A stretch of 48,289 bases of DNA, from assembly GCA_024681935.1 (NCBI GenBank), contig JAIKZX010000161.1, positions 1 to 48,289 on the forward strand, given 5' to 3'. The stretch's first letter is position 1, and the number at the start of each line of letters is the position of its first letter. This document shows positions 1 through 48,289 of this stretch, one piece after another. A program made the translations under genes and the position numbers. Below the pieces are notes generated by a model, which worked only from the letters and a program-made list of their open reading frames with translations, ran no database searches and had not been told where the DNA came from. Source of the stretch: Fretibacterium sp. (GTDB lineage Bacteria; Synergistota; Synergistia; Synergistales; Aminobacteriaceae).

Positions 1-1311
1 GGCACGGTGTCAAAGGAGCTCACGGTCACGGTCACGGTCAATGACCCCAGCGTCACGGTCACGGCCACGCCCGCCAGCTTCACGGGCACGGCGGGGACGG
101 AGCTGAACTCCGCAAACTGCAAAGCTGCCGTCAGTGTCACCCCGGGCAGCTCTGAAAACTGGAGCTGGACCGTGAACGGCGAGACCGGCAAAAGCACAGT
201 GGACGGCGTGACGGCCACGCTGACCGGCTCCGGGGACAGCGTCACCCTCACCCTCTCCGGCACGCCCACGGAGGTCAGGACTTATGAGTTTACGGTGCGG
301 GCCGCCGCCGGCAGCAAGGCCAACGAGGCGAAGGTCACACTGAACGTCTCCACGCTCAGCGCCATCACGGTCACGGCCACGCCTTCCAGCTTCACGGGCA
401 CGGCGGGGACGGAGCTGAACTCCGCAAACTGCAAAGCCGCCGTCACGGCAGAGCCCTCGGGGCTGAACTACGTCTGGACCGTGGACGGCAAAGAGAGTGT
501 TGAGAAGGACGGCATCACGGCCGCGCTGACCGGCTCCGGAAACACCGTCAGTCTGGCCTTCTCCGGCACGCCATCGGCGGCGGGCGAGTATAAGTTCCGC
601 GTCGCGGCCGCGTCCAACGGCGTGACGGGCTCTCAGGACATCACCGTCACCGTTTATAACCCTGCTGTTGGCTTTGAATCCGCCGACCAGGCTCTGGCGG
701 CCACAGTTCAGCAGAACCTTACCAATCTGCTGGACGTTCCGGCGGGTACAACAGTCCACACGGATCTGAAGGGCGTGACGTTCGATGATCCCAATGCCTT
801 CCTCATTAAGGTTACGAAGAAGTGGGAGAGTAATAAAAACTGTGCTGTCATAGCCAACATATCCCCCCTGTCGGTGGCAGAGCCCGGCGTCTACCTCATG
901 AAGCTCAATATGTCGGACGATAAGCGGCTCCAGATGAAAAACAGTTTCAACGTGGATTATCACGTCGAGCTGTCCTCGGATATAGCGGCCGGCAGCGTGG
1001 AGAGCAGTGTGGTGAAGATTGCGGCGGAAGCGGCGTCGGACGGCTCTCACGGTGTCCTTGTGGACAAAGACGGCAATCGGCTGGGAACCTATTACGACGG
1101 CGGGGATCTGCATCTGCTGGTCTGTCTGAACACGGCAGATACCTGGTACGCACAGTATCTGACCATGGATCAGAGCTACAGCCTTCCCACGTCGAACAAG
1201 GGCTCGGGCTGCGAACACGGCTGCAACAGCGGCTTTGTGGGGATGTCCGCGGCCGCGCTGCTGGTGCTGTTCTTCGCTCCGTCGGGGAACAAAAGGAAGG
1301 GGAAGAAATAA
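1..1311 (+). CDS. Cell-surface repeat protein, 5'-truncated at the window edge; C-terminal SGC motif + TM helix + Lys/Arg tail (Synergist-CTERM-like sorting signal)
   Basis: The frame is open from base 1, so the GTG at 7 is probably not the true start. Two tandem ~103-aa Thr/Val-rich repeats are present (…VTVTATPxSFTGTAGTELNSANCKAAV…). The C-terminus reads NKGSGCEHGCNSGFVGMSAAALLVLFFAPSGNKRKGKK. TAA stop at 1309-1311. Confidence 0.6.
   Translation, partial: GTVSKELTVTVTVNDPSVTVTATPASFTGTAGTELNSANCKAAVSVTPGSSENWSWTVNGETGKSTVDGVTATLTGSGDSVTLTLSGTPTEVRTYEFTVRAAAGSKANEAKVTLNVSTLSAITVTATPSSFTGTAGTELNSANCKAAVTAEPSGLNYVWTVDGKESVEKDGITAALTGSGNTVSLAFSGTPSAAGEYKFRVAAASNGVTGSQDITVTVYNPAVGFESADQALAATVQQNLTNLLDVPAGTTVHTDLKGVTFDDPNAFLIKVTKKWESNKNCAVIANISPLSVAEPGVYLMKLNMSDDKRLQMKNSFNVDYHVELSSDIAAGSVESSVVKIAAEAASDGSHGVLVDKDGNRLGTYYDGGDLHLLVCLNTADTWYAQYLTMDQSYSLPTSNKGSGCEHGCNSGFVGMSAAALLVLFFAPSGNKRKGKK
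49..660 (+). repeat. Tandem in-frame duplication, two units of about 309 and 303 bp (49-357 and 358-660), encoding repeated domains of the surface protein
   Basis: Near-identical DNA blocks of about 75 bp occur at ~55-135 and ~366-447 (acggtcacggccacgcc…ttcacgggcacggcggggacggagctgaactccgcaaactgcaaagc). The rest of each unit is more diverged. Confidence 0.8.
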
Positions 1312-1332
1312 CAGACGGAACTGCGTTTTCAG

Positions 1333-1362
1333 CCGCGCTGCCTCCACGGGGCGCGGTTTTTT
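1333..1362 (+). terminator. Rho-independent terminator after the surface-protein gene
   Basis: CCGCGC (1333-1338) pairs with GCGCGG (1351-1356), followed by TTTTTT (1357-1362). Confidence 0.6.
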
Positions 1363-1433
1363 GTGGCCCCAGCCGCGGGGCTGTGTGCTAAAATCTTTTA
1401 GCTGTCTGTTTTTAAATTTCAGCGGAAGGCTGG

Positions 1434-2417
1434 GTGACGGGTTTGGATATAATTGTCAAAAACAATCAAAGGTCACGGCCTGTTTTGTGGCTGGTGGTCC
1501 CATGTTATGACGAACAAGCCGTCCTGCCCGTAACTTCTGAAATTTTTTTAGCCAAAATCACTGGTTTGATTGCCGCGGGAAAAATTGCCGAAAAAAGCAG
1601 AATCCTTTTTGTGGATGACGGCTCCGCTGACCGGACGTGGGAGATTATTAACGAGTTGTCTTTGCAGGACGGGCACTGTCTGGGGATCCGCCAGAGCCGG
1701 AACCGCGGGCATCAAAATGCACTTCTTGCGGGTTTGATGGAGGCAAAGGATTATTGCGACATCACCATTTCGATAGACTGCGACGGTCAGGATGACATCA
1801 ACGCCATAGATCAGATGCTTGAATCTTATGCTGACGGGTGTGAGGTGGTGTACGGTGTCCGTTCCAGCCGTGACAGCGACACCTGGTTCAAACGCAGCAC
1901 CGCGCAGCTTTTCTATAAATTTTTATGCTTCATGGGGGCTGACACGGTTTACAACCATGCCGATTACCGTCTTGTCAGCTCAAAGGTCCTTGAGCATCTT
2001 GCGGATTATCAGGAGGTCAATATCTTCCTGCGGGGGATGATTCCCCTTGTGGGATTTAAAAGCACATCGGTCTTATATGAGCGCCGCCCCCGCCTTGCGG
2101 GCAGCAGTCATTATTCATTGAAAAAGACGATGGGGCTGGCCGTTGACGGGCTCACCAGCCTGTCCGCAAAACCCATTTTCATCATTGCGGGGATGGGGGG
2201 TCTTCTTGGCCTTGCGGGCCTTGGGGGTCTTCTCCTGACTCTGATAGAGGGAATGAGGGGACAGGCCGCCGCGGGGTGGGCATTAACAATTTATATGGGG
2301 CTTTTCCTGGGAGGTATCCAGCTGCTGAGCCTGGGCATCATTGGCACCTATGTGGGAAAGACGTATCTGGAAACCAAACGCCGCCCCAGGTATATCATCA
2401 GCGAACGGACTTATTGA
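1434..2417 (+). CDS. Family-2 glycosyltransferase, GtrB/ArnC/CsbB-like polyprenyl-phosphate sugar transferase
   Basis: Motifs VVPCYDE, FVDDGSADRT, SRNRGHQNA and DCDGQDD, plus two C-terminal TM helices typical of GtrB-type enzymes. The GTG start is uncertain. Confidence 0.8.
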   Translation: MTGLDIIVKNNQRSRPVLWLVVPCYDEQAVLPVTSEIFLAKITGLIAAGKIAEKSRILFVDDGSADRTWEIINELSLQDGHCLGIRQSRNRGHQNALLAGLMEAKDYCDITISIDCDGQDDINAIDQMLESYADGCEVVYGVRSSRDSDTWFKRSTAQLFYKFLCFMGADTVYNHADYRLVSSKVLEHLADYQEVNIFLRGMIPLVGFKSTSVLYERRPRLAGSSHYSLKKTMGLAVDGLTSLSAKPIFIIAGMGGLLGLAGLGGLLLTLIEGMRGQAAAGWALTIYMGLFLGGIQLLSLGIIGTYVGKTYLETKRRPRYIISERTY

Positions 2418-2423
2418 AGGGCT

Positions 2424-4136
2424 GTGGTGGTGGTGGAGCAGGATGTTATAACAAAAAAAACGGGTTTCGTCAGCCGGAGCGGCGGAGAAACAAAGGCTCT
2501 GGTGTGTTTCTGCGGTGTGTATATTTTGCTGTTCTGCTGGCTGGGGATCTACTCCTTCCCCTCGACCCCCTACATGGAGGACTACGCTTACTCCTACAGC
2601 GTCGCGAAATGGGGATTCTGGCCCTTCCAGCGGATTCATTATAATCTGGCGGAGGGCCGCCTTCTCAACTGCTGGCTGATGTCCCTGCTGGTCCTCATGC
2701 CCATCGGGCCCTCCTATCCTTACTTCCCGGCGCTCACCATCCTTCTTTACGCCGCCGCGGCCTACGCCCTCACCGGGACGGTCGCCCCGCAAATGTCACT
2801 CCGCCGGCGCTGGCTGTGGACCGTCTCCGTCACCGCCGTGACGCTCTCCTTTCTCTTCTCGTGTCCGGAGACTCTGTATTGGCGCGTGGGTATGCCCTAT
2901 ATCTGGCAGACGGCGCTCTTTTTTCTCGCTCTGTCCCTTGCCCTGAAGGCGTTTCGGAAGGGACGCTTTGGGCTGGACTTCTTCCTTTGCCTGGCCGTGC
3001 TTTTTGGAAATGGGACACTTTTGGAGACCGGGGCCGTGGTGCAGGGCGTGACGGCGTTCCTCCTGGCCCTGGGGTTTCTCCGACGGGGGGACAGAACCCG
3101 CGCCGCGATGGCCGCCTCCTTCTGGCTTGTCTCCGTCGCGGCCTTCCTTGTGGTTTACCTCTCTCCCGGCACGGCTATACGGATGGGCGCCAACCTGCGC
3201 ATCCCCTTCCTGACGCGGGTGGGCCGCACGCTTGCCCTCTCCGGGCTGGGAACCCTCCTCAGCCTTGTCCGTTTTTTTTTCCACCCCGTTGTTTATGTCT
3301 TTCTGCTGTTCCTTCCTGATATTGCGGAGAACGTGAAAACTCTCAGCGGCAGCCTCCAATCCCGGCTGGCACCCTGGCACAGCGTTCCCCTCATCGCGTT
3401 CTGGGCCTTCCTGATGAACATCATGGGCGTCTGGTCCCTGGGAGGTCTGCTCTCCCCCCGCATGGAGACCCTGTCTCTGTGGCTCATGGCGGCGGCGTGG
3501 TTCTTCTTCTGGGCCTTTTGCTGCCGTCCTCAGGCCCTTCTCTCCCGCATCCGCTCCTCGCGCTTCTATGCGCGGCGCTGGCTTCTGCTGGTCCTGTGTC
3601 TTCTGGTCAGCTCAAACTTCACAGACCTTCTGGGAGATCTGCCCATCGCCCCCGATTACGCGGCGGAGAACCGCTTTCGCGAGGAGATCATCGCTCAGCA
3701 GAAGGCGAAGGGAGAGAAAATGGCTGTTGTGCCCCTCCTGACGGTGAAGCCCCGGCTGCTGCTCTTCTCCGACCTGCTGCCGGACACCGCGTCGAACGTC
3801 AATCTGATCTACACCGTCTATTATGGGCTTGACACCGTGAAGGCCGTCCCCCGCTACATCTTTGATGACACCGGGCTGCTGGCCCGGAGGCTGGCAGGCA
3901 GCCCCGTTCCCCTGCAGGGGGCAGCAGTCAGGGGGGATGCTGTGGCCATGTTCCTGCTGGGGAACTATTATGCCCCCATCGACAGGCCGCAGGCAACGGC
4001 ATGGTATCATCAGGCGGCAAAGCACGGTCACGACCCCGCGCGGCTCACGCTGGCCCGGCTGTACGCCCAAAAAAAAGAGTATGGCCCTGCCTTCTTCTGG
4101 GCCTTCCGCTCCTTCCTGTCCACGCTTCGGCTGTGA
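2424..4136 (+). CDS. Polytopic membrane protein (more than 10 predicted TM helices, GT-C-like) with a C-terminal Sel1-like repeat; candidate acceptor glycosyltransferase partner of the GtrB-like enzyme
   Basis: Hydrophobic helices run through the first ~400 aa. The C-terminus reads AMFLLGNYYAPIDRPQATAWYHQAAKHGHDPARLTLARLYAQ, which is Sel1/TPR-like. It starts 7 nt after the GT2 gene. The start (run of GTG codons at 2424-2435) is uncertain. Confidence 0.45.
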   Translation: MVVVEQDVITKKTGFVSRSGGETKALVCFCGVYILLFCWLGIYSFPSTPYMEDYAYSYSVAKWGFWPFQRIHYNLAEGRLLNCWLMSLLVLMPIGPSYPYFPALTILLYAAAAYALTGTVAPQMSLRRRWLWTVSVTAVTLSFLFSCPETLYWRVGMPYIWQTALFFLALSLALKAFRKGRFGLDFFLCLAVLFGNGTLLETGAVVQGVTAFLLALGFLRRGDRTRAAMAASFWLVSVAAFLVVYLSPGTAIRMGANLRIPFLTRVGRTLALSGLGTLLSLVRFFFHPVVYVFLLFLPDIAENVKTLSGSLQSRLAPWHSVPLIAFWAFLMNIMGVWSLGGLLSPRMETLSLWLMAAAWFFFWAFCCRPQALLSRIRSSRFYARRWLLLVLCLLVSSNFTDLLGDLPIAPDYAAENRFREEIIAQQKAKGEKMAVVPLLTVKPRLLLFSDLLPDTASNVNLIYTVYYGLDTVKAVPRYIFDDTGLLARRLAGSPVPLQGAAVRGDAVAMFLLGNYYAPIDRPQATAWYHQAAKHGHDPARLTLARLYAQKKEYGPAFFWAFRSFLSTLRL

Positions 4137-4212
4137 ACAGCCCCGGACGGCGGATACAGCCGCCTGAAAGGAATACAGGTGCCGCGCCTCTTCCCTCATG
4201 CGGCCTTTGATG

Positions 4213-4218
4213 TATAAT
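4213..4218 (+). promoter_or_regulatory. Candidate -10 box (TATAAT) upstream of gap
   Basis: Perfect TATAAT lies 39 nt upstream of the gap ATG. No convincing -35 was found. Confidence 0.3.
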
Positions 4219-4256
4219 TACACCAGAGTTTGAGTTTTCTAAGGAGGAAACAAGAA

Positions 4257-5264
4257 ATGGCAGTAAGAGTAGCGATTAATGGTTTTGGGCGCATCGGCCG
4301 TCTGGCGTTCCGTCAGATGTTTCAGGCGGAGGGTTATGAGGTCGTCGCCATCAACGATCTGACAAGCCCCAAGATGCTGGCCCACCTGCTGAAGTATGAC
4401 ACGATGCACCGCCGCTTCAACGGGACCGTCACCTGCGACGACAATTCCATCACCGTCAACGGCAGGAAGATTACGATTTACGCTGAGAAGGACGCCGCCA
4501 ACCTGCCCTGGGGCGAGCTGAAGATTGACGTCGTTCTGGAGTGCACGGGCTTCTACACGTCCAGGGAGAAGGCCAGCGCTCATATTAAGGCCGGCGCGCG
4601 CAAGGTTGTCATTTCCGCCCCGGCGGGCAAGGACCTTCCCACCATCGTCTACAACGTCAATCACAAGACGCTGAAGGCGTCTGATGACATCATCTCTGCT
4701 GCTTCCTGCACCACCAACTGCCTTGCCCCCATGGCCAAGGCCCTGAACGACCTTTCCCCCATCGTGGCCGGGTTCATGACCACCGTTCACGCCTACACCG
4801 GCGACCAGATGATCCTGGACGGCCCGCACCGCAAGGGCGACCTTCGCCGTTCCCGCGCCGGCGCTGAGAACATCGTCCCGGCGTCCTCCGGCGCGGCCAA
4901 GGCCATCGGCCTGGTCATCCCCGAGCTGGACGGCAAGCTGAACGGCGCGGCTCAGCGCGTCCCGACGGCCGACGGCTCCACCACCATCCTTGACGCTGTG
5001 GTGAAGGGCAAGTTTACGGCGGATCAGGTCAACGCCCAGATGAAGAAGGAGGCCACGGAGTCCTTCGAGTACAACGAGGACGAGATCGTCTCCTCCGATA
5101 TCATCGGCAGCACCGCCGGCTCCATCTTTGACGCCACCCAGACGAAGGTCATGGACATGGGCGACGGCAACACGCTGGTTCAGGTCGTCTCCTGGTATGA
5201 CAACGAGAACTCCTACACCAGCCAGATGGTCAGGACAATCAAGTATTTCTCGGAGCTGAAGTAA
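4257..5264 (+). CDS. gap: Glyceraldehyde-3-phosphate dehydrogenase, type I
   Basis: N-terminus [15 protein letters not shown] and active-site motif [19 protein letters not shown] at 4241-4247 lies 9 nt before the ATG at 4257. The upstream TTG at 4230 in the ORF track was rejected. Confidence 0.95.
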
Positions 5265-5363
5265 AAAAATGAAATACCCCCCTTGTCAAATGGGGGGAAC
5301 GTGCTAAAATAATCAGCGTTGAAGTTCTGAGGAGGGCTTTCCCTCCATGAGCTTCGGTCGCAG

Positions 5364-5450
5364 GCCCGGGTGGCGGAATTGGTAGACGCGCTAGATTCAG
5401 GTTCTAGTGGTCGCAAGGCTGTGGAGGTTCGAGTCCTCTCTCGGGCACCA
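5364..5450 (+). tRNA. tRNA-Leu (anticodon CAG), class II with long variable arm, encoded CCA
   Basis: Acceptor GCCCGGG/CTCGGGC, anticodon stem-loop CTAGA-TTCAGGT-TCTAG, T arm GGAGG-TTCGAGT-CCTCT. It closely resembles my recollection of the E. coli tRNA-Leu(CAG) D and anticodon arm sequence. Confidence 0.93.
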
Positions 5451-5461
5451 ATAAAAAAACG

Positions 5462-5489
5462 TCAGGGGGGGAGTTTCCCCCCCTGATTT
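5462..5489 (+). terminator. Rho-independent terminator after tRNA-Leu
   Basis: TCAGGGGGGG (5462-5471), loop AGTTT, CCCCCCCTGA (5477-5486), then TTT. Confidence 0.7.
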
Positions 5490-5515
5490 GAATTAAAGGA
5501 TATAGTCGTGTCCAC

Positions 5516-5544
5516 TTGACAGGACTATATCCTTTTGCTATTAT
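5516..5544 (+). promoter_or_regulatory. Sigma-70-type promoter for rpoBC (TTGACA-17 nt-TATTAT, with TGc extended -10)
   Basis: TTGACA at 5516-5521, TGc at 5536-5538, TATTAT at 5539-5544, about 44 nt upstream of the rpoB ATG. The -35 box lies in the loop of a 13-bp inverted repeat (5495-5507 and 5523-5535). Confidence 0.5.
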
Positions 5545-5587
5545 TCCTTTTTGACACAATTTCCCTGATGTGGGAGGTCTTAATTGT

Positions 5588-8500
5588 ATGCCTGAGTTTG
5601 TCCCGGTAAGCAAGTCGCGTCAGCGTTACACCTTTGGCCGCGCTCATGATTTGGTTGAGATGCCGGATATGATTGAGGTGCAGCGGGATTCTTATCGGTG
5701 GTTTTATCAGGAGGATGTTGCGCCGGATAAGCGAAAACCACAGGGGCTTCAGGAACTGCTTCAGGAGGTTTTTCCCATCGAAAGCTACGATGGGCAGTTC
5801 TCATTGGAGTTCGTTCGATATTATGTTGACAAGCCCAATTTCAGTGAAGAAGAGGCCCGTCAGAAGGATATGACCTGGTCCCGTCCCATTCGGGCCACAA
5901 TCCGCCTGACGAATACCAAAACCCAGGAGAGCAAGGAGGAGGAGATCTTCCTCGGAGACTTCCCCATCATGACGGACCGGGGGACCTTCATCATCAATGG
6001 CACGGAGCGGGTTGTCATCAACCAGCTTGCCCGGAGCGCCGGCGTCTACTTCTCCTACAGCGGCGTGCCGGGGCAGGACGTCTGTTCGGCAAAGCTGATT
6101 CCCGACCGGGGCGCGTGGCTGGACTTCTCCATGTCCTCCGGCGATATCATCTCAGTGAATATCGACAATCGCCGAAAGCTGCCCGTCACCCAGCTGCTGA
6201 AGGCGTTCGGCATCCCCAACAACGACGCAATCATCGCAGCCTTCAACGCGGAGCCCTCCTTCATGGAGTACAGCGACGAAATGCGGGGCAAGCTTGTGGC
6301 GGAGGATGTTCTGGACGAGGACGGCCACGTTATCATCGCGCGTGGGCATACTGTCACCCGCGATATCCTTAACGAGCTTCATCAAAAGGATCCCGGCGGA
6401 CGCGGGGGGATTGACGTGCTGGGGCTGGATCCCTCTCTGGCTCTGACGCTGGATCGGGATCAAACCCGCAGCCCGGACGAGGCAATGCAGGAGATATTCC
6501 GCCGGCTTCGCCCCAACGAGCCGGCTCGCGTGGAGAACGCCCGGGAATATTGCCGCAGCCTGTTTCGTGACCCCCGGCGCTACACCCTGGGGCGTGTCGG
6601 ACGCTACAAGCTGAATCGCCGTCTGGGGATGAACATCTCCGAGGACGAGCGTCTCTTGACCCTGGAGGATCTGATGGCAATCATCAGGGAAATGTTCGCC
6701 ATGAAAGCCCAGGAAAAGAGGACCGACGATATCGACCACCTGGGCAACCGCCGTGTCCGTTCTATCGGCGAGCTGCTTCAGAACCAGATACGTATCGGCC
6801 TGCTGCGCATGGAGCGCCTGGTCCGTGAGAAGATGACGACCCTGCCCGACCTGGGCGTGGCGACGGGACGGGAGCTTATCAACGTGCGGCCCATAGTGGC
6901 GTCGCTGCGTGAGTTCTATGGCTCCGGTCAGCTTTCGCAGTTTATGGACCAGACGAACCCCCTGGCCGAGGTGACGCACCGCCGCCGCCTTTCCGCGCTG
7001 GGCCCCGGCGGCCTCAGCCGCGAACGGGCCGGGTTCGAGGCGCGCGATGTTCACTACACGCACTATGGCCGCGTCTGCCCCATTGAGACGCCGGAAGGTC
7101 CTAATATCGGCCTGGTCTCCTCGCTGACGACCTACGCGCGGCTCAACGAGCACGGGTTCCTCATCACACCCCGGCTCAAGGTGAATAAGGGAAAGCTGAC
7201 GGACAAGGTCGAGTTCCTGTCCGCGGACGATGAGGATAAATACTATGTCGCTATGGCGAACACCCCCATCGTCACAGATAAAAAAGGCACAACCCGCCTT
7301 GCGGGAGAGAGCTGCCCCACGCGTCACGGCGACGATATCGACACCGTGCCCACGGATGAGGTTGACTACATGGATGTGTCCCCGCGCCAGATTGTCTCCT
7401 GTTCTACGGCGCTTATCCCCTTCCTGGAGCACGACGACGCCAACCGGGCCCTCATGGGCTCCAACATGCAGCGTCAGGCCGTGCCGCTGCTTTTGCCCGA
7501 GGCCCCGAGGGTGGGCACGGGCATTGAGCACCGCATCGCCAGAGATTCCGGTTCCTGCGTCATTGCGAAGGAGTCCGGTGAGGTGACCTATATCGACGCA
7601 AAAGAGATTCGCACGCGTCAGAAGGGAAAGAGCGAGCGTTCCTATCCGCTGATTAAATTCCGGCGCTCCAACCAGGGCACGGTGATTCATCAGCGCCCCC
7701 TGGTGCAGAAGGGGGACCGTGTGGAGAAGGGGGACATCATCGCCGATGGTCAGGCCATCGAGAACGGCGAGCTGGCCCTGGGGCAGAACGTGCTTGTGGC
7801 CTTCGTCCCCTGGGAGGGCTATAACTTCGAGGACGCCATCCTTCTGAGCGAGAACCTTGTAAAAGAGGACAAGTTCTCGTCCATTCACATTGAAGAGTAC
7901 GAGATTGAGGCCCGTGAGACGAAACTGGGCCGTCCGGAGGAGATTACGCGGGACATCCCCAACGTGGGCGAGGATATGCTTCGCAACCTTGACGAAGAAG
8001 GCATTATCCGCATTGGTGCGGAGGTCAATGCCGGGGACATCCTGGTGGGGAAGGTGACGCCCAAGGGCGAGGCCGATCAGACGCCGGAAGAGCGCCTGCT
8101 GCGCGCCATCTTTGGTGAGAAGGCCCGCGAAGTGCGTGACAATTCCCTGAAGCTGCCTCACGGTTCCCGGGGCAAGGTCGTCGCCATCAAGCAGCTTGAG
8201 CGCAAGGATAACCCGGAGGCTCTGGGCCCTGGCGTTATTCGCGCTGTGAAGGTCTATGTGGCCCAGTGGCGCAAGATCACTGTGGGCGATAAGATGGCGG
8301 GCCGCCACGGGAATAAGGGCGTTGTCAGCCGCATCCTGCCGGTGGAGGATATGCCCTATCTGCCGGACGGCACCCCGGTTGACGTGGTGCTGAACCCGCT
8401 GGGCGTTCCCAGCCGCATGAATCTGGGGCAGGTGCTGGAGACCATCATGGGCTTTGTGGCGGTGAACAATGGCTGGCACGTGGCCACGCCGGTTTTTGAG

Positions 8501-9352
8501 GGGGCCCAGGAGTCGGAGATATTTGAAGGGATGAAGGCTCTGGCGGAACAGAAGTACCCAGACCTCACCGAGGATGGAATGATCACTCTCCGCGACGGCC
8601 GCACGGGTGAGCCCATGGCGAAGAAGGTCACCATCGGCTGTATGTATATGCTGAAGCTTATCCACCTTGTGGACGACAAGATCCACGCGCGCTCCACAGG
8701 GCCGTACACGCTCATAACGCAGCAGCCCCTGGGCGGCAAGGCGCAGTTTGGCGGCCAGCGCTTCGGAGAGATGGAGGTCTGGGCCCTGGAGGGCTACGGC
8801 GCGGCGAACGTGCTTCAGGAGATGCTGACCGTGAAGTCCGATGACATCCGCGGGCGCGAGAAGACCTATGAGCGCATCGTCAAGGGCCAGAGCCTGGTGA
8901 AACCGGGGGTGCCGGAGAGCTTCCGCGTCCTGATTAAGGAGCTCCAGGGCCTGGGGCTTGACGTCGAAGTCAAGTACGACGACGGGACCATCGGCGGCAT
9001 TCCCATTGAGGATGACGAGGAGAAGGGATATTACGCCAACACGGGAACTCTGCCCGACCTCTTTAACGCAGAGGAGTCTTCGGAGTCTGCGCGGCAGGAG
9101 GAGACGGGGCGGCTTGATGAGATGGAGGGCCCCCGTGAGGAAGATCTCTTTATTGAGGAGAAGGACGGCGGCGGCACAGCCTCCCTGTTTGACGATGTGA
9201 TGAGGCAGCCCGCCCCTGCCTCCGCAGAAGAGGAGATGTTCCAGGACAATCTCTTTATTGATGACGATGGCGATGGCGATAAGGACAAATCTGAGGAGGA
9301 AGAGCCCCTGCTTGTGAAACAGGATGCGTCTTTGAATGGAGAAGGAGACTGA
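5588..9352 (+). CDS. rpoB: DNA-directed RNA polymerase subunit beta, with a ~110-125-aa acidic C-terminal extension
   Basis: Conserved beta-subunit blocks are present throughout ([44 protein letters not shown]). I chose the ATG at 5588 (GGGAGG at 5571-5576) over the GTG at 5570. Confidence 0.95.
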
Positions 9353-9357
9353 CGGGT

Positions 9358-12300
9358 ATGGCGAGAAAAGAGATAGTCGGCGTCCGGATTAAGCTGGCGA
9401 CACCGGAGCGTATCCGCGAGATATCCAGCGGCGAGGTCAAGAAGCCGGAGACGATTAACTACCGCACGCTGCGCCCGGAAAAGGATGGGCTCTTCTGCGA
9501 GCGTATCTTTGGGCCCACGCGCAGTTTTGAGTGTGCCTGCGGAAAGTATAAACGAAGCGGCCCCAAGTTTCGCGGCGTCATCTGTGACCGCTGTGGCGTG
9601 GAGGTGACGGACAACCGCGTCCGGCGCGAGAGAATGGGGCACATCGAGCTGGCCGTCCCGGTGGTGCATATCTGGTATCTGCGGGGCATCCCCAGCCGTC
9701 TCAGCCTGCTTTTGGGCACCAGCGCCAAGGACCTGGAGAAGGTCGTCTACTTTGCCCCCACGCGCAAGAATGAAAGCGCCTGGAAGGTGACGGCTGTGGA
9801 CAGCAACTTCAACCAGGTGCGGAAGGACGACATCGTCTCGGAGAGCGAGATGAAGGTCCATGCGTACTACGATCCCTCCTTCCGTGCGGAGGAGGCGTTC
9901 TCTCTGGATTTTGTGGACGATGTGCCGGTCAATGAGGGGGACCTCCTTTCGGTGCAGCAGGTGGCCCGATACAAGACGGACTACGGCGATGAGACCTTCA
10001 GTGTGGAGCCTGCCTTTACATTGACGGCCCCGGCGGAGGAGCTGGGGCTGAAGGAGGGGGATATCCTTTCCGCCTCCAGGGTGGAGGAGTATGGCAGCAA
10101 GGTTGAGGTCGCACGCGCCAAAACGGGGGGGAGCGAAGCGTTTATCGTAACCGCTGTGGTGCATCTTCCCTTCTCCCGCGGCGACATCCTCTCCAAGAGC
10201 GAGCTTGCCTTTGTTCAGCAGAAGTATCCGGAACGCTTTCGGGCCAATCCCATTGCCAAGGTTGTGGACGACCCGTGCTACCTTGTGATTGAGCCGGGGG
10301 GATCCCCCTTCAGTCAGGGCGAGGTTATTTACGAGCGTCAGCAGATCATCTGCCAGGGGTATGACCGGAAGTTCGAGGCGGGTATCGGCGCGGACGGCGT
10401 GCAGACGCTGCTCAACCGCCTGGACCTCGACCAGCTCACGGCGGCTCTGCGCGAGGAAATCGCCGAGTGCAGCGGGCAGAAGAAGCGCAAACTGGTGAAG
10501 CGGCTTCAGGTGGCCGAGGATTTCCGCAAGAGCTCCTCCCAGCCCCAGTCGATGATTCTGAACGTTCTGCCCGTTATTCCGCCGGAGCTGAGGCCTCTGG
10601 TGCCTCTGGACGGGGGACGCTTCGCCACCTCCGACCTGAACGATCTTTACCGCCGCGTTATCAACCGGAACAACCGCCTGAAGAAGCTCCAGGAACTCCA
10701 TGCGCCGGAGATTATCATCCGCAACGAGAAACGGATGCTTCAGGAGTGTGTGGACGCTCTCATCGACAACGGCCGGGTCAACAAGGCCGTGCTGGGCGCG
10801 GGGAACCGTCCGCTCAAGAGCCTCACAGACCTGCTGCGGGGCAAAAAGGGACGTTTCCGCCAGAACCTTCTGGGCAAGCGCGTGGATTACTCCGGCCGGT
10901 CTGTCATCGTCATCGGCCCGCAGCTCAAGATTTACCAGTGCGGCCTGCCGAAGCAGATGGCGCTGGAGCTGTTCAAACCCTTTGTTATTCGCCGCCTGGT
11001 GGACAGCGAGCTTGCGCCGAATGTCAAAAACGCCAAGCGCATCATTGAGCGGGGCCGGGAGGAGATCTGGGGAATCCTTGAGGAGATTATCAAGGATCAT
11101 CCCGTCATGCTGAACCGCGCTCCGACGCTCCATCGACTGGGAATTCAGGCCTTCGAGCCTGTCCTGATGGAGGGCAAGGCTATCCGTCTGCACCCCATGG
11201 TCTGCACAGCGTTCAACGCGGACTTCGACGGCGACCAGATGGCTATCCACGTTCCCCTTTCCATTGAGGCCCAGGCTGAGGCGCGCCTGCTGATGCTCTC
11301 TGCCAACAACCTGCTGTCCCCGGCCAGCGGGCGTCCCGTCGTCACTCCGACGCAGGACATCGTGCTGGGGGTCTATTACCTGACGGACATGAAGAGTGGT
11401 CTGAAAGGGGAGGGGATGCACTTCTCATGCATTGAGGATGTGCTGGCTGCCTTTGACCATGAGACGGTGGACGTCAACACCCGCGTCTGGCTGAAGGACG
11501 ACCCCGCTTATCAGAGACGCCCCAAGGGGCGGCGTCAGTACCGCGGCGAAGACGGAAAGGCGGTTATTGTGGACCGGCCGGAGGATGTGAAAGCCCCCAG
11601 GGGGGCGACTGTGTTCTTTGAGACGTCGCCGGGCCGGGCTCTGTTCAACAGCATTATTTCTCCCGATCTTCGCTATGTGAATGAGCATCTGGATAAAAAG
11701 AGGATCGGCAGCCTCCTGGATGAGGCTTATGACAAGATTGACCGCGAGCACGTGGTGGAGATGCTGGACGCTGTGAAGTCTCTGGGCTACCATTGGGCAG
11801 CGCGGAGCGGCATCAGCTTTGGCGTCGATTTCATCATCATCCCTCCGGAGAAGAAGGAGATCACCCAACAGACCCAGGCGGAGGACGACGTGGCTAAGGA
11901 GAACTACGAGATGGGTCTTTTAACCCACGACGAGTATCTGGACCAGAAGAGCAAGCTCTGGGCCAACGCCACGCGGGACATCGCCAACAAGATCACCGAG
12001 CACATGGACAACGAGAACTCGGTGAGGATGATGGTGGAGAGCGGTGCCCGAGGAAGTCTGGGGCAGATGGGACAGATGGCCGGTATCCGCGGCCTGATGG
12101 CCGATCCCACGGGAAAAACCATCGACTATCCCATCACGGCCAACTTCCGCGAGGGCATGAACATGCTGGAGTACTTCATCTCCACTCATGGCGCAAGGAA
12201 GGGCCTGGCGGATACCGCGCTCCGTACGGCAAAGTCCGGCTACCTGACGCGCCGTCTGGTGGATGTAGCCCAGGACCTCATCATCACTCAGGAGGACTGC

Positions 12301-14517
12301 GGCACGGACAAGGGAATCTGCATCCATCCTCTGGAGAGCGAGGGCAAGACCATGATCTCCATCGCTGAGCGCATCGCCGGGCGCACAGCCCTGAACGATA
12401 TCCTGAATCCGGAGACCGGGGAGGTCATCGTGCCCAAAGGCGAGATCATCTCGGAGGCGAATGCCAGGGAGATTGACCGCGCGGGCATTAAAGAGGTATG
12501 GGTCCGCAGCCCGTTGGCCTGCGCACTCAAGCATGGCGTTTGCCAGAAGTGCTACGGCAACGACCTCTCCTCCCGTAAGCCGGTTCCCATCGGAGAAGCG
12601 GTGGGTGTCGTGGCGGCGCAGTCCATCGGCGAGCCCGGTACGCAGCTCACCATGCGCACCTTCCACACAGGCGGTGTCCGTTCGGCGGAGGACATCACTC
12701 AGGGTCTGCCCCGCATCGAGCAGCTGTTCGAGGTGCGGCGTCCGCGCAAGGTATCGCTGCTGGCGGGCCTGGACGGCGTGATTGAGGAAATCCGCAATGT
12801 TGAAGGCAAACGCAGGGTCGTTGTGGCCTCAAAGGATGGCAAGGAGAAGATTACCCATGCCATTCCCACCTCTCAGGAACTTCGTGAGGGCATTGAGGAG
12901 GGGATGGAAGTCACGCGGATGACCACTCTGACCGAGGGGAGCATTGATCCGCAGCAGCTTCTGGAGGTCAGCGGCATCGACGCCGTTCAGCGGATGCTGG
13001 TGGACGAGATTCAGTACGTCTACCATTCCCAGGGCGTTTCCATCAACAATAAGCATATTGAAGTCATCCTCCGGAAGGTGGCCCCTCTCAACAAGGTGAA
13101 GGTCGTGGAGGAAGGGGACACTTCCTTTGTCGCGGGTGACCTGGTGTGGGTGGATGAAGTCGAGGCGGCGGAGAACGCCATCAAAGATGATAACGAGCGT
13201 TACGTGGCCGAGGCCGTGCGTATTTTTGCGGGCGACATTCTGAAGTCCGTCAGAAAGGGCGACAAGGGCGACAGGGAGAAGGAGGCTGAGGAGTTCCAGG
13301 AGTACCTTGACAAGCCTCTGGACGAGGAGACGCTGCGTAAACTGCTGACGCCGGGGATGATGATTTCCTCACTGAGGCTCCTGCATCATGACGTAAACGT
13401 CGAGGTCATAATCGGCGTTGCCACCTTCCGCAAACAGATGGAGGACCTGGAGCTGGTGACCAACTTTGCCATCTCCAAGACCAATAAAAAGAACCGCATC
13501 AAAAAGGGAGCGCGTCTGAGCAAGGACGAGCTGCGTCAGATCACGAAAGGGGATCCCAGGATCATCCACGTGCGCGACCGTAATCTGCTGGACAAATTGT
13601 CGTCCTCTGCGTGGCTTGCGGCGGATGTGGTGGCTGAAGGCCAGATCGTGGCTGCCCGGGATACGCGTTTCACGCCGGAGGCAGCAGAGAAGGCCGCTGC
13701 CGCTGATGTTCCTGCCATCCGCGTTTGGCACAACGTGGAGCACATCAACATCATTGATTTGTTCCGCAATGCCCTGATGAACAACAAAGACGTGTGGGGC
13801 GCCAACCTCCGCAGCGCATTGGGTGCGGACAACAAGCCTCTCACGGATTTGCCCCGGTTTGTGGATGCCCACGTTGTTCAGGCCATGGCCCAGGGGACTA
13901 TTACGGCGATTGAAACGGACGGGGGGCTTCTCTCCCGGGCGAAACTTCTGGAAACCGTCCTGGCGGAAAAGCTGAGGGGGAAGGTCCTCCTGAGGCTGAC
14001 GACACCGGATGGGGATTATGAGGCCCCCAGTCAGGAGATTTCAGAGGAAATCCTCAGCGAGATTCACACTCGGAACGCGACAGAGCTGGACGTGCGTTCT
14101 GCCTCAGCCAGAGTGGATGACTATCCGCTGATTCGGGATGTGACTTTTGTACGGAAGCTGCGGGAGAGTCCGGAGTGCCGTCCGTTCATCCACGGCATCA
14201 CCAAGGCGGCTTTGGCAACGGACAGTTTCCTCAGCGCGGCCTCCTTCCAGCAGACGGCGCAGATTCTTGCGGGCGCGGCCGTCCGCGGACAGATTGACCC
14301 GCTTCAGGGCCTGAAGGAGAACGTCATTATCGGACATCTGATCCCGGCAGGCACAGGTGCGGAAGCCTTCCGCAACATTGCCCCGCAGGAGGAAGAGCCC
14401 GAGGTCCCGGCGGAGAAAAAAACGGAAGGGGAAGAGCCGGCGGAAAAGGATATGGGGGAGGATCAACCCGTGGAGGAAACTCCGCAGCCGGAGCTGGAAC
14501 AATCTCCTGTGTTATAG
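9358..14517 (+). CDS. rpoC: DNA-directed RNA polymerase subunit beta-prime (1719 aa) with large lineage-specific insertions
   Basis: Zn-finger region CGKYKR…CDRCGVEV, catalytic [10 protein letters not shown], trigger-loop and bridge blocks, and C-terminal [17 protein letters not shown]. It starts 5 nt after the rpoB stop. TAG stop. Confidence 0.95.
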
Positions 14518-14588
14518 TTTAATTCAGAAAAAACAGATTTTGATATAAAATAAGTACCAAGGACTAAAATCTATAAGGAGGAACAGCA

Positions 14589-16145
14589 ATGTCGTCTACA
14601 GTCGGTATCAAGAGCTATGCCTATTGCCTGAACCACGCGCCGGAGACCGGGAGCTGGTACGGCGGCACACCCTATGAAGCCCGTCACAGCGGCAAGGAGC
14701 AGGAGTATGTGGAAGCTTTGCCCAAGCATCTTCAGACCTACGATCAGGCCCTGCACTATGCGCCTAACCAGACTTACATCGGGGGCATTTCCTACGATGA
14801 GTTTGAGGCCGCCGCAACTCCCTGGACCGAGAACCCTCTGCCGGACGATAAGGCTGGACGTTACGGCAAGTTCGGTGAACTGATGCCGGAGGATGAGTTC
14901 CTGGGGCTCATCTGTGCCTGCGACGAGTTTGAGCTGGTGTGGCTGGAGAAGAGCTTTGCTGAAGAGGTTGGAGCAAAGCTTGCGAAGGACCCCGTCATCA
15001 CGGAGGCCATCGTGCAGCGTATCATCGACCCCAAGAAAAAACATCTGCAGGACCTCGCCTCGATTGAGGCGGAGTGCAAGGACCGCGCGGCGCTGGCTCT
15101 GCATTTTGGCGGCAAGGTTGTGGGCTGCATCCGCAGCGGTCACCCCACAGATGCCTGCCTCACCGCCCATGTCCTGATGGAGAATCTGGCGGGCAAGGCC
15201 TCCGGCGTGCTGGCGCTGCTTCACCTTCTGAAGAACAGCGGCCTGGCCCCGGCGGATCTGGACTTTGTGATTGAGTGTTCTGAAGAGGGCGCAGGCGACG
15301 TGGGCCAGCGCGCGGGCAACAACTTCGCCAAGGCTATTGCCGAGGTCGTGGGCTGCGTCAACGCCTCCGGGTGCGATGTGCGCGGCTTCTGCGCGGGCCC
15401 TGTCCACGCCATGATCAACGCCGCCTCTCAGGTGGCTTCCGGCGCAAGGAAGAACATCGCCGTGGTGGCTGGCGGCTCCATCCCGAAGCTGTACATGAAC
15501 AGCCGTGACCACGTGAAGAAGGGGCTTAAGGCTCTGGAGGACTGCGTGGGAAGCTTTGCTATCCTGCTGGTCCCGGATGACGGCACATGCCCCGTCATGC
15601 GTCTGGACGTTCTGGGCAAACACACTGTCGGCGCAGGCGGTGCGCCTCAGGCCATCACGTCATCCCTGACCTTTGAGCCGCTCCAGGCTGCGGGACTGAC
15701 CTTCCTGGATGTGGACCGCTTCGCACCGGAGATGCAGAACCATGAGATCACGGAGCCGGCCGGCGCGGGCAACGTGCCTCTGGCAAACACCAAGATGATT
15801 GCAGCGCTGGCCACTATGAAGAAGGCCATTGAAAAGGCTGACATGATGAACTTCATCAAGGAACGCGGCGTGGTGGGCTACGCACACACTCAGGGACACA
15901 TTCCCGCTGGCGTGCCGTTCATTGGCCCGGCGTGCGAGGCGATGAAGGCCGGGAAGATGAAGCGCGTTATGATTATCGGCAAGGGCAGCTTGTTCCTGGG
16001 CCGCCTGACGAACCTGGCCGACGGTGCGTCGTTCCTCATTGAGGCTCCGACGGGCGCTCCGGCAGCCTCGGCGGCAGTGAGCAAGGAGGACGTGAAGGCC
16101 CTTATCCTGGAGGCTCTGTCTGAGATCGCCGGGAAGCTGAACTAA
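14589..16145 (+). CDS. grdC: Glycine/sarcosine/betaine reductase complex protein C, beta subunit (thiolase/FabH-like)
   Basis: 518 aa, with the N-terminal K..Y.L.H.P pattern and the size expected for GrdC. It lies directly upstream of a PlsX-like GrdD partner. AAGGAGG RBS is 7 nt before the ATG. Confidence 0.7.
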   Translation: MSSTVGIKSYAYCLNHAPETGSWYGGTPYEARHSGKEQEYVEALPKHLQTYDQALHYAPNQTYIGGISYDEFEAAATPWTENPLPDDKAGRYGKFGELMPEDEFLGLICACDEFELVWLEKSFAEEVGAKLAKDPVITEAIVQRIIDPKKKHLQDLASIEAECKDRAALALHFGGKVVGCIRSGHPTDACLTAHVLMENLAGKASGVLALLHLLKNSGLAPADLDFVIECSEEGAGDVGQRAGNNFAKAIAEVVGCVNASGCDVRGFCAGPVHAMINAASQVASGARKNIAVVAGGSIPKLYMNSRDHVKKGLKALEDCVGSFAILLVPDDGTCPVMRLDVLGKHTVGAGGAPQAITSSLTFEPLQAAGLTFLDVDRFAPEMQNHEITEPAGAGNVPLANTKMIAALATMKKAIEKADMMNFIKERGVVGYAHTQGHIPAGVPFIGPACEAMKAGKMKRVMIIGKGSLFLGRLTNLADGASFLIEAPTGAPAASAAVSKEDVKALILEALSEIAGKLN

Positions 16146-16159
16146 AGGAGGCCGGGCTT

Positions 16160-17305
16160 ATGTCTGACCAGATTAAGCAAATAGTCGGAACGGCTCTGCG
16201 CGAAATTATCGAGTCGGCGAAGACCGGCGGCCCCAGGGTTCGTGTGGGACTCATGGCGGCGGGCAGCGAGCACGGCCCGGAGGAGATTGCCCGGGGTGCG
16301 CGGCTGGCGGCTCAGGGCGGCGGTGTCAGCCCTGTAATGATTGGCCCCCGGATTCCCGGCTATGATGAGCTGGAGTGGATTGAGTGCGACGAGGCAGAGG
16401 TCCCCGCGCGGCTTGAGAAGGCCGTGAAGGACGGTGAGGTCGAAGGCGCGGTTGCAATGCACTTCCCGTTCCCGCTGGGCGTCACGACAATCGGTCGTGT
16501 GATGACGCCGGGCCGGGGCCGCCCGATGATTCTGGCCTCCACCACGGGCACGTCCTCCACGGTGCGCGGTGAGGCTATGCTGCGCAATGCGGTCTACGGG
16601 ATTGCGACGGCAAAAGCCCTGGGTATTGCAGAACCCACGGTGGGTATTCTGAACGTGGACACGGCCCAGCCTGTGTTCCGTTCCCTCTCACACATGAAGG
16701 AGAAGGGATATCCCATCAAGTTTGGCACGTCCGTGCGGGCGGACGGCGGCTCAGTGCTGCGTGGCAACGATATTCTGACCGGGGCGGTGGATGTCTGCGT
16801 GACGGACACGCTGACGGGCAACGTGCTGATGAAGATGTTCTCATCCTTCACGACGGGCGGTTCCTACGAGTCCACGGGCTGGGGATATGGCCCCTCCTGC
16901 GGTGAGGGCTGGTCCTATGTTGTCTCCATCGTGTCCCGCGCATCGGGCGCGCCGGTGATTGCCAATGCCTTGACGTTCAACGCATTGGTCGTGGCGGGCG
17001 GACTGCCCGCAAAGGTGGCGGAGGAGCTGAAGGCTGCACGTAAAGCCGGTCTGGATGAGGAGATTGAGGCTCTGACTCCCAAAGCGGCTCAGGCGGAGGA
17101 AGATGTGAAAGCGCCTCCCGCAGAGCCTACGGACGATGAGCTCCATGGCATTGATGTCTTAGAGATTGACGACGCGGTGAAGGTCCTGTGGAAGGCAAAC
17201 ATTTACGCCGAGTCTGCAATGGGCTGCACAGGTCCGGTCATCAAGATGCCAGCCCGCCACATTGAGACGGCGAAGGAGCTTTTGAAACAGAACGGATATC
17301 TCTGA
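16160..17305 (+). CDS. grdD: Glycine/sarcosine/betaine reductase complex protein C, alpha subunit (PlsX-like fold)
   Basis: 381 aa with PlsX-like architecture. It starts 14 nt after grdC with an AAGGAGG RBS. Confidence 0.7.
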   Translation: MSDQIKQIVGTALREIIESAKTGGPRVRVGLMAAGSEHGPEEIARGARLAAQGGGVSPVMIGPRIPGYDELEWIECDEAEVPARLEKAVKDGEVEGAVAMHFPFPLGVTTIGRVMTPGRGRPMILASTTGTSSTVRGEAMLRNAVYGIATAKALGIAEPTVGILNVDTAQPVFRSLSHMKEKGYPIKFGTSVRADGGSVLRGNDILTGAVDVCVTDTLTGNVLMKMFSSFTTGGSYESTGWGYGPSCGEGWSYVVSIVSRASGAPVIANALTFNALVVAGGLPAKVAEELKAARKAGLDEEIEALTPKAAQAEEDVKAPPAEPTDDELHGIDVLEIDDAVKVLWKANIYAESAMGCTGPVIKMPARHIETAKELLKQNGYL

Positions 17306-17348
17306 TTTAAACGCTCACGCCGCTTGACTGCAAAACAGCAGAGAAATA

Positions 17349-17374
17349 ACAGGCCCCGCTCCGGCGGGGCCTGT
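17349..17374. terminator. Bidirectional hairpin terminator between convergent grdD and the msrA-like gene
   Basis: ACAGGCCCCGC (17349-17359), loop TCCG, GCGGGGCCTGT (17364-17374), followed by TTTCTT on the plus strand. Confidence 0.65.
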
Positions 17375-17377
17375 TTC

Positions 17378-18046
17378 TTAAATGGCCATAGCCCTCAGTG
17401 TCACGCGGTCATGGGAACTGAGGCCGTAGAGGTCGGCGCTTTCCGGCAGGCAGCGGAGAGCAGACTGTGAGGGCTGGCGCAGAAAGCCATTCAGCCGCGC
17501 CGCCAGGGTGGATCTGAGCAGGGCGTCCTCGCCCCCATAGAGTCTCAGCAGCTCCTCGTAAAGCCATGGGGCGGAGTGAAGGTAATACTTCTGCCATTTT
17601 TTTTCCGCGGGGATGAAGGTCTTGAGGGGAAGGACCCGCGCTGCAGGCTGAGCCGGGCCGCCGCAGAGGGTACTGCGTTCCACCGCCGCGCGGGCCAGGC
17701 GGCGTTCCTTTTCCGTCTTCACAAAGATTACCGCGCTGTGCCGCTGAACTGCGTCTAAGGGAATCATACGATACCAGCAGGTGAAGAGCTCCAGGAGCTG
17801 CCCATAACTCACCGACTGCGGATCGTACTCCACCCTGACGGCCTCCATATGATCACCGATATCCTCGTAGCTGGGGGAGGAGAACACGCCTCCGGCATAT
17901 CCGACGCATGTACGCCAGACCCCCTTCGTGAACCCCAGCCGCGCCTCTGCATCCTGAAAGCGCCCCAAAGCAAACAGAGCCGTTTCCAGACGCGTCGGCG
18001 CCATTGCGTCAATTGGCGGTTTCTCCAATGTCCACATGAATGTCAC
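17378..18046 (-). CDS. MsrA-family (peptide methionine sulfoxide reductase-like) protein lacking the canonical catalytic Cys
   Basis: VGYAGG…PSYEDIGDHMEAVRVEYDP..VSYGQLLELF matches the MsrA core. The position of the GCFWG motif reads GRFQD. Confidence 0.55.
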   Translation of the reverse strand: MTFMWTLEKPPIDAMAPTRLETALFALGRFQDAEARLGFTKGVWRTCVGYAGGVFSSPSYEDIGDHMEAVRVEYDPQSVSYGQLLELFTCWYRMIPLDAVQRHSAVIFVKTEKERRLARAAVERSTLCGGPAQPAARVLPLKTFIPAEKKWQKYYLHSAPWLYEELLRLYGGEDALLRSTLAARLNGFLRQPSQSALRCLPESADLYGLSSHDRVTLRAMAI

Positions 18047-18249
18047 TCTCCACCTGACCGGGCTATATCCCTGTCAATCAACGTTTTTATTATCCCTCAG
18101 CTCCTCCGCTCAGTTATCGTCAATAATTCGTATCTGAAAAGGCAGACGTTGCAAAATCCGCCAAATGACTCACAGGCTATACAGAACCCATAATACTGAC
18201 CAGCCAGACAAAAGGGATTCAGGACAGTATCTCTTAGTGACAGGGGCGT

Positions 18250-18288
18250 AAAAAAACAACGCCCTCCCTGTTTTTGGGGGAGGGCGTT
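18250..18288 (-). terminator. Rho-independent terminator downstream of the AEC transporter gene
   Basis: AACGCCCTCCC (18258-18268) pairs with GGGAGGGCGTT (18278-18288). On the minus strand it is followed by a run of seven T. Confidence 0.75.
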
Positions 18289-18309
18289 TGATTTTCTGAA
18301 AGAATCACA

Positions 18310-19227
18310 TCACATCGTCAGCAGCAAGGCACAGACCGGAAGCGTGACGATGCTGAGCAGGGTTGAAACAATGACCAGCGCTCCGGCAAACCCCTCGTCG
18401 TAATGGAACTGAACGGCAAAAACCGATGTGATGGCGGCACAGGGACACGCTTCCTGCAGCAGCGTCACCTGGGCAACCGTGTCTCGTACCCCCAATGCGA
18501 AAAAAACCGCCACACACACCGCCGGAATGATAAGCAGGCGAATCGTCACAGTCCGCCACAGCAGCGCGTCACGCAGGATGCCGGACACATTGCCTTCCGC
18601 CAGCAGCATCCCCGTTATCATCATTGAGATGGGGGTATTCATATCTCCAATATATTTCAGCGGGGCACGAACAATCTGAGGAACCGGTATCCTCAGATAA
18701 TAAATCATAAGTCCCAGCACAACAGCCCAAATGACGGGATTTTTCAATATTCTCCCCGCTTCTCCGCCCTCGTGCTGCCTGTTCATGAGCCTCACGCCCA
18801 GGGTCCAAAGAAGGAAATTAAACAGCGTCACGTAAACGCTGGCGTACATCAGCCCCTCTGTTCCATACAGAGCCTGAATCAGCGGATAGCCCATGTATCC
18901 GGCGTTGGAAAAGATGCAGGCAAGGCGGCAGATAGGAGTTTTTGGGTTGCCTCTGTCTCTGTTTAAAAGAAACGTCAGGCCAATGGCTGCCGCGTTAAGC
19001 GCAATGCTGTACGAAAACGCGCGAAATATGTTTTTGCTGACCTCCGGGTCATAGTCCGCAAGATAGGAGTTCAGGGCCATCGCCGGCATAATGAGATACA
19101 CCAGCATATTCGACAGAACAGACTTTGCCTCCGGCGAAAAAATCCTCATCTTCGCACAGAGAAGTCCCGTGAAAATCAGCACGAACAGGATACATACCTG
19201 CCAGAATGTTATGCTTGCCAGTTCCAT
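18310..19227 (-). CDS. AEC (auxin efflux carrier / malate permease-like) family transporter
   Basis: 305 aa with about 10 TM helices. The N-terminus FWQVCILFVLIFTGLLCAKMRIFSPEAKSVLSNMLVYLIMPA is typical of the family. Confidence 0.7.
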   Translation of the reverse strand: MELASITFWQVCILFVLIFTGLLCAKMRIFSPEAKSVLSNMLVYLIMPAMALNSYLADYDPEVSKNIFRAFSYSIALNAAAIGLTFLLNRDRGNPKTPICRLACIFSNAGYMGYPLIQALYGTEGLMYASVYVTLFNFLLWTLGVRLMNRQHEGGEAGRILKNPVIWAVVLGLMIYYLRIPVPQIVRAPLKYIGDMNTPISMMITGMLLAEGNVSGILRDALLWRTVTIRLLIIPAVCVAVFFALGVRDTVAQVTLLQEACPCAAITSVFAVQFHYDEGFAGALVIVSTLLSIVTLPVCALLLTM

Positions 19228-19283
19228 AGTTTAAGCCTCAATCTAATCGTTTTTTGCGTCTTTATATGCTTTCCGCGATATCA

Positions 19284-19709
19284 TCAGGCGGAATGCCCGC
19301 AACAGTTTACCCCTTTTACCATAACTCTTTCGTTCAAGACTTCAAACCCAAACTTTTGGTACAGTGCGTGTGCATCCCTTGTGATGAGAAGCCCGCGAAG
19401 CCCGGCATACTCCGGTAATGATGTAATGTGCGATACCAGCGCTGTTCCCAGTCCCTTGTGCTGATACTCCGTATCAATGATGACATCACACAGATAATAG
19501 GTCGTGGCATAGTCGCTGATGACCCGGGCAAACCCGACGAGCTTATCCGTATTTTCAGGATAAACGCCATAGCATGAGGAATTGTGCAGGGACTTCTCGA
19601 TTTGTTCAATCGGACGTTTATCAGCCCAGTACGTCATTCTAAGGAGCCGGACGATATCTTTTGTCTCCATTTTGTCCGAGCCCTCGACAATTCTGTAATC
19701 CATATTCAC
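19284..19709 (-). CDS. GNAT family N-acetyltransferase
   Basis: Acetyl-CoA binding motif region VIIDTEYQHKGLGTALV…YQKFGFE. Confidence 0.8.
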   Translation of the reverse strand: MNMDYRIVEGSDKMETKDIVRLLRMTYWADKRPIEQIEKSLHNSSCYGVYPENTDKLVGFARVISDYATTYYLCDVIIDTEYQHKGLGTALVSHITSLPEYAGLRGLLITRDAHALYQKFGFEVLNERVMVKGVNCCGHSA

Positions 19710-19749
19710 TCTCCTGTTTTCCCAATAAGTCCCAATTATTTATAATCCA

Positions 19750-19787
19750 AAGAATGAAAATCTCCCCCAGCCCCAGGCCGGGGGAGA
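19750..19787 (-). terminator. Rho-independent terminator at the end of the rnf operon
   Basis: On the minus strand: TCTCCCCC, loop, GGGGGAGA, followed by TTTTCATTCTTT. Confidence 0.6.
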
Positions 19788-19804
19788 AAGATTCTGTCCT
19801 GCGG

Positions 19805-20635
19805 TTACGCGGTCTTCTCCACGGCTACGCAGGCCTGGTCGGCCGCGATGCATTTGGTCGGGCACTTGGAGACGCAGCGGCCGCAGCCGATGCACTTATT
19901 CGGGTCGATGACTGCCAGATCGCGGTCTATTGTGATAGCCTGGACCGGGCATTCTCTGGCGCACATCCCGCAGCCGATACAGCCCGCGCTGCACACCTTG
20001 CGGACCATGGGGCCCTTCCAGTGAGAGTTGCAGGCCACAACGATGTTCGCCTTCCGCGGCACCAGCGTCAGTACGCTCTTCGGGCAGTTGGAGACACAGA
20101 CGCCACAGCCTGTGCATTTGTCCGTGTCCACCTTCGGCAGGCCGTTCTCCATCGAGAGGGCACCAAAGGGGCAGACCGAGACGCAGGTCCCAAAGCCAAT
20201 GCAGCTGAAGGGGCAGGCGTTGGGCGAGCCGCCGGGAACCGTTGCCGCTGCGCGGCAGTCCTTAACTCCGTCGTAACCCGCCGTGCGGGGAGACGCTTCG
20301 GGCGTGCCCTTGCAGCGCACAAACGCGCGCATAGGCTCCGCGGCCTCGGCCTTAACACCCATAATCTCAGCAATTTTCTGAGCCACGGGCGCTCCGCCGA
20401 CAGAGCACTTGTTTGTTGCGGCTCCGTCATTCACCACACCGGAGGCATAGCCGTCGCAGCCGGGATAGCCGCAGCCGCCACAGTTTGCTCCGGGGAGTGC
20501 CGCGCGAATCAGCCCGATTCGCTCGTCCTGATGGACCCGAAAGATGATGGAGGCCACGGCCAGAAGTGCGCCGAACACGCCCCCCATAATACCCATCAGA
20601 GCTACGGGCGCGACAAAAACGTGCATGAAATCCAC
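19805..20635 (-). CDS. rnfB: Rnf complex subunit B (polyferredoxin type)
   Basis: N-terminal TM helix, a CGGCGYPGCDGY cluster, then several CxxCxxCxxxCP 4Fe-4S motifs. Confidence 0.9.
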   Translation of the reverse strand: MDFMHVFVAPVALMGIMGGVFGALLAVASIIFRVHQDERIGLIRAALPGANCGGCGYPGCDGYASGVVNDGAATNKCSVGGAPVAQKIAEIMGVKAEAAEPMRAFVRCKGTPEASPRTAGYDGVKDCRAAATVPGGSPNACPFSCIGFGTCVSVCPFGALSMENGLPKVDTDKCTGCGVCVSNCPKSVLTLVPRKANIVVACNSHWKGPMVRKVCSAGCIGCGMCARECPVQAITIDRDLAVIDPNKCIGCGRCVSKCPTKCIAADQACVAVEKTA

Positions 20636-20648
20636 AGCGATCCCTCCC

Positions 20649-21233
20649 TTACTTGATGATGCCGTTGAAGCCCATGAAAGCGATGGACATAAGCCCCGCC
20701 GTAATCAGCGCCATGGGCAGGCCGCGCAGACATTCCGGGATGTCCTCGTTCCCGTCAATGCGCTCGCGAATGCCCGCCATAAGGGAGATCGCCAGCAAAA
20801 AGCCCAGCGACGAGCCCAGCGCGTTCACGAGGGCCGCCGCCAGGCCATAGCCCTCGTTCATGTTCAGCACTGCCACGCCCAGCACCGCGCAGTTCGTCGT
20901 TATGAGCGGGAGGAAGATGCCCAGCGATTTATACAGAGTTGGGTTGAGCTTCTTCAACGCCAGTTCGACAAACTGAACCAGCGCCGCAATCACCAGGATG
21001 AACGACAAAGTGTAGAGGTATTCCAGATGCAGCGGGACCAGCAGGAAATTGTACGTCAGCCACGTCATAAGCGACGCCAGAACAATGACAAACACAACGG
21101 CCACACCCATGCCCCGCGCCGTTTCTGATTTGCTGGAGACGCCCATGAAGGGACAGCACCCCAAAAAGCGTGACAGCAGGATGTTGTGAACGAAGATAGA
21201 ACTGATAAAAAGCAATAACAGTTCGGTCATCAT
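20649..21233 (-). CDS. rnfA: Rnf complex subunit A
   Basis: 194-aa polytopic protein with the NILLSRFLG…FLPLITTNCAVLG signature. Its ATG overlaps the rnfE stop. Confidence 0.92.
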   Translation of the reverse strand: MMTELLLLFISSIFVHNILLSRFLGCCPFMGVSSKSETARGMGVAVVFVIVLASLMTWLTYNFLLVPLHLEYLYTLSFILVIAALVQFVELALKKLNPTLYKSLGIFLPLITTNCAVLGVAVLNMNEGYGLAAALVNALGSSLGFLLAISLMAGIRERIDGNEDIPECLRGLPMALITAGLMSIAFMGFNGIIK

Positions 21234-21922
21234 GCTTTACCTCCCTCCCCGCTGGGGCAGGAGCCCGCCATGGCGCATGCGGCGCAGCCCGCAGCCTTCT
21301 TGGGGGCGGAACAGCCCTTGCGGGCCGCTAACTTCGCCTGAATGGCGCGGAACGCCCCCATGCAGCAGCCCAGCACGATGAACCCGCCGGGTGCAAGCAC
21401 CACCAGCAGGATGGGGTCAAAACCCACCACCTGCGTGCCCAGTAGCGTGCCGCTGCCCAGCACTTCGCGGATAGCCCCAAGGAAGGTCAGCGCACAGGTG
21501 AAGCCCATGCCCATCCCCACGCCGTCCAGCGCTGAGGCAATGACGCCGTTCTTGGATGCAAAGGCCTCCGCCCGCGCCAGAATAATACAGTTGACAACGA
21601 TGAGCGGGATGAAGATGCCCAGCGATTTGTTCAGCTCCGGGGCAAAGCCCTCCATCAAAAACTGGATAACTGTCACGAACCCTGCGATAACGACGATAAA
21701 GATGGGGATGCGGACCTCGTCCGGCACTATCTTGCGGAGCATGGAGATAACGGCGTTGGACGCGATGAGCACGAACGTTGCCGCAATGCCCATACCGACC
21801 CCGTTGGCCACGCTGGTGGTGACGGCGAGGGTGGGGCAGAGGCCGATGCACTGGACGAAGGTCGGGTTCTCGGTCAGTAGCCCGTTTGTTACGATCTTCA
21901 AAGGATTGGTTGACTGGCTCAT
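21230..21922 (-). CDS. rnfE: Rnf complex subunit E, with a Cys-rich C-terminal extension
   Basis: NPTFVQCIGLCPTLAVT and FIPLIVVNCIILARAEAFA are typical RnfE/NqrD-like motifs. The tail reads GCSAPKKAAGCAACAMAGSCPSGEGGKA. Confidence 0.9.
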   Translation of the reverse strand: MSQSTNPLKIVTNGLLTENPTFVQCIGLCPTLAVTTSVANGVGMGIAATFVLIASNAVISMLRKIVPDEVRIPIFIVVIAGFVTVIQFLMEGFAPELNKSLGIFIPLIVVNCIILARAEAFASKNGVIASALDGVGMGMGFTCALTFLGAIREVLGSGTLLGTQVVGFDPILLVVLAPGGFIVLGCCMGAFRAIQAKLAARKGCSAPKKAAGCAACAMAGSCPSGEGGKA

Positions 21923-21923
21923 C

Positions 21924-22526
21924 TTATTTCCCCTTTAAATTCTTGTCCCAATACTCCGCCGCGGCGTTGACGCCGTTTGTTACAGCGGTGGAGGTGATGG
22001 TTGCGCCGGAGATGGCCGCTATTTCATTCTCAGCTTCTGCCGTGCCCTTAACGACCTTTATCGGGGCTTTTTTGCCTGCGAACTGTCCGTAAAACTCCGG
22101 CTCCGTAGATCTTGCCCCCAGGCCCGGCGTCTCAGAGTGGCTCAGGATGTTGATGCCCCGGATGGTTCCGTCATTTGCGATACCCACGACGAAGTTTACC
22201 GGCCCGCCGTAGCCCTTTGACGAGATGGACAGACACCAGCCCGCCGTTGAGCCATTCTTATCCATAGCCTGCTGGACCTCGGCAAGCATCTCTCCGGCTC
22301 CGTCCGCCAGCGTCGCGGCAGCGAAAGACGTGGCCTCCGGCATGACGTTCCGCAGGGCTTCCGCCTTGGCCTCCGCCTCGGCCTTTTCAATCGCTATCCG
22401 GGTGCCCCACTCCACGACACCTAAAATCAGCCCCGTGACGGCTGTTATCAGAAAGAGCGTCCCGCCCAGGTGGAGAATCTTCTTCTTCGTCTCTGCCTTA
22501 AGCTCAGGAGTCATTTTGTCCGTCAT
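21924..22526 (-). CDS. rnfG: Rnf complex subunit G (FMN-binding)
   Basis: I trimmed the 433-aa track ORF to the ATG at 22526 (MTDKMTPELK…), which overlaps the rnfD stop as ATGA. One N-terminal TM helix, and the covalent-FMN motif SGATITS. Confidence 0.88.
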   Translation of the reverse strand: MTDKMTPELKAETKKKILHLGGTLFLITAVTGLILGVVEWGTRIAIEKAEAEAKAEALRNVMPEATSFAAATLADGAGEMLAEVQQAMDKNGSTAGWCLSISSKGYGGPVNFVVGIANDGTIRGINILSHSETPGLGARSTEPEFYGQFAGKKAPIKVVKGTAEAENEIAAISGATITSTAVTNGVNAAAEYWDKNLKGK

Positions 22527-23506
22527 TTCGCTGCCTCCCCCTGGTTTGTCTTCTTGTGCGTTCCCATGGCTCGCGGACCCGTGTAACGGTCGATCAAAGG
22601 AACCGCGACGTTCATGATGAGGATGGAGTAGGACACGCCCTCGGGATAGCCGCCCCATGTACGGATCAGAGCCGTCAGCAGGCCGCAGCCAAAGGCGTAG
22701 AAGACCTGTCCCTTTGCGGTTATGGGGGACGTGGTGTAGTCCGTGGCCATGAAGATAGCTCCCAGCATCAGGCCGCCCGCCAGGATCTCGTAGTGTGGGA
22801 AATGCCCGCCGCCGTGGCCGAAGATTGAGGCCAACACCGCCGTTGTGGCGATGTAGATTACCGGAATACGCCAGGAGATGATGCCCTCCCAGATCAGGTA
22901 GAGGCCGCCCAGCAGGAGAAGCAGCGCGGAGGTCTCCCCAATGCAGCCGCCCATTGAGCCCGTTACGAGGTTCCACAGCGGAGGAATGGTTGCCGCAGGG
23001 CCCGCCGCTGTGGCGGAGGACGTGGCAGCAGCGCCCGCCTTCATCACGGCCAGAGGGGTTGCGGTGCTGATCCCATCCAGGGTCCAGGTGGTCATAGCGA
23101 TGGGCCAGGAGATGAGCATCATCGCTCGGGCTGCCAGAGCCGGGTTCACGATGTTGCAGCCGATGCCGCCGTAGAACTGCTTGACCACGATAATAGCAAA
23201 TATGGAGCCCACCACGGCCATCCACAGCGGGATGGAGGGCGGCAGATTGTAGGCCAGGAGCAGCCCCGTGACGGCGGCGGAGAGGTCGCCGACAGTGGTC
23301 TTCTTCCCGTTCAGACGCTGCCAGACGAACTCAGCCAACACGCAGGCAGCAACGCAGGTGAGAATCACCCACAGGGCGGGGAGGCCAAAGACCCAGACGC
23401 CCATCACGCCCGCCGGGACCAACGCCAGAAGGACCGACGCCATAATCTGCCGCGTGGTCAGCGGGGAATGGATGTGGGGTGAGGTGGATACAATCAGGTT
23501 ACTCAT
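22523..23506 (-). CDS. rnfD: Rnf complex subunit D
   Basis: N-terminus SPHIHSPLTTRQIM, a polytopic protein, TATPL FMN-site motif. It overlaps the rnfC stop. Confidence 0.92.
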   Translation of the reverse strand: MSNLIVSTSPHIHSPLTTRQIMASVLLALVPAGVMGVWVFGLPALWVILTCVAACVLAEFVWQRLNGKKTTVGDLSAAVTGLLLAYNLPPSIPLWMAVVGSIFAIIVVKQFYGGIGCNIVNPALAARAMMLISWPIAMTTWTLDGISTATPLAVMKAGAAATSSATAAGPAATIPPLWNLVTGSMGGCIGETSALLLLLGGLYLIWEGIISWRIPVIYIATTAVLASIFGHGGGHFPHYEILAGGLMLGAIFMATDYTTSPITAKGQVFYAFGCGLLTALIRTWGGYPEGVSYSILIMNVAVPLIDRYTGPRAMGTHKKTNQGEAAK

Positions 23507-24888
23507 TTCTTCGCCTCCGTTTCAGGCTTTTGGGCCGCCTCTTTTGCCCTGGCTGCCGCGGCCGCCGCGCGCCGGGCCGCTGTCACGGCCGCCTTGCCGT
23601 CCTTGTAGCTTTGGACAAGGTGCCGGGAGGCAGGGCATGTATAAGCGCAGCTCCCGCACTCAATGCAGCTCATGCCGTTGTGGGCCTCAAATTCTTCATA
23701 GTCCCGGCGGCGCACAGCGTGATCCAGCAGCGTGGGCTCAAGGTGCATGGGACAGACCTCCACGCAGCGCCCGCAACGCAGGCAGGCAGACTCCTCTGCA
23801 ATCCAGGCAGACTTCGATGTCAGGCACAGGATGCCTGACGTTCCCTTCACAACCGGCACGTCCAGCGAACGCATGGCAAGGCCCATCATGGGCCCCCCGG
23901 CCAGGACCTTCACCGGATCCTCCTTAAAGCCGCCGCACGCGTCGAGGAGCTCCTGAACGGATATCCCAAGCGGGACCTCCAGATTCTTCGGCTCCATCAC
24001 CGCGTCGCCCGTTACGGAGACGATACGGTGGGTGACAGGACGCCCCTTGGTCAGAGCAAGCCATATCTGATAGGTCGTGCGGGCGTTCAGAATGATGCAG
24101 CCCACGTCCGCAGGCAGCGCGGGGGGCGGCGGGGTCTCCTGGCCCGTGACGGACCAGATCAGCATCTTCTCAGCGCCCTGAGGGTATTTGACCTTGTGGG
24201 GCATGACGCGGATACGCTCATTTCCACACTTCTCCACCATGGCACTCATGGCCTCGATGGCTTGGGGCTTGTTGTTCTCAATGGCGATAACGCCCTGGGC
24301 TTCGGGGAAGAGTTCCAGAACCAGCTCCAGTCCGCGGACGATGGACTCAGTGTGTTCCAGCATCAGGCGGTTGTCACAGCTCAGGTAGGGCTCACACTCC
24401 GCGCCGTTGACGATAATCCAGCGAATGACGCTGCCCTTGGGCGGTGAAAGCTTGACATGGGTCGGAAAGCAGGCGCCTCCCATACCCACGATGCCCGCCG
24501 CACGGATGAGCTTAACGTAGTCCTCCGGACCGGGATTATGGTCCAGTCCTTCAAGGAGCGATGGGGCCTCCTCGTACTGTCCGTCGTTCTCGATGACGAT
24601 GCAGGGGTCCACGCTGCCGGAGATGGTCATACGTGAGCCAATCTCCTTCACGGTCCCCGATACGCTGGAAAAGATGGGTGCAGAGACAAAGGCATCTGTG
24701 TCCGCAATCTTTTGCCCCACCTTCACATGGTCGCCTTTCGCCACGACAGGGGCGCAGGGGGCCCCGATGTGCTGTGACAACGGATAGACCAGGTCTCCCT
24801 TTGGGAGCAGCCCCTCGATGGCCTTGTCCTCAGTCAGAGCCTTCCCCTCAGGCGGGTGGACACCGCCCAGAAATGTCGGCAACTTCAT
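23503..24888 (-). CDS. rnfC: Rnf complex subunit C
   Basis: N-terminus MKLPTFLGGVHPPEGK, and two 4Fe-4S motifs (CLRCGRCVEVCP, CIECGSCAYTCP). I chose the ATG at 24888 (GGGGAG RBS 7 nt upstream) over the GTG at 24954. Confidence 0.92.
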   Translation of the reverse strand: MKLPTFLGGVHPPEGKALTEDKAIEGLLPKGDLVYPLSQHIGAPCAPVVAKGDHVKVGQKIADTDAFVSAPIFSSVSGTVKEIGSRMTISGSVDPCIVIENDGQYEEAPSLLEGLDHNPGPEDYVKLIRAAGIVGMGGACFPTHVKLSPPKGSVIRWIIVNGAECEPYLSCDNRLMLEHTESIVRGLELVLELFPEAQGVIAIENNKPQAIEAMSAMVEKCGNERIRVMPHKVKYPQGAEKMLIWSVTGQETPPPPALPADVGCIILNARTTYQIWLALTKGRPVTHRIVSVTGDAVMEPKNLEVPLGISVQELLDACGGFKEDPVKVLAGGPMMGLAMRSLDVPVVKGTSGILCLTSKSAWIAEESACLRCGRCVEVCPMHLEPTLLDHAVRRRDYEEFEAHNGMSCIECGSCAYTCPASRHLVQSYKDGKAAVTAARRAAAAAARAKEAAQKPETEAKK

Positions 24889-25242
24889 CTTAAAACTCCC
24901 CTCAAGTGAAGTTCCAAGTTCCGCTCTGTCCGGAGATAAACGCTCATTATCCACAGGAACGGCCTTGTGCGCTTATGCCTTGTAACAGTCAGGACAGCCC
25001 GGAAACTCAGTTTAACTTATTATAAACCTTTACAATGGAAAATGGGGGAGATTAGACGGTGCCCGCCGCTTTGCCGTTTCCCGCCGATGTAACTGTCCGG
25101 CGCAAGAGGCAGGAGGCGGGGAGTGGTACCGGGGGGCCGGCTCATCCCTACAGGCTAAGGACGCGGATTGCTGAGTTCACGGCGCTGTGGCGATGGACTG
25201 TGTTGAAGCAGGGCATAGTTTCCTCGCGGAGATCTCCGCGAT

Positions 25243-25278
25243 AAAACAGAAAAAGCAGGAGCCGTAAAGAGGCTCCCG
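25243..25278 (-). terminator. Rho-independent terminator downstream of the solute-binding protein gene; possible end of the trb-LRR-SBP transcription unit
   Basis: On the minus strand: GGAGCC, 7-nt loop, GGCTCC, then GCTTTTTCTGTTTT. Confidence 0.6.
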
Positions 25279-25310
25279 CCATTATCTGCAATAATCTGAC
25301 TCAGATGCTT

Positions 25311-26123
25311 CTATTTCTTCCTGATATACAGAAATTTATCCCATTCGTAATAGGAATCGGAGAGCAGAACATTATCCGGGACATCCACCTGATCCTCCAC
25401 GTCTAAGACCACAAGGTACCAGAACACCACGTTCGCTCTCCCTGAAACCAGCGCAGCCTGCCGTGCTCCCGCATCGATATCCAGCAATTTGATGTTCATC
25501 CGGAGACGGCGTCCAATCTCCGCCAGAACGGCCGTGTTGAACCCCGAAGGCGTTCCATCCGCAGCAACATAGTCAATAGGCGGCAGATCCCCCGTCACCG
25601 CCACCGTGAGTGTCTCATTGCCATCAAAACGCTCGAACTTCACCGGTTCCGGATCCGTTATGCCGGGATTCTGAAGGTGCTTGAGCTGTAAGTCTGCAAG
25701 TGTCCCGTCACTCTTCATTTCACGCAGAACGGAATTGACCCTGTCTCTTAAAGACGCGCTGTTCTCACCGAAGCCAAAGGCAAAACAGACTGTCCTTATC
25801 CGCTCAGCGCTGGAGACGGCGAGCTCCGGTGAAGTGTTGAGCATATATTCTGCCACAGACTTCGGAAGCGCAACTTCATCAATGTCCCCCCGGCTCAGGG
25901 CCATCTGCATCTCCAGCAGGGAGTTGAAGAATACAAACTCCTCATTGCCTTCGTGGCTGTCAGAGAGGAGATTCCAGCCTATAATCTTTCTGTCCTCTAT
26001 GAGCAGATTCCTGTACTCCTCCTCGGTGGTGTTCAGTTTCTCCAAAAAGCCAACCTTGACATCCGCATTCGCAACCCCCCGCAGCAGGAGGGGCATCAAC
26101 AGCGCGCACAAAAATTTTTTCAT
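25311..26123 (-). CDS. Secreted family-3 (amino-acid type) solute-binding protein homologue; lobes appear in permuted order; no adjacent permease or ATPase
   Basis: Signal peptide MKKFLCALLMPLLLRGVANA. LTVAVTGDLPPIDYVAADGTPSGFNTAVLAEIGRRL resembles an SBP_bac_3 N-lobe but lies near the C-terminus. ALSRGDIDEVALPKSVAEYML and REMKSDGTLADLQLKHL resemble C-lobe segments but lie near the N-terminus. AAGGAG RBS. Confidence 0.6.
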   Translation of the reverse strand: MKKFLCALLMPLLLRGVANADVKVGFLEKLNTTEEEYRNLLIEDRKIIGWNLLSDSHEGNEEFVFFNSLLEMQMALSRGDIDEVALPKSVAEYMLNTSPELAVSSAERIRTVCFAFGFGENSASLRDRVNSVLREMKSDGTLADLQLKHLQNPGITDPEPVKFERFDGNETLTVAVTGDLPPIDYVAADGTPSGFNTAVLAEIGRRLRMNIKLLDIDAGARQAALVSGRANVVFWYLVVLDVEDQVDVPDNVLLSDSYYEWDKFLYIRKK

Positions 26124-26130
26124 GTGAAAA

Positions 26131-26331
26131 CTATCTCCTTCCTATAAAGATAAAGAACAAAGAAAGAATAACCCCATAAAAACCCCAGAGCCCGGCGTCG
26201 CACCCGCTGGAAGAGCTGTGTTTTCCGCGGACTTCGTCTGTGTCATTGCCTCCCCAGCCCACATTCAGAATGCCGTCTCTGCACACCGCGTACTCATCGC
26301 TCAGCCTCATGGCGTATGCGACTGTCTCTTC
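26131..26331 (-). other. In-frame continuation of the LRR ORF beyond its TAG stop; encodes a C-terminal sorting-signal-like tail
   Basis: Hand translation immediately after the TAG, in the same frame, gives EETVAYAMRLSDEYAVCRDGILNVGWGGNDTDEVRGKHSSSSGCDAGLWGFYGVILSLFFIFIGRR*. That is an SGC motif, a TM helix and RR, as in the protein at 1-1311. Confidence 0.6.
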
Positions 26332-26964
26332 CTAAGTCATTCTTTTTGTGTTGGTGTCCGAGCCGCCGACATAGCTACCCAGACCCTTATTGCCATTCTT
26401 GTTCCTGTCCTGGATTGAATAATTGCAGTCGACAACCGTTCCGGCAGCAAAAATTTCCTCCCTGTTGTTGCCCACCACCATGCCAACGTGCTTCTGTGTT
26501 GTTCCAATCTGATCGTTGACAGCCGAACAGTGCAAAACGATTCCGCCCTTATTCATGGCCACAATGCCGCCAACGCGGATATCTTTGCTGCCGATGGTCT
26601 TCACCCTGCTGCCCATAGTGAGCGAAGGGATTCCCCAGCAGCCATAGAACGCGGCATTCCCGATACTTTCGACGGTGTCGGAGATGATGGGGCGCGTCAG
26701 GGTGCGGCAGTTATAAAATGCCTTTGCCCCAATGCGGGTTACGCCTTCTCCGATGATGATGGATTTAATCTTTTCATTGGGTGAAGACCAGGGGCTCTCG
26801 TTATCCTTCATGGCTCCTGAGCCGCTGATGGTGAGGGGCCTGTCCGTAAAGTCCCACATCAGGCCATTTCCGCAAGCGCCGCCATACGCCTCCGCAAAGG
26901 GCACAGGCGTTAAGAAGCAGCACATCAGCAGCGCCAGCAAAGAAACGTATATTATTTGATTCAT
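26332..26964 (-). CDS. BspA-like leucine-rich-repeat surface protein, terminated by TAG at 26332-26334
   Basis: Signal peptide MNQIIYVSLLALLMCCFLTPVPFAEA. LRR_5-type repeats (IGAKAFYNCRTL, IGNAAFYGCWGI, IGSKDI…). GAAGGGGG RBS. It starts 61 nt downstream of traF on the same strand. Confidence 0.65.
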   Translation of the reverse strand: MNQIIYVSLLALLMCCFLTPVPFAEAYGGACGNGLMWDFTDRPLTISGSGAMKDNESPWSSPNEKIKSIIIGEGVTRIGAKAFYNCRTLTRPIISDTVESIGNAAFYGCWGIPSLTMGSRVKTIGSKDIRVGGIVAMNKGGIVLHCSAVNDQIGTTQKHVGMVVGNNREEIFAAGTVVDCNYSIQDRNKNGNKGLGSYVGGSDTNTKRMT

Positions 26965-27025
26965 GATAAAGCCCCCTTCAGTCCGCCCTGATTACAGAAA
27001 CAAATCTTATCAAAAACAAAATGTC

Positions 27026-27556
27026 TCAAAAAACAAGCAGCGGTATCACTCTGGAGCATTGATCCAGTTTTGCCGGGCCCAGGTAGCGGGAATCGAACCC
27101 GCGGGGCGAATCGCTGAGCAGCCACACCTCATTGAACGCAAGCTGACAGGGAAGAGGAAAGGCCCGCATCACGTTTCCCACCCTGTCCATGGACAGAGGA
27201 ACACTGTTGGGAACAACCTCCCCCGCGACGCGCAGCAAACCGTCTTTATCTGCCTCAACCCTTTCCCCCGGGAGGCCGGCGACGCGCTTCAGGTATGGGG
27301 TCACCCTTCCCCAGTCATTTTTGCGGTGATAGGCTTCGGGGACCCAATCGGTGGAGCGGAATGCTTCAAAGGGGATCTCCACAATGTCGCCCCGCTGAAC
27401 GGGGCCATCCCTCCGCAGCCACAGCCCCACCGGCACAGAGGGCGATGTGTTCACAACGAACAGCCCCGAACAGAGCAGAGCGGCAGCCGCAGTCCCAAAA
27501 ATCAGGACGCAGATTGCCGCTTTCTGTTCGGGACGCAGTTTTTTCTGCTTTTTCAT
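27026..27556 (-). CDS. traF: Conjugative-transfer signal peptidase TraF (S26 family, pilin-maturation type)
   Basis: NTSPSVPVGLW, YLKRVAGLPGERV and GFDSRYLGP match the TraF/S26 motifs. Confidence 0.8.
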   Translation of the reverse strand: MKKQKKLRPEQKAAICVLIFGTAAAALLCSGLFVVNTSPSVPVGLWLRRDGPVQRGDIVEIPFEAFRSTDWVPEAYHRKNDWGRVTPYLKRVAGLPGERVEADKDGLLRVAGEVVPNSVPLSMDRVGNVMRAFPLPCQLAFNEVWLLSDSPRGFDSRYLGPAKLDQCSRVIPLLVF

Positions 27557-27565
27557 GTCAGCCGC

Positions 27566-28885
27566 TTATCTTCCCTGGCTGGAGTTCCACACCCTTGGGA
27601 AGATAATGTCATGCTGAACAAAGATCGTGAAGCGATATCCCGGCCTCACCGTGATGGTGGGCTGACGGTTCATTCCCTTTGAGATAATCTGCGTCATGGC
27701 TTCCGCGATGGCCGACGCCACACGCTCTGAGAGGATGCCGCCCACGTCCTTCCGGTTGCTGTTGTTATTATTATTGTTATTGTTGTCCGGGGCGGCAAGT
27801 TCGACCCCCGCTCCCAGCAGGGACACCAGCAGCGCAGAGGTAATCATGGAACCCCAATGTTTGTCCACCCGCTGCTTGAAGCCCGTGTACCCGGCCTGAT
27901 CCGCGCCCTGAAGGTTGTCCAGCAGCAGCGACGAGCCGTCCGGGAAGATCAGCCGGCTCCAGACCACCAGAGCACGATTCTGTCCGTAGCTGATCTGGTT
28001 GTCGTAGGTCCCGATAAGCCTCGAGCCGCGTGGGATGAGGAGGTAGCGTCCCGTTGCCGTGTCCCACACATTCTCTGAGACCTGGCCAATCAGGTTGCCG
28101 GGCAGGTCGGAATTGAGGCCGGAGATCAGCACGCAGGGCAGAACAGCACCCGCCTTCAGCTCAAGAGCGCTGACTGGGAAGGCCCGCGTGTGCTGGGAAT
28201 ACTCCGCGGGAAGAGCACGCTGACGAAATGCCTCCTTACGGGCCCAGCCATTGGGATCATTGCTGCTCCCCGTCACATCTCCCGCGTCTGGCATGAGCCC
28301 CATCGTCCCTGCAGCTCCCTGCTGCGCGGGGAGCGTGGCCCCCTGCGCGGCTGACAAATCGTTCTGCAATGCGGTCTGCTGCCCCTGAGGCTGCCGGGAA
28401 CTCGGCCCAAATCCCTGAATGGCGGTGGGGGAAGAGGCTGCCTGAAGACGCTGAAGCTGGCTCTCTCTTCTCCTGTCGGTGACGCTGTGCCCCATGTCCC
28501 TGGTTTGGGACGGGACATAGGCTGGACGCACCATCCGCCTTACCTCAGGCTGCGGAGTTTCCGGCTCCGGAGGAGGCGGAGGGGTGGGCTGCGTCTTCTG
28601 ACGGGACGGTTCCGGCTGCACGGGAGTCACTGCCGGCGTAGGGGCCGGCTCCGTCTGGCGCGGCGGCGGCGGGATGACAATGGACGCGCTGCGTGACGCC
28701 TCAATAACCTCCGACGGGGCCCTGCTGCCCACAATCTCGTCGCCGGAGTTGAGGATTGCCATCGTCACCAGCGTGAACAGGACCCCGGCCGAAACGAAGA
28801 TAAAGAGAGCAATCCGCTTGGTGGACGATTTGTCCAGTTTCGTCCGTACCGGATCAAAACGGTTTGCAGATTCCTCCTGCGCCAT
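27566..28885 (-). CDS. trbI: T4SS protein TrbI/VirB10
   Basis: N-terminal TM helix, a Pro-rich linker (PPPPRQTEPAPTPAVTPVQPEP…), and a C-terminal TrbI domain (AGAVLPCVLISGLNSDLPG…RPGYRFTIFVQHDIIF). Confidence 0.9.
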   Translation of the reverse strand: MAQEESANRFDPVRTKLDKSSTKRIALFIFVSAGVLFTLVTMAILNSGDEIVGSRAPSEVIEASRSASIVIPPPPRQTEPAPTPAVTPVQPEPSRQKTQPTPPPPPEPETPQPEVRRMVRPAYVPSQTRDMGHSVTDRRRESQLQRLQAASSPTAIQGFGPSSRQPQGQQTALQNDLSAAQGATLPAQQGAAGTMGLMPDAGDVTGSSNDPNGWARKEAFRQRALPAEYSQHTRAFPVSALELKAGAVLPCVLISGLNSDLPGNLIGQVSENVWDTATGRYLLIPRGSRLIGTYDNQISYGQNRALVVWSRLIFPDGSSLLLDNLQGADQAGYTGFKQRVDKHWGSMITSALLVSLLGAGVELAAPDNNNNNNNNSNRKDVGGILSERVASAIAEAMTQIISKGMNRQPTITVRPGYRFTIFVQHDIIFPRVWNSSQGR

Positions 28886-29976
28886 CAGTTCCCGCTCCCT
28901 CTCACCGTCCTGAGACGGTTAGCTGTCCGGCTCTCCCTGATGTTGCTGTCGGCCAGCTTGTCCCTGCGGACAATCACAACCCTCTTGGATCCGATCTTCA
29001 TGTACGCCTTGTCAAAGAGGCGGTCCACGATATAATAGCGGCCCTTGACGCGGAAGTTCGTCATCGTCTCCTTCCGGTCCACAACGATATAGAACGCGGG
29101 CGTTTCGCTGAAGCGCGCGGGCATCCGGATATAGGTTTTGTTCCCATCGTCAAAGACGGCCTCCGGGCTCCAGTCCACCTTGCTCGTGTTGGTGATGGCA
29201 TACAGGGTGTAGAGTTCCTCAAGGTCCACACCGGACATGGGGCCCTGAATCTCATCCTCAAGGGATTTCTGCTTTTTTTCCTCCTGGCGCTTGAAGAGAT
29301 AGGTCAGATCATTGTCCTGATAGGAGAAGGCCACGCCGCGAAGGTACTCTACATTCTCAGAGGACGTGAAGTCAAGGTTGTACGTCCGCCGGTCTGTGTG
29401 GATGAGCAGGTTGGTGGAGATGCCCGGCTGGCTGGGCTTAACCACGATATGGGCAACGGCAAGCCCGTTCTTCATGGACTGGGAAGGAGAGAACTGCCAC
29501 CGCACAGAGTCCCCGGCGTGGACGCCCATGATTTCCTCCCCGGGCTCCAGCGCAACATCGGTCATGCGGAGAGGACGGCAGGTGATGACGGGCACCACTT
29601 CGCCGTAGGGGTAGATGACATAGCCCTGCTCCCCCATGAAGGGGTTGGCCGCGGTCTTGGCGGCGTCAAAGTCCTTCTTCATTCCCATCACAAGCTGGTC
29701 GTAGCGGCGCAGCTTTATCTCCATATCCAGCTTCTCCCACTGCTGGATGCGCTCACGCTCCTCTTTTGCCTCCTGAAGGGCCTGATACTGCTCCTCAGCA
29801 GCCTGTATCTCAGCAAGATCTTTCTGCTGCTGCTGATAGACATAATCCTCCTCCGCGCCGACCTCCGAGGGAAGGATAATCCGCCCCGTCTCCGGGTCAT
29901 AACCGGGAACAGCGGCAAGAGCAGGAACCGCAAACAAGCACGCCACAAACAATGGGACAAAAATCTTTTTCTTCAT
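28885..29976 (-). CDS. trbG: T4SS protein TrbG/VirB9 with an N-terminal coiled-coil extension
   Basis: Signal peptide, a Gln/Glu-rich coiled coil, then VirB9 blocks (ITCRPLRMTDVALEPGE, THIVVKP-like, TNLLIHTDRRTYNLDF, DDGNKTYIRMP). Confidence 0.88.
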   Translation of the reverse strand: MKKKIFVPLFVACLFAVPALAAVPGYDPETGRIILPSEVGAEEDYVYQQQQKDLAEIQAAEEQYQALQEAKEERERIQQWEKLDMEIKLRRYDQLVMGMKKDFDAAKTAANPFMGEQGYVIYPYGEVVPVITCRPLRMTDVALEPGEEIMGVHAGDSVRWQFSPSQSMKNGLAVAHIVVKPSQPGISTNLLIHTDRRTYNLDFTSSENVEYLRGVAFSYQDNDLTYLFKRQEEKKQKSLEDEIQGPMSGVDLEELYTLYAITNTSKVDWSPEAVFDDGNKTYIRMPARFSETPAFYIVVDRKETMTNFRVKGRYYIVDRLFDKAYMKIGSKRVVIVRRDKLADSNIRESRTANRLRTVRGSGN

Positions 29977-30000
29977 CTTCTCATTACCTCACTTGCGTTA

Positions 30001-30678
30001 TCAGTCGTCATCAGTGACGACATCCTGAGCCATGTTCAGCTCAGTGATATAGATTCCCAATGGATTCTTAATCACATCAGCCAGATCGCGGACGGGCGAA
30101 ATAGCGATGGTGACAATGGCGCGCCATTCTGTGCTGCTCGTAACTTCACCCCGGCGGATCTTGTTCTCCGTCCAGAGGACCTGCCAGGAAGTGCCTCCTC
30201 CACCCACCGCCAGAACAGACTTCACCTCCACCAGCGTCGTGTTGCCGTCGGTGTTGCTGAAGGGGTTGTTCTCCCGGTAGTAGTGGGTCACAATGCTTTC
30301 AGCGGAGCTTCCCCGCGCAAGGTAGCCGTACACGTCATTGACCATCGCCCTCTGCGCGTAGGTGTCCACCACAACCGTCTTGAAGTTTGAAAAAAACCGG
30401 CTCAGCGATGCCACCACCACCCGCATGTCAGCGGCTGATCCCTGCTCTGCGGACTTGATGGCGACGGAGTATCCCTGCTTGTCCACCTGCACAACGTAGG
30501 GAATCACCTTATTCTGTGTCGACATCCAGATCATCATTCCGCCGAAGGCAAGACAAAGCATCAGCAGGAAGAAGGCAATCTGCCGCCAGCGGGCTGCCTC
30601 GTTCACCGCCGCGCCGTACCGGTCCCCATACTCCGCCCGGGCGGAGAGATAGGGATTTTCCTCATATTCCCTTTTCAT
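30001..30678 (-). CDS. trbF: T4SS protein TrbF/VirB8
   Basis: NPYLSARAEYGDRYG, a single TM helix, IPYVVQVDKQG, and a periplasmic NTF2-like region. It overlaps the trbL stop. Confidence 0.88.
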   Translation of the reverse strand: MKREYEENPYLSARAEYGDRYGAAVNEAARWRQIAFFLLMLCLAFGGMMIWMSTQNKVIPYVVQVDKQGYSVAIKSAEQGSAADMRVVVASLSRFFSNFKTVVVDTYAQRAMVNDVYGYLARGSSAESIVTHYYRENNPFSNTDGNTTLVEVKSVLAVGGGGTSWQVLWTENKIRRGEVTSSTEWRAIVTIAISPVRDLADVIKNPLGIYITELNMAQDVVTDDD

Positions 30679-31970
30679 CTCTTACCTTCTCCCTCTGTTA
30701 ATGTCGTCCGGACCGCACCTGTGGTCCCCGTTTCGACGCGTCGGTCCGTTGTCCGGGCCGCGTCCAGACGCGCACCATAGGCGCTGTCCGATGGGACGTA
30801 GTTCGTCATCGCCTCCGCGTTGGCAGGGTTCTCCACAGTGGGGGCGGCCTGATTGGACGCAAGAGGATTGTAGCCAGCGCCGCTCAGCATTCCATCCTGC
30901 CCCCTGATGTACTCCCTCATCGCGTAGCCCTCAATTGTCGCTGCAGGGCCTGGAGGCGGCGGCGCTCCCGCTGCGCCCCTTTCCTCATACTCAGCATGGT
31001 GTGAACCTCTCAGCGCGTCCATCACGGAGGCCACGAAGCCACCGCCATTCTGGGCGTTCACCGTGGGGGCGCCGGTCACGGATGCGTACACAAGCTGCGT
31101 TGCCGGGTGCCCAAAGGTCATTGCGGCCCGGTTCACCACAGCCTGCGCGATGTTGGGCACGTAACGTGCCGCCATGAAGATACAAATGACACCGCCAAGA
31201 ATCTGGCCTGCCGCCGTGATGAGCGTCGTCATGTCCTTAGCCTTGCTGAATTCCGCTTCCCAGGACGGGATGGAGCTCGTGGCGAGGCCGTAGACAATCA
31301 TAACCATTAGCAGCTTTATCCCCACGGAGATGGCGTAGCGCAGATAGCTCAGCGCGATGTCCCGAGTGTACTCAAACCCGCCGAATCCCAGCAGCACCGC
31401 CCCGCCGCAGATGACCAGGTGCATCTCAATCAGCGCCAGGGCAAAGGTCCCCGCTATCATGGCAATCACCACCAGAATGATGACACCAATCAGGGTCACT
31501 CCGATGAAGTCTCCCCAGCCGGCGTTCCAGCCCTTCTCCACCAGACTTCCGTACATGCGAATCCCGGCGGAGAGGATGTTGTCTGGGGCGATGGACGAGG
31601 TTCCTCCAATTTTGCTCCCCATCTCCACAAAGGAGTTCACGACGGTCTGTGGGACGTTGTTCGACATAATCCATGAAAATATCCCCACATAAAGAATCCA
31701 CTTCGCCAGCAGTGCTATGGCGGTCCCCAGATTGCTCTCTCCGTTCAGAAGCATACGGATAAGCCCCAGCGCAAGAGACAGTGTCGCAAGCCCGATAAAA
31801 AGACTCCGCGCATACTCCAGCAGCTTTTCCATCATGCCGGAGCTGGTGAACTTCTGGACGTAATCCAGCGTAGAGTCGATGCCGCCGTAGTTAACGGCGG
31901 CGGCCCATGCAGCATGGGTGAGGAGTGTGAACGCCGCAATCAGGAAATAAAACAAAATCCCGCGCCGCAT
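30675..31970 (-). CDS. trbL: T4SS inner-membrane protein TrbL/VirB6
   Basis: Signal-like N-terminus, several TM helices, GFGGFEYTRDIALSYLRYAISVGIKLL, and a Pro/Gly-rich C-terminal tail. Confidence 0.85.
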   Translation of the reverse strand: MRRGILFYFLIAAFTLLTHAAWAAAVNYGGIDSTLDYVQKFTSSGMMEKLLEYARSLFIGLATLSLALGLIRMLLNGESNLGTAIALLAKWILYVGIFSWIMSNNVPQTVVNSFVEMGSKIGGTSSIAPDNILSAGIRMYGSLVEKGWNAGWGDFIGVTLIGVIILVVIAMIAGTFALALIEMHLVICGGAVLLGFGGFEYTRDIALSYLRYAISVGIKLLMVMIVYGLATSSIPSWEAEFSKAKDMTTLITAAGQILGGVICIFMAARYVPNIAQAVVNRAAMTFGHPATQLVYASVTGAPTVNAQNGGGFVASVMDALRGSHHAEYEERGAAGAPPPPGPAATIEGYAMREYIRGQDGMLSGAGYNPLASNQAAPTVENPANAEAMTNYVPSDSAYGARLDAARTTDRRVETGTTGAVRTTLTEGEGKR

Positions 31971-31973
31971 AGC

Positions 31974-32708
31974 TTAGAACCCGAGCGCGTAGCTCTTGGC
32001 GGCCGGCTTGTGTTTCTTCAGGCCGTCGCAGGCCTCGAGGATGCTCTTGCCCTTCTGCTCCCTCGCGTCCAGCGCGTCCCGCTCGTATTCCAGGTAGGAC
32101 GCCAGAAGCCCCTGAACGACGTTCTCATTCCGGGCCAGCATGATATTGGAGTGATCCAGCAGCGCGCCGAGCGTCTGTATTGCCTGGGTCTGCCCTTCGG
32201 GATTGCGCACCAGATCCATCAGCTTTGAGCGCAGCTTATCGTCTGAGTCGAAGTCCTTGGCGGTCAGGTTGACGCTCTTCAGGTAGGCGTTCATCGTGGC
32301 CCGCCATCCCTTGTTTCTGTTCTCTATCCGCGTTTTGAGCTGGTCGACCGTCAGGCCGCTCTGCCATTCGGGATGCCGCTTCTTCAGCTCCCATTCCAGA
32401 TTGGCCGTCACATGCGTGATGGTGTCCGACGCCTCCAGAATCTGCCGGGCTTTCTTAAAACTGTTCACCAGCGCCGTACGTTTGTTCTTAAGGTCATTCA
32501 CGTCCTTGGCGTCCAGGTGCTTCAGCATCTTCTTCTGCTGCTCAATCATCTCCTTGAGCTGCTTCACCTCGTTCTCCACGGCCTCCAGTATAGATTTCTG
32601 CGTGGACTGCTGGGCTAAAAGGCATTCTCCAACACGTGAAAAAAGCAGGGTAAACGCCGCCGCCAGCAGAAGGCATCTGAACCTCTTGAAGTCTGCGAAG
32701 CTCATCAT
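31974..32708 (-). CDS. trbJ: TrbJ/VirB5-like secreted coiled-coil protein (paralogue 3, 244 aa)
   Basis: Signal peptide and coiled coil. It occupies the position between trbE and trbL. Motifs GQTQAIQTLGA and C-terminal KSYALGF are shared with the two upstream paralogues. Confidence 0.65.
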   Translation of the reverse strand: MMSFADFKRFRCLLLAAAFTLLFSRVGECLLAQQSTQKSILEAVENEVKQLKEMIEQQKKMLKHLDAKDVNDLKNKRTALVNSFKKARQILEASDTITHVTANLEWELKKRHPEWQSGLTVDQLKTRIENRNKGWRATMNAYLKSVNLTAKDFDSDDKLRSKLMDLVRNPEGQTQAIQTLGALLDHSNIMLARNENVVQGLLASYLEYERDALDAREQKGKSILEACDGLKKHKPAAKSYALGF

Positions 32709-32720
32709 TACCGTCTCCCC

Positions 32721-33632
32721 CTAAAAGCCAAAGTTATAGGTCCCCGTCGTGGTGGGCTGTGATTTGGCCGCGTTTCCAGCAATGACAGCGATGTTGTTCC
32801 GCACAGCCTCCTGTTGGGAGCGTTCAATCTCCTGACCGCAGAGGCAGGCCTCCAGGGTCATAATCATCTCCGCCCCCGTCCGGTCGATGAGGGCGTCTCC
32901 CTCCGCCGCCACCGCGCCCAGACTTTGAAGCACGTAGGTCTGACCGTGATCCACGGCGTCAGTGTAAGCCTTGAGGATTGTGTTCATCATTGACTCCCGT
33001 GCCCGCTGCTCCTCATCAAAGTTACGGGCGGTCACATTCATCGCTTTCATCATGCCGTCCATAAACTTCTTCCATCCTTCTGCAACTTCCTTTTCCACGT
33101 TTGACATGCTGTTGAAGCCAGTATACTCCGGAAAACGTTTTTGGAAGTCCGCGTCAAAATTTGAGGACCAGGCCATGACATTGGCAGCCTGAAGTGTCTT
33201 TCGCAACTCCTTGTAAGCCACCATGAACGCATCCAGGGCATCCGGGTTCCCCTTCTTGACCATCGCCTTCTGTTGTTTGACAATGGTCTTCATATGCTCG
33301 ACGGCCTGCTTCAGTTGTTTCTCCGTGTCAACCTGTGGCTGCTTCGTCGCAAACCATACCAAATTGGAATCGAAGGTGTTTTCATCCTTTCCACAGGCAC
33401 AGAACAGCGGAATCGCCTTCCCAACAGGGACACCGAGTATCACTATTGAGTCAAGGAGTTTCCTGAGAGGAACCGCAACTAAAGCGGTGAGGCAGTACTT
33501 CACCGCCTTGATTTCATATTTCTTGTTCACCGGGTAAATCGCACCCGGCGCAAAAACAAACATCGCGGCAGAGACTGTCAGGACGATAATCATCGGCATC
33601 ATCAGGAGCTTGTTGTTAAGCAGTTTTTTCAT
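32721..33632 (-). CDS. TrbJ/VirB5-like protein (paralogue 2, 303 aa) with an extra N-terminal Cys-containing module
   Basis: FPEYTGFNSM…GWKKFMDGMMKAMNVTARNFD, GQTYVLQSLGA, and C-terminal GTYNFGF. Confidence 0.55.
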   Translation of the reverse strand: MKKLLNNKLLMMPMIIVLTVSAAMFVFAPGAIYPVNKKYEIKAVKYCLTALVAVPLRKLLDSIVILGVPVGKAIPLFCACGKDENTFDSNLVWFATKQPQVDTEKQLKQAVEHMKTIVKQQKAMVKKGNPDALDAFMVAYKELRKTLQAANVMAWSSNFDADFQKRFPEYTGFNSMSNVEKEVAEGWKKFMDGMMKAMNVTARNFDEEQRARESMMNTILKAYTDAVDHGQTYVLQSLGAVAAEGDALIDRTGAEMIMTLEACLCGQEIERSQQEAVRNNIAVIAGNAAKSQPTTTGTYNFGF

Positions 33633-33644
33633 CCCGGGTCCCCC

Positions 33645-34757
33645 CTAAAAGCCAATTTTATGAGACTTGCCCTGGTCCTTCGTCTTCGCTGCGCTTTCTG
33701 CTATCGTCACGACGTTGGTCCGTATGGCCTCCTCGCGGGCCCGTTTCATCTGGTCCGTGAAGTCCCTCATATCCTGAAAACGGCTGACAGCCAGATCGTT
33801 CCGGTCCATCATCTCGGATCTCTGGTCCGCTGCGCCGCCTACGGCCTGGAGTTTCCGCGTCTGGCCCTGAGCCGGCAGTGGGAACGATGTCGAGATCGAT
33901 GGAGGCCACAGGGTAACAAAGAAATCCTTAAAGATCGACATGATTCCCTTGGGAATAAGTGTTATCGGGTACTGGGGACTAAGGTCCAGTGCCGCGTAGA
34001 CCATCCCGGACAAGAGGTCCGCCGTCAGCATTTTGGTGATGTCCGCGATGTTGATGCTGCCATTTCCGGGATCCTGCTCCATCAGTTGGCTGTACACCCT
34101 GTCAAAGGCTGTCATCACTCCATCGTAGTTGCCGGCGATGACATTCATGGAGCGCATGTGAGCCAATTCCAGCTCACGCCACCGTTTCGCCAAACGCTCC
34201 TCCTCATCCGTCATGGAAGTGAACCCCGTGTAGCCGGGAAAATCCCAGCCCAGCTGCGAGTCCGTGTTCGTAATGGCGGAGTACGCTTTGCCCTTCTGGA
34301 GTTCGGCCCTTGATTGCGTAAAGGTCTTCTTGAAAGTTGAAGGCCAGTTCATTGAGCCCTTATGGATCATGGCCTTTTCCTGCTCCAGAAGTGCTTTTGT
34401 CTCCACTTCCTTCGTTACTGTTTTGTAGAACACATCGACCTGCATGGGTTCAAGCTGCGGGCCTTTCGTCTTGAATCCGACATCCCATTTGCCTGTGAAT
34501 CCCGCGCCCCGTATCGCGCTCCAGACGATACTCCCCAGCTTGGAGAGAATATCTCCAATGTTATCGGACTCTCCAAAGTCTATGGGTATGCATGTACACG
34601 TCTTCCATCCATCTTTTGTGGCCGGGCAGTCGCCCATGCGAATGACCTCCATAATCCAGTCCGGGTCCTTCTCACCCGGCGCTGGCCCCGCTGCCCCAAG
34701 CGTGATGAGGCATAACGCCACAGCGGTCACCTTGAAGAACTTAGACAGCCGGCTCAT
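33645..34757 (-). CDS. TrbJ/VirB5-like protein (paralogue 1, 370 aa) with an extra N-terminal Cys-rich module
   Basis: FPGYTGFTSM…RWRELELAHMRSMNVIAGNYD, GQTRKLQAVGG, and C-terminal KSHKIGF. Its start overlaps the trbE 3' end by 17 nt. Confidence 0.55.
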   Translation of the reverse strand: MSRLSKFFKVTAVALCLITLGAAGPAPGEKDPDWIMEVIRMGDCPATKDGWKTCTCIPIDFGESDNIGDILSKLGSIVWSAIRGAGFTGKWDVGFKTKGPQLEPMQVDVFYKTVTKEVETKALLEQEKAMIHKGSMNWPSTFKKTFTQSRAELQKGKAYSAITNTDSQLGWDFPGYTGFTSMTDEEERLAKRWRELELAHMRSMNVIAGNYDGVMTAFDRVYSQLMEQDPGNGSINIADITKMLTADLLSGMVYAALDLSPQYPITLIPKGIMSIFKDFFVTLWPPSISTSFPLPAQGQTRKLQAVGGAADQRSEMMDRNDLAVSRFQDMRDFTDQMKRAREEAIRTNVVTIAESAAKTKDQGKSHKIGF

Positions 34758-37236
34758 GATGGGGTTCTCCGCTGTGCATTTCCGCGTCCAGTTTTTTCCA
34801 CTCTTCGGCCCAGTCCGGCAGTTCTCGCTCCTTCAGCCATTCCACTGGCCAGTCCCGGCCGTACTGCTTCTTCAGCGCCATGATACGGCTCAGCTCGTCG
34901 CCGCTGCTGGCCCCAACAAACGCCAGGGCCACTGGGCCCAGCCCAAGATTGAACACCCGCCGGCCGTTGGGAGAGATAATATAATACTCCCGTTTCCGAA
35001 CCATGTTCGCCACCAGATTGATCTGACGTTCGTTAAGCTGCAGGAACTCACGGTAGAACTCACCCAGCTGCTGGCCTTTTGCATCAGGGTTTGCCAGCAG
35101 GATTTTCGTCGGGCAGCTCTCGAACACGGCATCGCGTATCGTGCTATTCACCACGTCGGAAATGGACTGTGTGGCCAGAATAACGGCGCAGTTCAGCTTA
35201 CGGAACGTCTTGAGCCAGCCGCGTATCTTCTCGGAGAAAAGGGCGTCCCTCATGGCTGTCCAGGCCTCGTCGACCACAAGGAGCGACGGCGCGCCCTTCA
35301 GCCGGCGCTGTATCTGGAAGAACAGATAGGTGAGAACCGCCGGGGCAATCTTTTCCCGCTCAAGCAGACCTGAAATTTCAAAGGCGTTGAATGCGGCGTA
35401 GTTGATGTCGTCGCGGTCTCCGTCCAGCAGATAACCTCCGCTCTCGCTTAAGCTGTAGTAACTCAGGGCGGACTTAATTTCCTCGTCCTGCACGGACGTG
35501 ATGTACTCAGTCATTGTGCGCTCGGCAGCACAGGTGGTGCTTTCAGCCAGATTCCGCAGCGCTTCGTTCAGCAGAACACGCCGCTGCGGGGTGACAAGGC
35601 CGGGTGCCACAAGCTCAATGAGCATTTCCAGCCACTCTGCGGCCCAGGACATCACTTCCGGGTCATCAATCTGCGCCAGGGGACAAAGGTTGATTTCATT
35701 GTCTGCCGAGCCCAGATCATAGAACACGGAGTTGTCCAGAGACTCGCACAGCGGGTAGATGGAGCGGCCATTGTCGAAAAAGAAAATCTGTCCCCGGTCA
35801 TAACGCTCGAACTGTGCCGTGATGGTGGCCAGCAACGTTGATTTTCCGGAACCCGTGGGCCCCAGAATGAGAGTGTGCCCCACGTCTCCGCTGTGCAGGT
35901 TCAGGGAGAAGGGCGTGCCCCCCGCAGCGGCGGCCTGAAGCAGTGCCGGGGAGTTGGGCGGATAGAATGGGCAGGGACAGGTCTTGGATCCCTGCCAGTC
36001 GTTGGAGAGCGGGATAAGGTCCGCAAAGTTAAGGGCCGTGATGAGAGGCTTTCGGATGTTCTCCTGTCCGTGCCCGGGCAGAGAACCCAGAAAAGCCTCA
36101 AGGTTGTTCATGGTCTCCATGTGGGCGCTGCATCCCGCCCGCTCAAAGACCTTCATAATCTCCCGCGATGTGGCCTCCAGCAGTTCAGGGTCCTTGTGGC
36201 GCAGGATAATGGTGGAGGTGTGGTTCCCGAAGGCAGTGTCGCCGCTTCGGGCATCCTTCAGGGCGAAGTCCAGGTCCTGCACCATCGCCGCAGCGTCCTG
36301 GTCCACACGGAAGTTCTCGACGCCGGTGATCTGCGACGAAAGGCTCTTCACCTTCTGGGTCCACTGGCGGCGCAGCTTTTCAATTTGAGAGATGGATTCC
36401 TGAATGTCCGTCAGCAAAAAGCGGTTGGACCAGCGGAAGGCCACCGGCATTGTCTGAAGGCTGTACAGTATCGTGGGGAAAGTCCCCGAGGGGTAGTTCA
36501 TCAGGGAGATGCACTGCACGTACTCCCCGTTGTAGTTCACTCGGCTGCCGTTCAGGCAGTCCCTGGCCAGAAAACAGTCAAGGTAATAGGGAAAAGCCGG
36601 CAGACGCGTGGGCTGCCAATATCCGTTGACGCAGGCGTTGACAGCTTCCAGCAAATCTGACGTGCCGGAGCAGCCACTGGAATCATCCGGATGGAACACC
36701 ATGCGCCGGACCTGCATACTGAGGCTCAGAGAATCCTGAAGCCTCTTCATGACCGTCTCGAACCGCGCAAGCTGGCGCTCGACAATCTGTTCTTCCTCCG
36801 CATTGTCCAGACCAAACATCGCCTTCTGGAGGCGCCGCATCAGGGCGGCTTTCTCAAAGGCGGGGGGAACGTAGGTGACGAACATCGCCTGCACGGATTC
36901 GAAGTGCCCGGACGCCTGGTGGAACTGGGCCTGACGTTCCATGTCGATGAGCTTCGTCGTCGTCTCCCTGAAATCTCCCCTCGGGTAGTCCGTCGTCTCG
37001 CGCCGGAAGAACTCGAAATGCACGCACCAGCGCACATCAAGCTGCCCCACTGTATGCGCCATCATCGCGCTGAGATGCTCCAGCTCGCGGGCGGTGGAAC
37101 TCTCAAGATCAGGTCCGGTGAGCCAGAACCCGGCGAGGAAGCCTCCGTCCTTCAGCCCCATAACCCCAGGGGCCACCATATGGGAATAACGGAGCAGCTC
37201 GGCAAAGCCGTCCCCTTCCTGCCGACGTCTTGGCAT
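34741..37236 (-). CDS. trbE: T4SS ATPase TrbE/VirB4
   Basis: 831 aa with Walker A GPTGSGKST and a Walker B region LLVVDEAW. The N-terminal half is VirB4-like. Confidence 0.93.
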   Translation of the reverse strand: MPRRRQEGDGFAELLRYSHMVAPGVMGLKDGGFLAGFWLTGPDLESSTARELEHLSAMMAHTVGQLDVRWCVHFEFFRRETTDYPRGDFRETTTKLIDMERQAQFHQASGHFESVQAMFVTYVPPAFEKAALMRRLQKAMFGLDNAEEEQIVERQLARFETVMKRLQDSLSLSMQVRRMVFHPDDSSGCSGTSDLLEAVNACVNGYWQPTRLPAFPYYLDCFLARDCLNGSRVNYNGEYVQCISLMNYPSGTFPTILYSLQTMPVAFRWSNRFLLTDIQESISQIEKLRRQWTQKVKSLSSQITGVENFRVDQDAAAMVQDLDFALKDARSGDTAFGNHTSTIILRHKDPELLEATSREIMKVFERAGCSAHMETMNNLEAFLGSLPGHGQENIRKPLITALNFADLIPLSNDWQGSKTCPCPFYPPNSPALLQAAAAGGTPFSLNLHSGDVGHTLILGPTGSGKSTLLATITAQFERYDRGQIFFFDNGRSIYPLCESLDNSVFYDLGSADNEINLCPLAQIDDPEVMSWAAEWLEMLIELVAPGLVTPQRRVLLNEALRNLAESTTCAAERTMTEYITSVQDEEIKSALSYYSLSESGGYLLDGDRDDINYAAFNAFEISGLLEREKIAPAVLTYLFFQIQRRLKGAPSLLVVDEAWTAMRDALFSEKIRGWLKTFRKLNCAVILATQSISDVVNSTIRDAVFESCPTKILLANPDAKGQQLGEFYREFLQLNERQINLVANMVRKREYYIISPNGRRVFNLGLGPVALAFVGASSGDELSRIMALKKQYGRDWPVEWLKERELPDWAEEWKKLDAEMHSGEPHHEPAV

Positions 37237-37276
37237 ACCTAACCCTCCCGAAAATTAAACTCTCAGTATTTCATGC

Positions 37277-37591
37277 TCAATATTTCCTGTCCTGGCGGCT
37301 GACCCGTGAGGACGCCACATAACTGTCCTGATACTTCACCGACCGTTGAAATATCCTCATCGCAAGAGGGTCCTTCTTGCCCATGACCCTCAACACCTGA
37401 AGGCCGACGAAGAAAATGACGATGGCGATGAAAAAATTCACAAAATTGCCGCTGGCCAGTCCTCCGGGAAACCCCAGAGCCATACAGGCCAGCAGCAGAA
37501 GGAGAAACAGGGTGCGGTCACAGCCAAAGATGAACTGCGGCCGGGTCAGGCTTCTCCTCACGGTTGCGATGCGCAGATGCTCTTCGTTCAC
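37277..37591 (-). CDS. trbD: T4SS protein TrbD/VirB3
   Basis: 104 aa with RSLTRPQFIFGCDR followed by two TM helices. GTG start. Confidence 0.75.
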   Translation of the reverse strand: MNEEHLRIATVRRSLTRPQFIFGCDRTLFLLLLLACMALGFPGGLASGNFVNFFIAIVIFFVGLQVLRVMGKKDPLAMRIFQRSVKYQDSYVASSRVSRQDRKY

Positions 37592-37647
37592 GATTTAATC
37601 GCTTCCAATCGTCTGTGCCCTGCGTGTCCCTTTGCCGCGCATCCGGC

Positions 37648-37998
37648 TCAGAGCAGAAGGAAGCCCTCAGTGGTGATAAACAGCTTGACGACGCTGGCCA
37701 AAGCGCCCAGCATAGATCCCACAAGGACGACCATCATAACGGAGCGGCCAAAGCTGCTGAGCTGACCTCCGAAGATGAGCATTCCGCCGGCAAAGAAGAG
37801 GCCGACCATGGAGATAAGGAGTGCCGTCTTGCCGGAGAGAGCATCAATGAGCTTCTCCATGCCGGTGTTCCAGGCCACTGTGTCCGTCTTGGCCATTGCC
37901 GTCACGGGCACGCAGAGCATAGCCAGCAGAAACACCGCTGCAAAGACCGCCGTGCGGCGGTCAAAAAGCCACCTGGAAACGCTGCTGCCGTTCATCAT
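37648..37998 (-). CDS. trbC: T4SS pilin precursor TrbC/VirB2
   Basis: Long leader ending AMA|K and two hydrophobic helices. I chose the ATG at 37998 (AAAGGAG RBS 8 nt upstream) over the TTG at 38016. Confidence 0.75.
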   Translation of the reverse strand: MMNGSSVSRWLFDRRTAVFAAVFLLAMLCVPVTAMAKTDTVAWNTGMEKLIDALSGKTALLISMVGLFFAGGMLIFGGQLSSFGRSVMMVVLVGSMLGALASVVKLFITTEGFLLL

Positions 37999-38048
37999 AA
38001 AGAAAACTCCTTTCAAAATAAAAAGAAATATATAACGCTAAAGCAGAA

Positions 38049-39044
38049 CTACTCCGCTTTGACGCTCTGCTCCTCCGGGGTCTGGGTGTTCTCCCTCAGG
38101 TCCCTGAAAATATATTCTCCGTTCTTCACGCCGTCAACTGCCACCAACTCCGTCAGCTTAGGGCCGATTTTTGGGTCGCGGATCAGGAATGCGACGATGT
38201 CAACGGCTTCTCCCACCAGCTCCCGCATAGGTGCCTCGGACACCTCAGAAATCAGCTGCTCGATGCGGAGCAGCCCGGCGCGGGCATCATTGGCATGGAC
38301 CGTGCAGACTCCGCCGGGGTGCCCTGTGTTCCAAGCCTTCACCATGTCCAGCGCCTCCTTGCCCCTTACCTCACCCACAATGATGCGGTCCGGTCTCTGG
38401 CGCATGGTGATCTTCAGCAAATCCTGCATGGATACCCTATCACTGGTCCTCATGGCAATAAAGTTATCCACTGTACATTGAAGCTCCGCCGTGTCCTCAA
38501 GAATCACCAGACGGTGCTGAGGCGTCAGCAGCTTCATCTCATTGATGATGGCATTGACAAAGGTGGTCTTGCCTGTGCCCGTTCCGCCCACGACCAGAAT
38601 ATTCTTTCGCGTCCTGATGGCCTTGCGCAGAATTTCCACATCCCCCTGCGTCATCCGCCCGCTCTGGACGTAGTCCGAAAGAGGGAACACGGAGGAGGCT
38701 TTCTTCCTCAGGTTGAAGGACGGGTGCAGCACAATAGGAGGGATAACGCCTTCCACGCGGCTGCCGTCGCCGGGAAGCTCGCCTTCCACCTTGGGGTTTT
38801 GGGTGTTGATGACCGTTCCCAGCATGTGGGCGACGGTGCCAAGCATCTGGAGCGCCTGGACCTCAGACATATCGCAGAGGTACTCCATGCCTTTGCCCAG
38901 GCGATCTGTCCAGACCTTGCCGTCAGGGTTCAGCATAACCTCCACCACCGTGGTGTCGTCCATGGCCTGCCGTATTTTTTCGCCCATCTCCCGGCGCAGT
39001 TTGTTCAGGTTCCTCCGCGTCACCTCGTCCGTTGCCCTGCTCAT
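38049..39044 (-). CDS. trbB: T4SS ATPase TrbB/VirB11
   Basis: Walker A GGTGTGKTT, and blocks LVILEDTAEL and RQRPDRIIVGEVRG. I trimmed the track ORF to the ATG at 39044 (331 aa). Confidence 0.9.
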   Translation of the reverse strand: MSRATDEVTRRNLNKLRREMGEKIRQAMDDTTVVEVMLNPDGKVWTDRLGKGMEYLCDMSEVQALQMLGTVAHMLGTVINTQNPKVEGELPGDGSRVEGVIPPIVLHPSFNLRKKASSVFPLSDYVQSGRMTQGDVEILRKAIRTRKNILVVGGTGTGKTTFVNAIINEMKLLTPQHRLVILEDTAELQCTVDNFIAMRTSDRVSMQDLLKITMRQRPDRIIVGEVRGKEALDMVKAWNTGHPGGVCTVHANDARAGLLRIEQLISEVSEAPMRELVGEAVDIVAFLIRDPKIGPKLTELVAVDGVKNGEYIFRDLRENTQTPEEQSVKAE

Positions 39045-39069
39045 CCTTCTACCCCCGTTCAATGTCGAA

Positions 39070-39098
39070 ATATTAATATAATGATTTGTTTTTTTCAA
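39070..39098 (-). promoter_or_regulatory. Candidate sigma-70 promoter of the trb operon (TTGAAA-17 nt-TAATAT); the -10 lies inside the 10-bp palindrome ATATTAATAT
   Basis: On the minus strand, TTGAAA is at 39098-39093 and TAATAT at 39075-39070. The palindrome spans 39070-39079. The region is AT-rich within an otherwise GC-rich window. Confidence 0.4.
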
Positions 39099-39101
39099 TA
39101 G

Positions 39102-39130
39102 TTGGCCGCAATAAAACTTTTTGTTATACT
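39102..39130 (+). promoter_or_regulatory. Candidate divergent promoter for the hydrolase-like gene (TTGGCC-17 nt-TATACT)
   Basis: TTGGCC at 39102-39107 and TATACT at 39125-39130. AGGAG RBS precedes the ATG at 39154. Confidence 0.35.
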
Positions 39131-39153
39131 TACATAATAGGAGATGATGCCCG

Positions 39154-40089
39154 ATGAAGAAGACGTTCTTTATGAGTCTGATTATGCTTATAAGCCTGAG
39201 CCATGCGGCGGCGGCCGGCGTGACCGGCCCGGCTGCGATTGACAAGAGCGGCGACACAGCGCTTCAGGCGATGATTCAGGAGACGGAGGGGAAGTTCTCC
39301 CAGCTCAACTACACCGAGGGGAACCTCAGTCTGCTCTGCAATCTTTTCCTTCCGGAGGGATATCCGGGATCACAGAAATACCCTCTCGTTATCTTTATCG
39401 CGGACAGCAGCACGGTGGGCAGGGAGGCAGACGCGCCGCTCCGTCAGGGGTACGGAGGCATCATCTGGGCCACGGAGAAGGAGCAGTCCAAACACCCTTG
39501 CATTGTCCTTGTGCCACAGTACCCTCAGGAGATTGTCGATGACAGCACGGGCAGTACCGCAGCGGCCTATATCTCCATCACAGAAAACCTGATACGCGCC
39601 GTCATCGACGGATTCCAGGTTGACACGGGCAAAATCTACGCCACGGGCCAGGCCATGGGTTGCATGGCTCTGATGATTATGGCGGAGAAAAACCCCGCAC
39701 TCTTTGCGGCAGAGCTGTTCGTCGCGGGGCAGGGGGAACTCAGGGAGATAGAAGGGCTGAAGAAGCAAAAATTCTTCTACATCACCTCGGAGGGGGACGA
39801 CAGGGCCAGAATCGCTCAGGCGAAGCTGCTGCGAAGGTTCCAGATAGCTCGCGTGCCCTTCAGCCGCACCCTTGAGTGGGACGCACGACAGGCTCAGGAG
39901 GACTTCGCAAACGCCCTCAACGTCATGCTGGCCGGGCGTCCCTCCGCAAACTTCGCGCGGTTCATCGAGGGGACGGTTCTGCCGCCCGGCGTGAGCTCTG
40001 ACTCTTCTCTGGAACATCTGTACTCCTTTGATGCCGCCTACAGAATCAACGCGCTGCGGGATTGGCTGTTTATGCAGTCACAGAAGTAA
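39154..40089 (+). CDS. Secreted alpha/beta-hydrolase-fold protein (COG4099-like predicted peptidase/esterase) with the nucleophile Ser replaced
   Basis: Signal peptide MKKTFFMSLIMLISLSHAAAA. KYPLVIFI…HPCIVLVPQYP…IYATGQAMGCMAL follows the family pattern, but GxSxG reads GQAMG. Confidence 0.55.
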   Translation: MKKTFFMSLIMLISLSHAAAAGVTGPAAIDKSGDTALQAMIQETEGKFSQLNYTEGNLSLLCNLFLPEGYPGSQKYPLVIFIADSSTVGREADAPLRQGYGGIIWATEKEQSKHPCIVLVPQYPQEIVDDSTGSTAAAYISITENLIRAVIDGFQVDTGKIYATGQAMGCMALMIMAEKNPALFAAELFVAGQGELREIEGLKKQKFFYITSEGDDRARIAQAKLLRRFQIARVPFSRTLEWDARQAQEDFANALNVMLAGRPSANFARFIEGTVLPPGVSSDSSLEHLYSFDAAYRINALRDWLFMQSQK

Positions 40090-40164
40090 CGACGCAAAAA
40101 TTTTGCCGTATGGCAGTCACAGGGTGTCTCAAAGTTCTTTTCCTGTTTGAAGGGAGTGTTTGTG

Positions 40165-40677
40165 GTGAATTTTCTTGAATTGGCAAAGTCGCGGTATTCG
40201 TGCCGGAAGTTCTCCGACCGGGCTGTTGAGAAGGAAAAAATCGACAAAATCATCGAAGCTGCCATCGCAGCTCCAACGGCGAAGAACCTTCAGCCCTGGA
40301 AACTATGGGTCCTTCAGAGTGAGAAGGCGATGACAAATGTGAAAGAAGTGACGGCCTGTCACTTTGGGGCATCTGTCGTCCTCGCGGTGGGGGGCTATGC
40401 GAAGGACGCCTGGGTTCGTCCCTTCGACCAGCGCAACTTTGAAGACGTTGATGCCGCCATTGTAGGGACGCATATCATGATGGCTGTGCAGGATATGGGG
40501 TTGGGGACAACATGGGTGGGGTTCTTCGACGCACCGAAGATGAAAAAACTGTTCCCGGAGATGGCGGAGTATGATCTCGTCGCCTTGTTCCCCATTGGCT
40601 ATCCGGCGGATGACGCAACACCTGCGGACCGGCACAGCCAGAGAAAGGCGAAAGAGGAAATTGTCTGCTGCCTCTGA
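40165..40677 (+). CDS. Nitroreductase family protein
   Basis: NFLELAKSRYSCRKF…IIEAAIAAPTAKNLQPW. I prefer the GTG at 40165 (AAGGGAG RBS 8 nt upstream) over the TTG at 40147. Confidence 0.8.
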   Translation: MNFLELAKSRYSCRKFSDRAVEKEKIDKIIEAAIAAPTAKNLQPWKLWVLQSEKAMTNVKEVTACHFGASVVLAVGGYAKDAWVRPFDQRNFEDVDAAIVGTHIMMAVQDMGLGTTWVGFFDAPKMKKLFPEMAEYDLVALFPIGYPADDATPADRHSQRKAKEEIVCCL

Positions 40678-41224
40678 TGCAAAGGACTCTCTCGTTCGGG
40701 CTTTTGTAGCTGTTCCTGTTCCCGAGTCTGCGGCCGGCAAACTGGAGCGTTTTGTGGAAACGCTGAAGCCGCTGGCCCATCTGCGCTGGGTGACGCGGGC
40801 ACAGTTTCACATCACGCTGCGCTTCCTTGGAGAGCAGACGAGGGAAACGATAGACCGGTTGAAAACTGTCCTCGCACCTCTGCGCTTTGAACCGTTTGAG
40901 ATTGAGCTTTCCTGTGTGGGGGCATTTCCCAGCAGGGAGTGTCCCCGTGTCCTCTGGCTTTCAGGCGAGCAGGGGAGGAGGGAACTGACAGCTCTGGCGG
41001 AGTCTGTGAACAAGGCAATCGATGCGGCAGGGCTTCCCCCTGAGGAACGCCCCTTTAAACCTCATCTGACTCTTGCCCGCTCACACGGGGCGCCGTTGCT
41101 CCCGGCGCTCCTGAAGGCGTTGGAGGGTACCCCGCCACTTGCCTGGCGCTGTGAGAGCTTTGACCTCATGCGCAGCCGCCTCACGCCACAGGGAGCGGTT
41201 TACACGAAGATTCCCTTGTCCTGA
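40661..41224 (+). CDS. thpR: 2H phosphoesterase, RNA 2',3'-cyclic phosphodiesterase / 2'-5' RNA ligase (ThpR/LigT)
   Basis: Two HxTx motifs (FHITLRFLG and PHLTLAR). The start is uncertain: I took TTG at 40661, which overlaps the nitroreductase 3' end, and the track ORF start at 40571 is probably too far upstream. Confidence 0.7.
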   Translation: MSAASDAKDSLVRAFVAVPVPESAAGKLERFVETLKPLAHLRWVTRAQFHITLRFLGEQTRETIDRLKTVLAPLRFEPFEIELSCVGAFPSRECPRVLWLSGEQGRRELTALAESVNKAIDAAGLPPEERPFKPHLTLARSHGAPLLPALLKALEGTPPLAWRCESFDLMRSRLTPQGAVYTKIPLS

Positions 41225-41241
41225 CGCGAGGGGAGAGACGT

Positions 41242-41565
41242 ATGGAATGCTGCAAGCTGGAGATTTTTATTCCGGAGTCCCACTTCCGGGTGCTGCAAAA
41301 GGCGCTCCGGGAGGTCGACGCGGGGCATATTGGAAACTACGACAGCTGCCTCTCCTACAGCCGCGTCGTGGGGATGTGGCGTCCGCTTGAGGGGACGTCC
41401 CCTTACATTGGCCGGGTAGGGGCGGTCAGTGAGGAATCAGAGCTGAAGGTGGAAGTCACCTGCCGCATGGACAGACTGGATGAGACAATCACGGCGGTAA
41501 AGCAAATCCACCCTTACGAGGAACCAGTGATTAACGTCATTCCTCTTATAAGGACGGGGCAATAA
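41242..41565 (+). CDS. Stand-alone Nif3 cap-domain-like (COG3323, PII-like fold) protein
   Basis: KLEIFIPESHFRVLQKALREVDAGHIGNYDSC…RPLEGTSPYIGRVG…HPYEEPVINVIPL matches the inserted domain of Nif3/YqfO proteins. Confidence 0.6.
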   Translation: MECCKLEIFIPESHFRVLQKALREVDAGHIGNYDSCLSYSRVVGMWRPLEGTSPYIGRVGAVSEESELKVEVTCRMDRLDETITAVKQIHPYEEPVINVIPLIRTGQ

Positions 41566-41603
41566 AAACAGGAGCCTGACTGGCCCCTGTTTTTTATTGC
41601 CCC
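41556..41603. terminator. Long bidirectional hairpin terminator between convergent genes
   Basis: GGGGCAATAAAAACAGGAGCC and GGCCCCTGTTTTTTATTGCCCC form an imperfect inverted repeat of about 21 bp, with U-tracts on both strands. Confidence 0.65.
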
Positions 41604-41744
41604 GGGCCGCTGGAGTTTCATTTGCTTTCGTTTTCAGTCCGGGTATTGGAATTCCGGCTGCGTTCCTGCCTTTGGACAATAGATAATCACTGTTTTTCCC
41701 CTGTCCGGCAGCTATGTTGTTCCCGGAGTGCCCCTATGAATGTT

Positions 41745-42251
41745 TTACATCACCCATTCGCTGAAAAGCTCCCGCGCAATCCGCCAGGCTTCCCCGTCAA
41801 AAAGTACAATCGAGACTTCCATGTCATGCTCCTGTAGAAAAGCCAGGATTGTATCTATGGCCACTTTCAACGCCTGTTCCCTGGGGTAGCCGTACACGCC
41901 CGCCGAAATCAGAGGAAACGCCGCTGTCGCACAGTCATGCTCTTTGGCCAATTCAAGCGATTTTTTATAGCAGGATTCCAGCTTCTCGCGCTCGCCGCTT
42001 TCCCCGCCGTGCCAGACAGGGCCGACGGTGTGAATCACATATTTACACGGCAGGCGGTACCCCTTCGTGATCTTTGCGTCGCCGGTTGGACAACCTCCAA
42101 GTGTCCGGCATTCTGCCACCAGTTCCGGCCCCGCCGCGCGGTGGATGGCCCCGTCCACGCCCCCGCCTCCAAGCAGCGAGGAGTTGGCGGCGTTGACAAT
42201 CGCGTCCACTTTTAATCTTGTGATGTCGCCCTGAATGATCTTTAACGGCAT
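41745..42251 (-). CDS. Macro-domain protein (O-acetyl-ADP-ribose deacetylase / ADP-ribose-binding, YmdB-like)
   Basis: [37 protein letters not shown]. Confidence 0.88.
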
Positions 42252-42278
42252 TTTCGTTTCTCTGCTCCCTTCATTTTT

Positions 42279-43412
42279 TTATAGCCCAATGATTTTCCCC
42301 AGGCGGACCAGAGGGCTTTCCTTAAAGCCGATGGCCTGCACCGGGCACATTTCCTGACAGCAGTAACAACGGATGCACTTGTTGTAGTCAAAGCGCAAAT
42401 TTCCGCCGGAATGTTTCAACGCACCAGCCGCGCAGACTTCCTGACACCGTCCGCAGCCAATGCAACGCTCCGGAATATGGACTGGACGCGAAGTCATCGC
42501 CCTTTCGATGAGGGGGCCAACGAAGGGGAGGCGCGGTATAAGCCGCAGGCTTTGTGTGGCGGGCACCCTCACTCCTGAAAAGTGGTAATCCTTTGCAAAA
42601 TCTCCGGCTATGGCGTCGTCTTTCATCTCGCATTCCGGCAGTCCCCGCTGACGCGCTGCCCGCCATAATGGGAAATCCTCAAGGGTAACACCCAGCATGC
42701 GGCACAGCCAGAAATCCAGAGTCAGGGCGTCCTCCGCGGCGGCAATCATGCCGTAGGGGAAAGGCTGCCCGCTGGTCGGGCCATCGCCGTCCATCCCAAT
42801 CACGCCATCCAGCAGCGTAAAAGCCGGAGCGACGCCTTTATAGATATCCAACAGCAGTGAGGCAAAGCGTTCCCGGTCCAGCCCCACATTATAATGCCAG
42901 GTGGCTTTTGCCCGTCCCACCACGCATCCGAACAGGTTTTTTACTCCAAGTGTCAACAGCATTTGGCCGTGTGTTTTCATCTTGGGCAGGTTGAGAATCA
43001 CATCAGCCTCCCGCACCAGGCGGCCCACTTCAATTTTATGGAACGATTCTCCGGGCGGCAGGGCGACGGGGTCATCCAGTTCAACACAAGGAATCCCCAG
43101 CCTGCGAGCCACATCCATAAATCCCGTTTTTTCCGCTGCGCGGTTGAAGGAATCAATGCCTGGGCTGTCCGCAATAACAGGATGTCCTCCGCAATCGAGG
43201 GCAAGACGGGCAACTGCTTCAACGACGGACGGGTCTGTGGTGACGCGCCTCTCCGTTTTGTGCCCCGCAACGAGGTTGACTTTGAGCAGCACCTTATTTC
43301 CCGGTGCGATAAAACGCTTCCCGCCGCCAAAGAAATCAAATGCCCGGTTAATGGTGCTTTCAATGGCCGATAGCTCATAATGGGTCTGATGAAGCAGAAG
43401 GATTTGTCTCAT
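42279..43412 (-). CDS. DUF362 domain protein with a C-terminal 2x[4Fe-4S] ferredoxin domain
   Basis: VLLKVNLV…DPSVVEAVARL…VIADSPG is a DUF362 pattern. CIGCGRCQEVC and CIRCYCCQEMCP are also present. Confidence 0.7.
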   Translation of the reverse strand: MRQILLLHQTHYELSAIESTINRAFDFFGGGKRFIAPGNKVLLKVNLVAGHKTERRVTTDPSVVEAVARLALDCGGHPVIADSPGIDSFNRAAEKTGFMDVARRLGIPCVELDDPVALPPGESFHKIEVGRLVREADVILNLPKMKTHGQMLLTLGVKNLFGCVVGRAKATWHYNVGLDRERFASLLLDIYKGVAPAFTLLDGVIGMDGDGPTSGQPFPYGMIAAAEDALTLDFWLCRMLGVTLEDFPLWRAARQRGLPECEMKDDAIAGDFAKDYHFSGVRVPATQSLRLIPRLPFVGPLIERAMTSRPVHIPERCIGCGRCQEVCAAGALKHSGGNLRFDYNKCIRCYCCQEMCPVQAIGFKESPLVRLGKIIGL

Positions 43413-44018
43413 GCCAAATTACCCGCATGGCATTGGCGGGCTCGTCCCTCCGTTCTTCTCGCTCGCCTGGGCCGGTTTGACACTTCCGGAATCACCAGCC
43501 TCTTCTCCTTTTGACGGCCGTTCTTTCACGGCCTTCATCCTCAGGTGAACATAGTCCACGTACAAAATGCCATCCTTGAATAGTTTTTCCTCCAAACGTC
43601 AGATGGCCTCAGAGATGATTCCTTCCCTCTCATTTTCGTTGACGATGGAAAACAGGCTGATAAGGAACATCTTTATTCGGCCGGCAGCCCATCCGCTCCC
43701 TGAAATCCCTTAACCATTGGGGATTCGCTTTAGGGTATTCCATTGAAGTCCATCCCAATGGCTTTATTAGTGAAAAAATCATCGCTTCCAAGTTATTTGA
43801 CGAGGATTTGCCCCAGGAGCTCCGTGTCAGTTTTACCTATTAAAGATAACTGATGTTCTGTCGCAGTCCTTTTGAGCCAGATATTATCACGTTGGGACCA
43901 ATCCAGCATAAGGTCCTTTACTCTTGCGTCCCCTAACCCGATATAGCCAATCTCCTGCATTGAGACATCGTAAGCACTTTTTTCATCTTCCTTCACGGTG
44001 CCGCGAAGAAGGGCACAG

Positions 44019-44444
44019 CTATTTGCCGACCAGCACAAGGCCAGCCACGCAAAAGCCAATCCCCAGGATTTGACGCAGCGTAATCTGCTCCTTATATAAC
44101 AAGGATCCAATGAAAATCAGGGCGAAGGCGAGGCAGATATTGGCGACCAACGCGCCGGAGCTGAGCTTCCAGCCGGCACGGTAGAGAAGAATATACCCTA
44201 TCTCAAGTCCGACAATCGCAATACCCAGGATGAAAGAGGACCAGTTTATTTTTGATAATTCAAGGAAGGCATTTTCGGGTTTAACCTCACAGATAAACAG
44301 GGCGAAGGTAATGACGGCGGACGTCAGATAAGTCACAACCAGAGCACAGAACGCATTAATCCCTGCCGGGGTCGACTTTGTACAGATGTTGTAAAAACAG
44401 TTTGATGCAACAATGATAATGATTGGCCATATCCTGTTCAACAT
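44019..44444 (-). CDS. Small EamA-domain (DMT superfamily) membrane transporter
   Basis: 141 aa with 4-5 TM helices and a single EamA-like half. Confidence 0.6.
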   Translation of the reverse strand: MLNRIWPIIIIVASNCFYNICTKSTPAGINAFCALVVTYLTSAVITFALFICEVKPENAFLELSKINWSSFILGIAIVGLEIGYILLYRAGWKLSSGALVANICLAFALIFIGSLLYKEQITLRQILGIGFCVAGLVLVGK

Positions 44445-44465
44445 GGGGGCCTCCTGCGGGAAACT

Positions 44466-44990
44466 TTATTTATCGGGCTGTATTTCGGCAATATCTGCCA
44501 CAATAAACTCAACGGCTTTTCTCAGCTCAGGCAGGGCAATCTCCAATTGGAGCCCAATACGCCCGGCGCTGACAAAGATGGTATCATATTTTTCCGCTGA
44601 TGCGTCGATAACGGTCCTGAACACCTTTTTCATCCCCACGGGCGAACATCCGCCGTGGACATACCCGGTCAGAGGCAGAAGTTCTTTTGACGGAATCATC
44701 TCTATGGTTTTTTCGTTTACGGCCCTTGCTGCTTTGCGAAGGTCAAGCTCCCCGGCCCCTGGGACGACAAAGACATAATGCTCCCGGCTTTTTCCAACCG
44801 TGACGAGCGTCTTAAAAATGACCTCGGCTTTTTGTCCCAGAAGCTCAGCCACTCTGCGGGCACTGATGGCTATAGGCCCTTCGGAAGTCTCCTGCAAGGG
44901 GAGAGTAATCAGCTCATACCGTGCTTTCGCTGCCTCCAGGATTCTCACGGCGTTGGTCTTCGTTATTTTTTTATCAGCTTTGTCTTTCAT
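44466..44990 (-). CDS. ybaK: Cys-tRNA(Pro)/Cys-tRNA(Cys) deacylase YbaK/EbsC
   Basis: TNAVRIL…FKTLV…LDLRKAARAV…TGYVHGGCSPVGMKK. Confidence 0.75.
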   Translation of the reverse strand: MKDKADKKITKTNAVRILEAAKARYELITLPLQETSEGPIAISARRVAELLGQKAEVIFKTLVTVGKSREHYVFVVPGAGELDLRKAARAVNEKTIEMIPSKELLPLTGYVHGGCSPVGMKKVFRTVIDASAEKYDTIFVSAGRIGLQLEIALPELRKAVEFIVADIAEIQPDK

Positions 44991-45135
44991 AATCCCTCTT
45001 CCCAGGGAACAAAGAGAAAAAACCGGACAAGATACCTTCTCTCCGGTCTTGTTTTCCCGGATTCCTCCTAATATGTTATCTTGTATAATATATATGATAT
45101 CACGTTTGCAGCAAAAGATAAGGAGGCTGTTTATA

Positions 45136-45534
45136 ATGAGTAAAATAGGCGATTTCCTGAAAGAGGCAGGCGTCTTCTTCCTTGCGACCGCAGAAGGCGA
45201 TCAGCCCAGGCTGCGTCCGCTGGGGGCGTATTTGGAAATGGACGGCAAGGTCATCTTCGGCGTGGGCAACTTCAAGAACGTCTACAAGCAGCTCTGCGCG
45301 AACCCAAAGGTTGAGCTTGTTGCCTGCAAGCAGAACGGTCATTGGCTTCGTTACACTGGCAAGGCCGTCTTTGAGAGCGATCCAAAGTACGCGGCGGCAA
45401 TGCTGGAGATGATGCCTGATGTTAAGAAGCTTTATGATGCAAATCCCGGCTATAAGATGATGGCATTCCACATTGAGAACGCCACGGCGGTCGACATTGC
45501 GGTTATGGGCGACGGGGAGAACCTGCTGGCCTGA
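45136..45534 (+). CDS. Pyridoxamine 5'-phosphate oxidase-family (FMN-binding split-barrel) protein
   Basis: VFFLATAEGDQPRLRPLG…KVELVACK. I chose the ATG at 45136 with an AAGGAGG RBS; the track ORF start at 44800 was rejected. Confidence 0.65.
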   Translation: MSKIGDFLKEAGVFFLATAEGDQPRLRPLGAYLEMDGKVIFGVGNFKNVYKQLCANPKVELVACKQNGHWLRYTGKAVFESDPKYAAAMLEMMPDVKKLYDANPGYKMMAFHIENATAVDIAVMGDGENLLA

Positions 45535-45556
45535 TTAATTTAAAGGAGTGAGTGTC

Positions 45557-46513
45557 ATGGAGATTCTGCAGAAGTTTACAAATGCTGGTATTGTACCGGT
45601 CGTTGTTATTGACAACGCGGAGGATGCCGTTCCTACGGCAAAGGCTTTGCTTGCCGGTGGCATTGACGTGATGGAAATCACCTTCCGTACGGCTGCCGCG
45701 CCGGATGCGATTAAGGCAGTAGCCCGTGAATGTCCCGATATGACGGTTGGTGCCGGGACGGTTATCACGTTGGAACAGTGCCAGAAGGCCGTCTCTCTGG
45801 GGGCAAAGTTCATTGTCTCACCGGGGTTCGATGAGGAAGTTGTGCGCTGGTGTGTTGAAAACAAGATCGCTGTCACTCCGGGCTGTGTTACGCCGAGTGA
45901 GATTATGGCGGCCATGAAACTGGGACTGAAGGTCCTGAAGTTCTTCCCGGCCAATGTATACGGTGGCTTGAACGCGATGAAGGCTCTGTCCGGGCCGTTT
46001 GGCAGTGTCAAATTCATCCCGACCGGCGGGGTGAATGCTCAAAACCTTGCGGAGTACAGCGCCGCGCCCTTCATCCACGCGATAGGGGGGAGCTGGGTGT
46101 GCACCAAGGGCGATATTGCGGCGCATCGTTTTGAACGTATCACGGAGCTTTGCCTTGAAGCGCGGCGGATTATGCTTGGCTATACGGTTGATCATGTTGG
46201 TATCAACTGCCCCGATGCGGACGCTTCCTCAAAGTTGTGCGAAACGCTCAACGCCGCTTTCGGCTTTGAGATAAAGCCGGGCAACAGTTCTAATTTTGCA
46301 GGTTCCGGTGTCGAGGTGATGAAGCTGCCCTTCCTGGGAGCGAACGGCCATTTCTCAGTCAGCACCAACCGAATCGAAATGGCTGTTGCTGATATGGAGA
46401 AGCGCGGCTTTGAGCTTGATATGAGCACGGCTAAGTATAAAGGGGAACGGCTCAAGGCGGTCTACTTCAAAAAAGAGCTCGGCGGGTTCGCCGTGCACCT
46501 CAGGCAAAAGTAA
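45557..46513 (+). CDS. eda: KDPG/KHG aldolase (Eda) fused to a C-terminal VOC/glyoxalase-like domain
   Basis: VPVVVIDNAEDAVPTAKALLAGGIDVMEITFRT…GAGTV…KFFPA…IPTGGV is the Eda pattern, followed by ~105 extra aa (VDHVGINCPD…GFAVHLRQK). The ATG at 45557 has an AAAGGAG RBS. Confidence 0.8.
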   Translation: MEILQKFTNAGIVPVVVIDNAEDAVPTAKALLAGGIDVMEITFRTAAAPDAIKAVARECPDMTVGAGTVITLEQCQKAVSLGAKFIVSPGFDEEVVRWCVENKIAVTPGCVTPSEIMAAMKLGLKVLKFFPANVYGGLNAMKALSGPFGSVKFIPTGGVNAQNLAEYSAAPFIHAIGGSWVCTKGDIAAHRFERITELCLEARRIMLGYTVDHVGINCPDADASSKLCETLNAAFGFEIKPGNSSNFAGSGVEVMKLPFLGANGHFSVSTNRIEMAVADMEKRGFELDMSTAKYKGERLKAVYFKKELGGFAVHLRQK

Positions 46514-46537
46514 GGAACCCCTGTACGGCGAAATAAT

Positions 46538-46575
46538 CCCCCGGCCTCTGAGTTGTCAGGAGGCCGGGGGATTTT
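46538..46575. terminator. Bidirectional terminator hairpin
   Basis: CCCCCGGCCT (46538-46547) pairs with AGGCCGGGGG (46561-46570), then ATTTTCTTT. Confidence 0.7.
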
Positions 46576-46586
46576 CTTTCTGCTGT

Positions 46587-46919
46587 CTACTCAAGGCTGG
46601 CTTCCTCATTTTTAATCTCCCAGTGAATGAGGAAGGTCAGTGCCCCGCGGAGAAGGATGATTGCGCCAAGGATGGCTAGTTCGCTCCATTCCCGGACAAT
46701 GACCGTCCGCAATACCTCGCCGCCCAGTTTAAACTCCAGTGCCAGGGCAATGCCCTTGGCCAGCGTGAGCCGAACATGAGGGTCACGGCGCAGGCATCCC
46801 CAGATGCTTCTCGCCGTCGTGACCAACAAAATGACGACTCCAACACATTCCATCAACAAAACGCCAAACTGAACCACAACCTGAAAGATCGACTCTATCG
46901 TTTCCAACAAATCCAACAT
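46587..46919 (-). CDS. Small membrane protein, DUF1622-like
   Basis: 110 aa from the ATG at 46919 (GAGGAGG RBS), with about 3 TM helices and the LALEFKLGGEVLRT motif. Confidence 0.5.
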   Translation of the reverse strand: MLDLLETIESIFQVVVQFGVLLMECVGVVILLVTTARSIWGCLRRDPHVRLTLAKGIALALEFKLGGEVLRTVIVREWSELAILGAIILLRGALTFLIHWEIKNEEASLE

Positions 46920-47015
46920 AGGAACAGCCTCCTCAGATTGTAAAATTATAACATGATATAATGCTTTAGTTTGGCGTAAATTCTTTTTGCGCATGTCTTT
47001 GAAGAGGTAACGGAA

Positions 47016-48289
47016 ATGACGGAAAAACTTGACAAAAAAAACGATTTTACGACAGGAAACATCCCCCTCAAGCTGATACGTTTCATGCTCCCCATCCTTG
47101 GGGCACTCATCCTTCAGGCCATGTACGGGGCCGTGGACATAATGATTGTCGGCAAGTTCGGCACCACAGCCGGTATCTCCGGTGTCTCCACCGGCGGGAA
47201 CATTGTAAACCTCGTGATTTTCGCAATATCTGGGCTCTCAATGGGCATTACCGTCCTGATTGCCCGTTACCTGGGGGAACGTCAGCCTGAGCGTATAGGG
47301 AAACTTGTTGGCGGCACGGTGTGCTTTTTCTCCTGTTTTTCATTGGTGCTGACCATCCTCCTGCCGCTCCTTGCCCGTCCGCTGGCCCTGCTTATGCAGG
47401 CACCTGAGGAAGCACTGGATCTTACTGTGACCTACATCCGTATCTGCGGCGGAGGTATCTTTTTTGTCATCGCCTACAACGTCATCAGCGGGATATTTCG
47501 TGGGCTGGGGGACTCCATGATGCCTCTCATCTTCGTTGCCATTGCCTGTGTCGTCAACATCCTGGGAGATTTGTTCTTCGTCGCCGTACTTAACATGAAT
47601 GTCGTGGGGGCGGCCCTTGCTACCATTCTGGCGCAGGCCGTCAGCGTCATCCTCTCACTCCTCATTATCAGGAAGAGGGCGCTTCCTTTCACCATAAAAA
47701 AGTCCGATTTCTCCTTCAACAGCGAGGTCAGGCGCTTTGTACGAATAGGGGCTCCCATCAGTTTTCAGGGCATTCTTACGGATTTCTCATTTCTTGCGCT
47801 CTGTGCTTTTATTAATAATCTGGGGCTTGACGCTTCCTCCGGCTACGGTGTGGCAAGTAAAATCGGGGCCTTTATCATGCTGGTTCCCGGCTCGCTGATG
47901 CAGTCCATGGCCTCCTTTGTCTCACAGAACGTAGGCGCGGGACGGGAGGACCGCGCGACACAGGCCATGTTCACCGGTATGGGAATCGGCTGTACGATAG
48001 GTGTGTTTATCGCCTTACTGTCTTTTTTCCATGGCAATATCCTGGCTTCCTTCTTCTCTGACGATCCGGCGGTTATCGCCAGAGCCTGGGAATATATGCG
48101 CGGATTTTCTTCCGAAGCCGTTGTAACAAGTGCTTTGTTCAGTTTTATGGGTTACTTTAACGGACATGCCCGAACGGCATTTGTAATGGCGCAGGGCTTA
48201 GCGCAGACCTTCCTTGTCCGCCTCCCTGTGTCCTGGTACATGAGCATTCAGCCCAACGCGTCCCTGACGATGATTGGGCTGGCTGCTCC
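47016..48289 (+). CDS. MATE family efflux transporter, 3'-truncated at the window edge
   Basis: Hand translation gives MTEKLDKKNDFTTGNIPLKLIRFMLPILGALILQAMYGAVDIMIVGKFG… The frame stays open to the window end, so it is absent from the ORF track because it has no stop. GAAGAGG RBS. Confidence 0.8.
   Translation, partial: MTEKLDKKNDFTTGNIPLKLIRFMLPILGALILQAMYGAVDIMIVGKFGTTAGISGVSTGGNIVNLVIFAISGLSMGITVLIARYLGERQPERIGKLVGGTVCFFSCFSLVLTILLPLLARPLALLMQAPEEALDLTVTYIRICGGGIFFVIAYNVISGIFRGLGDSMMPLIFVAIACVVNILGDLFFVAVLNMNVVGAALATILAQAVSVILSLLIIRKRALPFTIKKSDFSFNSEVRRFVRIGAPISFQGILTDFSFLALCAFINNLGLDASSGYGVASKIGAFIMLVPGSLMQSMASFVSQNVGAGREDRATQAMFTGMGIGCTIGVFIALLSFFHGNILASFFSDDPAVIARAWEYMRGFSSEAVVTSALFSFMGYFNGHARTAFVMAQGLAQTFLVRLPVSWYMSIQPNASLTMIGLAA

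What the first reader, a model, noticed from the sequence alone, without database searches (positions are those of the whole stretch)
27026..39098. Complete Trb/P-type T4SS operon with no coupling protein, relaxase, integrase or att repeats in view, set among core genes
Twelve tightly packed minus-strand genes, many with overlapping stop and start codons, encode TrbB/VirB11, TrbC/VirB2, TrbD/VirB3, TrbE/VirB4, three TrbJ/VirB5-like proteins, TrbL/VirB6, TrbF/VirB8, TrbG/VirB9, TrbI/VirB10 and a TraF peptidase. Missing from the window are a VirD4/TraG coupling ATPase, a relaxase, an oriT-like region, a VirB1 transglycosylase, a VirB7 lipoprotein, entry-exclusion or partition genes, and a recombinase. 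By eye the cluster has the same GC-rich codon style as the flanking rnf, rpoBC and small housekeeping genes. This pattern fits a chromosomally domesticated mating-pair-formation machine used for something other than self-transfer, such as effector delivery, DNA release or uptake, or adhesion. The host is probably a Synergistota-type diderm, a group whose T4SSs are, as far as I know, little studied.
Basis: partly seen in the sequence, partly recalled or inferred. Interest (0 to 1): 0.72.

Follow-up and report, generated by a model that had tools for sequence, protein, structure and literature searches.

The report
Domesticated Trb type IV secretion operon
A gut Synergistaceae (Fretibacterium-like) bacterium carries a conjugation-derived Trb pilus/secretion machine with no DNA-transfer genes in view. 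Diverged relatives hold it at the same chromosomal site, and its fast-evolving TrbJ (putative pilus-tip) genes have multiplied, so it probably serves cell contact rather than self-transfer.

Summary
Window 27026-39044 (minus strand) encodes twelve intact, tightly packed genes: trbB-C-D-E, three TrbJ paralogues, trbL-F-G-I and traF. No coupling protein (T4CP), relaxase, integrase, transposase or att-like repeat occurs anywhere on the contig, and the window is the whole 48,289-bp contig of a Fretibacterium-like MAG.

- The same trbB-to-traF module sits between the same esterase and solute-binding-protein genes in four diverged lineages.
- The module's GC follows each host's GC (38-60%).
- Core Trb genes are under purifying selection like the flanking genes (dN/dS 0.06-0.25), and codon usage matches the host.
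- The orphan TrbE proteins form one clade (bootstrap 100). Its sister clade sits on plasmids or ICEs with relaxase, ParA, ArdC, topoisomerase III, Rep or integrase.
- Orphan modules lost the Xre-type regulator and topoisomerase III and expanded TrbJ from 1-2 to 3-4 copies. Some copies gained N-terminal extensions, and the copies evolve fast (39-60% identity where TrbE is 89%).

The closest analogue is Bartonella Trw. Function is inferred, not shown. Whether the genome has a T4CP elsewhere could not be tested. This is a new member of the known "MOBless, exapted T4SS" kind, and I found no published description of one in Synergistota.

The parts
38049..39044 (-). trbB (VirB11-type ATPase), 331 aa. 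The likely start is the ATG at 39044.
   Evidence: TIGR02782 TrbB_P scores 419 bits, above the cut-off. Walker A GGTGTGKT and Walker B LVILED are present. Start codon and ribosome-binding site were read.
37648..38016 (-). trbC (VirB2-type pilin precursor). The start may be the ATG at 37998 or 37995. The protein ends ...TTEG-FLLL.
   Evidence: PF04956 scores 36.8 bits, above the gathering score. The core is nearly identical to pilins of the mobile relatives, and four residues follow a conserved Gly. In RP4, TraF removes four C-terminal residues and cyclises TrbC (PMC13434634).
37277..37591 (-). trbD (VirB3)
   Evidence: PF05101 E 5e-12. TrbD PRK13823 scores 59.5 bits.
34741..37236 (-). trbE (VirB4 ATPase), 831 aa
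   Evidence: PRK13830 scores 730 bits, and PF03135 and PF19044 also match. Walker A and B motifs are intact. dN/dS is 0.075 against L022.
33645..34757 (-). TrbJ paralogue J1, 370 aa. It has an N-terminal Cys-containing extension (conserved C..CxC) and a mid-protein insertion.
   Evidence: Paralogous to J2 (E 2e-18). The J1 family matches the J3 family at hhalign probability 98.6%. Only 15 relatives were found among 1.84 billion representatives. Identity to the L022 orthologue is 39% and dN/dS is 0.50.
32721..33632 (-). TrbJ paralogue J2, 303 aa, with an N-terminal extension
   Evidence: Paralogous to J1 and J3. There is a weak TrbJ PRK13874 hit. Identity to the L022 orthologue is 46%, with large indels, and dN/dS is 0.35.
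31974..32708 (-). TrbJ paralogue J3, 244 aa, the canonical-length TrbJ
   Evidence: TIGR02780 TrbJ_Ti E 3e-10, below the cut-off. hhalign against Rhizobium, Bradyrhizobium and Terriglobia TrbJ gives probability 98.9%, E 1e-17.
30675..31970 (-). trbL (VirB6), 431 aa, with a variable Ala/Gly/Pro-rich C-terminal tail
   Evidence: TIGR02783 scores 135.9 bits, above the cut-off. PF04610 matches. The core is nearly identical to L022 while the tail is variable.
30001..30678 (-). trbF (VirB8)
   Evidence: PF04335 E 9e-34.
28885..29976 (-). trbG (VirB9), with an N-terminal extension of about 115 aa
   Evidence: PF03524 E 1e-49. TrbG_Ti scores 176.9 bits.
27566..28885 (-). trbI (VirB10), with a Pro-rich N-terminal half and a poly-Asn loop
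   Evidence: PF03743 E 2e-63. PRK13831 scores 234 bits.
27026..27556 (-). traF (S26-family pilin-maturation peptidase)
   Evidence: PF10502 scores 48 bits, above the gathering score. TraF_Ti E 5e-20. The motifs SVPxGLW, KRVAGLPGD and GFDSRYLG are conserved in all relatives.
39045..39153 (.). A 109-bp AT-rich divergent intergenic region between trbB and the esterase gene, with a promoter-like site. The Xre-type regulator of the mobile relatives is absent.
   Evidence: TTGAAA-17-TAATAT at 39098-39070 on the minus strand. Sequence read. Mobile relatives carry an HTH_3 gene directly upstream of trbB.
39154..40089 (+). Esterase-like gene, the conserved chromosomal neighbour that marks the upstream boundary
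   Evidence: An orthologue lies next to trbB in L014, L013 (separated there by a sulfatase gene) and L022-24.
25311..26123 (-). Solute-binding protein (SBP_bac_3), the conserved chromosomal neighbour downstream. A strong terminator-like site follows it at 25280-25254.
   Evidence: An orthologue directly follows traF in L013 and L014. Terminator-like site.

Best explanation
This is an exapted ('MOBless') Trb/P-type (MPF-T) type IV secretion system. It descends from the mating-pair-formation module of a Synergistaceae conjugative plasmid or ICE. It became fixed in the chromosome of an ancestor of a Fretibacterium-related clade and has been inherited vertically since.

What it keeps is the set that builds the envelope channel and pilus:
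- the TrbB and TrbE ATPases;
- TrbD;
- the TrbC pilin and its maturase TraF;
- TrbL and TrbJ;
- the TrbF/G/I core.

What it lacks is everything seen next to trb in the mobile relatives that handles or regulates DNA transfer: relaxase and NikA, topoisomerase III, ArdC, ParA, the Xre regulator, Rep and integrase.

What it has gained is extra, rapidly diverging TrbJ paralogues. TrbJ is the counterpart of VirB5, the minor pilin at the pilus tip. Several of the new copies carry novel Cys-containing N-terminal extensions.

Most likely mode of action (inferred). Sec-exported TrbC is trimmed by four residues and probably cyclised by TraF. TrbB and TrbE then drive its assembly into a short surface pilus on the TrbF/G/I-TrbL scaffold. 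The pilus is capped by alternative TrbJ variants that mediate specific contact with host or partner cells. This is the logic of Bartonella Trw, not self-transfer of DNA.

Status of the steps:
- Shown: gene content, homology, synteny, selection and phylogeny.
- Inferred: pilus formation, tip location of TrbJ, and the adhesive role.

My confidence is about 0.85 for 'vertically inherited, functional, non-self-transmissible T4SS' and about 0.4 for the adhesion/contact function specifically.
For: Gene identities come and TrbJ homology.

Orphan architecture with chromosomal genes on both sides is seen in:
- the window;
- L022-24, TrbE 89% identical to the window's, with the same neighbours DUF362, Macro, CutA-like, LigT, nitroreductase and esterase | trb | LRR;
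- L014, TrbE 84%;
- L013, TrbE 78%;
- L020/L021, TrbE 78%, at a different site on contigs up to 203 kb.

The flanking esterase (55-63% identity) and SBP (51%) are orthologous and at least as diverged as the Trb proteins.

Module GC tracks host GC (module/flanks): 57.6/57.4, 60.1/61.3, 50.6/53.1, 46.7/41.6 and 37.8/32.3%. Codon usage equals that of the host genes.

Selection:
- Against L022, core Trb genes have dN/dS 0.06-0.25, the same as flanking genes (0.07-0.25), with overlapping dS.
- Against L013 and L014, synonymous sites are saturated yet all ORFs are intact.

Phylogeny. The orphan TrbE proteins form a clade of 16 with bootstrap 100. Its sister clade carries mobile-element genes in all four members whose context was read, one of them IS-disrupted. 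The two outgroup loci read (L018, L019) also carry mobile-element genes, though a relaxase was seen only in L019.

TrbJ copy number is 1 in the distant mobile loci, 2 in the sister mobile clade and 3-4 in the orphans. The J genes evolve fastest (39/46/60% identity, dN/dS 0.50/0.35/0.29) and carry large indels in the N-terminal and mid regions.

Catalytic and ATPase motifs are intact, and the pilin has a four-residue tail after a conserved Gly. This matches RP4 TraF/TrbC processing (PMC13434634).

Precedents:
- Bartonella Trw lacks the coupling protein, has amplified and fast-diversifying trwJ and trwL, and mediates adhesion (PMC2883598).
- MOBless T4SSs arose repeatedly within MPF-T (PMC3548315).
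Against: - No expression, pilus or adhesion data exist.
- The contig is one fragment of a MAG, so a T4CP or relaxase elsewhere in the genome is not excluded.
- In the mobile relatives no T4CP was seen within 10 kb of trbE or of the relaxase either. Linkage is evidently loose in this family.
- The pilin gene is single and conserved, unlike in Trw.
- The high J-gene rates could reflect relaxed constraint and not diversifying selection, since dN/dS stays below 1.
- AlphaFold models of J1 and J3 were of low confidence (pLDDT about 50). A VirB5-like fold is therefore not demonstrated, and the TrbJ = VirB5 equivalence rests on the literature.
- trb dS values average slightly higher than those of the flanks, so occasional recombination among relatives cannot be excluded.
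Confidence: 0.6

Rival explanations
1. Helper mating apparatus. The chromosomal Trb machine is kept because it serves, in trans, mobilisable plasmids or integrated elements that bring their own relaxase and coupling protein. It would then still move DNA, just not itself.
For: The core proteins remain 74-76% (TrbE) and 75-78% (TrbB) identical to those of co-circulating Synergistaceae plasmids and ICEs. Type A and type B loci occur in the same metagenome sample, ERZ28653955. T4CP genes are not linked to trb in the mobile relatives, so a T4CP acting in trans is plausible. TrbB (VirB11) is retained.
Against: Selection for a helper role acts on the mobile elements and not on the host, so it explains long vertical retention poorly (synteny, GC amelioration). 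It also does not explain the expansion and rapid divergence of TrbJ or the loss of the regulator and topoisomerase III. No mobilisable element or oriT is seen on the contig.
Confidence: 0.17
2. Coupling-protein-independent protein secretion system, like Bordetella Ptl or Brucella VirB. It would export periplasmic or Sec-delivered effectors or toxins to the medium or into neighbouring cells.
For: The channel components and both ATPases are complete and under strong purifying selection. T4SSs without a T4CP that secrete proteins are known exceptions (PMC4027160). A signal-peptide-bearing BspA-type LRR gene follows traF by 61 bp in the window and in L022.
Against: No toxin or effector gene is conserved with the module. 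The LRR gene is absent from L013, L014 and L020 and is truncated in the window. The retention of pilin, TraF maturase and multiplied TrbJ points to the pilus and not to a substrate.
Confidence: 0.12
3. Ordinary ICE or conjugative plasmid module whose relaxase, T4CP and integrase simply lie on other contigs of the fragmented MAG.
For: The window is a whole contig. The closest non-orphan relatives are real ICEs and plasmids.
Against: The module is flanked on both sides by host genes (27 kb and 9 kb here, including rnf and rpoBC). The same neighbours occur in lineages whose genomes differ by up to 29 GC points. There are no att-like repeats. Relatives on contigs read to 109 kb (the same protein occurs on contigs up to 203 kb) show the same clean boundaries.
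Confidence: 0.04
4. Decaying remnant of an integrated element with no current function.
For: All transfer-processing genes have been lost. One relative (L001) shows real decay, with an IS256-family transposase replacing trbB.
Against: Twelve intact ORFs persist despite saturated synonymous divergence. dN/dS is 0.06-0.25. Catalytic motifs are intact.
Confidence: 0.03
5. DNA uptake or DNA release machine (ComB-like or gonococcal GGI-like).
For: It is a MOBless T4SS. TrbI has a sub-threshold match to ComB10 (113 bits against a cut-off of 300).
Against: By my recollection, ComB systems lack VirB11 and VirB5, whereas both are kept or expanded here. GGI needs a relaxase (PMC3548315). No competence genes are nearby.
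Confidence: 0.04

Closest known systems
Bartonella Trw type IV secretion system (erythrocyte adhesion)
   Same: It is a chromosomal derivative of a conjugation MPF-T module. No coupling protein is seen with it. The VirB5-type minor pilin genes are tandemly amplified and diverge much faster than the rest of the machine, and the other subunits are conserved (PMC2883598, compared).
   Different: The origin is independent: Trb/Ti-type gene order trbBCDEJLFGI plus traF, not IncW R388-type. The host is a different phylum, a gut commensal. Only TrbJ is amplified; the pilin is single and conserved, and there are no trwH/trwI-like co-amplified genes. The J copies carry N-terminal Cys-containing extensions. 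Adhesion is not demonstrated.
Ti-plasmid / rhizobial Trb (P-type) conjugative mating-pair-formation system
   Same: The gene order trbB-C-D-E-J-L-F-G-I is the same. The best sequenced plasmid matches are rhizobial TrbE at about 42% identity (L004 and L005). TrbB and TrbL pass the NCBIfam P-type equivalog cut-offs.
   Different: There is no trbK or trbH. traF is attached to the end of the operon. There are three TrbJ copies. No Tra (relaxase/T4CP) region, oriT or quorum regulators are present, and the module is chromosomal and vertically inherited.
Synergistaceae conjugative plasmid/ICE trb modules
   Same: TrbE is 74-76% identical in the sister clade (L011, L015, L016/17) and 61% in L019. Gene order is the same, the pilin core is almost identical, TraF is the same, and TrbJ has the same C-terminal ...GF(K/N) motif.
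   Different: Those loci carry a relaxase with NikA, ParA, ArdC, an Xre regulator upstream of trbB, topoisomerase III between trbI and traF, and Rep, resolvase or integrase. They have only 1-2 short TrbJ genes. The window has none of these accessory genes and has 3 TrbJ genes.
MOBless T4SS as a class (Guglielmini, de la Cruz & Rocha 2012)
   Same: The system is chromosomal, has no neighbouring relaxase or integrase, and is nested among conjugative systems in the VirB4 tree. That matches the pattern described as repeated exaptation (PMC3548315).
   Different: Most MOBless T4SSs keep a T4CP (PMC4027160), and none is seen here. Synergistetes is not mentioned in that paper (0 occurrences).
Bordetella Ptl / Brucella VirB (T4CP-less effector secretion)
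   Same: It is an MPF-T machine working without a dedicated coupling protein.
   Different: No toxin or effector genes are associated with it. Pilus genes are retained and expanded.

Membership tests
Trb / P-type (MPF-T) type IV secretion system | VirB4-family ATPase (TrbE) with an N-terminal CagE_TrbE_VirB domain and a P-loop domain | tested here: met
   PF03135 and PF19044 match. PRK13830 scores 730 bits, E 3e-219. Walker A and B motifs are intact.
Trb / P-type (MPF-T) type IV secretion system | VirB11-type ATPase of the TrbB_P equivalog | tested here: met
   TIGR02782 scores 419.4 bits against a cut-off of 304.55.
Trb / P-type (MPF-T) type IV secretion system | Pilin (TrbC/VirB2), VirB3, VirB6, VirB8, VirB9 and VirB10 homologues in one operon | tested here: met
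   All six exceed their Pfam gathering scores. The order is trbB-C-D-E-J-L-F-G-I.
Trb / P-type (MPF-T) type IV secretion system | TrbJ (the VirB5 counterpart) | tested here: met
   Hits are below the NCBIfam cut-off (40 bits against 100.55). The family profile matches canonical TrbJ over 215 columns at probability 98.9%, E 1e-17. The equivalence TrbJ = VirB5 fold was not confirmed: AlphaFold pLDDT was about 50, and there was no PDB or Pfam hit even for canonical TrbJ.
Trb / P-type (MPF-T) type IV secretion system | TraF-type S26 peptidase for pilin maturation, with a matching pilin C-terminus | tested here: met
   PF10502 is above the gathering score. Ser/Lys-box motifs are conserved. The pilin ends with four residues after a conserved Gly. 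Cyclisation itself cannot be tested here.
Self-transmissible conjugative element (ICE or conjugative plasmid) | Relaxase (MOB) gene linked to the T4SS | tested here: not met
   No relaxase domain occurs in any ORF of the 48-kb contig. Relaxases are present in relatives L011, L019 and L025.
Self-transmissible conjugative element (ICE or conjugative plasmid) | Type IV coupling protein (VirD4/TraG) | tested here: not met
   None is on the contig. A T4CP was also not seen within 10 kb in the mobile relatives.
Self-transmissible conjugative element (ICE or conjugative plasmid) | Integrase/recombinase and att direct repeats at the boundaries (ICE), or a replication/partition module (plasmid) | tested here: not met
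   No integrase, Rep or ParA was found. No repeats bracket the module. The only tRNA gene is 21.6 kb away.
Exapted, T4CP-less adhesion T4SS of the Bartonella Trw kind | Chromosomal, derived from a conjugation system, with no coupling protein | tested here: inconclusive
   Derivation and chromosomal fixation are shown. T4CP absence is shown only for the contig.
Exapted, T4CP-less adhesion T4SS of the Bartonella Trw kind | Amplified VirB5-type genes that diversify faster than the core | tested here: met
   There are 3-4 TrbJ copies against 1-2 in mobile relatives. Identity is 39-60% against 81-89% for TrbB, E, F and G. dN/dS is 0.29-0.50 against 0.06-0.25.
Exapted, T4CP-less adhesion T4SS of the Bartonella Trw kind | Amplified pilin (VirB2) genes | tested here: not met
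   There is a single trbC, 84% identical to the L022 orthologue, with dN/dS 0.15.
Exapted, T4CP-less adhesion T4SS of the Bartonella Trw kind | Mediates specific adhesion to a target cell | not testable with these tools
   This needs pilus imaging and attachment assays.
ComB-type DNA-uptake T4SS | ComB10 equivalog; no VirB11 or VirB5 | tested here: not met
   ComB10 scores 112.7 bits against a cut-off of 300. TrbB is present and TrbJ is expanded.

The most novel reading that the evidence does not exclude
A vertically inherited Trb pilus without a coupling protein, carrying interchangeable and rapidly diversifying TrbJ tip proteins, acts as a partner-specific attachment organelle in gut and rumen Synergistaceae. 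It could tether these amino-acid fermenters to host epithelium or to hydrogen-consuming syntrophic partners such as methanogens. That would be an independent, non-proteobacterial and non-pathogenic re-invention of the Bartonella Trw strategy.
Probability: 0.2. Interest if true: 0.75.

Novelty: new member of a known kind. Interest (0 to 1): 0.45.

Why it matters
Exaptation of conjugation machines is documented mostly in proteobacterial pathogens. This case has unusually clear comparative evidence. The mobile ancestor type, the domesticated descendants and a decaying copy all occur within one family of a poorly studied diderm phylum that is common in rumen, gut and oral communities.

It also gives concrete targets, the hypervariable TrbJ paralogues and their N-terminal extensions, for testing how Synergistaceae attach to hosts or partners. 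And it cautions against counting such loci as ICEs in mobilome and resistome surveys.

Tried and rejected
1. The genome-contig scan with a TrbE alignment was swamped by the Walker A pattern.
2. The exact look-up of the window's TrbE found nothing. Contexts had to come from homologues.
3. Search for a T4CP near trb or near the relaxase in the mobile relatives: none within 10 kb in L011, L015-19 or L025, and none among the ORFs of at least 200 aa tested in L031 and L032. I could therefore neither show where the ancestral T4CP sits nor obtain a Synergistaceae T4CP to search with.
4. AlphaFold2 models of J1 (13 sequences) and J3 (23 sequences) gave pLDDT 51.8 and 50.2. They are all-helical but unusable. 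The Foldseek search of PDB returned only generic helical bundles, none with E <= 0.001.
5. Profile searches of PDB sequences with the J3, J1 and canonical TrbJ alignments gave nothing meaningful. Pfam has no hit even for canonical TrbJ.
6. dN/dS against L013 and L014 could not be computed because synonymous sites are saturated. A closer relative, L022, was fetched instead.
7. att-like or terminal repeats around the module: only short chance matches.
8. PLSDB plasmids: the nearest are Rhizobiales at about 42% identity, and no Synergistota plasmid is present.
9. Literature searches on Synergistetes or Fretibacterium with T4SS or conjugation found nothing specific.
10. Alignment of the trbB upstream regions across orphan loci showed no clearly conserved operator.
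11. I considered an interbacterial-killing X-T4SS and rejected it. By my knowledge it needs VirD4 and XVIPCD effectors, and none are present.

Full report
**1. What is there**

The minus strand of window 27026-39044 carries twelve contiguous ORFs. Profile searches identify them as follows:
- TrbB: TIGR02782, 419 bits, above the cut-off.
- TrbC pilin: PF04956.
- TrbD/VirB3: PF05101.
- TrbE/VirB4: PRK13830, E 3e-219.
- TrbL/VirB6: TIGR02783, above the cut-off.
- TrbF/VirB8: PF04335.
- TrbG/VirB9: PF03524.
- TrbI/VirB10: PF03743.
- A TraF-type S26 peptidase: PF10502.

Three ORFs lie between trbE and trbL (J1 370 aa, J2 303 aa, J3 244 aa). None has an above-threshold family hit. They are paralogues of each other. 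A profile of J3 orthologues aligns end to end with canonical TrbJ of Rhizobium, Bradyrhizobium and a Terriglobia MAG (hhalign probability 98.9%, E 1e-17). The J1 family aligns to the J3 family at 98.6%.

Walker motifs in both ATPases and the S26 catalytic boxes of TraF are intact. The most plausible trbB start is the ATG at 39044, preceded by a ribosome-binding site, and not 39098. A 109-bp AT-rich region with a promoter-like site separates it from a divergently transcribed esterase gene.

**2. What is not there**

All remaining ORFs of the contig were scanned. They are:
- a cell-surface protein fragment, a GT2 glycosyltransferase, a DUF6056 protein and GAPDH;
- tRNA-Leu, rpoB and rpoC;
- a DUF5940 protein, a PlsX-like protein, MsrA, a transporter and a GNAT acetyltransferase;
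- rnfBAEGDC;
- a family-3 solute-binding protein and a BspA-type LRR protein;
- beyond trbB: esterase, nitroreductase, LigT, a CutA-like protein, a Macro-domain protein, a DUF362 ferredoxin, YbaK, Eda and a MatE transporter.

There is no coupling protein, relaxase, integrase, transposase, partition gene, VirB1 or VirB7. No direct or inverted repeat brackets the module. The gaps inside the operon (3-56 nt) leave no room for trbK or trbH.

One important qualifier: the window is an entire 48,289-bp MAG contig, so what lies beyond it is unknown.

**3. Host**

The window's TrbE falls in a 90%-identity cluster. The named members of that cluster come from 'Fretibacterium sp.' and 'Synergistaceae bacterium' MAGs. 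A Fretibacterium MAG contig carries a 78%-identical fragment (L009). More distant homologues (42-46%) are also mostly from Synergistaceae MAGs. From the study-style labels in the sample names (XIEF21, GLEN20, WOLF17) I infer animal-gut or rumen metagenomes, but no source was checked.

**4. Two architectures among close relatives**

I fetched the genomic context of TrbE homologues.

Type A ('orphan') loci contain only trbB through traF, with chromosomal genes on both sides:

| Locus | TrbE identity to window | Context | TrbJ copies |
|---|---|---|---|
| window | - | esterase \| trb \| LRR, SBP_bac_3 | 3 |
| L022-24 | 89% | DUF362, Macro, CutA-like, LigT, nitroreductase, esterase \| trb \| LRR protein (same neighbours as the window) | 3 |
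| L014 | 84% | esterase \| trb \| SBP_bac_3 | 4 |
| L013 | 78% | esterase, sulfatase \| trb \| SBP_bac_3 | 3 |
| L003/L020/L021 | 78% | asd-hom-aspartokinase-SDF transporter \| trb \| PALP enzyme (contigs read to 109 kb; the same protein occurs on contigs up to 203 kb) | 4 |

The fourth TrbJ copy in L020 was confirmed by hhalign at probability 100%.

Type B ('mobile') loci carry mobile-element genes:
- L011: helicase, ArdC, relaxase, NikA, ParA, Xre-HTH | trbBCDE, two TrbJ, trbLFGI, topoisomerase III, traF | integrase.
- L015: similar.
- L016/17: Rep, resolvases and ParA on one side, topoisomerase III and ArdC on the other.
- L019 (61% TrbE identity) and L018 (44%): one TrbJ, with a relaxase-ArdC fusion in L019 and topoisomerase III in L018.
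- L001: a type B cluster beside rnpA-yidC-jag in which an IS256-family transposase has replaced trbB. This shows what real decay looks like.

**5. Phylogeny**

A neighbour-joining tree of 46 TrbE proteins (827 columns, 100 bootstraps) puts the window and 15 cluster representatives in one clade with 100% support. All five members whose context was read (the window and four representatives) are type A. The four members of the sister clade whose context was read are type B, one of them IS-disrupted, and so are the two outgroup members that were read.

All type A loci share three derived states: precise loss of topoisomerase III between trbI and traF, loss of the Xre gene upstream of trbB, and extra TrbJ genes with N-terminal extensions. 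This pattern fits one domestication event followed by descent, with one later relocation or rearrangement (the SDF/PALP context).

**6. Evidence for long vertical residence and function**

- The flanking esterase and SBP are orthologous between the window, L013 and L014 at 51-64% identity, while TrbE is 78-84%. The neighbourhood is therefore at least as old as the divergence of the module.
- Module GC follows the flanks over a very wide range (module/flanks): 57.6/57.4, 60.1/61.3, 50.6/53.1, 46.7/41.6 and 37.8/32.3%. Each copy has ameliorated to its own host.
- Within the window, trb codon usage differs from the other genes by less than two random halves of those genes differ from each other (0.031 against 0.039; GC3 73.2 against 72.2%).
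- Against the closest relative with context (L022), dN/dS is 0.064 (TrbB), 0.075 (TrbE), 0.086 (TrbG), 0.096 (TrbD), 0.107 (TrbF), 0.150 (TrbC), 0.21 (TrbI), 0.246 (TrbL) and 0.249 (TraF). Five flanking genes give 0.066-0.245, with overlapping dS (0.5-1.3).
- Against L013 and L014, synonymous sites are saturated, yet all twelve ORFs remain intact.

A dead remnant or a recently arrived island is thus excluded.

**7. The TrbJ paralogues are the fast-moving part**

Between the window and L022, J1, J2 and J3 are 39, 46 and 60% identical, with dN/dS 0.50, 0.35 and 0.29. Their lengths differ (370 vs 452 aa, 303 vs 342 aa) through large indels after nearly identical signal peptides.

J1 has only 15 detectable relatives (E <= 1e-3) among 1.84 billion cluster representatives. 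J3 has 43 homologues in the 5.8-billion-protein set, the nearest at 83% and the next at 63%.

J1 and J2 types share a conserved Cys...CxC motif in an extension that precedes the TrbJ core.

A 21-nt repeat at the 3' ends of J1 and J2 (32717-32737 and 33641-33661) is a trace of tandem duplication.

All paralogues, mobile and orphan, end in a conserved ...K-[L/I]-G-F(N) or ...PGFK motif, whereas rhizobial TrbJ proteins end in ...MEPRW. Its role is unexplained.

**8. Mechanistic reading**

In RP4, TraF removes four C-terminal residues from TrbC and cyclises it (PMC13434634). Here the pilin ends exactly four residues after a conserved Gly (TTEG-FLLL), and traF is the last gene of the operon.

From my own knowledge of the VirB and RP4 systems, not tested here: pilus production needs VirB2-VirB11 homologues plus TraF but not the coupling protein. 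The retained gene set is that pilus/channel set. The lost genes are the DNA-processing, regulatory and maintenance genes.

VirB5 is described as the minor pilin (PMC4027160). In Bartonella Trw the system lacks the coupling protein TrwB. It has amplified trwJ and trwL genes that diversify faster than the other components, and it mediates host-specific adhesion (PMC2883598).

By analogy, I propose a surface pilus with alternative TrbJ tips used for specific contact. This step is inference. The AlphaFold models of J1 and J3 were too poor to test a VirB5 fold, and neither Pfam nor PDB sequence searches recognise even canonical TrbJ.

**9. Rivals**

- A helper apparatus for mobilisable elements remains possible. 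No T4CP was seen within 10 kb of trbE or of the relaxase in any mobile relative, so T4CP genes are evidently unlinked in this family. Type A and type B loci also occur in the same sample.
- T4CP-independent protein secretion (Ptl/Brucella-like) is possible, but no conserved cargo gene accompanies the module. The LRR gene after traF is lineage-specific and truncated in the window.
- An ordinary ICE split across contigs, a decaying remnant, and ComB/GGI-like DNA uptake or release are each contradicted by specific results (sections 2, 4 and 6).

**10. Relation to what is known**

MOBless T4SSs are common. They are more often chromosomal, lack integrases and have arisen repeatedly within MPF-T (PMC3548315). 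Most keep a T4CP, with a few exceptions (PMC4027160).

This locus is a new member of that kind. Its special features are:
- a well-resolved origin from plasmids and ICEs of the same family;
- conservation across hosts that span about 30 GC points;
- amplification of TrbJ only, with novel N-terminal extensions;
- a host phylum for which my literature searches found no T4SS study.

**11. Verdict**

| Question | Verdict |
|---|---|
| Observation | confirmed |
| Interest | moderate (0.45): not surprising in kind to a T4SS specialist, but a clean, testable case in an understudied phylum |

Noticed in passing
window 31974-34757; L011, L015, L016, L020 TrbJ genes: Every TrbJ paralogue, in orphan and mobile loci alike, ends in a conserved C-terminal motif: K-[L/I]-G-F(N) or G-K-S-[Y/F]-x-P-G-F-K. 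A 101-aa membrane protein in L016 (13996-14301) ends the same way. Rhizobial TrbJ proteins instead end in ...MEPRW. The role of the motif is unknown.
   Followed up: partly
window 32717-32737 and 33641-33661: A 21-nt direct repeat, CCCCCTAAAAGCCAA(A/T)(G/T)TTAT, covers the stop region of J2 and of J1 plus the ribosome-binding site of the next gene. It is a footprint of the tandem duplication that produced the paralogues.
   Followed up: partly
window 26332-26964 (minus strand): A BspA-type LRR_5 gene with a signal peptide lies 61 bp downstream of traF with no terminator between them. It is only 210 aa. Only its first 125 aa or so align (56% identity) to the orthologue of at least 604 aa in L022, which also has a weak Flg_new domain hit. 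The window copy is probably truncated. The gene is absent from L013, L014 and L020.
   Followed up: partly
L013, L014, L020, L022 versus window: Orphan-bearing relatives span a very large GC range (flanks 32-61%) while keeping the same esterase | trb | SBP arrangement. This implies deep divergence within this Synergistaceae group.
   Followed up: partly
L011, L015-L019, L025, L031, L032: No T4CP (VirD4/TraG) domain was seen within 10 kb of trbE or of the relaxase in any mobile relative. I could not determine where, or whether, these plasmids and ICEs encode a coupling protein.
   Followed up: partly
L001 8012-9246: A type B trb cluster lies next to rnpA-yidD-yidC-jag with an IS256-family (Transposase_mut) insertion in place of trbB. 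It is an example of a decaying integrated copy, in contrast to the intact orphan modules.
   Followed up: no
window 27566-28885 (TrbI, around residues 375-385): There is a poly-asparagine run (NNNNNNNNSN) inside the conserved C-terminal TrbI/VirB10 domain. It is also present in L022. It may sit in the loop of the outer-membrane antenna region.
   Followed up: no
window 43793-44110 (minus strand): A 105-aa ORF matches only positions 119-160 of the 213-position DNA_alkylation repair profile. It is probably a pseudogene fragment.
   Followed up: no
window 1-1308 (plus strand): An open frame runs in from the contig start (436 aa) with no Pfam hit. It is Thr/Val-rich and repeat-like (…TVTVTVNDPSVTVTATP…) and ends in a hydrophobic anchor followed by KRKGKK. 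It is probably a cell-surface protein fragment.
   Followed up: no
window 21924-23225 versus 22523-23506 (minus strand): The mechanical RnfG ORF (433 aa, with the FMN_bind domain only at residues 338-423) overlaps the RnfD ORF by about 700 nt in another frame. The real rnfG start must lie much further downstream.
   Followed up: no
L017 and L020 (sample ERZ28653955): A mobile type B trb locus and an orphan type A locus occur in the same metagenome sample. The two system types therefore coexist in one community, which bears on the helper hypothesis.
   Followed up: no
L022 2229-5654 versus window 41565-41745: Relative L022 has an extra ABC-transporter segment (SBP_bac_1 plus a permease; L023 and L024 also have a PHP-domain gene there) between the Macro and CutA-like genes. 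The window lacks it. This is a small indel in otherwise conserved synteny.
   Followed up: no

Follow-up and report, generated by a model that had tools for sequence, protein, structure and literature searches.

The window analyzed in this work, a stretch of 48,289 nucleotides from Fretibacterium sp. (GCA_024681935.1; JAIKZX010000161.1:1-48289), carries a trb operon of a P-type type IV secretion system (T4SS) with the order trbB-C-D-E-[J1 J2 J3]-L-F-G-I-S26 peptidase; all genes and gene segments given below lie on the minus strand. The longest open reading frame of trbB/VirB11 spans positions 38049-39257, but as the trbB orthologues have 320-330 aa, translation probably begins further downstream. 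The operon continues with a single trbC/VirB2 pilin gene (37648-38016), trbD/VirB3 (37277-37591), and the trbE/VirB4 ATPase gene (34741-37236). Three consecutive open reading frames, namely, J1 (33645-34757; 370 aa), J2 (32721-33632; 303 aa), and J3 (31974-32708; 244 aa), are found between trbE/VirB4 and trbL/VirB6 (30675-31970). The end of the operon is formed by trbF/VirB8, trbG/VirB9, trbI/VirB10, and a gene for a TraF-like S26 peptidase (27026-30678), the last of which is conserved at this place in all loci compared. Packing is tight: trbE overlaps J1 by 17 nt, the subsequent intergenic gaps are 12, 12, and 3 nt, and each J start is preceded by its own ribosome-binding site (GGAG, GGGGG, and GGGGAG). 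TrbJ is the only multiplied gene in the window, with trbC and trbL each present once, and a search of the genome for a second T4SS or further TrbJ-like genes found none. Metagenome runs with this locus contained it in low-depth DNA contigs only, all with the same allele.

A preliminary description of this DNA regarded the three J genes as tandem, strongly diverged paralogues. Its coordinates and sizes were exact, and significant matches were obtained for all three pairs with BLASTP (J1/J2, 2e-18; J2/J3, 2e-17; J1/J3, 4e-5) and hhalign (J1/J2, 99.6%, E = 1.4e-23; J2/J3, 99.3%, E = 9.6e-21; J1/J3, 93%, E = 3e-7). Every motif that it quoted was also found, including three core blocks (listed here for J1, J2, and J3 in this order: FPGYTGFTSM, FPEYTGFNSM, and HPEWQSGL; RWRE..MRSMNVIAGNYD, GWKK..MKAMNVTARNFD, and GWRA..LKSVNLTAKDFD; GQTRKLQAVG, GQTYVLQSLG, and GQTQAIQTLG) and the cysteine stretches of both larger copies (MGDCPATKDGWKTCTCIP and IPLFCACGKDEN). 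These alignments indicate that J1, J2, and J3 are true paralogues. J1 starts with a signal-peptide-like segment and a Cys head, followed by the TrbJ core; an internal insert and a C-terminal tail are also present. J2 has an N-terminal hydrophobic segment followed by a Cys head, the core, and a tail. J3 has the canonical size and no head. Its N-terminus is hydrophobic and has small residues at -3 and -1, a pattern compatible with cleavage by signal peptidase I behind a conserved Cys; the predicted mature N-terminus is LLAQQSTQ. J3 was also considered as a lipoprotein with this Cys ending the signal sequence; this candidate was rejected, as the residue at -1 can be F, E, W, Y, or M, with the Cys missing in some orthologues.

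The position of the J genes between trbE (VirB4) and trbL (VirB6) is that of trbJ in trb-type operons. The canonical operons compared, including locus L040, each have one trbJ, as the preliminary description had assumed. With 244 aa, J3 fits the expectation of a single exported TrbJ of ~250 aa per operon, whereas the presence of three copies and the larger J1 and J2 do not. When searched with the TrbJ models (TIGR02780, PRK13874, and PRK13842), J3 scored 40 bits (E = 2.9e-10; curated cut-off 100.55), J2 scored 13.7-16.4 bits (E = 0.003-0.03), and J1 had no match, such that every score was under the curated cut-offs. TIGR02780 (TrbJ_Ti) was nevertheless matched by all 24 J3 orthologues (best E = 6.9e-14), and annotated trbJ genes were the sole matches in a tblastn search of plasmids. 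A family profile search of 1.84 billion proteins yielded 107 representatives; its weak matches, when sampled, were TrbJ according to NCBIfam in 10 of 10 cases, with six exceeding the curated cut-off. Aligned with 41 canonical TrbJ proteins by hhalign, the J family matched over 195 columns (99.6%, E = 1.2e-23), and the matching part of J1 corresponds to residues 101-362. Based on these profile comparisons, J1-J3 are homologous to TrbJ.

The VirB5 part of the earlier "TrbJ/VirB5-like" assignment fared differently, as neither PF07996 nor the structure searches gave a match to the VirB5 fold. A Pfam scan of J1-J3 and 40 family members found no consistent family, and PF07996 was not matched at E-values up to 0.1 among these 40 members. 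When the PDB was searched with profiles of canonical TrbJ and of the J3 family, only coiled-coil noise was returned, and no VirB5, TraC, TrwJ, or CagL. The AlphaFold model of J3, built with 24 orthologues, is all-helical and unusable (pLDDT 48). For J1, the model built from the 40-sequence family alignment is also all-helical (overall pLDDT 66.6), with a confident core (85-92 at residues 140-230 and 310-358) and values below 60 in the head and the insert. In Foldseek, the low-confidence J3 model matched BAR-domain and coiled-coil structures only (E > 0.2), and the J1 model matched nothing in the PDB below E = 0.2, with ClyA-type pore formers as the top non-significant hits.

All three proteins have a C-terminal tail that ends in a hydrophobic residue, Gly, and Phe: KSHKIGF in J1 (33648-33668), GTYNFGF in J2 (32724-32744), and KSYALGF in J3 (31977-31997). 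The preliminary description noticed this shared end, and it persists in the orthologues. A hydrophobic-Gly-Phe/Leu end with 0-2 extra residues is present in 40 of the 40 family proteins examined, with the pattern basic/polar, aromatic or basic, any residue, hydrophobic, Gly, and Phe/Leu; in the 40-sequence alignment of the family, just two columns are invariant, and this Gly occupies one of them. This conservation is a stronger argument for the tail than the rarity of GF ends in the genome (20 of 5,461 open reading frames of at least 100 aa). Canonical TrbJ does not have this tail. Among same-locus paralogues, the five residues before G[FL] have 50% identity, compared with 26% among orthologues of different lineages; in this comparison, the residues before the tail follow the lineage of the system rather than the orthogroup. 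Such co-variation involves approximately five independent lineages and is imperfect, with L054 (HKIGF, YTLGF, and RKLGL) as an exception.

Two other origins of the tail were considered. Recent gene conversion as the source of the likeness within a locus was rejected for most loci, in which the paralogue tails are encoded by different codons; local conversion is possible in the 2-copy loci because the tails there are near-identical at the DNA level. Retention of the Gly-Phe codons as a ribosome-binding site of the next gene was rejected as well, given that J2 and J3 have their Shine-Dalgarno sequences downstream of the stop codons and that the Gly codon varies (GGC, GGG, GGA, and GGT). The tail may also be read as a signal for processing or sorting, e.g., by the TraF-like S26 peptidase or at another export step, which would make the J proteins periplasmic substrates released by a T4SS that lacks a coupling protein. 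The Ptl system of Bordetella is such a T4SS and exports periplasmic proteins, the peptidase gene is found at the end of every locus, and the C-terminus of the pilin likewise has a Gly with a short hydrophobic stretch behind it. However, the pilin tail (E/S-G-x-L-L-L) is unlike the J tail (x-hydrophobic-G-F) and the two do not change in parallel across lineages; the same peptidase is encoded in canonical trb operons, yet TrbJ there has no such tail, and homology to a structural subunit counts against an effector role. We consider this explanation improbable.

The N-terminal cysteine modules of the two larger copies, which the preliminary description had pointed out, are present and conserved. 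The J1 head has a motif at residues 44-62 (C44 ... C54-x-C56-I-P-x-D-x-G62; 34572-34628) that is invariant in the J1 clade, and the J2 head has one at residues 47-80 (C47 ... C78-x-C80; 33393-33494) that is invariant in the J2 clade. The CxC is present in 22 of 22 copies of orthogroups "a" and "b" (to which J1 and J2, respectively, belong) and in none of the other copies. These heads had been called variable; in fact, their divergence is no greater than that of the cores (identity between orthologues 0.44 and 0.42 for heads and 0.36-0.46 for cores), and it is the whole J block that is hypervariable. Diversifying selection concentrated in the heads was looked for between orthologues and was not seen, the heads being as conserved as the cores. 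The most length-variable part is the internal insert of J1 (residues 228-297; 33867-34076), which is located just before the GQT motif and ranges from 58 to 126 aa among orthologues.

The hosts of these loci, uncultured Fretibacterium-like Synergistaceae from the rumen and from animal guts, are a poorly studied group with oral relatives that have been linked to periodontitis. We found no description of a T4SS for Fretibacterium-like Synergistaceae in the literature. A survey of related genomes, which the preliminary description had proposed, revealed that multiple copies recur, with two, three, or four J genes in metagenome-assembled genomes of Fretibacterium and other Synergistaceae. Three orthogroups of J proteins can be distinguished (support 95-100%), between which canonical TrbJ branches; together with the copy numbers in relatives, this topology indicates that the triplet is old. 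Copy "c," represented by J3, is kept at every locus, whereas "a" and "b" vary in number and architecture. In the 2-copy conjugative loci, both copies are headless, and the "a" proteins start with a hydrophobic mature N-terminus, as does J3.

These distributions may be taken to suggest that only J3 is the structural VirB5/TrbJ subunit and that J1 and J2 are accessory pilus proteins attached by their tails, either adhesins or regulators of pilus dimensions, that evolved from TrbJ in the manner of CagH and CagI beside CagL. J3 alone is canonical in size, has the best TrbJ score, and evolves the slowest among the J proteins, and its orthogroup is the one found at every locus. A precedent exists in CagH, CagI, and CagL, three proteins with a common C-terminal motif that make up a subassembly in which their roles differ (PMC3164655). 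Against this division of labor, the full TrbJ core, with its GQT motif and terminal helix, is kept in J1 and J2. Moreover, both copies of the 2-copy conjugative loci are headless, which suggests that two TrbJ-type subunits are in use there although neither has a head. We therefore view the restriction of the structural role to J3 as plausible but rather unlikely.

When compared with a same-genus relative at the nucleotide level, the J genes form a hypervariable island (32037-34900). Identity is 53-61% in J1 and J2 and 69-73% in J3, as opposed to 87-94% in trbD/E and 89-92% in trbF/G; the drop from ~90% to 53-61% occurs exactly at the trbE/J1 border, and identity recovers in trbL. Between the window and locus L041, dS is 0.83-1.42 for the J genes, where values above 1 are near saturation, and 0.38-0.43 for the flanking genes. 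The pattern is reversed between L044 and L045, and the J trees conflict with the trbE tree. Because the J genes disagree with trbE in both dS and tree, these patterns point to cassette exchange, in which the J block would have been swapped between lineages.

Fast evolution of this kind may also be expected if the extra copies were redundant duplicates drifting to loss, with the tail as mere ancestral inheritance, and the dN/dS of the J genes (0.18-0.43) is indeed several times that of core genes (0.04-0.08 for TrbE/TrbB). Yet the values of 0.18-0.43 imply constraint on the J genes instead of decay. Every copy in every lineage is intact, the orthogroups persist across genera, no change is seen in the Cys triads, and the tail is kept at the protein level by different codons. 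Drift toward loss is accordingly disfavored, and we regard it as highly improbable.

The loci also differ in their association with genes for DNA transfer. Among the genomes with three or four copies, six (G000, G089, G074, G058, G056, and G066) lack PF02534 and PF03432 and have no match to PF10412, while G086 has a relaxase on another contig only and one weak P-loop match to PF10412. One of these seven genomes is 100% complete; because they are draft metagenome-assembled genomes, the absence is suggestive, and it is consistent across all seven. Beside the 1-2-copy loci of G020, G055, and G085, each of the three families is found. Thus, the 3-4-copy loci are found in genomes without a coupling protein and adjoin no relaxase, whereas the 1-2-copy loci adjoin both. 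Based on this absence of coupling protein and relaxase, the 3-4-copy apparatus most likely functions as an organelle of contact or adhesion and not in conjugation.

Taken as a whole, we judge it fairly likely that J1-J3 are co-expressed VirB5-type tip or stalk subunits of such a non-conjugative contact organelle and that they share a common docking tail. The three genes are anciently duplicated and probably co-transcribed members of the TrbJ (VirB5-type) family, whose products are presumed to be exported helical subunits that, in a P-type T4SS, assemble as a pentamer on VirB6/TrbL and are finally located at the pilus tip. Five VirB5 subunits assemble on VirB6, with the mature N-termini as the distal hydrophobic tip (PMC9259494, PMC11294453). 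J3 retains the canonical size and a short hydrophobic predicted mature N-terminus; J1 and J2 have gained an N-terminal head with the invariant C...CxC, and J1 an additional internal insert. By analogy, because the mature N-terminus of VirB5 forms the distal tip, the heads of J1 and J2 may be the outermost part of the stalk or pilus. The common tail would then serve as a docking or assembly signal for one partner, for which TrbL/VirB6 and the TrbC pilin, at the base of the tip complex, are the most likely candidates; TrbL, the downstream neighbor, is the likely docking platform if the J proteins assemble as VirB5 does (PMC9259494). Shared docking could allow different subunits to enter one machine, whether they are combined in a mixed pentamer or serve as alternative tips. 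With a J block that evolves much faster than the remaining operon and seems to have been swapped between lineages by recombination, the J proteins may represent the exposed, diversifying surface of the organelle, for which we propose an adhesion function.

VirB5 is the part of a T4SS that first meets the target cell and is its least understood subunit. Three or four obligatorily co-encoded VirB5-type proteins would offer a direct way to study the recruitment of tip subunits and what determines target specificity, with distinct heads and a tail motif that is simple and testable. The bacterial family also offers a graded series from one copy, to two with coupling protein and relaxase, to three or four without them, which may illustrate how a conjugation machine is converted into something else.

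Compared with TrbJ of the IncP/Ti trb systems (TIGR02780), the J proteins agree in the trbE-trbL position and significant profile homology, and J3 further agrees in its size of ~250 aa and in being predicted to be exported and all-helical. They differ in having three copies, scores below the cut-off, the hydrophobic-Gly-Phe tail, and two Cys heads, and the operon in the window has no trbK or trbH. With R388 TrwJ and pKM101 TraC (PMC9259494, PMC11294453), the likeness lies in the presumed role, the place in the gene order, the all-helical prediction with long terminal helices, and the hydrophobic mature N-terminus that J3 and the 2-copy "a" proteins have in common with the TrwJ tip. There is no detectable similarity in sequence or, with low-confidence models, in Foldseek, and J1 and J2 have 65-75 extra residues at the place of the free hydrophobic tip of TrwJ.

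CagH, CagI, and CagL of Helicobacter pylori (PMC3164655) are likewise encoded by three adjacent operon genes with a common C-terminal motif and divergent DNA. They include one VirB5-like tip protein, and both pilus formation and T4SS function depend on the motif (PMC3164655). However, the Cag motif is a hexapeptide ending in Lys rather than hydrophobic-Gly-Phe, and the Cag proteins are not recognizable as mutual paralogues, unlike J1-J3. No Cag family or structure was among the matches listed in the Pfam, NCBIfam, and PDB searches of the J proteins.

The resemblance to Trw of Bartonella (PMC2610397) concerns a chromosomal, conjugation-derived T4SS without a coupling protein and with tandem variant VirB5 homologues. 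The machine in the window resembles this adhesion-type T4SS because its DNA-transfer parts appear to be lost, and the variant copies in Bartonella are thought to diversify a surface-exposed pilus component (PMC2610397). Trw amplifies the pilin gene trwL and a trwJ-trwI-trwH unit, whereas only the TrbJ gene is multiplied here and the pilin and VirB6 are single. Moreover, the Bartonella repeats are recent and near-identical, whereas the J copies are ancient orthogroups of differing architecture, and they occur in another phylum (Synergistota) and another habitat (gut/rumen). We tentatively raise the possibility, which we hold with less than even confidence, that Synergistaceae of the gut and rumen independently made a conjugative P-type T4SS into a chromosomally fixed contact organelle without a coupling protein that is convergent with Trw of Bartonella, with three or four VirB5-type tip subunits (two Cys-headed and one canonical), a docking tail, and a recombining cassette for receptor or antigen variation.

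The three TrbJ/VirB5-like genes of the window lie in the only type IV secretion system (T4SS) operon of this 2.3-Mb draft genome, which has no other gene of their family. The operon is of the trb type, with the order trbB/VirB11, trbC/VirB2 pilin, trbD/VirB3, trbE/VirB4, J1, J2, J3, trbL/VirB6, trbF/VirB8, trbG/VirB9, trbI/VirB10, and a TraF-like S26 peptidase gene. J1 (33645-34757; 370 aa), J2 (32721-33632; 303 aa), and J3 (31974-32708; 244 aa) are tightly spaced minus-strand ORFs: J1 overlaps trbE by 17 nt, and J1/J2, J2/J3, and J3/trbL are separated by 12, 12, and 3 nt. Each J gene has its own GGAG-type ribosome-binding site.

The preliminary description regarded the three proteins as diverged paralogues related to TrbJ, and both parts of this claim were borne out; the sequence motifs it quoted were all found in J1-J3. 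Paralogy was supported by BLASTP (J1/J2, 2e-18; J2/J3, 2e-17; J1/J3, 4e-5) and by comparing profiles of the three sets of orthologues with one another (J1/J2, 99.6%, E 1.4e-23; J2/J3, 99.3%, E 9.6e-21; J1/J3, 93%, E 3e-7). For TrbJ, an hhalign comparison of the family with 41 canonical TrbJ proteins gave 99.6% (E 1.2e-23, 195 columns), with the match spanning J1 residues 101-362. NCBIfam TrbJ models matched all 24 J3 orthologues, and they matched J3 itself at E 2.9e-10, yet far under the curated cut-off. When J3 was run by tblastn against 72,556 plasmids, just two weak matches emerged, both annotated as trbJ. The whole-family profile had 107 matches among 1.84 billion representative proteins; the strong ones were family members, and the weak ones (230-270 aa) were TrbJ by NCBIfam in all 10 sampled, six of them above the cut-off. 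Together, the BLASTP results, profile comparisons, and TrbJ matches show that J1, J2, and J3 are a divergent subfamily of TrbJ. No Pfam PF07996 match was found in J-family proteins, and no VirB5 structure was matched in a PDB sequence search, even with canonical TrbJ as the query. AlphaFold models were of low confidence (pLDDT 48 for J3 and 66.6 for J1), and no Foldseek match was significant. The top matches of the J1 model (E 0.2-1.6, non-significant) include the alpha-pore-forming toxins ClyA, AhlB, MakA, and SmhB, which recalls the resemblance of pentameric VirB5 to hemolysin E noted in the literature; we consider this a curiosity rather than evidence.

Homologues are confined to Fretibacterium, Synergistes, and Synergistaceae metagenome-assembled genomes, most of them of rumen and gut origin, and were found in 21 of the 107 genomes and three of the 20 genera of the family; all organisms compared are uncultured and have draft genomes. 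The number of TrbJ-type genes between trbE and trbL is one in a distant trb locus (genome G020), two in G055, G079, and G085, three in the window, G089, G058, and several metagenome contigs, and four in G074, G056, G066, G086, and G063. In a maximum-likelihood tree, J1, J2, and J3 define orthogroups a, b, and c (support of 95-100% each), canonical TrbJ is placed between c and a + b, and wherever a fourth copy occurs, it is a lineage-specific duplicate of c. Because the three orthogroups are well supported and canonical TrbJ branches between them, the triplication is old and maintained. One genome of the family, G082 (4.2 Mb, 340 contigs), has nine J3 matches across at least five contigs; it is either a mixed bin or a genome with several T4SS loci of this kind.

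The shared C-terminal end also persists in orthologues. All 40 family proteins examined (13 loci) end in x-x-hydrophobic-Gly-Phe/Leu, some with one residue (N or K) or two (MR) beyond it, and the terminal Gly and the Gln of the GQT motif are the only two invariant columns in the 40-sequence alignment of the three orthogroups. Canonical TrbJ C-termini are unlike this tail, and none of the ~55 weak, TrbJ-like representative matches carry it. Within one locus, the paralogues encode the tail with different codons, so the motif is retained by selection at the protein level; the two-copy loci, with nearly identical DNA, are excepted. The five residues preceding G[FL] are more alike among paralogues of the same locus (50% identity, BLOSUM62 sum 13.1, n = 44) than among orthologues of different lineages (26%, 4.9, n = 175). 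For example, all four copies of one lineage end in K-x-K-L-G-F, another lineage has R-K-L/F-G-F/L, and the two-copy lineage has T-F-T-P-G-F-K. This likeness, which covers only about five independent lineages and has exceptions (locus L054), is what would be expected if the paralogues all fit one co-evolving partner.

At the other end, the signal sequence and the TrbJ core of J1 and J2 are separated by 65-75 additional residues, in agreement with the cysteine-bearing heads described for the two larger copies. C44, C54, C56, I57, P58, D60, and G62 are invariant in the J1 clade, and C47, C78, and C80 in the J2 clade. A CxC motif occurs in the head of 22/22 orthogroup a and b proteins from three- to four-copy loci and is absent from all c and d proteins and all two-copy proteins examined. 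J1 has an additional insert of 58 to 126 aa directly before the GQT motif. The heads had been called variable, which holds between paralogues; between orthologues they are no more divergent than the cores and are not hypervariable themselves. In the two-copy, conjugative-type loci L064, L062, L065, L068, and L073, the place of these heads is occupied in the first TrbJ copy by a strikingly aromatic predicted mature N-terminus (WWLWV-E/N-G-I/F-PV).

Nucleotide identity between the window and locus L041 of the same-genus relative G089 is 87-94% across trbD-trbE, falls to 53-61% in J1 and J2 starting within 300 nt of the trbE/J1 border, and recovers through J3 (69-73%) and trbL (83-86%) to 89-92% in trbF/trbG. 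The corresponding amino-acid identities are 36% for J1, 47% for J2, and 60% for J3, versus 94% for TrbE, TrbF, and TrbG. The dS values are 1.42, 1.30, and 0.83 for J1-J3 (values above 1 being near saturation) and 0.38-0.43 for flanking genes. The pattern is reversed in the pair L044/L045 (J genes, 0.66-0.96; flanking genes, 1.4-2.3). In the TrbE tree, the window groups with L041, and L037 with L043; by J1, J2, and J3, L041 instead joins L004 and L007, leaving the window outside, and L044/L045 are tight sisters. From these discordant divergences and trees, the J block has a separate history, which indicates cassette replacement by recombination. With dN/dS of 0.18-0.43, versus 0.04-0.08 for TrbE and TrbB, the J genes are under weaker constraint but clearly not decaying. 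Two more local identity dips (77-80%) occur in the otherwise ~90% identical operon, at 28161-28748 (N-terminal half of trbI) and 30843-31136 (C-terminal region of trbL); TrbL is the most divergent core protein (dN 0.10).

The operon is flanked by rnf genes and other housekeeping-type genes, and no integrase was seen within the window. Neighbours that recur in distant relatives are an esterase-like gene divergent from trbB and, downstream, the S26 peptidase and a solute-binding protein. The window copy of the former (39154-40089, plus strand; 311 aa) has no Pfam match; its orthologues keep this position in L004, L007, L037, L045, and L054, and those in L004, L007, and L054 match PF00756 (Esterase). 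Such conservation across distant relatives may reflect a functional tie to the T4SS. After the peptidase gene, a BspA-type LRR gene (26332-26964, minus strand) encodes 210 aa, versus 718-757 aa in L041 and L003; its nucleotide identity to L041 drops sharply from position 26680 towards lower coordinates, so it is truncated or replaced in this genome. The pilin encoded by trbC (37648-38016) ends in [S/E]-G-x followed by three hydrophobic residues in all 12 loci compared (window, L004, L007, L037, L038, L042-L046, L052, and L054; e.g., TTEG-FLLL, SSEG-CLLL, and NSG-CVLL), and the S26 peptidase (27026-27556 in the window) is kept in every locus extending far enough. These features fit a putative RP4-style cleavage of a short C-terminal peptide after Gly, perhaps with cyclisation of the pilin.

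Coupling-protein families PF02534 and PF10412 were not found in the seven three- to four-copy genomes searched (G000, G089, G074, G058, G056, G066, and G086), one of which is 100% complete in 20 contigs, except for one weak PF10412 P-loop match in G086. Similarly, the MOB_P relaxase PF03432 was not found in six of these seven; the seventh, G086, carries one, but not on its T4SS contig. All three families occur within 4-20 kb of one- and two-copy loci (G020:C6, G055:C62 and C124, and G085:C3). Across these genomes, TrbJ copy number tracks loss of the DNA-transfer module. The loci form a series that runs from a canonical conjugative trb system with one TrbJ, through a conjugative element whose two TrbJ proteins are tailed but headless, to a chromosomal system in which the coupling protein is missing and TrbJ is present in three or four copies, two of them with cysteine heads.

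In the R388 machine, five VirB5 subunits sit on five VirB6 subunits, the hydrophobic distal tip is the mature N-terminus of VirB5, and the VirB5 pentamer is carried outward on the growing pilus (PMC9259494, PMC11294453). As homologues of TrbJ, J1-J3 would by analogy be tip or stalk subunits. A hydrophobic mature N-terminus like that of TrwJ is also predicted for J3 (LLAQ...) and the headless proteins of two-copy loci (WWLWV...); in J1 and J2, the heads would be the distal part. The tail that all copies share would be located proximally, across the helical bundle from the heads, and may dock on TrbL or the first pilin layer. Shared docking could then admit different subunits to the same machine, either mixed within a ring or in alternative rings. 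Loss of the coupling protein and relaxase, combined with a J block that recombines and is hypervariable, argues for a role in surface contact under pressure to diversify; host or partner receptors, immunity, or phages specific for the pilus could be the source of this pressure.

A full-text literature search on Fretibacterium and type IV secretion turned up no description of a T4SS from this group. Two systems elsewhere offer precedents. In the Trw system of Bartonella, too, the coupling protein is missing, and variants of the VirB5 homologue TrwJ and of the pilin are present in tandem (PMC2610397); in the Synergistaceae loci, however, only TrbJ was multiplied, into copies that are of ancient origin and differ in architecture. 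CagH, CagI, and CagL of Helicobacter are encoded by adjacent genes and have a common C-terminal hexapeptide, which is encoded by divergent DNA and is required for pilus formation and function (PMC3164655). The J-family tail differs from that motif, and J1-J3 are true paralogues.
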